Below are positions 1 through 32,000 of a stretch of DNA of 32,000 nt, one piece after another. Origin of the DNA: Synechococcus sp. A15-24 (GTDB lineage: Bacteria; Cyanobacteriota; Cyanobacteriia; PCC-6307; Cyanobiaceae); assembly GCF_014280195.1 (NCBI RefSeq), contig NZ_CP047960.1, forward strand, positions 360,001-392,000, given 5' to 3'. The notes under the pieces were generated by a model, which searched no databases, was not told the DNA's origin, and worked only from the letters and a program-made list of their open reading frames with translations. The stretch's first letter is position 1. The number at the start of each line of letters is the position of its first letter. A program made the position numbers and the translations under genes.

Positions 1-501
1 CGCAGATGCAGGTGGAGGAATCAGCGGCAGAAAGCTGTTGAGAATGAGCTCCTCGTTATGGGCATAGAACAATGCAAGTTGTTCATAGGTAGTCCAAGCC
101 GTATTGGTATCCTGTGGTAGAGCGTCATTGGTGCTGATGAAACGTACATAAGGAAAACTTCGCTGGAAGAGAGGAATTAGGCGCTCTTCGGTTTGAACAA
201 TGAGCTCGCTGACATCTGCAGCTGCCTTGGCTACAAGGTGAACCAGTCGTAGCTCATCACCAAGATCCCTCTTCCTTCCCTCCACGACGAGGGTCCTAAC
301 GCGATCGCAGGGTCCTCGCCATGGTCGGCCAGGCGAAGGCCTTTCCAGCATGGCTATTGCTTGAAAGGTTTTCCAGGCCTGTTTGTAGTAGCAGCAACGC
401 TCCATTTTGTTGGCGGCTTCAGTCATGCTGATTAAATCGCTTTCAGCTTCTGCTTGAAGAGCCTTTTCCACATGCCAGGACAAGTTGGAGAAGCGCATCA
501 T
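1..501 (-). CDS. hypothetical protein, N-terminal 167 codons only (gene runs off the left edge)
   Basis: Absent from the ORF track because no stop lies inside the window. The reverse strand is open from ATG at 501 (in-frame TAA at 520-522 just upstream) down to base 1: MMRFSNLSWHVEKALQAEAESDLISMTEAANKMERCCYYKQAWK...YAHNEELILNSFLPLIPPPASA. No family recognised. Visibly more A/T-rich than neighbouring genes. Confidence 0.4.
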   Translation of the reverse strand, partial: MMRFSNLSWHVEKALQAEAESDLISMTEAANKMERCCYYKQAWKTFQAIAMLERPSPGRPWRGPCDRVRTLVVEGRKRDLGDELRLVHLVAKAAADVSELIVQTEERLIPLFQRSFPYVRFISTNDALPQDTNTAWTTYEQLALFYAHNEELILNSFLPLIPPPASA

Positions 502-608
502 TGTGTGGAGGTGGTCGCTTTAAGGAACCGTGGTAGTTGCTCAGCGGCTTATGAGTCGCTGCACAACTATCAACCTTGGCATAGAAGGAGGGATGGCCAT
601 TTCAGCTC

Positions 609-2011
609 TCAGGCCCTCTCCACCCCATCCCCGCAACGGATCCGCTGACGGTCGAATTTGCGTTGGAGGTGTGGTGTGATCCCAAGTTCTGCTCCGTCCC
701 AGAGGCGATCCATTTCTCGGGTGAAGTGTTTAGAGAGCTGAGGTGAATGAATGACCAGCAGGGTTTCGTCGTTGGTGTGAGCAGCCGAGGGCGACCAATT
801 GAAGGATCCTGTGACCACGGTTTTGTTATCGATCACGGCGAACTTGTGGTGCAGCGTGTCGCTTCTGGCGAGGCGAGGGGTGCCGACACCGCGAATGGGT
901 TTTGCGAATGGTTTGTTGTGGGCCTCGAGTTTGCAATCGCGATCGGGCAGGGCCACCCCCAGCAGATCCAGCACCTCTGAGAACGATCGGCTGGCGAACC
1001 CAGGGTCAGCCACCAGCCGAATTTTCACACCGTCGTTGGCGCGCTCCTCCAGCACATCCGCCAGCTGCTGAGCCGAGAACACGAACAGGGCCATGTCGAT
1101 CTGGTTCTTGGCGGAGGCCAGTAGTGCTGCCAGCCAGTTCAACCCGTGGTCGGCATTGCGTTTGGGGTGGGGTGCGAACAGCACCTCTACCTCCACATTG
1201 CCCACCTGCACGCGCTCGGCGTCCGTTCGGCCACCTTTGCCCAGCCCGAAGCGGCTGTCCTTGGCGCCACCAGGGCCATCGCCCCACATCCGCTCGAACT
1301 CGCGTCGGAAGACAGCAGCCAGTGCAGGGCTGTCGATGCGCAGCAGATGGTTGACGTTGCCTCGTGTTCTGGGTTTTCCGGCATCACCATGGAGGCCGGA
1401 ACTGGTGAAATTGGCGCTGCCGTGATCACGCTGCGGTCGTCGACCACCACGAATTTGTGGTGCATCAATCCATTGCCACTGCTGCCGTCCTCGGTGTCAT
1501 CCAGCAACGGCACCCCGGCCTGGAGCAGTAACCTCACGACATCATCCTGTCGGGCTTCCTCCGCAGTCGTGATGCCATCTCCATCGGCATCGGCCAGGTC
1601 CTGGAGTTGGTGCCAGCGATGCCGCTGGTGCTTGGGGAGATGGCTGGGTTGCTGGTCACTCCAGGGGGTGCTGTAGCTTTTCTCCAGCACGAGCTTCACA
1701 TGCACCCCCCGCCTGTGGGCGGCGATCAGATGCCTGGCCAGGCTTGGTAACGACAGCTCTTGAACGGCCACCAGCAGGCTGGTGTCAGCACCCTCAATCG
1801 AATCGACGATCAATTGCTCCAGGTCATCACCGTTGCGCCATTGGCCTGTCAGGGGTGACTGGTAATGGCTCCCGACGCGGTGGTTGAAGGCCAGAGCAAA
1901 TCCGGGCGGCAGGGGGAGATCAGCTTCAACAGCACCAACAATCTCCTCAGGTCTGCTGCAGCTACAGCACAGAAGCAGCTGCAACAGCAGGAGCGCAGTG
2001 GGGGAACGCAT
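609..2011 (-). pseudogene. phospholipase D-family protein with two HKD motifs, split by a 1-nt frameshift
   Basis: Track ORFs 1187..2011 and 609..1289 form one gene. The first carries the start of HKD motif 1 (LMHHKFVVVDDRSVIT) and then becomes nonsense. Shifting one base at the CC at 1420-1421 gives VIT-GSANFTSSGLHGDAGKPRTRGNVNHLLRIDSPALAAVFRREFERMWGDGPGG, which runs straight into the second ORF. That ORF holds HKD motif 2 (HHKFAVIDNKTVVTGSFNWSPSAAHTNDETLLVIH). Hydrophobic signal-like N-terminus MRSPTALLLLQLLLCCSCS. Confidence 0.75.
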
Positions 2012-2061
2012 CAGTGTCGAAGCAGCTCTCTCTCAGTGTTCCCCTGGTCGGCGGCAGCCTG

Positions 2062-2268
2062 TCAGTGGGGCATCTCTGAGGTTTTGAGCATGGCGACGAA
2101 CCAGAGGCCACTCAGCACAAGAGCCGCTGCGACCCCAGCGCCGATGCCCACTCGGGCCATCACCAGCGGAACGATCAAAGGAAAAGCCATCGCCCCTGCG
2201 AGAGGGGTGATGGCAACAAACCAACGCAGGGCGGTTGGCGACTCGGATTCGGAGGAGTTCAGAACCAC
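2062..2268 (-). CDS. small hydrophobic protein (two predicted TM segments)
   Basis: 68-aa ORF with a GTG start overlapping the stop of the upstream gene by 10 nt. GC-rich third positions. Hydrophobic stretches WFVAITPLAGAMAFPLIVPLVMA and GIGAGVAAALVLSGLWFVAML. Confidence 0.45.
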   Translation of the reverse strand: MVLNSSESESPTALRWFVAITPLAGAMAFPLIVPLVMARVGIGAGVAAALVLSGLWFVAMLKTSEMPH

Positions 2269-3350
2269 TCGGCGCGAGCTTCGCTGGCGGGGTTGCTGTT
2301 GTCTTCGGGGGTCTGACGCTCGAAGTTGAGGGTGATGTTGCGCTTCTGTTCACCGTCTGCAGCTGTGGCTTCGATGGCGTAGACCTGCTCTCCATCACGG
2401 AATGGAACCTGGATGCGAAAGGTTCCATCGGTGGACAGAGGCACCTCTTCACCGCCGATTGTGAGACGGGCCGAGGGGTCGGTGGCGCCGTAGACGATCA
2501 ATTCAGCATCGGCGACCAGCCAGAAAGAGCGCTGACGGGGAGCGACGCCACCAATGCCGGACTCATTGCGACCGCTGGCCCAGAGGCCGATGCCGGAGTC
2601 GCTCAGGCAGTAACGATCGGAATCGGCGGAGGAATCAAGAGCTTCCTGGAATTCCTCGGAGCCGACGCGACGACGACGGAAGTGAACCGTGGCACTTTGG
2701 TAAAGACGCTCATGCAAGCCACTGTCACTGGGTTCAGCGGGAGGAGCCACCGGAGCCGGTTCAGCAACAGCAGGGGAAGCGTTGTCCAGACTGAAGGGGA
2801 CGAACTGGTCGAGAATCTGCTCACTGGGGTGCAGGGCAGGAACGCGGGCCACGGACGAGAAAGCCAGGGACATCCAGGTGGTGCCGATGCGATAGCCGAG
2901 CTCAACGCGGTAATCGCGATCGCAGAGAGGAACAGGCAGATACCACTCGGTGCTGTGGCTATCGACGGGGACTTCCTGGAGGGTGTGGGGATGGGCGCTG
3001 CCGTCCTGCATGCCGGTCACATCAGCAAGGCGAAGGCAGAGGCGGCTGGCTCCCTCTTTCTGAGCGCGCTTGCGATCGTTGTCGGAGATCTCCCAGAACA
3101 CGTAGGCCCACTGGGGATCACGGGGGAGAAAGACCACGCGGGTCTCGGTTGTGGGGAGTGCCTGAGGGGTCAACTCGGCTTCGATGGCCTTGAGGTCGCC
3201 ACCCCGCTTCTCCTGACGTTGCGCCACCTCACCAACCAGAGCTTCCTTGCTCTTACGGCTGTAAAGAGGTACACCGAGATCGCTGGCGATCTGGCGTAAT
3301 TGACGCAGGGTCAGACGTGCCAATGAGGTCAGGGTCTGAGACACGTCCAA
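2259..3350 (-). CDS. conserved cyanobacterial protein, Rho_N/SAP-like N-terminus plus DUF4912-like body
   Basis: 363-aa ORF. The N-terminus LTLRQLRQIASDLGVPLYSRKSKEALVGEV resembles the Rho termination factor N-terminal helix-hairpin. This is followed by VVFLPRDPQWAYVFWEISDNDRKRA...YRVELGY, as I recall for DUF4912 proteins. Confidence 0.65.
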   Translation of the reverse strand: MDVSQTLTSLARLTLRQLRQIASDLGVPLYSRKSKEALVGEVAQRQEKRGGDLKAIEAELTPQALPTTETRVVFLPRDPQWAYVFWEISDNDRKRAQKEGASRLCLRLADVTGMQDGSAHPHTLQEVPVDSHSTEWYLPVPLCDRDYRVELGYRIGTTWMSLAFSSVARVPALHPSEQILDQFVPFSLDNASPAVAEPAPVAPPAEPSDSGLHERLYQSATVHFRRRRVGSEEFQEALDSSADSDRYCLSDSGIGLWASGRNESGIGGVAPRQRSFWLVADAELIVYGATDPSARLTIGGEEVPLSTDGTFRIQVPFRDGEQVYAIEATAADGEQKRNITLNFERQTPEDNSNPASEARAEWF

Positions 3351-3476
3351 AACTCCAGGATTCGTTTGGGATCATTTTGCGATGAAAAAATCCTTTCCGA
3401 ACCGTTAACGAACCCAGGGTCAGTGGATCCTGACCCTAAAGGCTTGGATGAAAGCGGGGATCACTGTCACTCACAC

Positions 3477-3506
3477 AAAAAAGCGGGACTCAGGCCCCGC
3501 TTTTTT
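3477..3506 (-). terminator. rho-independent terminator downstream of cpcG (symmetric, could act on both strands)
   Basis: AAAAAAGCGGGACTCAGGCCCCGCTTTTTT: stem AGCGGG/CCCGCT flanked by an A-run and a T-run. Starts 20 nt past the cpcG stop. Confidence 0.7.
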
Positions 3507-3525
3507 GATGGCTTGAGGACTGGAT

Positions 3526-4284
3526 TCAGCGACCGATGCTGCGATAAGGAACGCGAGACATGTAGTCGATATCGGTGCTGGATGAGCCCCCACCTGGGTT
3601 GGGCATTGGGAGATCCTTGAGCCAGGCCATGTAGTCGCTGGGAGATCCACCACGCTTGATCTTGCCTCGTGCGGGAATCTGTTTTGCCGGACCGCCCATG
3701 AAGACGATCTGGGGGAAGCCCAGGATCCCCCGGTAGTACTCGTCGTAGCGAGGGCTGGTGATGTTGAACGGAGTATCACCGAGCTCACGGCCGGGGAGCA
3801 CGCGATTGCGTTGCGACGGAACGGTGTCGTACCCAAAAGCGTCCAGGTATTCCTGACTGTCGAGCAGGACGTCCACCAGTCCCTCGACGCCCTTGGTGGC
3901 GATCACGATCGACCAGGCGATCTCTTCAGACTTGTTGGTTTTGCGTCCCAGCAGCTTCTCCACAAGGTGGCGCACCACCTTGTAGTTGCTGTTCATGCCG
4001 TAGAAGCTGCGCTTGAAGGTGTCCGAGAGAACCAGTCCGCGGATGAAGTCCCGAACCGTGATCTGACCGTCCTTCAGCTGGGACTCGAGATTCACGTCCC
4101 GATCGGACTTGAAGGCGTGGAAGTAGATCTGGCGGTAGGCGCTTTCGATCACCGTGACGAGGTTGTCCCGGTCCATGGCGATATCCATGGAATTGGCGCG
4201 GGCCGTTTCATCGGATTGAACACGCAGGGCTGCCACCCGAGAGTTCTGGGTGATTGGTGCGTACTCCAGAAGGGGAATGGCCAC
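3526..4284 (-). CDS. cpcG: phycobilisome rod-core linker polypeptide CpcG
   Basis: Strong match to remembered CpcG sequence: AYRQIYFHAFKSDRD..LESQLKDGQITVRDFIRGLVLSDTFKRSFY..NSNY..IAWSIVIATKG..FGYDTVPSQRNRVLPGRE..PFNITSPRYD..LGFPQIV. The track ORF starts at a TTG at 4329. The conserved N-terminus MAIPLLEYAP begins at the in-frame GTG at 4284, giving 252 aa. Confidence 0.9.
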   Translation of the reverse strand: MAIPLLEYAPITQNSRVAALRVQSDETARANSMDIAMDRDNLVTVIESAYRQIYFHAFKSDRDVNLESQLKDGQITVRDFIRGLVLSDTFKRSFYGMNSNYKVVRHLVEKLLGRKTNKSEEIAWSIVIATKGVEGLVDVLLDSQEYLDAFGYDTVPSQRNRVLPGRELGDTPFNITSPRYDEYYRGILGFPQIVFMGGPAKQIPARGKIKRGGSPSDYMAWLKDLPMPNPGGGSSSTDIDYMSRVPYRSIGR

Positions 4285-4392
4285 GCGAGCTTCAGCATCC
4301 ACTGCCGGCGATCGTAGAAGTGCCCGCAAGCCCCCACTCCGTGGGCTTGAGCAGCGATTACATCCCGTAATAGTCGCCCTGGGTACTTCTGC

Positions 4393-4989
4393 TTACCAGC
4401 CGAAGGGGGCGAGGGTTTTGGCGGGCTCGTTGTTGGCGGATACGGCTGGGGGCGCGGTGTCCAGCATCCGTGTCTCCATGCAGAACGATGCGTTGTTGGA
4501 CAACCCCTGAACCGTGCTGGTGCGTAGCCGCAGGTTGGGACCGGCGAACCAGAAGCGCTCTAGGGAACTCATCATTTCGTAGTCGGTGGTGAGGATCAGG
4601 CCGTTCTCCGCATCCATGTGGAACTGCCCAGCCACCGGTGCCTTCTCGGCATAGCCGCGATCCCGCAGCAACAACCCGCTTCGTCCGGAGTCGTCGCTGG
4701 GGATGAGGCCGAACATGGTCTGGTCTTCGTGGGATTCGCCGGCGCGATCCCAGGCCATGGAGCCGCTCCAGCGCACCCTGCAGCCTCCGACGATCCGCTC
4801 AACGCTCTCGTTGTTGCGCTGGGCGATCTCGGCCAGTCGCGCGTCCCCTTTGTGCAGCTCTTCCACCACGATGAATGACGCACCGGCTTCGGCCCGACGG
4901 TGCAACAGGTGGTGCTGGCTGCGCTGTGAGGTCCAGCGACCGCAGCTCAAGCGAAAGAAGCTGAGGGAATCAGCGATCTCAAGGGGCAT
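4393..4989 (-). CDS. cpcS: CpcS/CpeS-family phycobilin lyase
   Basis: 198 aa. Family hallmark near the N-terminus: FFRLSCGRWTSQRSQHHL, followed by a lipocalin-like body. Adjacent to cpcG. The subfamily (CpcS versus CpeS/CpeU) cannot be decided here. Confidence 0.8.
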   Translation of the reverse strand: MPLEIADSLSFFRLSCGRWTSQRSQHHLLHRRAEAGASFIVVEELHKGDARLAEIAQRNNESVERIVGGCRVRWSGSMAWDRAGESHEDQTMFGLIPSDDSGRSGLLLRDRGYAEKAPVAGQFHMDAENGLILTTDYEMMSSLERFWFAGPNLRLRTSTVQGLSNNASFCMETRMLDTAPPAVSANNEPAKTLAPFGW

Positions 4990-5338
4990 CGGCGCTTCTG
5001 TTCTGAAGTTGATGATGGCAGCGGGCTTCCGCGGCAGTGATCAGGTCGTCGAGCTGGAGTTCAAGCGGGGGTTTGCCGAGGCTGTCGGCAAGGACCTGAA
5101 GTTGCTCGGCGGCTCCATTGAGTTGGTGCATTAATGATCGTAGAAAGGCTGGATCTTCTGCGACGACAGGCTGCTGTTCGCACCAACGGCGACGGCTGGC
5201 GGCATCGGGAAGCAGGCCTTCGTTGCCCCGTCCCATGGCCTGGAAGCTGTCAAGGCAGTGGGCCAGCAGACGCAAATGGTGGCGATCCATCTGCGGCAGC
5301 AGCGTGGCATCAATCCTGGCGATCACGGCGGCATCCAC
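4979..5338 (-). CDS. hypothetical protein
   Basis: 119-aa ORF, same strand and tightly packed (11-nt overlap with the downstream lyase gene, 6 nt after sufR). No recognisable motif. Confidence 0.5.
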   Translation of the reverse strand: MDAAVIARIDATLLPQMDRHHLRLLAHCLDSFQAMGRGNEGLLPDAASRRRWCEQQPVVAEDPAFLRSLMHQLNGAAEQLQVLADSLGKPPLELQLDDLITAAEARCHHQLQNRSADAP

Positions 5339-5343
5339 TGCCT

Positions 5344-5985
5344 TCAGTTCTGCAGTGGTGTGATGCGGAAGCCGCAGGCATGCCCTCCCTCGAGGCGCCA
5401 GTGCACCCTCTCCACCTGACAGTCGGGAACCGTCCTGCGGATCAGCACCAATTCCTGGTCACAGACGGCTGGAAATTCCTCGGCAATCCGCTGCACGGAG
5501 CAGTGGACTTCCTGCAGGCGCCAGCTCACCCCGTCGTCCTCCGGGCTGCAGAGGGTGACGTAGCCCTCGTCCCGCCGCAGGCTGGCCAGCTGCTCAAGGC
5601 GCTGTTGCAGCGGACCGTTGCCGATCCGATCCCGGTAGCGGCTGGCCTTGTCTTCCGCCTGCTGGTTCAGCAGGGTTCGCACGGTCTCTTCCGGCAGGCT
5701 GGCCCGCATGGAGTTCAGAAGTCCCAGGGCGAAGCGTTGGCTGCCATCGGGGAACTGATCCCGCCCTAGGTCGGTCAGGCGCCAGCGGTTGCTTGGCCGG
5801 CCAGGACCGGAGACGCTGGGGCTCGCTTCGGCCAGGCCAGCCTCGGCCAGGGTTTTCAACTGTCGTCGAACCGCCTGGACCGACAGGTTCAAGGTTCCGG
5901 CCAGGTCAGCGGCGTCGGCATCCCCGCGCTCCAGCAGCAGGGACAGCAAAGCGTCGCGAGTGCTGGCCTGAACTTGGGAACTCAT
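5344..5985 (-). CDS. sufR: iron-sulfur cluster biogenesis transcriptional regulator SufR
   Basis: Winged-helix N-terminus (TRDALLSLLLERGDADAADLAGTLNLSVQAVRRQLKTLAEAGL) and a Cys-containing C-terminal domain (C..VHCSVQRIAEEFPAVCDQE...GGHACGF). Divergent from the suf operon as in other cyanobacteria. ATG at 5985 is preferred over the upstream GTG at 6039. Confidence 0.85.
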   Translation of the reverse strand: MSSQVQASTRDALLSLLLERGDADAADLAGTLNLSVQAVRRQLKTLAEAGLAEASPSVSGPGRPSNRWRLTDLGRDQFPDGSQRFALGLLNSMRASLPEETVRTLLNQQAEDKASRYRDRIGNGPLQQRLEQLASLRRDEGYVTLCSPEDDGVSWRLQEVHCSVQRIAEEFPAVCDQELVLIRRTVPDCQVERVHWRLEGGHACGFRITPLQN

Positions 5986-6087
5986 GGTGCGCAGAACCTG
6001 TTTCCACGATGCCACCGGAATGGCCGCCCCGGCGTTCACAATGGTGTTTCTCCATAGGCCGACCTGTTGCCTTAGGCTTCGAATAAG

Positions 6088-6103
6088 GAAACCAGGTCGT
6101 TTC
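6088..6103. promoter_or_regulatory. candidate operator: perfect inverted repeat GAAAC-N6-GTTTC in the sufR / ftrC-suf divergent region
   Basis: GAAACCAGGTCGTTTC ends 20 nt upstream of the ftrC ATG. It resembles the CAAC-N6-GTTG type of SufR site as I remember it. Two further GTTTC half-sites at 6000-6004 and 6046-6050. Confidence 0.25.
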
Positions 6104-6122
6104 GTAACTTCATTGTTCCTCT

Positions 6123-6479
6123 ATGTCTGACGCCGCTCCCGAGCCCACCGCCGAAAGCCTGGAGGTCATTCGCAAGTTCGCTGAGACCTACGCCCAGCGC
6201 ACAGGCACGTACTTCTGTGCTGAGGCCAGCGTGACTTCCGTGGTGCTGAAGGGGCTGGCACGCCACAAGGACGAGCTCGGCGGTGCGCTGTGTCCCTGTC
6301 GTCATTACGAAGACAAGGAAGCTGAGGTGTCCCAGGCCTTCTGGAACTGCCCCTGTGTGCCGATGCGTGAGCGCAAGGAGTGCCACTGCATGCTCTTCCT
6401 CACCGAAGACAACCCCTTCGCCTGCCCGAACAAAACCCAGACGATCTCTACCGAGACGATTCACGCCACTGCCGGCTGA
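6123..6479 (+). CDS. ftrC: ferredoxin-thioredoxin reductase catalytic subunit
   Basis: 118 aa with the diagnostic Cys pattern CPCRHYEDKEAE...FWNCPCVPMRERKECHCMLFL. Confidence 0.9.
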   Translation: MSDAAPEPTAESLEVIRKFAETYAQRTGTYFCAEASVTSVVLKGLARHKDELGGALCPCRHYEDKEAEVSQAFWNCPCVPMRERKECHCMLFLTEDNPFACPNKTQTISTETIHATAG

Positions 6480-6484
6480 CCTGA

Positions 6485-7924
6485 ATGACCAGCACCTCCA
6501 CACGGGACCTCGTCAGCCAGCCGTACAAGTACGGCTTCGTCACCGAGATTGAGACCGACAAGATCGCCAAAGGTCTCAGTGAAGACGTTGTTCGTCTGAT
6601 CTCGGCCAAAAAAGAGGAGCCTGCGTTTCTGCTGGAGTTCCGGCTCAAGGCGTTCCGCCATTGGCTCACCCTTGAGGAGCCCGACTGGGCGGCTTTGGGG
6701 TATCCGCTGATCGATTATCAGGACATCGTTTACTACGCAGCTCCGAAGCAGCAGGACAAAAAGGCCAGCCTTGATGAGGTGGACCCCAAGCTGCTGGAGA
6801 CCTTCGACAAGCTTGGGATCCCTCTGAGCGAGCAGAAGCGATTGAGCAACGTGGCTGTGGACGCTGTGTTTGACAGCGTTTCGATCGCCACCACGTACAA
6901 GGAGAAGTTGGCGGAGCACGGTGTGGTGTTCTGCTCCTTCAGCGAAGCGGTCAAGGAGCATCCCGAGTTGATCGAGCGCTACCTGGGTTCCGTGGTGGCA
7001 AGCAACGACAACTATTTCGCGGCACTGAACTCAGCAGTGTTCAGTGATGGCTCCTTTGTCTTCATCCCGAAGGGTGTCGAGTGCCCGATGGAGCTCTCCA
7101 CCTATTTTCGGATCAATTCCGGCGACACGGGTCAGTTCGAGCGCACGCTGATCGTCGCCGAAGAAGGGGCTTCTGTGAGCTATCTCGAGGGCTGCACGGC
7201 TCCGATGTTCGACACCAATCAGTTGCACGCTGCTGTGGTGGAGCTGGTGGCCCTGGATGACGCCTCGATCAAGTACTCCACCGTTCAGAACTGGTACGCG
7301 GGTGATGAACATGGCGTCGGCGGCATCTACAACTTCGTCACCAAGCGGGGGCAGTGCCGGGGTGCCCGCAGCCGCATCAGCTGGACGCAGGTGGAAACTG
7401 GCTCCGCCATCACCTGGAAATACCCCAGTTGTGTGCTGCAGGGAGCTGATTCGGTTGGTGAGTTCTATTCCGTGGCACTCACCAACAATCGGCAGCAGGC
7501 CGATACCGGAACAAAGATGGTTCATGTGGGGCCCCGCACCCGCTCCACGATCGTGAGCAAGGGAATCAGCGCCGGTCATTCCAGCAACAGCTACCGCGGT
7601 TTGGTCCAGATGGGACCTGCAGCGAAAGGGGCCCGCAACTACAGCCAGTGCGACTCGATGTTGATCGGCGACCAGGCGGCCGCCAACACCTACCCCTACA
7701 TCCGCTCCCAGCAGCCTCAGGCGGCCATCGAACACGAGGCCAGCACCTGCCGCATCTCCGAAGATCAGCTCTTTTATCTGCAGAGCCGCGGCATCGGCTT
7801 CGAAGAGGCGGTGTCGATGATGGTCAGCGGCTTCTGCCGCGATGTGTTCAACCAGCTGCCGATGGAGTTCGCCGCCGAGGCGGACAAGCTGCTGGCCCTC
7901 AAGCTCGAGGGATCCGTGGGCTGA
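6485..7924 (+). CDS. sufB: Fe-S cluster assembly protein SufB
   Basis: 479 aa. Typical SufB sequence: [61 protein letters not shown]. Confidence 0.97.
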
Positions 7925-7964
7925 CCTCTGGCTCCATGTTCTCTTCTTTCTCTCTTCATCTCCA

Positions 7965-8753
7965 GTGATCCGCCCCGACGCCGAGCTGCTTCTCGACATC
8001 ACCAACCTGCATGCCTCTGTTGAGGATCAGCCCATCCTCAAAGGGGTGAACCTGCAGGTGAGGGCCGGTGAGATCCATGCGGTGATGGGCCGCAACGGCA
8101 GCGGCAAAAGCACCCTGTCCAAGGTGTTGGCTGGTCATCCCTCTTATCGCGTTACAGCTGGCACCGTGCGGTACCGCGGCTCCGATCTGTTTGAGCTTGA
8201 GCCGGAGGAGAGGGCTCGCCTCGGGGTGTTCCTCGGTTTTCAGTACCCGGTGGAGATTCCCGGGGTGAGCAACCTTGAGTTCCTGCGCGTGGCCGCCAAC
8301 GCCCGCCGCAGCAAGCAGGGGTTGGAGGAACTCGACACCTTCGACTTTGAAGACCATGTTCAGCAGAAGCTCCAGGTGGTCCAGATGGACCCCGCCTTCC
8401 TGGAACGCAGCGTCAATGAAGGGTTCTCCGGTGGAGAGAAGAAGCGCAATGAGATTCTCCAGATGGCCCTGTTGGACACCGTGGTGGCCATCCTCGATGA
8501 AACGGATTCCGGCCTGGACATCGATGCCCTGCGCATCGTGGCTGGGGGTGTGAACCAGTTGGCCACACCGGACAACGCCACGCTGCTGATCACCCACTAT
8601 CAGCGTCTGCTCAATGAGATCACGCCCGATTACGTCCATGTGATGGCGGCCGGTCGCATCCTGCGTACCGGTGGTCGTGACCTGGCCCTGGAGCTGGAAA
8701 AGACCGGTTACGACTGGGTGGACAAGGAACTGGCAGCCCAGGGAGTCGCTTGA
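7965..8753 (+). CDS. sufC: Fe-S cluster assembly ATPase SufC
   Basis: Walker [10 protein letters not shown], signature [13 protein letters not shown], Walker [12 protein letters not shown]. The track ORF (7842) overlaps sufB. The conserved N-terminus (V/M)[11 protein letters not shown] starts at the in-frame GTG at 7965, giving 262 aa. Confidence 0.95.
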
Positions 8754-9934
8754 CCATGGCAAGCGCGGTGTTGGCACCGGTTCAGGAGCGCGGACGGGCC
8801 GCATTGGAGAGGCTCGGTTTGCCGACCCGCCGCCAGGAGTCGTGGCGGCTCACGGATCTCAAACGCCTGGAGGCGTTGGCGCGGCTCCCCCTGAGTGCAG
8901 TTGTGGCGCCCCCAGCAATCCCTCCAGTCGCAGCAGGTGTGCACCGGTTGGTGCTCGATGGTCAGGGTGACCCCCTCGACGGTGTTGTTATGCCGGAGGG
9001 ATTGAGTGTCCTCTCCGCGGTGGAACTGGAGCAGGCGTTGGGTCACACCCTGGATCGCTGCGGCTGTGCCGGTAGCTGGCCCGTGGAACTCAACCATGCC
9101 TCGGCGCGGCAGGTGTTGGCCCTACGGGTGCGTGGTGCGGTAGCTCCCTTGGAGCTGGTGCTGACCGGTGCTGCTGGTCTGACGGCCACCCGGGTTGTGC
9201 TGTTGGTGGAGGAGAAGGCGAGCCTGGATCTGCTGCAGGTGCTGCATTCCGATGGGGCCTCGGCCCATAGCCATGTGCTGGAGGTGCACCTGGGCCAGGA
9301 AGCCCAGCTGCGCCACGGACTGCTGGCCACGGCTGACGGTCAGGCGTCGTTGCTCGCCCATTTGGCGGTGGAGCAGGAGCCCCGCAGCCGTTATGTCTTC
9401 ACCTCTGTGGTGCAGGGATGGGATCTGGCGCGGGTTGAGCCACGGGTAGTGCAGGTGGATGGACAGGCGACCACAGAGCTCAAGGGTCTGGCGGTCAGTC
9501 AGGCGGAGCAGCAGTTGGCCACCCACACGGCTGTGCGTTTCGACGGACCGGAGGGGGAGCTGGATCAGCTGCAGAAATGCCTGGCCGGCGGTCGCTCCCA
9601 TGCCATCTTCAACGGTGCCATTCAGGTGCCCCGGGACGCGCAGCGCACCAATGCGGCACAGCTCAGCCGCAATCTGCTGCTGTCCGAGCGGGCGCGGGTG
9701 GACACCAAGCCCGAGTTGGAGATCGTGGCCGACGATGTCCGTTGCGCCCATGGCGCCACGGTGAGTCAGTTGCAGGAAGACGAGTTGTTCTATCTGCAGA
9801 GTCGCGGGATCGCCGCCGCTGATGCTGCCGCTCTGTTGCTGCGGGGGGCCTGCCAGGAGGTGATCGAGCACCTGCCGGCCTCGGCGGAGGCCTGGGGCCC
9901 CCTGGAGCGGGTGATGGCGGGGTTGAGCCGATGA
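8750..9934 (+). CDS. sufD: Fe-S cluster assembly protein SufD
   Basis: C-terminal SufB/D signature [33 protein letters not shown]. Position between sufC and sufS. Start is either TTG at 8750 (overlapping the sufC stop) or ATG at 8756. Confidence 0.9.
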
Positions 9935-11211
9935 CAACAAGTTCTGCTGTGAAATATCGCGATGATATGGGTGTGCTATCTGATCGATATCGTGCCGATT
10001 TCCCGATCTTTGGCCAGCGTGCGCCGGATGGCCGCCCGCTGATTTACCTCGATCACGCCGCCACCAGTCAGAAGCCGCGCCAGGTGTTGCAGGCCCTGGA
10101 GCATTACTACGCCGCAGACAACGCCAACGTTCATCGCGGTGCTCATCAGCTCAGTGCCCGGGCCACCGAATCCTTTGAAGCAGCCCGCACGGTGACGGCG
10201 GAGTTCGTGCGCGCCGCCAGCCCGCGCGAAATCGTGTTCACCCGTAACGCCAGCGAGGCGATCAATCTCGTGGCCCGCAGCTGGGGTGACGCCAATCTGC
10301 GTGAGGGGGATGAGGTGTTGCTCACGCTGATGGAGCACCACAGCAATCTGGTGCCCTGGCAGTTGCTGGCCCAGCGCACCGGCTGTGTTCTGCGCCATGT
10401 GGGAATCACGGAGACCGGTGAGCTGGATCTCGAAGACTTCCGCAGCAAGCTCAGCGACCGCACCCGCCTGGTGAGCCTGGTGCACATCAGCAATGCCCTG
10501 GGTTGCTGCAATCCCCTGGACCAGGTGATCCCCGCGGCCCACGCCGCTGGAGCCCTGGTGCTGGTGGATGCCTGCCAGAGCCTGGCCCACAAGCCAATTG
10601 ATGTGGCTGGGCTCGATGTTGATTTTCTGGTGGGCTCCTCCCACAAGCTCTGCGGCCCAACGGGAATGGGCTTCCTCTGGGCGCGGGAAGCGTTGCTGGA
10701 GGCGATGCCGCCGTTCCTGGGTGGCGGCGAGATGATTCAGGACGTGTTTCTCGATCACAGCACCTGGGCGGTGCTGCCCCACAAATTCGAGGCCGGCACT
10801 CCAGCCATCGGTGAAGCGGTGGGCATGGGGGCCGCGATTCGCTATCTGCAAGCCATCGGGCTGGAGGCGATTCAGGTCTGGGAAGCGCAGCTCACCCGCC
10901 ACCTGTTCGAACGGCTCCAGGCCATCGAGGGTGTACGGGTTCTGGGGCCCACGCCGGAACAGCAGCCGGATCGCGGTGCGCTTGCCACCTTCCTGGTTGA
11001 CGGCGTCCATGCCAACGACATCGCTGCCTTGATGGATGCCTCAGGGATCTGCATCCGCAGTGGCCACCACTGCTGTCAGCCCCTTCACCGCCATTACGGC
11101 GTGACGGCGTCGGCCCGGGCCAGCCTCAGTTTCATCAGCACCTTTGAAGAAATTGATCGGTTCAGCGAGGAGTTGACGTCCACCATCGGCTTTCTGAGAG
11201 AGCACGGTTGA
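9931..11211 (+). CDS. sufS: cysteine desulfurase SufS
   Basis: 426 aa. Class V aminotransferase motifs: YLDHAATSQKP, SSHKLCGPTGMGFLW (PLP Lys), RSGHHCCQPL (catalytic Cys). ATGA overlap with sufD. Confidence 0.95.
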   Translation: MTTSSAVKYRDDMGVLSDRYRADFPIFGQRAPDGRPLIYLDHAATSQKPRQVLQALEHYYAADNANVHRGAHQLSARATESFEAARTVTAEFVRAASPREIVFTRNASEAINLVARSWGDANLREGDEVLLTLMEHHSNLVPWQLLAQRTGCVLRHVGITETGELDLEDFRSKLSDRTRLVSLVHISNALGCCNPLDQVIPAAHAAGALVLVDACQSLAHKPIDVAGLDVDFLVGSSHKLCGPTGMGFLWAREALLEAMPPFLGGGEMIQDVFLDHSTWAVLPHKFEAGTPAIGEAVGMGAAIRYLQAIGLEAIQVWEAQLTRHLFERLQAIEGVRVLGPTPEQQPDRGALATFLVDGVHANDIAALMDASGICIRSGHHCCQPLHRHYGVTASARASLSFISTFEEIDRFSEELTSTIGFLREHG

Positions 11212-11413
11212 AAGGTGTTCAGTCTCCAGTCGTGCCTTGAATTGAGGCTTTGCTGAAATTTTATTCTGATAGCTGAAAGTCCAGCCTTTGAAGGTTGAAT
11301 ATCGAATAAATGAGGGGTGTCAATCTCTCTCTAAATTTTGATTTTCTGGTTCTCTTAATACATATATCTTTCAGTGTTATCGTGAGCCACTCTGTTTTTG
11401 GGTTGATCGCAGC

Positions 11414-13384
11414 ATGGCCAGCGCTGATTACATTCCATCAGTTTTGCTTGGTCAGGCGGTGACCTCTGAGCCTGGTCGCTCCCGGTATGAGTGGCGTAAT
11501 CAACGCTCTTTTACGGCGATTAAATCCGATGGATCAGTCGTGAGTTGGGGCAGTGTTTCAACCGATGGGAATGAGGACGTTATTCGCTATACGAAAGAAG
11601 GCCCCTTCCAGCAGGTGTTCAGCAACAGGCATGCGTGGGCAGCCATCCGCTCCGACGGGAAGCTGATCACCTGGGGGAATGGCGGTCGTGGTGGCGAGAA
11701 GCGCGACGCAAAAGATGACCTTCAGGATGGAGTCGTCACAGTTTTCTCAACAAGGCGGTCATTCTCCGCACTCAAGTCGGATGGATCAGTCGTGAGTTGG
11801 GGGCAAGATCTGGAAGGAGGGGATAACAGCCTTGTGGCCGAACAATTGACCTCCGATGTTGTGAACCTGTTCTCCACTGGAACGTCGATGGCGGCCTTGA
11901 AGTCGGATGGTTCTGTGGTGACTTGGGGGCTCTCAACAGAAGATCCCAGGTCTGAATCTCTTGGTGGTGATATTGATACTGGTTCGCCCCGTGGCGGCGA
12001 CAGCTCTGAGGTGGCGGACCTGATTGATTCCGATGTTGTTGATGTTTTTTCGAGCCGTTATGCCTTTGCAGCACTGAAAAATGATGGGAGTGTTGTGGCA
12101 TGGGGGGATCCCCTGAGAGGAGGTGATACTGGAGATGCTCAAAGACTTTTAAAAAAAGGGGTTCAATCCGTTGCTTCAACTGGGACATCCTTCGCGGCAC
12201 TGAAGAAGAATGGTCGTGTGGTGACTTGGGGCGATCCCTGGCGGGGTGGGAGTAAGGATGTTGTTGATTTTCATACCTATCATTGGACTCTGATGGAAGA
12301 TGAAAGTGAGCCTTTCATCATTGGTCGTGTCAAGAAAGAACTGCGTTCAGGGGTCACTGAAATCTTCTCAACTCGTTATGCCTATGCGGCTCTCAAGGGC
12401 GATGGCTCACTCGTGACCTGGGGTCTGCAAAAGGCTGGTGGTGATTCATCGGGTGTCCTTGATCTCCTTCAAGTTGGTGTGAAGTCAGTGGCGTCAACGC
12501 GCTATGCCTTTGCGGCTTTGTTGAAGGACGGTTCGATTGTTTCTTGGGGTGATAAGGATGCTCGTGTGATGGACAAGAAGACTAGAAAAGCTCTTGCCAA
12601 TGGTGAGTTTGTCTCCATTGCCTCGAGCCGCTACGGCTTTGCAGCTTTGGCTGATGATGGATCTGTCGTCAGCTGGGGTTCGACGGGATCTGCGGCCAAT
12701 AGCAAATACCCCATTGATACATCTTCCGTGGAAGAAGAGCTGTCTGGTGGTGTTGTTGAAGTCTTTTCGACGGGTTATTCCTTCGCTGCGCTCAAGGATG
12801 ATGGATCTGTTGTGGCTTGGGGTGATGCTGCCAAAGGTGGTGACACCTCTTCAGTGCGAAGACAGCTTGCCTCTGATGTCGTCACGATTGCAAGCCCATT
12901 CACGGACGTTTCAACGTTCAAGTTGATCGGTAATGAAGTTACTTGCATTATTGATTTTGATCTTTCATCTGATGTAGATGCCGCTAATCATCTGATGCTT
13001 GGAGGACTTGCGCGGCTGTCCGGAAAAGGGAATGATCGCGCTAACAGGATTGTGGCTAACAATTCTGGAAATGAATTGTTTGGGCGCAGTGGTGCTGATT
13101 CTTTGATCGGTGGTGAAGGCGACGATGTCCTCCGCGGGGGTGCTGGTGATGATCTGATGAATGGTGGACGAGGTGCCGACCAATTCGAGATGTCGAAGGG
13201 TCAAGATCTGATTGAAGACTTTGAACCATCTGAAGGTGACCAAATCATCGTTGAAAATGAAGATTTGATTTCAATGACTCCAACTGCTGGCGGTTTGATG
13301 TTGACACGCGATGGTGAGGGGCATTCCTTAGTGCTGCAAGGTCTGACTTCCAGTGATGTGTCTGGCTACGACATCTTTGCCTGA
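11414..13384 (+). CDS. secreted-type repeat protein: 10 RCC1-like propeller repeats plus C-terminal RTX calcium-binding repeats
   Basis: 656 aa. Ten copies of the unit ..FSxxxAFAALKxDGSVVxWGxxxxGGD.. (for example AIKSDGSVVSWG, ALKSDGSVVTWG, ALKDDGSVVAWG). These are followed by nonapeptide repeats LIGGEGDDVLRGGAGDDLMNGGRGADQF. No N-terminal signal peptide, as expected for a type I secretion substrate. The gene and both flanks are clearly AT-richer than the surrounding genes. Confidence 0.8.
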   Translation: MASADYIPSVLLGQAVTSEPGRSRYEWRNQRSFTAIKSDGSVVSWGSVSTDGNEDVIRYTKEGPFQQVFSNRHAWAAIRSDGKLITWGNGGRGGEKRDAKDDLQDGVVTVFSTRRSFSALKSDGSVVSWGQDLEGGDNSLVAEQLTSDVVNLFSTGTSMAALKSDGSVVTWGLSTEDPRSESLGGDIDTGSPRGGDSSEVADLIDSDVVDVFSSRYAFAALKNDGSVVAWGDPLRGGDTGDAQRLLKKGVQSVASTGTSFAALKKNGRVVTWGDPWRGGSKDVVDFHTYHWTLMEDESEPFIIGRVKKELRSGVTEIFSTRYAYAALKGDGSLVTWGLQKAGGDSSGVLDLLQVGVKSVASTRYAFAALLKDGSIVSWGDKDARVMDKKTRKALANGEFVSIASSRYGFAALADDGSVVSWGSTGSAANSKYPIDTSSVEEELSGGVVEVFSTGYSFAALKDDGSVVAWGDAAKGGDTSSVRRQLASDVVTIASPFTDVSTFKLIGNEVTCIIDFDLSSDVDAANHLMLGGLARLSGKGNDRANRIVANNSGNELFGRSGADSLIGGEGDDVLRGGAGDDLMNGGRGADQFEMSKGQDLIEDFEPSEGDQIIVENEDLISMTPTAGGLMLTRDGEGHSLVLQGLTSSDVSGYDIFA

Positions 13385-13625
13385 CTTCGCTCGTTGGTGA
13401 GATCGAGATAAGCGCTGAAAAAATGCTCCGTATCTTTAATCACGTCAACTTGTGAGACTTGGTTGCGAAATAAGTGCTCTTTTAGTCTAAAAACTGCCAT
13501 TTGCCGAGAGGATCATGCGTTCCTGATATTCGGGTATGGGTTCGATTGTGTCCACCAGAACAACTTCATCTAAGTTGCTTTTAGGAATCCACTATCAATA
13601 TTTTGCGCAATCTCAGCTGAGGCGT

Positions 13626-13799
13626 TCAGGCAGACAGCTGATTGTTGAACGACGAGTCTTCGTTTTGTTTGAGGGGCACGACGTTGTTGCTTGGGATGGC
13701 GTATTGAACCCAGCGATAGGAGCGCTCGCCTGGACGGGGTGCTTCGGCGACAGGCTCAGGGCTGTTGTAGGTGTTGCCGCGGTAGCGAAGAATGCGCAT
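13626..13799 (-). CDS. small DUF4278-like protein (57 aa, below the ORF-track cutoff)
   Basis: ATG at 13799: MRILRYRGNTYNSPEPVAEAPRPGERSYRWVQYAIPSNNVVPLKQNEDSSFNNQLSA. The M-x-L-x-YRG-x-x-Y start is the DUF4278 hallmark as I recall it. The longer track ORFs here (13536..13886 +, 13613..13834 -) are other frames of the same DNA. Confidence 0.45.
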   Translation of the reverse strand: MRILRYRGNTYNSPEPVAEAPRPGERSYRWVQYAIPSNNVVPLKQNEDSSFNNQLSA

Positions 13800-13973
13800 C
13801 GAGCTCTTGGTTTGAGTGAAAGCATCCCAGGCATGTCTCAGGTCGGGAGTTCAGGTGAGTACATGGTCATCGTTGCTACTGAGTGAACGAGGCAACCATG
13901 AGTTCTGCTGAAGGGCCTTGCTTTTTTAAGTCTCGCGTTAGCGAATATGAGTGGTAGCCCTGCCGGCCGCCTT

Positions 13974-15881
13974 TCATGGCTTGAGGTCGAGGTGGCGCCG
14001 AAAAAAGGATTCCGTCTGTTCCAGAACCTGGATCTGGGTTTCCTGGTTTCGGAATCCGTGCCCTTCGTCGTCGAACAGCCGCACCTCCGCCGGGATCCCA
14101 CTGCTACGCAGGGCATCGGCCATGCGTTGGGTTTGTTCCGGTGGCACCACCTTGTCCTGCAGGCCCTGGAAGAACAGCACAGGGCAGGTGATCTGCTCGG
14201 CGTGAAGCAGGGGTGAGCGTTGCTCATAGCGTTCTCGCTCGGCGGGCCAATCGCCGACCAGGCTGTCCAGGTAACAAGCCTCAAAGCGGTGGGTGTCCTG
14301 GGCCATGGCTGTGAGATCACAGACGGCATAGCGGCAGGCGCCGGCGCGGAACACATCGCTGAAGCAGAGGCCCGCCAAGGTGGTGAAGCCACCGGCGCTG
14401 CCCCCTTCGATGGCGATCTGGTCGGGATGGGCGCGACCGGAGCTGATGAGGGCTTGGGCTGCGGCGGCGCAGTCCGCCACATCCACCACCCCCCAGCCGC
14501 CGTTCAGCCGTTCCCGGTAGGCCCGGCCAAAACCGGTGGATCCGCCGTAGTTCACGTCCACCACGCCCCAACCGTGGCTGGTCCAGTACTGAATCGCCAA
14601 GCTGAGGCCGCGGCGGGCCATCGCTGTCGGGCCGCTGTGGCTTTTCACCAACAGCGGCGCTGGTGTGGGTGGTTGTCCCTGGGGCGGGTAGTACCAGGCG
14701 TGGGTGCGTTGGCCGGCATGACCGGCGAACCAGATCGGTTCCGCCACGCTGATGTCGGCCTGGGCGATCGGCCTCTCCATCGCAGGGGTGTGGACCCAGG
14801 AGCATGGGGCTGTTGGAGACAGGGTCAGTTCCAGCAGCCCGGCCATGGAGCTGCTGTTGCTGGCCACGGCCACGGCGCGACCGTTGAGGGCCCGCAGCCC
14901 GGCCAGGTCGTCGAAGGGTTGATCGATGTAAGTAACCGTGCCGTCCAGGCTCAGGCGTTGGAGCGACCAGCAGCCATCAGCGCAGGTTGCAGCGAGAAGT
15001 TGTTCCCCATCCCAGGCCGTGGTGCTCATGCCGTAGATCCACTGCGGCATCGCGGTTTCTGCCGTCATCGGCCAGGGGGTCTCCCAGGTGGTGCTCCCTG
15101 GTCGCCGTCGCTTCAGGTTCCACCAACCCTCGCTGTCTTCCGCCACCAGCAGCGATCCGTCCTGCAGCCATTGGGGCTGGAACACTGACACCCCTTCACC
15201 GCCAGCAATCGGCCGCGCTTCACTCAGTTCGCCGGATGGGCTGAGATCGGCGCACCACAGTTCACTGCTCTGCCAGGGCATGGCCGGTTGCTGCCATTCC
15301 ACCCAGGCCAGTTGCGTGCCATCCGCACTGAGACAGCCATAGCCGGCGAAGTCCGCCGGCTGATGCCGCAGCTCCGGCTCTTGTTCCGTTGCATCCATGT
15401 CGGCGCTCACCAGTTGATCCACGCCATTGATCTCGCGGATACCAAGCCAGCGGCGGCGCTTCAGATCCAGCAGGCCATCCGCCAGCTGCCAGTCGCCATC
15501 GCGCGTCAGCTTCAAAGGATCCATCAGTGGCTCAGGCCTGTTGTCCCCCAGCAGCGGGAGCCGCCAGTCCTGGCGCCACAGTGCTCCGTCGGCGATCCAC
15601 ACCAGCAGCAACGTTTCGCCATCCATGCCGCTGCACAACACGCCGCCGCCGTAGTCATGCACCCGGCTGCGCAGGCTGATCGGTGAAGGAGTGAGTTCCG
15701 TCGGACTCAGCTCCGCAGCGCCGAAGGGGCGGATCAGGGCCGTGGTGCGCCCTTTTTCCTGAGGTCGCTGTTCCAGCCAGATCAGCCAGATTCGCTGATC
15801 CGGCCCCTCCAGCAGTTGTGGCTCCTTAAGGCCAGGAAGCTTGCCGACGGCGATCGATGCCGGAAGGGGGGTCGGAGCCAT
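13974..15881 (-). CDS. S9 family serine peptidase (prolyl oligopeptidase / acylaminoacyl-peptidase type)
   Basis: N-terminal propeller-like region and C-terminal alpha/beta hydrolase. Nucleophile elbow IAIEGGSAGGFT and acid/His region FQGLQDKVVPP...DDEGHGF. ATG at 15881 is preferred to the track start at 16013, which would overlap the divergent def gene. Confidence 0.85.
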   Translation of the reverse strand: MAPTPLPASIAVGKLPGLKEPQLLEGPDQRIWLIWLEQRPQEKGRTTALIRPFGAAELSPTELTPSPISLRSRVHDYGGGVLCSGMDGETLLLVWIADGALWRQDWRLPLLGDNRPEPLMDPLKLTRDGDWQLADGLLDLKRRRWLGIREINGVDQLVSADMDATEQEPELRHQPADFAGYGCLSADGTQLAWVEWQQPAMPWQSSELWCADLSPSGELSEARPIAGGEGVSVFQPQWLQDGSLLVAEDSEGWWNLKRRRPGSTTWETPWPMTAETAMPQWIYGMSTTAWDGEQLLAATCADGCWSLQRLSLDGTVTYIDQPFDDLAGLRALNGRAVAVASNSSSMAGLLELTLSPTAPCSWVHTPAMERPIAQADISVAEPIWFAGHAGQRTHAWYYPPQGQPPTPAPLLVKSHSGPTAMARRGLSLAIQYWTSHGWGVVDVNYGGSTGFGRAYRERLNGGWGVVDVADCAAAAQALISSGRAHPDQIAIEGGSAGGFTTLAGLCFSDVFRAGACRYAVCDLTAMAQDTHRFEACYLDSLVGDWPAERERYEQRSPLLHAEQITCPVLFFQGLQDKVVPPEQTQRMADALRSSGIPAEVRLFDDEGHGFRNQETQIQVLEQTESFFRRHLDLKP

Positions 15882-15930
15882 ACCTGCTGGATCGAGCCAA
15901 TTACCATGCTGTATTAACGCTGGGGTGGTC

Positions 15931-16536
15931 TTGGCCGGGAGTTTTGCGCAGCTGGCCCGAGCGGCTGAACAGTCGCGGGACACGATGTTGGTTCCGAAGA
16001 CGGCGCTCGACACCCCTCCGCTGGAGATTCACACCCTCGGAGCTGAAGTGTTGCGTCAGTCGGCCCGGCGCATAGGCAAGGTGACCGAGCAGACCCGCGA
16101 GCTAGCTCGGGACATGCTCAGAAGCATGTACACAGCCAAGGGCATTGGACTGGCGGCTCCGCAGGTGGGGATTCATCAGCAGCTGCTGGTGATCGACCTC
16201 GACCTGGAGAACGCCGCGACACCTCCGCTGGTGTTGATCAACCCTGAGATCAGTGCCGCCAGCGCAAGCATCGACACCTATGAGGAGGGTTGTCTCAGCA
16301 TTCCCGGTGTTTACCTCGATGTGGTCAGGCCGACCGCCATTGAGCTCAGCTTCCGTGATGAGATGGGACGGCCGAGAAAGATGAAGGCCAATGGCCTGAT
16401 GGCCCGCTGCATCCAGCACGAGATGGATCATCTCAAGGGTGTGTTGTTTGTGGATCGCGTCACCGATGAAGCCGGTCTTGAGAAGGAATTGAAGGATCAT
16501 GGTTTCCAGAGCCAGCACGTTAAGAGCGTTTCCTGA
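15931..16536 (+). CDS. def: peptide deformylase
   Basis: Motifs GIGLAAPQVG, EGCLSIPG, QHEMDHL. The conserved N-terminus (M)AGSFAQLARAAEQ begins at the in-frame TTG at 15931 (201 aa). GTG at 15925 is an alternative. The track start at 15841 adds a non-conserved extension. Confidence 0.9.
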   Translation: MAGSFAQLARAAEQSRDTMLVPKTALDTPPLEIHTLGAEVLRQSARRIGKVTEQTRELARDMLRSMYTAKGIGLAAPQVGIHQQLLVIDLDLENAATPPLVLINPEISAASASIDTYEEGCLSIPGVYLDVVRPTAIELSFRDEMGRPRKMKANGLMARCIQHEMDHLKGVLFVDRVTDEAGLEKELKDHGFQSQHVKSVS

Positions 16537-16539
16537 TCC

Positions 16540-16737
16540 ATGCCGATGAAGCCCCTGGCCGGACTGTTCCTGGCCCTCGCCTGTGTTTTCGGCATCGCCA
16601 GCACCGGTTGCGTGTTCGAGCTGGCCTACGGCGATCCCGATCTTGGGGTCAGCACCACCAGCTGGATCCTGGCGGTGGCGGCTCCCGCCACCGTGGCAAC
16701 CCTGATTGTTGCGATTCGCCTCAACAAACCGGCCTGA
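16540..16737 (+). CDS. small membrane protein
   Basis: 65 aa with two hydrophobic segments (LAGLFLALACVFGIASTGCVF, WILAVAAPATVATLIVAI). Starts 4 nt after def. Confidence 0.45.
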   Translation: MPMKPLAGLFLALACVFGIASTGCVFELAYGDPDLGVSTTSWILAVAAPATVATLIVAIRLNKPA

Positions 16738-16794
16738 TCGGGGGCGACTGACCGGCTCGGCACTTTTACGATCCGCCCAGCTCCGCTTCCGGCC

Positions 16795-17349
16795 GTGATC
16801 TCTCGCCTTCTGTCCGCTGCCGCCGGTCTTGCCTTCGGCATGGCTGCCGTATCAGCAGCCCAGGCCCAGGGATCGCTGTTCACGGCTGTGCCTGTGGACA
16901 CCAGCAAGTTCATCCTGGTGTCGGCCCCGATAGGCAACGGCGAGCGCTCACAGCTCAATATCTACGAGCAGCGGTCTGAGAAGCGCCCCTGCTTCGCCGT
17001 CAGCGGCAGCTCACCCGCCATCGTCGATCCCTTGTTGTCGACCTTTGATTTCACCGGGATCTGTAACCGCTACATCGACGGCAACGGCTATTCCCTGCGC
17101 ATCGGTGGCGATGACCTCGGCACCCGTTACCGCCTCATGGTGGTGAACACCGGCAGCGACATGGAGCTGCTGGCAGCACCGACAAGGGATCGCAGCCAAC
17201 CCACCTTCCTTATTGCCAGCACCGGTGGTGCCGGCAGTGACTTCCTCAAATTTAACCTGGAGCCCGGCTGGACCCTGATGCGTCGTGCCTACGGCAAGAA
17301 GACCCTTGGCCACATCTACGTGTTCCGAGACAGCGCTCCAGCCCAGTGA
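16795..17349 (+). CDS. secreted conserved cyanobacterial protein (DUF3747-like)
   Basis: 184 aa. Signal peptide MISRLLSAAAGLAFGMAAVSAAQAQ. The body (FILVSAPIGNGERSQLNIYEQRS..RPCF...FDFTGICNRYIDGNGYSLRIGG) matches my memory of DUF3747. Confidence 0.65.
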   Translation: MISRLLSAAAGLAFGMAAVSAAQAQGSLFTAVPVDTSKFILVSAPIGNGERSQLNIYEQRSEKRPCFAVSGSSPAIVDPLLSTFDFTGICNRYIDGNGYSLRIGGDDLGTRYRLMVVNTGSDMELLAAPTRDRSQPTFLIASTGGAGSDFLKFNLEPGWTLMRRAYGKKTLGHIYVFRDSAPAQ

Positions 17350-17508
17350 TGGTTGGCGGCATCAGGTGTTTTCACCCGTTGCCGCATCGCGTCAGCGTTT
17401 CCACACTGAAGCCAGTGATCATGAGGATGCGATGAAAGCGAAGGTTCTCCATTGGTTCCACTGGCTGGGTCAAGCGATGGTCCATGCCCTCGGTTCAGAG
17501 AAGGATCG

Positions 17509-18537
17509 TCACCTGCAGCCACCGTCTTGAGCCGGGCGCATTTTGCTGATCAGGTGCATCAGGAAAAGCAGTGAGCCATCACTGACCCTTGGCAGCCCTG
17601 GACCAAATCGTCCTGCGAAACCCATGGCCTTGTGTTCGGCTTCGATTTCCTTTTTGATCTTTTTCCACTCCACGCCAAACGGTGGGTTGGAGAGCATGTA
17701 GTCGTACTTCTCCTCTGAGAGCTGGTCGTCCGAGAGGGTGTTGCCGAAGCAAATGCTGTTGATGTCCTGCCCCTTGATCAGCATGTCTGCCTTGCAGATG
17801 GCGTAGGACTCGGGGTTGAGTTCCTGGCCAGACAGCACCAGGCGAGCTGAGCTGTTGTGGCTCACCAAGTGCTCCTCAGCCACGCTCAGCATTCCGCCGG
17901 TTCCAGAGGCTGGGTCGTAGAGGCTGCGGACGATGCCGGGCTGGGTGAGTGCCTCGTCGTCTTCGATGAAGATCAGGTTCACCATCAGGCGGATCACCTC
18001 ACGCGGGGTGAAGTGCTCTCCAGCGGTCTCGTTGGAGAGTTCTGCGAACTTGCGGATCAGCTCCTCAAAGACCAGACCCATTTCGGCGTTGCTCACCGTT
18101 TCTGGGTGCAGGTCGATCTGAGAAAACTTCTCGGTTATTAGATACAGCAGGTTGGCTTTCTCGAGCCGGTCCACCTGGAGGTGGAACTCGAAGCTCTCAA
18201 AGATGTCCCGTACCGCAGGGCTGAAGGCTTGGACGTAGGAGCGCAGGTTCTCGCCGATGTTGTCCGCGTCACCCATCAGCCGCTGCATGTCCAGCGCTGA
18301 GCTGTTGCAGAAGAGATGGCCTGCCTTGCGCAGCATGAACGGCTCTGGGTCGAGCCCCTGTCCCTCTCTGAGGGCCTTCTCTTCTAAGACGTCTGCCTTG
18401 GTGGGCTCCAGGACGCAGTCGAGCCTTCTCAGGACGGTGAACGGGAGGATGACCTTGCCGTAGTCGCTCTGCTTGTAGTCGCCGCGTAGTAGGTCAGCAA
18501 CGGACCAGATGAAGGCTGAGAGATTGCTGTCGGCCAC
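17509..18537 (-). pseudogene. hsdM: type I restriction-modification methyltransferase subunit HsdM, 3'-truncated
   Basis: GTG start. HsdM N-terminal domain (FIWSVADLLRGDYKQSDYGKVILPFTVLRRLDCVL), SAM motif I DPASGTGGML, motif IV NPPF. Ends at ...LMHLISKMRPAQDGGCR*, where full-length homologues continue for well over 100 more residues. No hsdS or hsdR follows. Confidence 0.85.
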
Positions 18538-18641
18538 ACGTCAGAACGTCCTCAACAGGATTTTCAGCCAGTCCTGTCAGGAAGTCATCCCTCGTTTGGG
18601 GGATTTGTCGAATCTGGATCGAACTTCTGGTCCATCCGGGC

Positions 18642-18729
18642 AAAAATAAACCCCCGCCAAAGGCAGGGGTTCCAAAACGTCTCTCGAGAGTGTGACCTTG
18701 TTTCCACCTCGTGAGGCGTTTTTCCTCAC
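18642..18729 (-). ncRNA. Yfr2-family-like sRNA, copy 1
   Basis: Minus strand: hairpin GTGAGG-AAAAACG-CCTCAC. Second hairpin GAGGTG[GAAACAAGGT]CAC(A)CTC, presenting GGAAACA in the loop. Then terminator CCCCTGCC-TTT-GGCGGGGG plus TTTATTTTT. The GGAAACA loop motif plus a terminator is the Yfr2-family signature as I recall it. Confidence 0.5.
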
Positions 18730-18748
18730 TCAATCACGATGTCAATTG

Positions 18749-18768
18749 ACTGGCACAGTGACAGTTGG
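18749..18768. repeat. left arm of a perfect 20-bp inverted repeat (ACTGGCACAGTGACAGTTGG)
   Basis: Exact reverse complement of 19772..19791. The core ACTGnCACnGTGnCAGT is itself an imperfect palindrome. Confidence 0.9.
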
Positions 18769-18809
18769 GAGTGGACGCTTTGCCGGCTGTTTGGCTTGCT
18801 AGTGCAGGT

Positions 18810-18884
18810 TCACACTCTTGGAGCGATGTGAGTCACGAGGTCAGCGTTGACCCAGTTGATGACGCCGGTATCGACGTCTAGCCC
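18810..18884 (-). pseudogene. C-terminal relic of a DUF3104 gene
   Basis: Encodes GLDVDTGVINWVNADLVTHIAPRV*. The DVDTGVINWVNAD part matches the copy at 20069..20110 at the amino-acid level with synonymous third-position differences (gac/gat, acc/aca). No upstream DUF3104 body. Confidence 0.55.
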
Positions 18885-19088
18885 CTACGAGTTACCTGCC
18901 TCTAGGGCCATCACTTGATCCATTCTCTTTTCCTCGGCAGTGAGGAAATCGGCCCACATGCCTATTAGGAAGCTCAGAGTCGCTAATGCCCGAACCTGCT
19001 CGTTCGAGCCAGGACGGGTGTATTTGAAGTCCTTGAACATGCGGTCAGCGGCTGATCGCTGTTCTTGGCATCGGGCATCAATAGACAT
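18885..19088 (-). CDS. hypothetical 67-aa protein
   Basis: MSIDARCQEQRSAADRMFKDFKYTRPGSNEQVRALATLSFLIGMWADFLTAEEKRMDQVMALEAGNS. I take the internal ATG at 19088. The 143-aa track ORF extends upstream through two terminator hairpins and runs antisense to a better-biased small ORF. Confidence 0.35.
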   Translation of the reverse strand: MSIDARCQEQRSAADRMFKDFKYTRPGSNEQVRALATLSFLIGMWADFLTAEEKRMDQVMALEAGNS

Positions 19089-19160
19089 TGTCAGGCCTCG
19101 AGTTGCGCCACGGTAGCCATATTTCGTTACATTCCGTAATGAACTTGCTTTCGGGTCTTT

Positions 19161-19262
19161 ATGTCCATCTCCAGTCAAGACCTGATCGTCTTCTTCGCCA
19201 GCTTCGGCGTGGCTCTCGTCGCCCTGAACCTCTACAAGCTGTCTCAGCCTGCAAAGGGCTGA
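19161..19262 (+). CDS. 33-aa hydrophobic peptide (single TM)
   Basis: ATG..TGA: MSISSQDLIVFFASFGVALVALNLYKLSQPAKG. 26 of 32 codons after the ATG end in G/C, matching host codon bias. This is much better than the antisense frame of the 143-aa track ORF. Below the ORF-track size cutoff. Confidence 0.4.
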   Translation: MSISSQDLIVFFASFGVALVALNLYKLSQPAKG

Positions 19263-19296
19263 AAAAAGCGCTCCGGTTGCTCCGGATTTCCGGAGC
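19262..19296 (-). terminator. possible minus-strand terminator with alternative pairings
   Basis: Minus strand: GCTCCGG-AAAT-CCGGAGC-AA-CCGGAGCGC-TTTTTT. GCTCCGG can pair with either CCGGAGC copy, and the distal pairing places a U-tract 2 nt after the stem. Confidence 0.35.
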
Positions 19297-19314
19297 AAAA
19301 TGTGGAAAGCGGCC

Positions 19315-19343
19315 AAAAAGAAACCCCGGAGAGATCTCCGAGG
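19315..19343 (-). terminator. rho-independent terminator (minus strand)
   Basis: Minus strand: CCTCGGAGATCTCTCCGGGG followed by TTTCTTTTT. The tail is like that of the two Yfr2-like terminators. Confidence 0.55.
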
Positions 19344-19536
19344 TCTTTAATCCATTCGGCTGATCCCCATCACCCGGCCGGTCTCGACAAAACTAACCTC
19401 GTTGGACTCATTTGTGCCACAACTGGACGGTTCCACAATTGTGTGGTGAAAATCCGACCCGCGCCTCTTGACACCATATGTGGGGCTAGTCAGCACGAAG
19501 CAGCTGAGTCATATTTAGGTTTCCCCCATCACCCAG

Positions 19537-19566
19537 CCCGTTGTGCGAGTCACACCGGGTTTTTTT
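19537..19566 (+). terminator. rho-independent terminator (plus strand), end of an unassigned short transcript
   Basis: CCCGTTGTG-CGAGT-CACACCGGG (one mismatch) followed by TTTTTTT. No credible CDS upstream on the plus strand. Confidence 0.55.
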
Positions 19567-19657
19567 GTGCCCTGAAGCGCTAGGGATGGTGCTCTGGGCG
19601 GCTGTTGCGACCCGAAGACACAGTTTGGATCCACTGACCTTGTGGATAACTGAGGGC

Positions 19658-19741
19658 AAAAAGAAACCCCCGCCAAAGGCAGGGGCTCCGAAAACTCACG
19701 GGGTTGTGTCCTTGTTTCCAACCCGTGAGGTTTTTCCTCAC
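19658..19741 (-). ncRNA. Yfr2-family-like sRNA, copy 2
   Basis: Minus strand: GTGAGG-AAAAA-CCTCAC, then GGGTTG[GAAACAAGGACA]CAACCC, then CCCCTGCC-TTT-GGCGGGGG plus TTTCTTTTT. Same architecture as copy 1, with two compensatory base-pair changes in hairpin 2. Confidence 0.5.
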
Positions 19742-19771
19742 GTCCAAAACCTAGCCAGATGAATGGCCATG

Positions 19772-19791
19772 CCAACTGTCACTGTGCCAGT
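19772..19791. repeat. right arm of the perfect 20-bp inverted repeat (CCAACTGTCACTGTGCCAGT)
   Basis: Exact reverse complement of 18749..18768. The match does not extend on either side. Confidence 0.9.
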
Positions 19792-19824
19792 TTTGGGTGA
19801 CGCCTTTTGGCTTGTCCTAAGCGA

Positions 19825-19947
19825 TCAAGCATCGACTTCTTTCTTGTCGCCCTGCTTTTCCATCATCTGCTCGGGGGTTGCTTCGGCTGACTTACTGGAG
19901 GAGCATCCGCCAGCGTTAGCCACGTTGGCGAAGGCGGCCAAAACCAT
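19825..19947 (-). CDS. possible 40-aa lipoprotein-like peptide (perhaps the tail of a frameshifted longer ORF)
   Basis: MVLAAFANVANAGGCSSSKSAEATPEQMMEKQGDKKEVDA with a lipobox-like NAGGC. An out-of-frame ATG at 20000 encodes MNRSPNFAFIGGTVIIAT, which would make a fuller signal peptide if a 1-nt frameshift near 19950 were repaired. Confidence 0.3.
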   Translation of the reverse strand: MVLAAFANVANAGGCSSSKSAEATPEQMMEKQGDKKEVDA

Positions 19948-20068
19948 GTCGCGATGATCACGGTGCCGCCAATGAAGGCGAAATTTGGGGACCGGTTCAT
20001 GAGAAGTAGACCTAAGAGTCTGGTGCCCCTATCCACTCAAATCAGACCCTGGGGACGATGTGAGTCAC

Positions 20069-20294
20069 TTAGTCAGCGTTGACCCAGTTGATGACGCCTG
20101 TATCGACATCAGCCCCTTGTAACAACGTTGGAACCCTTGGGTTTCTGGCACCGCCATCGACCCAGATAGATCACATCAGCCATCCGCCAGGCCCCATCCG
20201 TGTCAGTGACGATCACGGTCATGCCTGCTTTGACGCGCAGAAAGAGGGGATCTGACTTGGGCGCTGCAACGGCGCTCGCATGATCAACCGACAT
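20069..20294 (-). pseudogene. DUF3104-family gene with an internal frameshift
   Basis: Track ORF 20109..20294 encodes MSVDHASAVAAPKSDPLFLRVKAGMTVIVTDTDGAWRMADVIYLG and then nonsense. A different frame from about 20160 encodes WVDGGARNPRVPTLLQGADVDTGVINWVNAD*. Joined, they match the DUF3104 pattern as I recall it (..GD.V.V...W..G.VI...GGAR.P.....Q..DVDTGVI..VNAD). Confidence 0.55.
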
Positions 20295-20306
20295 ACCTTT
20301 CTTAAA

Positions 20307-20324
20307 CTAGTACGCATGTACTAG
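20307..20324. other. 7-bp perfect inverted repeat CTAGTAC-GCAT-GTACTAG spanning the recombinase stop codon
   Basis: Lies between the recombinase stop (20321-20323) and the DUF3104 start (20294). Either a hairpin or a dimer-binding site. Confidence 0.4.
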
Positions 20325-21859
20325 CAGTGTGTGGACGTCTTGGGCAAGGGTGGAACCGTTAAAAGCTGCTTAAACGTCTGATCCTTCGCTTTGCCGAAGC
20401 CCCAGCCCTCCACTGAGATGGCCCTGCTCTTGCCGGGTCGACGGATGGCTTCGCTCACGTAGAGGAGCTTGAGCTCGCCACCTGCAGCCTCCGCTCGACA
20501 GAACTGCTTGAGCAGATTACGGAGCAGGGCCGGTTCCTTATCGATCAGGTCGGCTGCCGATTCCTGTTTGAAGCTCTGCACCTGTTGGATGAATGTCTCG
20601 ACAGCGGTGGAGCTCTTGGCCTGGATCGTGCGGGCCAGCTCATCCCGCTTCTTGTCCAACACTTGCCGCAGGTCGGGGTCATCCATCGCCTCGAGTTGCT
20701 GAATCCTGTCCTTCAAGGCGATTTCTCCAGCGCTCAGCTCGTTTTGCTGGGCTGCCAGAACTTCCTGCATGCGGCACACCAGTTCAGCGGCATGCACCTG
20801 AAGCATGGTGAACATGGCAATTGCCGTCTCCCTGGCCCGCATCGTTTTGTACCGGGAAGGGCAACCCACGGCGATGCACCTGAGGCACCAGTAATCAGCA
20901 CCTTTGCCTGGTTGGTGGTGGTGGAGGTTCCGGCCGCAGTCGCCGCATTGCACCAATCCAGTCAGGATCTTGGTGTCATGGCCCAACCCCCGGCGGTCTG
21001 GCTGCTTCCGTGCCTCATAGACGGAGTGGATGAAGGCCAGCTGCTCTCGCTTCAGCAGTGCAGGTTGAAACGGTTTGCCGTCGTCGTCGGTCCAGATGAT
21101 CTCCTCAAAATCACCTGGCGGCCGTGACACCCTGAGCTTCTTGCCGGTCTTTAGATCGACCTCCTTCCTCTGCTGCCCGTAGACCCGAGCACCTGCGAGC
21201 GTCGGGTTTCGGATCCAACGCTGTAGTGAATAGTTGGACCCCCACCTGATCCCATGCTCACGATGAAACCAATCCACCAGGGCGCCGGTGTTGGGGTCCT
21301 TGAGGAACCGCTGGATTGCCTCCTCTGCGATGTGCCAGCTGGTGGGGTCGGGTTCATACCTGCTGCCGTCCTCACTGAAGACGTAGGAAAACAGCGGTTT
21401 TGAACCGAACGGTTTGCGCTGGTCGCGCCGGTGTTTGAAGCCAGCTTTCAGTCGTTCAGCCAGTCGATCGGTCTCAGCCTCTGCCCAGCTGATCAGCATG
21501 CGGGCCATGAACCTCCCACCTGAGGTGCTGAGGTCGAGGCTGTCGTCCAGGGCCACCAGGCTGGGGCTGTTGTCCTGGCTGAAATACCGGAGCAGCTCAG
21601 CGCCATGGCTGCTGCTGCGGCTCAAGCGGTCGAGGCGAGTCACGACGACCGTGTTCATCAAACCTGCACCACAGTCACGGATCAGGCGTGACAGCTCGGG
21701 TCTGTCGTCCTTGGATCCGCTATCGATATCGATGTAACGCAGTGGTTCGTTGCCCCCGTGGGCGGTTGCGGCGGCTTCTAGACGGGCGATCTGCTGCTCG
21801 AGAGCGTTCTCCTGCTCATCGGAGCCGGTGCTGACCCTGGCGTAGATCGCGACCCGCAA
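20321..21859 (-). CDS. large serine recombinase (resolvase domain + recombinase domain + zinc ribbon + coiled coil)
   Basis: 512 aa. N-terminus (M)RVAIYARVSTGSDEQ with the catalytic Ser, then VVVTRLDRLSRS. Central recombinase-domain region. Cys cluster CGDCGRNLHHH...YWCLRCIAVGC. Start codon is TTG (no in-frame ATG/GTG between it and the upstream TGA). Confidence 0.9.
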   Translation of the reverse strand: MRVAIYARVSTGSDEQENALEQQIARLEAAATAHGGNEPLRYIDIDSGSKDDRPELSRLIRDCGAGLMNTVVVTRLDRLSRSSSHGAELLRYFSQDNSPSLVALDDSLDLSTSGGRFMARMLISWAEAETDRLAERLKAGFKHRRDQRKPFGSKPLFSYVFSEDGSRYEPDPTSWHIAEEAIQRFLKDPNTGALVDWFHREHGIRWGSNYSLQRWIRNPTLAGARVYGQQRKEVDLKTGKKLRVSRPPGDFEEIIWTDDDGKPFQPALLKREQLAFIHSVYEARKQPDRRGLGHDTKILTGLVQCGDCGRNLHHHQPGKGADYWCLRCIAVGCPSRYKTMRARETAIAMFTMLQVHAAELVCRMQEVLAAQQNELSAGEIALKDRIQQLEAMDDPDLRQVLDKKRDELARTIQAKSSTAVETFIQQVQSFKQESAADLIDKEPALLRNLLKQFCRAEAAGGELKLLYVSEAIRRPGKSRAISVEGWGFGKAKDQTFKQLLTVPPLPKTSTHC

Positions 21860-21904
21860 CTCTTGAGCGCTACTGAATTGCTCTCAGGCTAATAGGTGTG
21901 GCCT

Positions 21905-22009
21905 CACCACCAGCTGAATCCCCGGCAGTCCGGGCGCCAGGTCGACTTCAACGGTGACGGGATGGGCCTGCAGGCCCTGCAGCGATGCACTGAGACAACG
22001 TGCCAGCAT
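21905..22009 (-). pseudogene. comM: 5' stub of comM/yifB (Mg-chelatase-like competence ATPase), about 35 codons
   Basis: ATG at 22009: MLARCLSASLQGLQAHPVTVEVDLAPGLPGIQLV matches the conserved ComM/YifB N-terminus (MLAR..SA.L.G..A..V.VEVD...GLP....VGLPD). After codon 34-35 it reads VRPHLLA* instead of GLPD... No other ComM motif (Walker A and so on) occurs anywhere in the window. Confidence 0.7.
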
Positions 22010-22082
22010 TCAGGAAGTGGTGTGATGCATGGGGTTGATGCCCCGCCTGTCACATCAGCAGCCCCCTCCTGATCTTTTCGAC

Positions 22083-22424
22083 ATGGCGGACGACACCATC
22101 TTTGGAAAGATCCTCAGGGGGGACATCCCCTGCGATGAGGTTTACAGCGACGATCGCTGCCTGGCCTTTCGCGACATCGCCCCCCAGGCCCCCGTGCATG
22201 TGCTGGTGATACCCAGGCAGCCGATTGAAAGCCTGCGCAGCGCTAGTAGCGGCGATGAAGCGCTGTTGGGGCACCTGCTGCTGGTGGCGGCCCGGGTTGC
22301 GCGGCAGGAGGGTCTGGAGGATTTCCGCACTGTGATCAACAGTGGCGCCGCCGCGGGGCAGACCGTGTTCCACCTGCATGTGCACGTGATCGGTGGCCGA
22401 TCTCTGGATTGGCCGCCCGGTTGA
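22083..22424 (+). CDS. HIT-family (histidine triad) nucleotide-binding protein
   Basis: MADDTIFGKILRGDIPCDEVYSDDRCLAFRDIAPQAPVHVLVIP...FHLHVHVIGG (HxHxHxx motif). ATG at 22083 is preferred to the longer track ORF. Confidence 0.9.
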   Translation: MADDTIFGKILRGDIPCDEVYSDDRCLAFRDIAPQAPVHVLVIPRQPIESLRSASSGDEALLGHLLLVAARVARQEGLEDFRTVINSGAAAGQTVFHLHVHVIGGRSLDWPPG

Positions 22425-22448
22425 GGTCAGCCTCGCCACAATGAACCC

Positions 22449-24434
22449 ATGACGGTTTCTTCCATGGAGTCGCGCCAGGGTTTGCGCGGCCAGCTCAACA
22501 AGCTGCGCAACCTGGCCCAGCCTTTCTTCCTGCCCCTCGATCAGGCCAGCGGCTGGCAATTCGTTGGGTTGCTGGTGGCGCTGTTGTTCTGCGTCGGCGG
22601 GTTAGTGCTGGTGGCTCTCACCGGCCTGATTGGTCTGTTTGAACAGCTCTTGCCGGAGGTCACCGAGAAGTATTTCGGCGGGGTGTCCAGCACGATCGCC
22701 GGCATCTGGAGCAGCGCCTGGGGGGTGGTCTTCAGCGGTTTGTTCCTGATGGGAGGAGCGGCGTTCCTGGCGATGCGCCAACAGCTTCGCAACCGCCGCT
22801 GGCTGCACTGGCTGATGCTCGGCGTGATTGTGCTGATGTTGCTGACGGTCAATGGCATCAATGCCGGCATCGGCTTCATCGCGCGAGACCTCACCAATGC
22901 CCTGGTCGCCAAACAGGCAGATGGCTTCTACCGGATCCTGATCATTTACGCCTGCTGCTTTGTGGTGGCGTTGCCGATCCGTGTATCTCAGATCTTTTTC
23001 ACATTGAAGCTGGGGATTATCTGGCGCGATTGGTTGTCCCGCAGCCTGATCGGGGACTACATGCGCAACCGCGCCTATTACGTCCTCAATCCCAACGATG
23101 AACAGGCGACGGATGTTGATAATCCAGACCAGCGCATCACCGATGACACCCGCTCTTTCACGTCTCAGAGTCTCCAATTCACCCTTGGAGTGTTCGATGC
23201 TCTGCTAACCTTTTCCCTCAACATTCTTATTCTCTGGAGCATCAGTACAACATTGACGCTGTCACTCTTCGGCTACGCAAGTTTTGCGACCGCAGTGCTG
23301 GTGATCTCTGGGCGCAAGCTGGTGAAAATCAACTTTGATCAGCTGCGCTACGAGGCTGATTTTCGCTACGGATTGGTTCATATCCGCAACAACGCCGAGT
23401 CCATTGCCTTTTATTCCGGTGAAGAGCCTGAGGCTGCTGAAACTGAGCGGCGTCTCGGCTCTGTTGTTCGTAATTTCAACCTTCTGATTATCTGGCGCGT
23501 CATCATCGATGTGATGCGTCGCTCGATCGGATATGCCGGAAACTTCTTTCCTTATCTGGTCATGGCTGTTCCCTACTTTGCAGGGGAGATTGATTACGGG
23601 GGCTTCATTCAAGCCAACTTCGCCTTCGGAATGGTGGAGGGATCGCTGTTCTACGTAGTGAATCAGATCGAGGAATTGGCGCAATTCACGGCTGGAATTT
23701 CTCGCCTTGAGGGATTCCAGAGTGAGGTGGAGCAGGTGAGCCGTGAAGCCAGGGGTGCTGACCCTGTGCAGCAGGGAGCTGAGTCGATCGTGGTGCGCCA
23801 TGCCGATCTAACGCCACCCGGTGCTGATCAGCCAATCGTGCGGGATCTCAGTCTCAGCGTCGGCGAAACCGACAAGTTGCTGGTGGTGGGTCCCTCCGGC
23901 TGCGGCAAGACCTCATTGCTGCGGATGATCAGTGGTCTTTGGTCCCCCAGTAAGGGGGACGTTGAACGTCCACCCACAGGCGAGCTCCTGTTCATCCCCC
24001 AGAAGCCCTACATGCTGTTGGGGTCGTTGCGGGAACAGCTCTGTTACCCCACCGATGAAGGCCGGTTCAGTGACGACCAACTTCGCCATGTGCTGGATGA
24101 GGTGAATCTCAGCACGCTCTCGACCCGCTACCCCGACCTGGACGTCAAGCAGGACTGGCCTCGCATCCTTTCTCTTGGTGAGCAGCAACGCCTGGCCTTT
24201 GGCCGATTGCTGCTGAATGCCCCCCGGTTCGTGGTGCTGGATGAAGCCACCAGCGCCCTGGATGTGGCCACTGAGGATCATCTCTACGCCTTGCTGCGTC
24301 AGCGGGAACTGGCGGTGATCAGCATTGGCCACCGTCCCACCCTCAAGCAGTTCCACGATTCAGTGCTCGAGCTCAGCGGCAACGGTGACTGGCGGCTGAT
24401 GTCGGCGACCAGCTATGACTTCGGGCGTTCCTGA
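22449..24434 (+). CDS. fused permease/ATPase ABC transporter (SbmA/BacA-like membrane domain, YddA/COG4178 type)
   Basis: 661 aa. N-terminal multi-TM domain. Walker A GPSGCGKTSLL, signature LSLGEQQRLAFGRLLL, Walker B FVVLDEATSALD. Confidence 0.9.
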   Translation: MTVSSMESRQGLRGQLNKLRNLAQPFFLPLDQASGWQFVGLLVALLFCVGGLVLVALTGLIGLFEQLLPEVTEKYFGGVSSTIAGIWSSAWGVVFSGLFLMGGAAFLAMRQQLRNRRWLHWLMLGVIVLMLLTVNGINAGIGFIARDLTNALVAKQADGFYRILIIYACCFVVALPIRVSQIFFTLKLGIIWRDWLSRSLIGDYMRNRAYYVLNPNDEQATDVDNPDQRITDDTRSFTSQSLQFTLGVFDALLTFSLNILILWSISTTLTLSLFGYASFATAVLVISGRKLVKINFDQLRYEADFRYGLVHIRNNAESIAFYSGEEPEAAETERRLGSVVRNFNLLIIWRVIIDVMRRSIGYAGNFFPYLVMAVPYFAGEIDYGGFIQANFAFGMVEGSLFYVVNQIEELAQFTAGISRLEGFQSEVEQVSREARGADPVQQGAESIVVRHADLTPPGADQPIVRDLSLSVGETDKLLVVGPSGCGKTSLLRMISGLWSPSKGDVERPPTGELLFIPQKPYMLLGSLREQLCYPTDEGRFSDDQLRHVLDEVNLSTLSTRYPDLDVKQDWPRILSLGEQQRLAFGRLLLNAPRFVVLDEATSALDVATEDHLYALLRQRELAVISIGHRPTLKQFHDSVLELSGNGDWRLMSATSYDFGRS

Positions 24435-24443
24435 TCCGGCCGG

Positions 24444-24644
24444 ATGACCTCCCCCAGCGAGACCCCTGCAACCGCATCGGTTCCGGAGACGTCCGCCACA
24501 ACCAGCGATGTCCCCGCCTTTGGCTGGAGTGTTTATGCCGAGCGGGTGAACGGTCGGTTTGCCATGGTCGGCTTCACGGCAATTCTTGTGATCGAGGCGA
24601 TCAGCGGAGACACTTTTTTGCATTGGGCCGGTCTGCTGCCCTGA
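24444..24644 (+). CDS. hli: high-light-inducible protein (HLIP, CAB/ELIP/HLIP family)
   Basis: 66 aa with the chlorophyll-binding helix motif AERVNGRFAMVGFTAILVIE. Confidence 0.85.
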   Translation: MTSPSETPATASVPETSATTSDVPAFGWSVYAERVNGRFAMVGFTAILVIEAISGDTFLHWAGLLP

Positions 24645-25124
24645 TCAGGGCAGGCGAATCAAATCCACCTCCCAGCGTCCGCCGCGGCTCACCTGCACCG
24701 CCAGCCGACGCCCATCAGCATTGAGGCTCACGGAACGCGGCACCCCTGGTGGCTCCAGCGGCAGCCGTTGCACCGTGCCCACATTGCGGCGATACAGCAC
24801 CAGTTCGGTGCGTTCATTCCGCTGCTGCACCACCGCCAGGCGCATGCCATCAGCGCTGACGCTGACGCTGATCGGCTGGGCATCAGCGCGGTTGAGCCCC
24901 GGCAAGGGCACCGGTTGCCGTGACCCCAGATTCACTAGGTCCACCCGTTCCCGTCCACCCCGCAGGGTCAGGCTGGCCAGCCAGCGTTGCGCCAGGGCGG
25001 GGTCGCGTCGGCTGCTGGCGTTCTGACGCAGCAGACCGTTGAAATCGGGCAGTGGTGTCGGCCGCGGTCCACTGCAGCCCAGCAACAGGAGGGAGAGCAG
25101 CAGCAGCGAGGCGGTCGGCGTCAT
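24645..25124 (-). CDS. lipoprotein with TolB-like (PD40) propeller repeats
   Basis: Signal peptide with lipobox MTPTASLLLLSLLLLGCSG. Repeats of the type VSVSADGMRLAVVQQR and VSLNADGRRLAVQVSR. ATGA overlap with the upstream paralogue. Confidence 0.6.
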   Translation of the reverse strand: MTPTASLLLLSLLLLGCSGPRPTPLPDFNGLLRQNASSRRDPALAQRWLASLTLRGGRERVDLVNLGSRQPVPLPGLNRADAQPISVSVSADGMRLAVVQQRNERTELVLYRRNVGTVQRLPLEPPGVPRSVSLNADGRRLAVQVSRGGRWEVDLIRLP

Positions 25125-25657
25125 CGGGAGCTCTCCAATGGCGGCGTGTTGAGGGCCTGGCCGGCCGCACGATCCGGCTCAAGCACTTCGCTGAGATCGA
25201 GCAGTTCCACCCGCCACTGGCCCTGATCGGCCACCTGCAGGGCCAGGCGGCGGGCATCCGGCGCCAGGCTCAGGCGCACTGGATCCCGTCCACCGGGCAG
25301 TGGCAAGGGATGCAGCCGGCCATTGAGGCGGTCCAGCACCACCGCCAGCCGACGTTTGCCGCGTTGGGTGATCAAGGCCAGGTAGCGGCCGTTCCAGCTC
25401 AGGGAAGGTGAGCTATGGGGCTGATGGCGCCGCAATTGCGGCACCGGCCGGATGCTGCCGTCCTCTCCGCGCAGTTGCACCGTGGGGCGACCCTGGATAT
25501 GGCTGATCACCGCCAGCAGGCGCCCGTCGCCACTGAGGGCGGGATCCTCCTGGCTGCGGTCGATCCAACCGGTTGCCGCTCGCTCAACCCGGCCGCTGCA
25601 ACCCAGCAGGCTCGTGGCCAGCAGGAGCAGCAGCAGCGGCGATCGGACTGATGTCAG
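25121..25657 (-). CDS. paralogous PD40-repeat lipoprotein, apparently CTG-initiated
   Basis: The track ORF starts at GTG 25510. The same frame is open upstream and encodes a complete lipoprotein signal peptide (L/M)TSVRSPLLLLLLATSLLGCSG, paralleling the neighbour. The only start-like codon is CTG at 25655-25657, overlapping the ycf66 stop (CTGA). Confidence 0.5.
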   Translation of the reverse strand: MTSVRSPLLLLLLATSLLGCSGRVERAATGWIDRSQEDPALSGDGRLLAVISHIQGRPTVQLRGEDGSIRPVPQLRRHQPHSSPSLSWNGRYLALITQRGKRRLAVVLDRLNGRLHPLPLPGGRDPVRLSLAPDARRLALQVADQGQWRVELLDLSEVLEPDRAAGQALNTPPLESSR

Positions 25658-26556
25658 TCGTCGAAGCGGGAACTGTTGTCCCGGGGGCGAGATGTTGATC
25701 CGCTGCTGCGGGAACTTCGGGGGGCCGGGCGATTGCTGGCACTCTCTGGACGCCCTGAAGGTCTTTCGGACGTTGCTGTTCTTTTGGCACTGAAGGCAGC
25801 ATCTTCAGCAGCGGGACGGTTGGGTTGAGCCGCAGTGCTGATTCGGGTCTCGGTCTCGGGTGCTGACTCGACGGCACTACGTCCCGCGGGTCTGCTGCCG
25901 CGGCGCTGGTCCTGTCGCTGGGTACGACGGTCACCAAAGTCGGAAGGTTTCTCCTGTGGCTCATCACCAGCCCGGAAACGGGCCATGCGGCGAGACCGTT
26001 CATCGTCTTGACGGGCCCAGCGTTCTTCGGGGCGTTCGTCATCACGACCACGGCGGCTTTCAGCCTGTTCCGGAATGGCAGCGCGGGAGGTGGAGGTACG
26101 ACGCGGTCGGTAGCTCTCGTCCACCGGCTCCTCCTCGAAGCGCTCCTCACGTCCGCTGAAACGCCTGCGCAGCGGTTGGGGTTCGTCAAAGCGGTCGTAT
26201 CCATCGTCCCAGCCACCTCTTAAGCCCCCCGGTGCCTCCCGTGGTGGTGCTGGTTCGTCATCGAAATAGGCGGACCGTCGGGCTTGTTCCGTTGCCACAC
26301 CGCGCAGGCGAACGCTTTCGTACGCGAAAAACACGGTGGTTCCCGCGAGTAGGAACTGGCCAAACTGAAGAATTGGATCAAGGCGCCAACCCTGGAAGAA
26401 CAGGATGCCTCCGCACAGCAGACCGATGGCTGCAAAGAAAACGTCGTAATCCCGCGCCAAGGCAGGCTTGAACGAGCGCATGAAGTACAGCATCGCCCCA
26501 CCAACGGCCAGCACGATGCCGACGATGCTGGCCCAATTCAGACTGGCGTTAACCAA
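25654..26556 (-). CDS. ycf66: Ycf66-family membrane protein with a long charged low-complexity tail
   Basis: N-terminus (M)VNASLNWASIVGIVLAVGGAMLYFMRSFKPALARDYDVFFAAIGLLCGGILFFQGWRLDPILQFGQFLL is typical Ycf66. TTG start. About 200 aa of R/E/D/P/S-rich tail. Confidence 0.8.
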   Translation of the reverse strand: MVNASLNWASIVGIVLAVGGAMLYFMRSFKPALARDYDVFFAAIGLLCGGILFFQGWRLDPILQFGQFLLAGTTVFFAYESVRLRGVATEQARRSAYFDDEPAPPREAPGGLRGGWDDGYDRFDEPQPLRRRFSGREERFEEEPVDESYRPRRTSTSRAAIPEQAESRRGRDDERPEERWARQDDERSRRMARFRAGDEPQEKPSDFGDRRTQRQDQRRGSRPAGRSAVESAPETETRISTAAQPNRPAAEDAAFSAKRTATSERPSGRPESASNRPAPRSSRSSGSTSRPRDNSSRFDD

Positions 26557-26605
26557 TGAAGCGCCTCCTCAAGACTTTCAGTTTACGAGGGGCGCCAGGG
26601 TTGGG

Positions 26606-26728
26606 TCAGAGCTTGCGATCGAGGCGGTCGGTCTGGCTGATCAGGATCAGGCCGATGGTGGCGGGGACCACAACGATCAAACCTCCCCACACGAGGCTGC
26701 TCAGGAAGTTGGAGAGGGAGGGGGTCAT
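26606..26728 (-). CDS. psbX: photosystem II protein PsbX (40 aa, below the ORF-track cutoff)
   Basis: [40 protein letters not shown]. The MTPSL..F start and ..ISQ.D.. end match PsbX. Confidence 0.8.
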
Positions 26729-26807
26729 GGCGTCGGAGCCGTCGAGTTCTATGCCACAAAGATCCTAGGGATCAAGACCCGCTTTCTACGATGCCGGTCC
26801 CAATGCT

Positions 26808-27137
26808 TTGAGCTTTGTGACGCCCTCGCTGCTTCAGGTGCTTCCCGTCGTTCATCTGGTCCTGGGGTTGCTGCTGGCGGCGCTGACCCTGGCGTTCCTG
26901 CTGCGGATCGTGCTCACCTGGTATCCCCAGGTGGACCTGAAGCAAGGTGCCTGGCCCTTGATTGCCTGGCCCACCGAGCCGGTGCTGTCACTCACCCGTC
27001 GGGTTGTGGCCCCGATCGGCGGAGTTGATGTCACCCCGGTGATCTGGGTTGGATTTTTGAGCCTGCTGAGGGAGCTGCTCGTGGGGCAGCAGGGACTGCT
27101 CTCCCAGGCACTGATGCGCTCTCAGGCGATCAGTTGA
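26808..27137 (+). CDS. yggT: YggT/Ycf19-family membrane protein
   Basis: [13 protein letters not shown]...[26 protein letters not shown] is the YGGT repeat signature. Start is TTG at 26808 or GTG at 26817. Confidence 0.8.
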
Positions 27138-28476
27138 GCATGTCCTGCTCGACGAACTTGGTGTGGACGTCGCCGTTAATGAACTCCGGGCGATCCAGCA
27201 GGGCCAAGTGGAATTCCACCGTGGTGGGAATCCCGGTGACGGCGCATTCATTAAGGGCACGTTTCATCCGCGACAACGCCATCTCGCGGTTGCGACCCCA
27301 GACGATCACCTTGCCGATCAGCGAGTCGTAGAAGGGCGGGATGTCGTAGCCGGTGTACACGTGGCTGTCGACACGGACACCCGGACCACCCGGAGGCAAC
27401 CAGCCGGTGATGCGCCCAGGTGCCGGTCGGAAATTGTGGGTGGCGTCTTCGGCATTGATCCGGCATTCGATCGCATGGCCGGAGAGGTTGATCTCTTCCT
27501 GCTGAACGCTGATGGGCTCGCCACCGGCAATGCGCAGTTGCTCGGCGATCAGGTCGATCCCTGTCACCATCTCCGTGACCGGATGCTCCACCTGGATGCG
27601 GGTGTTCATCTCCATGAAATAGAACCCACCGCTGCGGTCGAGCAGGAACTCGACAGTGCCAGCGCCTTCGTAGTTGATGCTTCGGGCTGCGGCCACGGCC
27701 GCTTCGCCCATGCGACGGCGTAGATCAGGATCCAGGGCCGGGCTGGGGGCTTCCTCCAGCAGTTTCTGGTGGCGTCGCTGAATCGAGCAGTCCCGTTCGC
27801 CGAGGTGAACGACATTGCCGTGGCGATCCGCAAGCACCTGCACTTCCACGTGCCGGGGGCGATCAATGAATTTCTCCATGTACAGCCCGGGATTGCCGAA
27901 GGCGGCTTCCGCCTCGCCCTGGGCGGCCTTGAACAGATTGTTCAGCTGGTCCGGGCTCTGCACCAGACGCATGCCACGACCTCCGCCGCCGGCGGTGGCT
28001 TTGATCATCACGGGATACCCCATCTGCTCCGCCAGCACGGCGGCATCCTGTGGTCCTGCCAGCAATCCCTCGCTGCCGGGAACGGTTGGAACGCCCACCG
28101 CCTGCATGGTGGCCTTGGCGGTGGATTTGTCCCCCATGGAGCGGATCGCGTGGGGGGAAGGACCGATGAAGGTCAGGCCGTGGTCGCCGCACATCTCGGC
28201 GAATTTGTCGTTTTCAGCCAGGAAGCCGTAACCGGGATGGATCGCGTCAACCCCGCGGGAGGTGGCGGCGGCCAGGATGTTGGGAACGTTGAGATAGCTC
28301 TTGCTGCTCAGGGCGTCGCCGACGCAGACCGCTTCATCGGCCAGCTGAACATGAAGCGCGTCCTTATCGACCGTGCTGTACACGGTCACGGTGGCGATGC
28401 CGAGTTCGCGGCAACTGCGCAGGATCCGGAGGGCGATTTCGCCGCGGTTGGCGATCAGCACTTTGCCGATGGGCAT
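27130..28476 (-). CDS. accC: acetyl-CoA carboxylase biotin carboxylase subunit
   Basis: 448 aa. [19 protein letters not shown]-grasp [22 protein letters not shown]. Confidence 0.97.
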
Positions 28477-28594
28477 CCCGCAGCAGTTCAGGCCTGATGG
28501 CGGATCGTATCAGCGACGACCGGGATGGTCTGGGCCCTGACCCCCGGTCGGTATGATCACTCCTCGACAAAGCCCGAGCGGCTGAGTCGACCAC

Positions 28595-28676
28595 GCGGAT
28601 GTGGTGGAATTGGTAGACACGCACGTTTGAGGGGCGTGTGGCTTCGGCCTTGCGAGTTCAAGTCTCGCCATCCGCA
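28595..28676 (+). tRNA. tRNA-Leu (anticodon GAG)
   Basis: GCGGATG acceptor pairs with CATCCGC plus discriminator A. D arm GTGGAATTGGTAGACAC. Anticodon stem CACGT/GCGTG with loop TTGAGGG (GAG). Long variable arm GGCTTCGGCC. T arm GCGAG-TTCAAGT-CTCGC. CCA not encoded. Confidence 0.9.
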
Positions 28677-28686
28677 CTCCATTCCC

Positions 28687-29958
28687 TTGGCCAGACCTGC
28701 GACCGACGATCCCGGGCCTGCCGTTGTCATTGTCACCAACGGACCAGGAGAACTGACGACCTGGGTGCGTCCGTTGGCAGAACGCCTTCACGCCACCCTC
28801 CCCCTGAGGCCGAGAACGTCGGGAACTGCCGCGAGCCTGCAGTTGGTACTGGTGCCCTGTCCCAATGCCACCGGTCAGGAACGGGCGGCGGCCGAGCCCT
28901 GGAACCTGTTTGAACGCATCACCCCGGCGGCGCGGTTCTGGGACCTGCTGCTGCGACCTGGGCGCTACGGCCCCTGGCCTCAGCGAGGGGTTGTGGTGTT
29001 CCTGGGAGGCGATCAGTTCTGGACGGTGCTGCTGTCGGCACGTCTGGGGTATCAACACATCACCTATGCGGAGTGGGTGGCGCGCTGGCCCGGTTGGAAC
29101 GATCGGGTGGCCGCGATGTCGGAGGCGGTGCTGCAGCAGCTGCCCCGCCGCTTCCAGCCCCGCTGCCGGGTGGTGGGTGATCTGATGGCGGATCTATCCA
29201 CGTTTGCTCGGCAGGCCACCCCGTTGCCGGAGGGGCAATGGATCGGTTTGCTGCCGGGCTCCAAGCCGGCGAAGTTGAGCATCGGCATGCCGTTTCTGCT
29301 GGAGACGGCGGATCGCCTGGCGCAGCGGCGTCCCGGTTGCCGCTTCCTGTTGCCGGTGGCGCCGACCACCAACCTGGGGGAGTTACTGCGTTTTGCCGGA
29401 GAGGCCAATCCCATTGCCCGCGCTTACAGCGGTGCCGTGGTGGATGTCAGCGATGGGGTGCTGCGGACCCAGGCCGGCACTTGCATCCACCTCATTGAGC
29501 AGCACCCTGCCCACGGTCCCCTCAGCCAGTGTCAATTGGCCCTGACCACCGTTGGCGCCAACACGGCGGAACTGGGAGCACTGGGGGTGCCGATGATCGT
29601 GATCGTGCCGACCCAACACCTGGAGGTGATGCAGGCCTGGGATGGAGGCCTGGGTCTGCTGGCCCGTCTGCCCGGTCTGCGGCGGATCATCGGTGTGTTG
29701 CTCTCCCTCTGGCGGCTGCGCAACAACGGATGGATGGCCTGGCCCAACATCAGTGCCGGTCGGGCGGTGGTGCCCGAACGGGTCGGGGCCATCACACCCC
29801 AGCAGATCGCAGCGGAAGCAGCGGAATGGCTGGCAGCACCGGAGCGATTGCAAGGCCAGCGCGCTGACCTTCAGGCTTTGCGAGGCCGACCCGGTGCTGT
29901 TTCGGCTCTGGCGGAGGAGGTGCGCCAGTTGCTGCCTCGCCAGTTGGACTCTGCCTAG
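28687..29958 (+). CDS. lipid-A-disaccharide synthase-related (LpxB-like) conserved cyanobacterial protein
   Basis: The track ORF 28525..29958 runs through the tRNA, so the real start must be downstream. The first in-frame start is TTG at 28687 (423 aa). VVIVTNGPGELTTWVRPL...GGDQFW...GLLPGSK...TVGANTAELGALGVPMIV resembles LpxB-type glycosyltransferases. Confidence 0.65.
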   Translation: MARPATDDPGPAVVIVTNGPGELTTWVRPLAERLHATLPLRPRTSGTAASLQLVLVPCPNATGQERAAAEPWNLFERITPAARFWDLLLRPGRYGPWPQRGVVVFLGGDQFWTVLLSARLGYQHITYAEWVARWPGWNDRVAAMSEAVLQQLPRRFQPRCRVVGDLMADLSTFARQATPLPEGQWIGLLPGSKPAKLSIGMPFLLETADRLAQRRPGCRFLLPVAPTTNLGELLRFAGEANPIARAYSGAVVDVSDGVLRTQAGTCIHLIEQHPAHGPLSQCQLALTTVGANTAELGALGVPMIVIVPTQHLEVMQAWDGGLGLLARLPGLRRIIGVLLSLWRLRNNGWMAWPNISAGRAVVPERVGAITPQQIAAEAAEWLAAPERLQGQRADLQALRGRPGAVSALAEEVRQLLPRQLDSA

Positions 29959-29988
29959 GGTTTGACAGCTTTTTGCCTGAGGTGTCCG

Positions 29989-30384
29989 ATGTCCGAGCGG
30001 ATCGAACGCTCCCCTGAGGAGTGGAAGCAGACGCTTTCTCCGGAGCAGTTTCAGGTGGCCCGCTGCGGTGGCACCGAACGGGCCTTTACAGGGGCTTACT
30101 GGAACAAGAAAGACAGCGGCACGTACCACTGCGTCTGCTGCGACGCACCGCTGTTCAGCTCGCAGACCAAGTTTGAGTCGGGCACCGGCTGGCCCAGCTT
30201 CTGGGATGGGGTTTCCTCGGAGGCCATCACCACCAAGCAGGACCTGAGCCACGGCATGGTGCGCGTGGAGATCAACTGCGCCCGCTGCGATGCCCACCTC
30301 GGGCATGTCTTTCCCGATGGGCCCGCTCCCACCGGTCAGCGTTACTGCGTCAACAGTGCCTCGCTGGATTTCAAGGCCAGTTGA
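29989..30384 (+). CDS. msrB: peptide-methionine (R)-S-oxide reductase MsrB
   Basis: SelR domain: [27 protein letters not shown] and [16 protein letters not shown]...RYCVNS. ATG at 29989 ([12 protein letters not shown]) is preferred to the upstream TTG. Confidence 0.9.
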
Positions 30385-30387
30385 ACC

Positions 30388-30693
30388 TCAGGGCTGCCAG
30401 TGCAGCTGCCCGGTGCCGCCGTTGCAGTAGTTGGTGGCCTTGTTGCGTTCACTGACGCGCACGTCCTGACGGATCTGGCCATCGCTGAGACGATGGCCAC
30501 TGAGGACCTGGCGGTAGCGCTGTTCCACGCAGCGTTCCAACCCATCGGGCTTGGCAAAGCTGTAAGCAATCAGGCTGAGCAGAATCAAAACTCCGCCGCG
30601 GTACAGCCAGGTCCAGGGCTTGTGCCCTGTTGGCGTGGGGGCAGGGACCGCACGCAGACGCCGCTCAGGTCGTCGGACTGGCGGAGACGTCAC
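30388..30693 (-). CDS. hypothetical membrane-anchored protein
   Basis: 101-aa ORF with one hydrophobic segment (WLYRGGVLILLSLIAYSF). Host-like codon bias. No motif recognised. Confidence 0.4.
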   Translation of the reverse strand: MTSPPVRRPERRLRAVPAPTPTGHKPWTWLYRGGVLILLSLIAYSFAKPDGLERCVEQRYRQVLSGHRLSDGQIRQDVRVSERNKATNYCNGGTGQLHWQP

Positions 30694-30730
30694 GCAGGTG
30701 TTGGGTGATCACCCGCGAATTACACCGTCC

Positions 30731-31738
30731 TCACCAGGGGTCGTCGAGGTCGTCGTCAGCAGCTGTCGGCCGGCTGCGGCGCTGCGGTTGTTCGCGATCC
30801 ATCTGTTCCCTTGCCATGGGTTCACCATCCATGGGTTCAACATCCATGGGTTCAACATCCATGGGTTCACGCTCGGGTGGCATGACGCGGCGCGACACCG
30901 GCATCGAGCGGCGCGGCAGCGGATACGGATCCTCAGGCTCCTGATCGAGATAAAGGCGCTGAGGCATCTCGTCGCGGCGCCGCTCCTCCAGCTCCACGTA
31001 TTCCATGTCCTCCTCCGGCTCGAAGCGGGCGGTCTCGGCAGCGGTCAGCCGCCGTTGTTCCTCCTCCACCGGCTGGCCGGAGCTCAACTGGTTCTCCACC
31101 GGCACCAAATTGACGCGATAGCGCTCCCGCTCCTGCTCCTCCCAGCTCGGTCCACCGACCCCAAGCTTCTCCAGAACGCCGCTGTTGAGCTGCTTGAGTT
31201 TGTCTTCGGCGCCCTCGTAAACAATGATCCGATCCGGGCCGCTGCTGACGATCTCCTCCACCGGCATTTCCCAGGTGCTGAGAACGCCTTCCCCCAGCAG
31301 GGGCACCCCCAGGGCACCCATCACCAGGGTGGTGAGTTCACCGGTTTCAATATCGAAGGCGAAACCGAGCACCCGGCCGAGCTGCCGGCCGGATTCGGTG
31401 ATTACCTGGCAATTGATCACTCGGCTGTAGCGCTCAGGATTGAAGCCGTCGCTCAGGGAATCGGCCGAATCCACCAGGATCACATCCCCCACCTGACGGA
31501 TGCGGTCCAGCGGCATCCAGCGGGGTAGACCCGGAAGAAAGCGGGTCAAGCGGTTGTCACGCAGTCCGACGGCCACTACTTCGCGGCGGTCGATGTCGAC
31601 GATTACCTCGCCGACGACCCCCAGTCGCCGGCCTGTGTCGCGGGTGATCACCTGCGTTCCCATCAGCTCCGAGCGCAACCACAGGCGGTCGCTGGGCACC
31701 CCGGTCTGGGCGTCGTTCGCGGGAGGGGTCAGACTCAT
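30731..31738 (-). CDS. PRC-barrel domain protein (two barrels) with an acidic repeat-containing tail
   Basis: Two PRC-like units: GTQVITRDTGRRLGVVGEVIVDIDRREVVAVGL and NCQVITESGRQLGRVLGFAFDIETGELTTLVMG. C-terminal EPMDVEPMDVEPMDGEPMAREQMDRE. Confidence 0.75.
   Translation of the reverse strand: MSLTPPANDAQTGVPSDRLWLRSELMGTQVITRDTGRRLGVVGEVIVDIDRREVVAVGLRDNRLTRFLPGLPRWMPLDRIRQVGDVILVDSADSLSDGFNPERYSRVINCQVITESGRQLGRVLGFAFDIETGELTTLVMGALGVPLLGEGVLSTWEMPVEEIVSSGPDRIIVYEGAEDKLKQLNSGVLEKLGVGGPSWEEQERERYRVNLVPVENQLSSGQPVEEEQRRLTAAETARFEPEEDMEYVELEERRRDEMPQRLYLDQEPEDPYPLPRRSMPVSRRVMPPEREPMDVEPMDVEPMDGEPMAREQMDREQPQRRSRPTAADDDLDDPW
30814..30873. repeat. 15-bp tandem repeat x4 (CCATGGGTTCAMCAT) inside the PRC-barrel gene
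   Basis: 30814-30828, 30829-30843 and 30844-30858 are near identical, and 30859-30873 is partly diverged. Encodes (EPMDV)n on the minus strand. In frame (unit = 5 codons). Confidence 0.9.
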
Positions 31739-31774
31739 CGCGTCATTGTGACGTAGGGCTTCTGCTCTGCCAGT

Positions 31775-32000
31775 TCAGGCGGCATCGGGAAGTCCGACCA
31801 CCTGGGTGTGTGCGCCGCGGGCCTGGGTCACTCCGATGGTCCGTTCCGCCGCCGCAATCATCGGTCGACGGTGGCTCACCACCATGAACTGGGCCTGTTC
31901 GGCCTGGGTGGCGATCAGAGCGGCCAGGCGCTCCACATTCACGCCATCAAGAAAGCTGTCCACCTCATCTAGGGCATAGAAGGGGGAGGGGCGGAAACGC
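31775..32000 (-). CDS. smc: chromosome segregation protein SMC, C-terminal end (gene continues past the right edge)
   Basis: Reverse translation to the window edge gives [59 protein letters not shown]. This is the SMC Walker B / D-loop region. Confidence 0.85.

Follow-up and report, generated by a model that had tools for sequence, protein, structure and literature searches.

The locus analysed here, a window of 32,000 nucleotides from Synechococcus sp. A15-24, raises the question of what interrupted its comM (yifB) gene and where the rest of that gene has gone. The answer that we favour, with a probability of roughly 0.85, is that an element bearing a large serine recombinase (LSR) integrated into comM and that a later deletion took the far half of the element together with the 3′ part of comM. 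This history was first proposed by a sequence-only reading of the window, and it is supported by a hybrid att site at the right junction and by a left junction that is a scar with 12 nt of microhomology (Table 1).

The minus-strand reading frame beginning at ATG 22009 (22009..21884) is a genuine comM/yifB 5′ end, in agreement with that reading. Its product is MLARCLSASLQGLQAHPVTVEVDLAPGLPGIQLV followed by VRPHLLA, the open frame continuing past the presumed crossover through element DNA to a stop at 21884. Residues 1-34 align without gaps (62-91% identity, tblastn) with the ComM/YifB N-termini of 31 related picocyanobacterial loci, in each of which comM is divergent from the adjoining HIT gene; full-length genes (509-566 aa) account for 28 of them, a further two are cut short by the ends of their contigs, and the one in L002 has itself decayed. 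A family HMM made from 28 full-length picocyanobacterial orthologues, run over 712 six-frame segments of the window, matched the stub with E=4.6e-16 (53.9 bits, HMM positions 1-35). A Pfam search with the 41-aa stub gave no match, the query being too short for that test, while an intact comM orthologue scored 503.7 bits against TIGR00368 (YifB). The objection that island-free relatives might already carry the same short ORF fails, as they have full-length comM at this position.

The remainder of comM, reported as missing, is indeed absent from the 32-kb window, where neither the family HMM nor other ComM searches found a further piece. Two weak ComM-like matches were rejected, one to the P-loop of an ABC transporter and the other a chance match of 9 aa at the C-terminus of SMC. 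Both flanks are native: the gene order def - DUF3747 - comM - HIT - ABC is kept in about 30 relatives, the HIT gene adjoins comM in about 40 related loci, and homology to the closest relative, L002, spans positions 16500-17524 and 21907-22500 of the window.

Table 1. Features of the interrupted comM locus, in window coordinates.
Feature	Position	Strand	Evidence
DUF3747 gene, native left flank	16795..17349	+	PF12565 E=2e-62, conserved synteny
Native conserved small ORF, ~49 codons in relatives, cut after codon 31	17432..17527	+	tblastn
Deletion junction, 12-nt microhomology CTGCAGCCACCG, common to hsdM and native small ORF	17513..17524	.	alignment of window with L002, L257, L258
hsdM fragment, type I R-M system, residues 1 to ~337 of 580	17513..18537	-	HsdM_N and N6_Mtase profile positions 5-175 of 311
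CGRE1-like element (18749-18768), Yfr2-family sRNA copy A (18671-18735) and terminator	18638..18768	-	RF01701 55.9 bits; repeats D1, D4, I1
Second DUF3104 fragment, 3′ end only	18810..18878	-	repeat family D2; translation LDVDTGVINWVNADLVTHIAPRV, then stop
ORF up to 143 aa, coding status uncertain	18885..19316	-	no detectable relatives
Yfr2-family sRNA gene (Rfam Cyano-1), copy B, with terminator hairpin	19654..19747	-	RF01701 45.6 bits (gathering score 41); terminator repeat D1
Palindromic CGRE1-like promoter element preceding yfr2 copy B	19772..19791	.	exact 20-nt inverted repeat (I1) with 18749-18768
DUF3104 pseudogene, one frameshift and one in-frame stop	20042..20294	-	frame-corrected translation vs PF11302 E=1e-19, 70 bits
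LSR gene, 512 aa, TTG start, intact	20321..21859	-	PF00239 (Resolvase) E=3e-29
P′ half-site arm GGTGAGGCCACACC of hybrid att site	21895..21908	-	identical in L090 attP
13-nt core ATTCAGCTGGTGG, common to comM attB and element attP	21907..21919	-	aligned attP (L090), attR (window), attB (L004, L006, L002)
comM/yifB 5′ stub, codons 1-32 to inferred crossover	21914..22009	-	family HMM, tblastn
HIT-family gene, native right flank, divergent from comM	22029..22424	+	Pfam HIT E=2e-27

The right junction had been taken for an attR-type site, which our comparison corroborates. It is an attB/attP hybrid, and on its element side it has the same sequence as the attP belonging to a 94%-identical recombinase; this cognate attP is taken from the element on metagenomic contig L090 and not from the A15-24 element itself. 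Arms related to that of the window occur in BIOS-E4-1 (GGTGAGCTGACACC), L082 (TGTGAGGTGTCACC) and L086 (GGAGAGGCGACACC), and each attP has an inverted copy of its arm 14 nt away. In three attP sites, inverted arms of 14 nt flank a spacer of 14 nt, at whose centre lies a CA corresponding to comM codon Q32 (window 21916-21915). The attL and attR of BIOS-E4-1 have only CAG in common. Judging from this trinucleotide and the symmetry of attP, strand exchange most likely took place at the CA of codon Q32. The point of divergence previously placed at about 21905 is accurate as a description of the visible break, which lies at 21906, but the probable exchange site is some 10 nt earlier (21916-21915). 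A 97%-identical copy of the right junction is present on environmental contig L096.

The recombinase gene starts 47 nt past the point of divergence, close to the 45 nt first estimated, and in every case compared no more than about 50 nt separate such a gene from the att site. Its product, 100% identical to a protein recorded for Synechococcus sp. A15-24, scored 24.5 bits against Zn_ribbon_recom, just under the cut-off of 25.3 bits. The best NCBIfam model was XisF (233.7 bits, positions 4-431 of 465); as the equivalog cut-off is 375 bits, the protein is not XisF. The A15-24 LSR was found on a single contig only, and its dN/dS relative to the 94%-identical L090 copy is 0.157.

Counting the L096 junction, three related recombinases occupy this comM site; those of BIOS-E4-1 and L086-L089 are LSRs 56-59% identical to that of the window. 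In BIOS-E4-1 the related recombinase belongs to an intact island of 17,975 bp, from which both attL and attR were recovered, and beyond the island come 483 codons of comM (its 3′ part) and then the small ORF, DUF3747 and def. This bears out the expectation of about 1.4 kb of comM beyond the far end of a complete insertion. A circular relative of 15.76 kb carries an attP of the same architecture, and related elements encode, besides the LSR, a tyrosine recombinase of about 195 aa.

Neither attL nor a P arm was found in the window, and the left boundary is of a different kind: it is a deletion scar, not an att site, at which hsdM codon ~337 is fused to codon 31 of the small ORF. The truncation of hsdM had been recognised from the outset. 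Its product is 98-99% identical to proteins of 580 aa, and its nucleotide identity to L257 and L258 (91%) ends at 17513-17516, overlapping the native homology, which extends to 17524. Close homologues of this hsdM lie elsewhere within full hsdM-hsdS-hsdR operons, which supports the suggested loss of the remaining R-M operon. In contrast, the approximately 160 nt beside the stump (17350-17524), at first described as unassignable, proved to be native: they are homologous to L002 and hold, at 17432-17524, the truncated conserved small ORF. This ORF, whose differences from L002 are largely synonymous, has DUF3747 on one side and the comM 3′ end on the other in L002, L006, L003 and over 10 additional loci (tblastn), and in BIOS-E4-1 it is called as a 47-aa gene.

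The DNA between the two junctions leaves room for a more complex history, in which only the recombinase and the att half-site derive from a comM-targeting element, the DUF3104/Yfr2 modules and the R-M cassette having arrived separately and later, with more than one deletion. We consider this possible but doubtful. None of the cargo beyond the LSR gene resembles L090, L081/L256, L082 or L086, and no counterpart of the cargo between the LSR gene and hsdM was found in related elements, so that this cargo may have accreted through separate events. The DUF3104 fragment at 18810..18878 is a direct repeat (86%) of 20042-20110, and the duplication of DUF3104 3′ fragments, like the presence of yfr2 in two copies, suggests repeated events. 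Rfam Cyano-1 is equated with the Yfr2 family (PMC8400943); the element at 19772..19791 is termed CGRE1-like from its resemblance to the CGRE1 element described previously (PMC6191309). The ORF at 18885..19316 had no Pfam, NCBIfam or PHROG match. The hsdMSR cassette, for its part, occurs in unrelated contexts in other Synechococcus, and also in tRNA-Phe tycheposon-like insertions (PMC8995045). In BIOS-E4-1, however, variable cargo likewise lies directly downstream of the LSR gene, so that the position of the A15-24 cargo fits that of ordinary element cargo. Moreover, a composite origin is compatible with integration followed by deletion, to which it adds steps.

It is improbable that the distal element, attL and the comM 3′ part were instead moved elsewhere by inversion or translocation, from where comM could in principle be reconstituted. 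Nothing positive points to such a rearrangement in the 32-kb window searched, and the second novel junction that it needs was not seen there. In addition, hsdM directly abuts the small ORF whose native place is immediately downstream of comM, with orientation and order unchanged, and this is exactly the join that a simple collinear deletion predicts. Even less credible is a false assembly join at 17513-17524 concealing a complete element and the comM 3′ part. The join does lie on a short shared sequence, and the left junction has no independent witness, neither a second contig nor a record of the truncated HsdM product in other assemblies. Nevertheless, a 12-nt match is far under assembler k-mer sizes and typical of real deletions by illegitimate recombination, the record is a single 2.3-Mb contig, and the right junction is independently represented on L096. 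That foreign DNA replaced comM by homologous or illegitimate recombination, with the recombinase gene as an incidental passenger, can practically be dismissed, for although the left boundary is not an att site, the right one matches the attP core and P′ arm of the L090 element to the nucleotide, independent elements in BIOS-E4-1 and L086-L089 have the same junction position, and the recombinase gene constantly adjoins the att site.

According to the integration-deletion history, a mobile element with the LSR at one end would have integrated site-specifically into comM of an A15-24 ancestor, by recombination between attP and an attB inside the gene, through the common core ATTCAGCTGGTGG and with exchange at the central CA of codon Q32. 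This would have split comM into a 32-codon 5′ stub beside the recombinase gene and a 3′ part of about 480 codons past the far end of the element. Later illegitimate recombination at CTGCAGCCACCG, probably in a single step, would have joined the interior of hsdM to the small ORF. The deleted segment would have comprised the last ~243 codons of hsdM (presumably also hsdS and hsdR), the rest of the element including attL and probably a backbone like that of its relatives, the entire comM 3′ part and the last ~18 codons of the small ORF. The putative remnant (17525-21915, about 4.4 kb) contains the intact LSR gene, a DUF3104 pseudogene and fragment, two Yfr2 sRNA genes, an orphan ORF and the hsdM stump. 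Since the window lacks attL, the recombinase would have no partner site and the remnant could not excise; it is thus presumably immobile, and comM at this locus would be irreversibly inactivated.

Insertion inside a protein-coding gene, driven by an LSR whose gene adjoins the att site, is a feature shared with Listeria phage A118/phi10403S, integrated in comK, and with other gene-splitting serine-integrase elements, namely Bacillus SPbeta (in spsM), the skin element (in sigK) and the Anabaena fdxN element, which is excised by XisF. Short att sites with imperfect inverted arms and a central dinucleotide are likewise common to these systems and the A15-24 element. As in A118/phi10403S the target is a competence gene, but it is comM instead of comK and the host is a marine picocyanobacterium; with attL and the comM 3′ part gone, the A15-24 copy cannot serve as a reversible switch.

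Interruption of comM by mobile elements, often with defence cargo, is also found in Acinetobacter baumannii (AbaR/AbGRI Tn7-like islands and other elements), Aggregatibacter and Pasteurellaceae. When comM is inactivated, transformation by heterologous DNA is reduced, an effect proposed to guard the element against curing (PMC11472951). Those insertions, however, use Tn7-like transposition and lie in the Mg-chelatase domain, whereas the A15-24 element used a serine recombinase and codon 32, upstream of the AAA+ core. Marine Synechococcus is not known to be naturally transformable.

The A15-24 element resembles the tycheposons of Prochlorococcus and Synechococcus, and the cryptic elements akin to them, in being a marine picocyanobacterial integrative element that carries variable cargo and has its integrase at one end; decay into island remnants is typical of such elements. 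A large serine instead of a tyrosine recombinase was reported in 27 of 937 Prochlorococcus elements (Hackl et al., bioRxiv 10.1101/2020.12.28.424599), and hsdMSR is known as cargo in Synechococcus (Grebert et al., PMC8995045). Tycheposons differ in that their defining targets are tRNA genes and not a protein-coding gene; furthermore, neither a replication module nor the lineage-specific tyrosine recombinase is present in the A15-24 window. The circular contig of one related element recalls marine phage satellites, VEIMEs (Eppley et al. 2022, PMC9618062) and PICI-like elements, from which the A15-24 copy is set apart by the absence from the window of all backbone genes of its relatives. No evidence of a capsid, of packaging or of a helper phage came to light, and IMG/VR contained no close relative, the best match being 41% identical. 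To conclude, a stranded remnant of 4.4 kb represents an ordinary kind of genome decay, and that of A15-24 reveals a previously undescribed family of comM-targeting elements.

We showed that the short minus-strand ORF starting at position 22009 is the N-terminus of ComM (YifB), as the sequence-only reading had proposed. Its residues 1-34 are 62-91% identical to the start of the ORF divergent from the HIT gene in 31 picocyanobacterial loci (retrieved by way of relatives of the adjacent HIT gene); this ORF is 509-566 aa long in 28 of the 31, and one orthologue, from the related locus L004, scores 503.7 bits against TIGR00368 (YifB family Mg-chelatase-like AAA ATPase). A ComM family HMM built from 28 full-length proteins matched the stub at positions 1-35 with an E-value of 4.6e-16 in a search of 712 six-frame segments of the window. 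The other match to this model in the window was the P-loop of an ABC transporter (E=4e-4), and ComM beyond HMM position 35, i.e. the AAA+ Mg-chelatase core and the C-terminal domain, was found within the 32 kb neither with the family HMM nor with tblastn, so that the rest of the gene is indeed missing from the window, as had been claimed. Pfam gave no match for the 41-aa stub; such a query is too short for this null to carry weight, and it was dropped as a refutation of comM identity in favour of the family-specific HMM. The gene order (S9 peptidase, def, a 65-aa ORF and DUF3747, then the convergent comM, followed by the divergent HIT and ABC genes) is conserved throughout the related loci. 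The family HMM, tblastn and the conserved gene order therefore establish that this is the comM locus, and that everything past codon ~34 is absent from the window.

Features of the comM remnant and its left flank in the window, with copies of the small ORF in relatives
Feature	Position	Strand	Remarks
comM/yifB 5' stub ORF	22009..21884	-	41-aa product, MLARCLSASLQGLQAHPVTVEVDLAPGLPGIQLVVRPHLLA followed by a stop
Serine recombinase gene	21859..20321	-	512 aa; PF00239 at residues 3-147, E=3.2e-29
DUF3104 pseudogene	20042-20294	-	Frameshift and premature stop; frame-corrected translation matches PF11302, E=1e-19
Yfr2/Cyano-1 sRNA gene	19747-19687	-	45.6 bits (RF01701, gathering threshold 41)
Orphan ORF143			Between the yfr2 copies; order in remnant: DUF3104, yfr2 genes, orphan ORF, DUF3104 fragment, hsdM
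Second DUF3104 3' fragment	18810-18878	-	Last 23 codons; 69-nt direct repeat, 86% identity
Yfr2/Cyano-1 sRNA gene	18735-18671	-	55.9 bits (RF01701, gathering threshold 41)
yfr2 units including terminator and 20-nt element	18638-18768 and 19654-19791	-	
hsdM ORF	18537..17509	-	HsdM_N complete; N6_Mtase stops at profile position 175/311
Conserved small ORF	17432-17527	+	~47-49 codons in relatives; stops after codon 31 here
Small-ORF copies in relatives	L002 8679-8825; L006 2550-2696; L256 18542-18685		

The closest relative without the island is Synechococcus sp. AG-670-A05 (locus L002), whose comM (8840-9978) is broken too: it has frameshifts and lacks residues ~138-272 through an internal deletion, which reflects either independent decay in the lineage or errors of single-cell assembly.

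Native homology to L002 (~85% nucleotide identity) covers positions 16500-17524 and 21907-22500 of the window, and the intervening 4.4 kb have no counterpart in any related locus compared. The right-hand boundary could be interpreted with the aid of contig L090 (OZSS01004824.1), which carries a 94% identical recombinase and matches the window over 20331-21919. Upstream of the match it contains a helix-turn-helix ORF and a tyrosine-recombinase-like remnant in place of comM, and so represents the attP state. The L090 attP, the junction in the window and uninterrupted comM have a 13-nt core in common, ATTCAGCTGGTGG (window 21919-21907). Rightward of this core the window sequence agrees with attP (TGAGGCCACACCTATTAGCC...), leftward with comM. 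The attP site, written in three parts, reads GGTACCTTTTCACC-TCCATTCAGCTGGT-GGTGAGGCCACACC. Three such sites, those of L090, the circular contig L082 and the island of Synechococcus strain BIOS-E4-1 (the last reconstructed from attL and attR), are built from a 14-nt spacer with a central CA between two inverted arms of 14 nt each (GGTnnnnnnTCACC / GGTGAnnnnnCACC type), and attL and attR of BIOS-E4-1 have only CAG in common. Serine integrases cut at the central dinucleotide. Because of the central CA, the shared CAG and this cutting rule, we infer that the strands would have been exchanged at the CA within codon Q32 of comM (window 21916-21915). A visible break, previously placed at about 21905, does lie at 21906; that point is the end of the shared core, and the crossover itself would lie at 21916-21915. 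By comparison with these sites, the junction has the make-up expected of attR, a comM half joined to a P' half, and the short sites with inverted arms resemble those of large serine recombinases (LSRs). Recombination of attP with attB is a predicted activity of the window enzyme.

No P arm, attL or second core site was found in the window, where the core has only chance matches with one mismatch. A 9-aa ComM-like match at 31778-31804 was rejected as a second att site, being a chance match within the SMC C-terminus. An environmental contig, L096 (ERZ802822 NODE-3655, region 2776-7801), is 97% identical to window 21597-24371, a match that takes in HIT, the comM stub and the LSR gene up to codon 88. 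At codon 88 it switches to alr, nnr, glmS and glmM, in what looks like an actinobacterial gene cluster. It is probably chimeric, and was taken solely as an independent environmental view of the right junction; less probably it is a second deletion variant, a reading set aside given the actinobacterial-like continuation.

The left boundary is a deletion scar and not an att site. The 175 nt past DUF3747 (17350-17524), which had been described as unassignable, turned out to be native: they are shared with L002 and hold a conserved small ORF (MKAKVLHWFHWLGQAMVHALGSEKDRHLQPP...). In L002, L006, L003 and over 10 further loci this ORF is situated between DUF3747 and comM and converges on the comM stop. 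It is called as a 47-aa gene in BIOS-E4-1, and its differences from L002 include many that are synonymous. Its consensus, ...W(L/F)G..(L/M)xHA(F/L)GNPxEE..HQPPxVGxQPYRD.P, is present in many picocyanobacteria and belongs to no Pfam family. In the window the ORF was truncated by the deletion. On the other side of the boundary, hsdM is 3'-truncated, as had been noticed, and retains 337 of 580 residues, with 98-99% amino acid identity to the 580-aa proteins and homology down to 17513-17516 (91% nucleotide identity to loci L257 and L258). The native and hsdM homologies overlap in the 12-nt sequence CTGCAGCCACCG (17513-17524), which points to a deletion at this microhomology; full-length HsdM continues ...AQDGGCRFGIVLNGSPLF, the window ...AQDGGCR followed by a stop. 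A look-up of the exact truncated HsdM product gave no match, and the left junction was seen in A15-24 alone. Close homologues of this hsdM in other Synechococcus have hsdS and then an hsdR of 1038 aa behind them, neither of which is present in the window. A complete type I restriction-modification methyltransferase (HsdM) was rejected on account of the incomplete N6_Mtase domain, the 337 of 580 residues and the lack of hsdS and hsdR in the window.

What an uninterrupted insertion looks like is illustrated by BIOS-E4-1, in which a 56% identical recombinase adjoins a comM 5' stub beside HIT. The far end of this island holds a 194-aa tyrosine recombinase, a 1289-aa protein, DUF6011, small ribbon-helix-helix/Arc-like ORFs and attL, past which lie a 483-codon comM 3' part (ChlI, Mg_chelatase, Mg_chelatase_C), the 47-aa ORF, rpsU, DUF3747, the 65-aa ORF and def. 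From one CA dinucleotide to the other, this island is 17,975 bp long. The proposed search for comM-sited recombinases in other genomes thus recovered both attL and attR of an intact island, and the expectation of about 1.4 kb of comM beyond the far end of a complete insertion was borne out. A 59% identical recombinase also adjoins a comM stub in loci L086-L089. Contigs L082 and L083 (Logan SRR29965097 and SRR29965104) are 15.76-kb circles, as judged from their ends, which overlap by 30 nt, and from a circular permutation that is 100% identical; permutations occurred in several runs. They encode a 58% identical recombinase, with a comM-like attP built in the same way. A tyrosine recombinase of 186 aa, a TerL-like protein, an orphan protein of 1265 aa and DUF6011 are also encoded. 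These circles may represent the comM-targeting family in its excised or replicating form. Besides the serine recombinase, the intact relatives have a tyrosine recombinase of ~195 aa, a protein resembling the large terminase subunit (phrog_2, E=1e-21), a very large orphan protein and, beside attP, regulators of the ribbon-helix-helix type. The recombinase trail has led to a family of 16-18-kb marine Synechococcus elements at comM codon 32, with defined att sites and one circular member; in the searchable literature we found no description of comM as a target of such elements in picocyanobacteria.

In the window the recombinase gene, whose product is 100% identical to a protein of Synechococcus sp. 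A15-24, begins at a distance of 47 nt from the att site and is directed into the element, with the cargo behind it. Residues Y6 A7 R8 V9 S10 are invariant across 18 homologues, and the resolvase catalytic domain with its serine nucleophile is present. The zinc ribbon PF13408 (24.5 bits, cut-off 25.3) and PF07508 (E=0.022) both remained below threshold; close homologues carry both in precomputed annotation. The best NCBIfam model is the cyanobacterial XisF (NF041201, fdxN element excision), which scores 233.7 bits and is aligned from position 4 to 431 of its 465, in support of a putative full LSR architecture. As the equivalog cut-off is 375, the enzyme is a relative of XisF and not a member of that family. 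The ORF is intact, and a dN/dS of 0.157 relative to the 94% identical L090 copy indicates evolution under purifying selection; most of the divergence between the two copies may predate the deletion. In IMG/VR there was no close relative, the best being 41% identical. Serine recombinases of 475 aa, ~38% identical to that of the window, were observed in L170-L173 (Logan/ENA contigs of 17-43 kb) as integrases of ~42-kb phage genomes with terminase, portal protein, lysozyme, sigma-70 factor and Sak-type annealing protein; two of these four loci also have a tyrosine integrase. With no comM sequence nearby, these relatives are uninformative on comM targeting.

The remainder of the island consists of small modules. 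Both yfr2 copies contain GGAAACA and have a terminator hairpin behind them, and the 20-nt elements upstream of them (18749-18768 and 19772-19791) are exact reverse complements, ACTGGCACAGTGACAGTTGG. These look like CGRE1, the palindromic operator bound by the GntR regulator PMM1637/PlmA, and a promoter element of this type fits better than a recombination site. Two yfr2 genes lie inside the island, so this regulatory sRNA family travels as mobile-element cargo. Each DUF3104 copy is located upstream of a yfr2 copy, and the arrangement suggests a DUF3104-yfr2 module that was duplicated or serially inserted. None of the cargo from the recombinase to hsdM has a counterpart in the related elements, and it may have accreted separately. 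Antisense to ORF143 we observed a 33-codon hydrophobic ORF (19161-19262, plus strand; MSISSQDLIVFFASFGVALVALNLYKLSQPAKG) with a hairpin downstream, a candidate gene for a small membrane peptide or for a product like a type I toxin. Elsewhere in the window, positions 11000-14000 have a low GC content (0.48-0.55 vs ~0.62-0.65 in the flanks) and encode a protein of 656 aa in which RCC1 repeats occur together with calcium-binding RTX repeats (11414-13384, plus strand); this stretch is probably a separate, horizontally acquired islet.

With respect to known systems, the nearest mechanistic analogues are the serine-integrase prophages and excision elements that split comK, sigK or fdxN. The integrase placed at one end and pointing inward, followed by cargo, is reminiscent of tycheposons (Hackl et al., bioRxiv 10.1101/2020.12.28.424599), in the study of which 27 of 937 Prochlorococcus elements carry a large serine recombinase, and tycheposon-like insertions of Synechococcus are known to bring hsdMSR along (PMC8995045). 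However, the target is comM and not a tRNA gene (the sole tRNA of the window, tRNA-Leu at 28595-28677, is 6.6 kb away), and the element is therefore not a tycheposon in the strict sense; the hallmark replication and mobility genes were not found in the window either. Prim-Pol or D5-type primases occur in other Synechococcus elements with a related ~195-aa tyrosine recombinase, and gave no match in the comM-targeting relatives. Two such integrated elements, with the same ~194-aa tyrosine recombinase and a Prim-Pol or D5-type primase, were seen at L255 15988-18148 and L254 (Synechococcus CP154799.1); one of them ends with a different, 618-aa serine recombinase beside a short ORF of UPF0102 (yraN-like), perhaps a further case of a protein-coding gene used as target. 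As regards phage satellites (VEIME or PICI-like), the relatives L082 and BIOS-E4-1 encode a TerL-like protein; the window itself has neither this protein nor any other packaging- or capsid-related gene. The comM-targeting family belongs among the integrative, possibly satellite-like elements of marine bacteria.

The hybrid attP/attB right junction, the microhomology at the left junction and the intact island of BIOS-E4-1 all uphold the earlier proposal of an integration followed by a deletion. Most likely a serine-recombinase element integrated into comM, after which a microhomology-mediated deletion took away the hsdM 3' end, presumably together with hsdS and hsdR, as well as what was left of the element backbone, attL, all of the comM 3' part and the last codons of the small ORF. 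By analogy with the 15.8-18-kb relatives, the loss may have amounted to ~10-15 kb. Because attL is missing, the remnant should be unable to excise, and comM at this locus would be irreversibly lost. The 41-codon orphan ORF, truncated hsdM and lone recombinase of the annotation can hence be understood as what an integration and a subsequent deletion left behind, an ordinary decayed mobile-element remnant.

To conclude, this analysis has defined a comM-targeting serine-recombinase family in marine Synechococcus with its attP, attB, attL and attR sites, and the attP/attB pairs could serve as integration tools in organisms that are hard to engineer. In Acinetobacter and Pasteurellaceae comM is the target of other mobile elements, and its loss lowers transformation with heterologous DNA, which may guard the element from curing (PMC11472951). 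That comM is chosen has a parallel in Acinetobacter and Listeria, where mobile elements and natural transformation are in conflict, and bears on whether marine picocyanobacteria transform in nature. It is a long shot that this choice is non-random, the elements either blocking transformation-mediated curing or acting as reversible, XisF-like switches which restore comM on excision. If so, natural transformation would be real and contested in marine picocyanobacteria, and A15-24 would represent a lineage in which the switch has been locked off by deletion.
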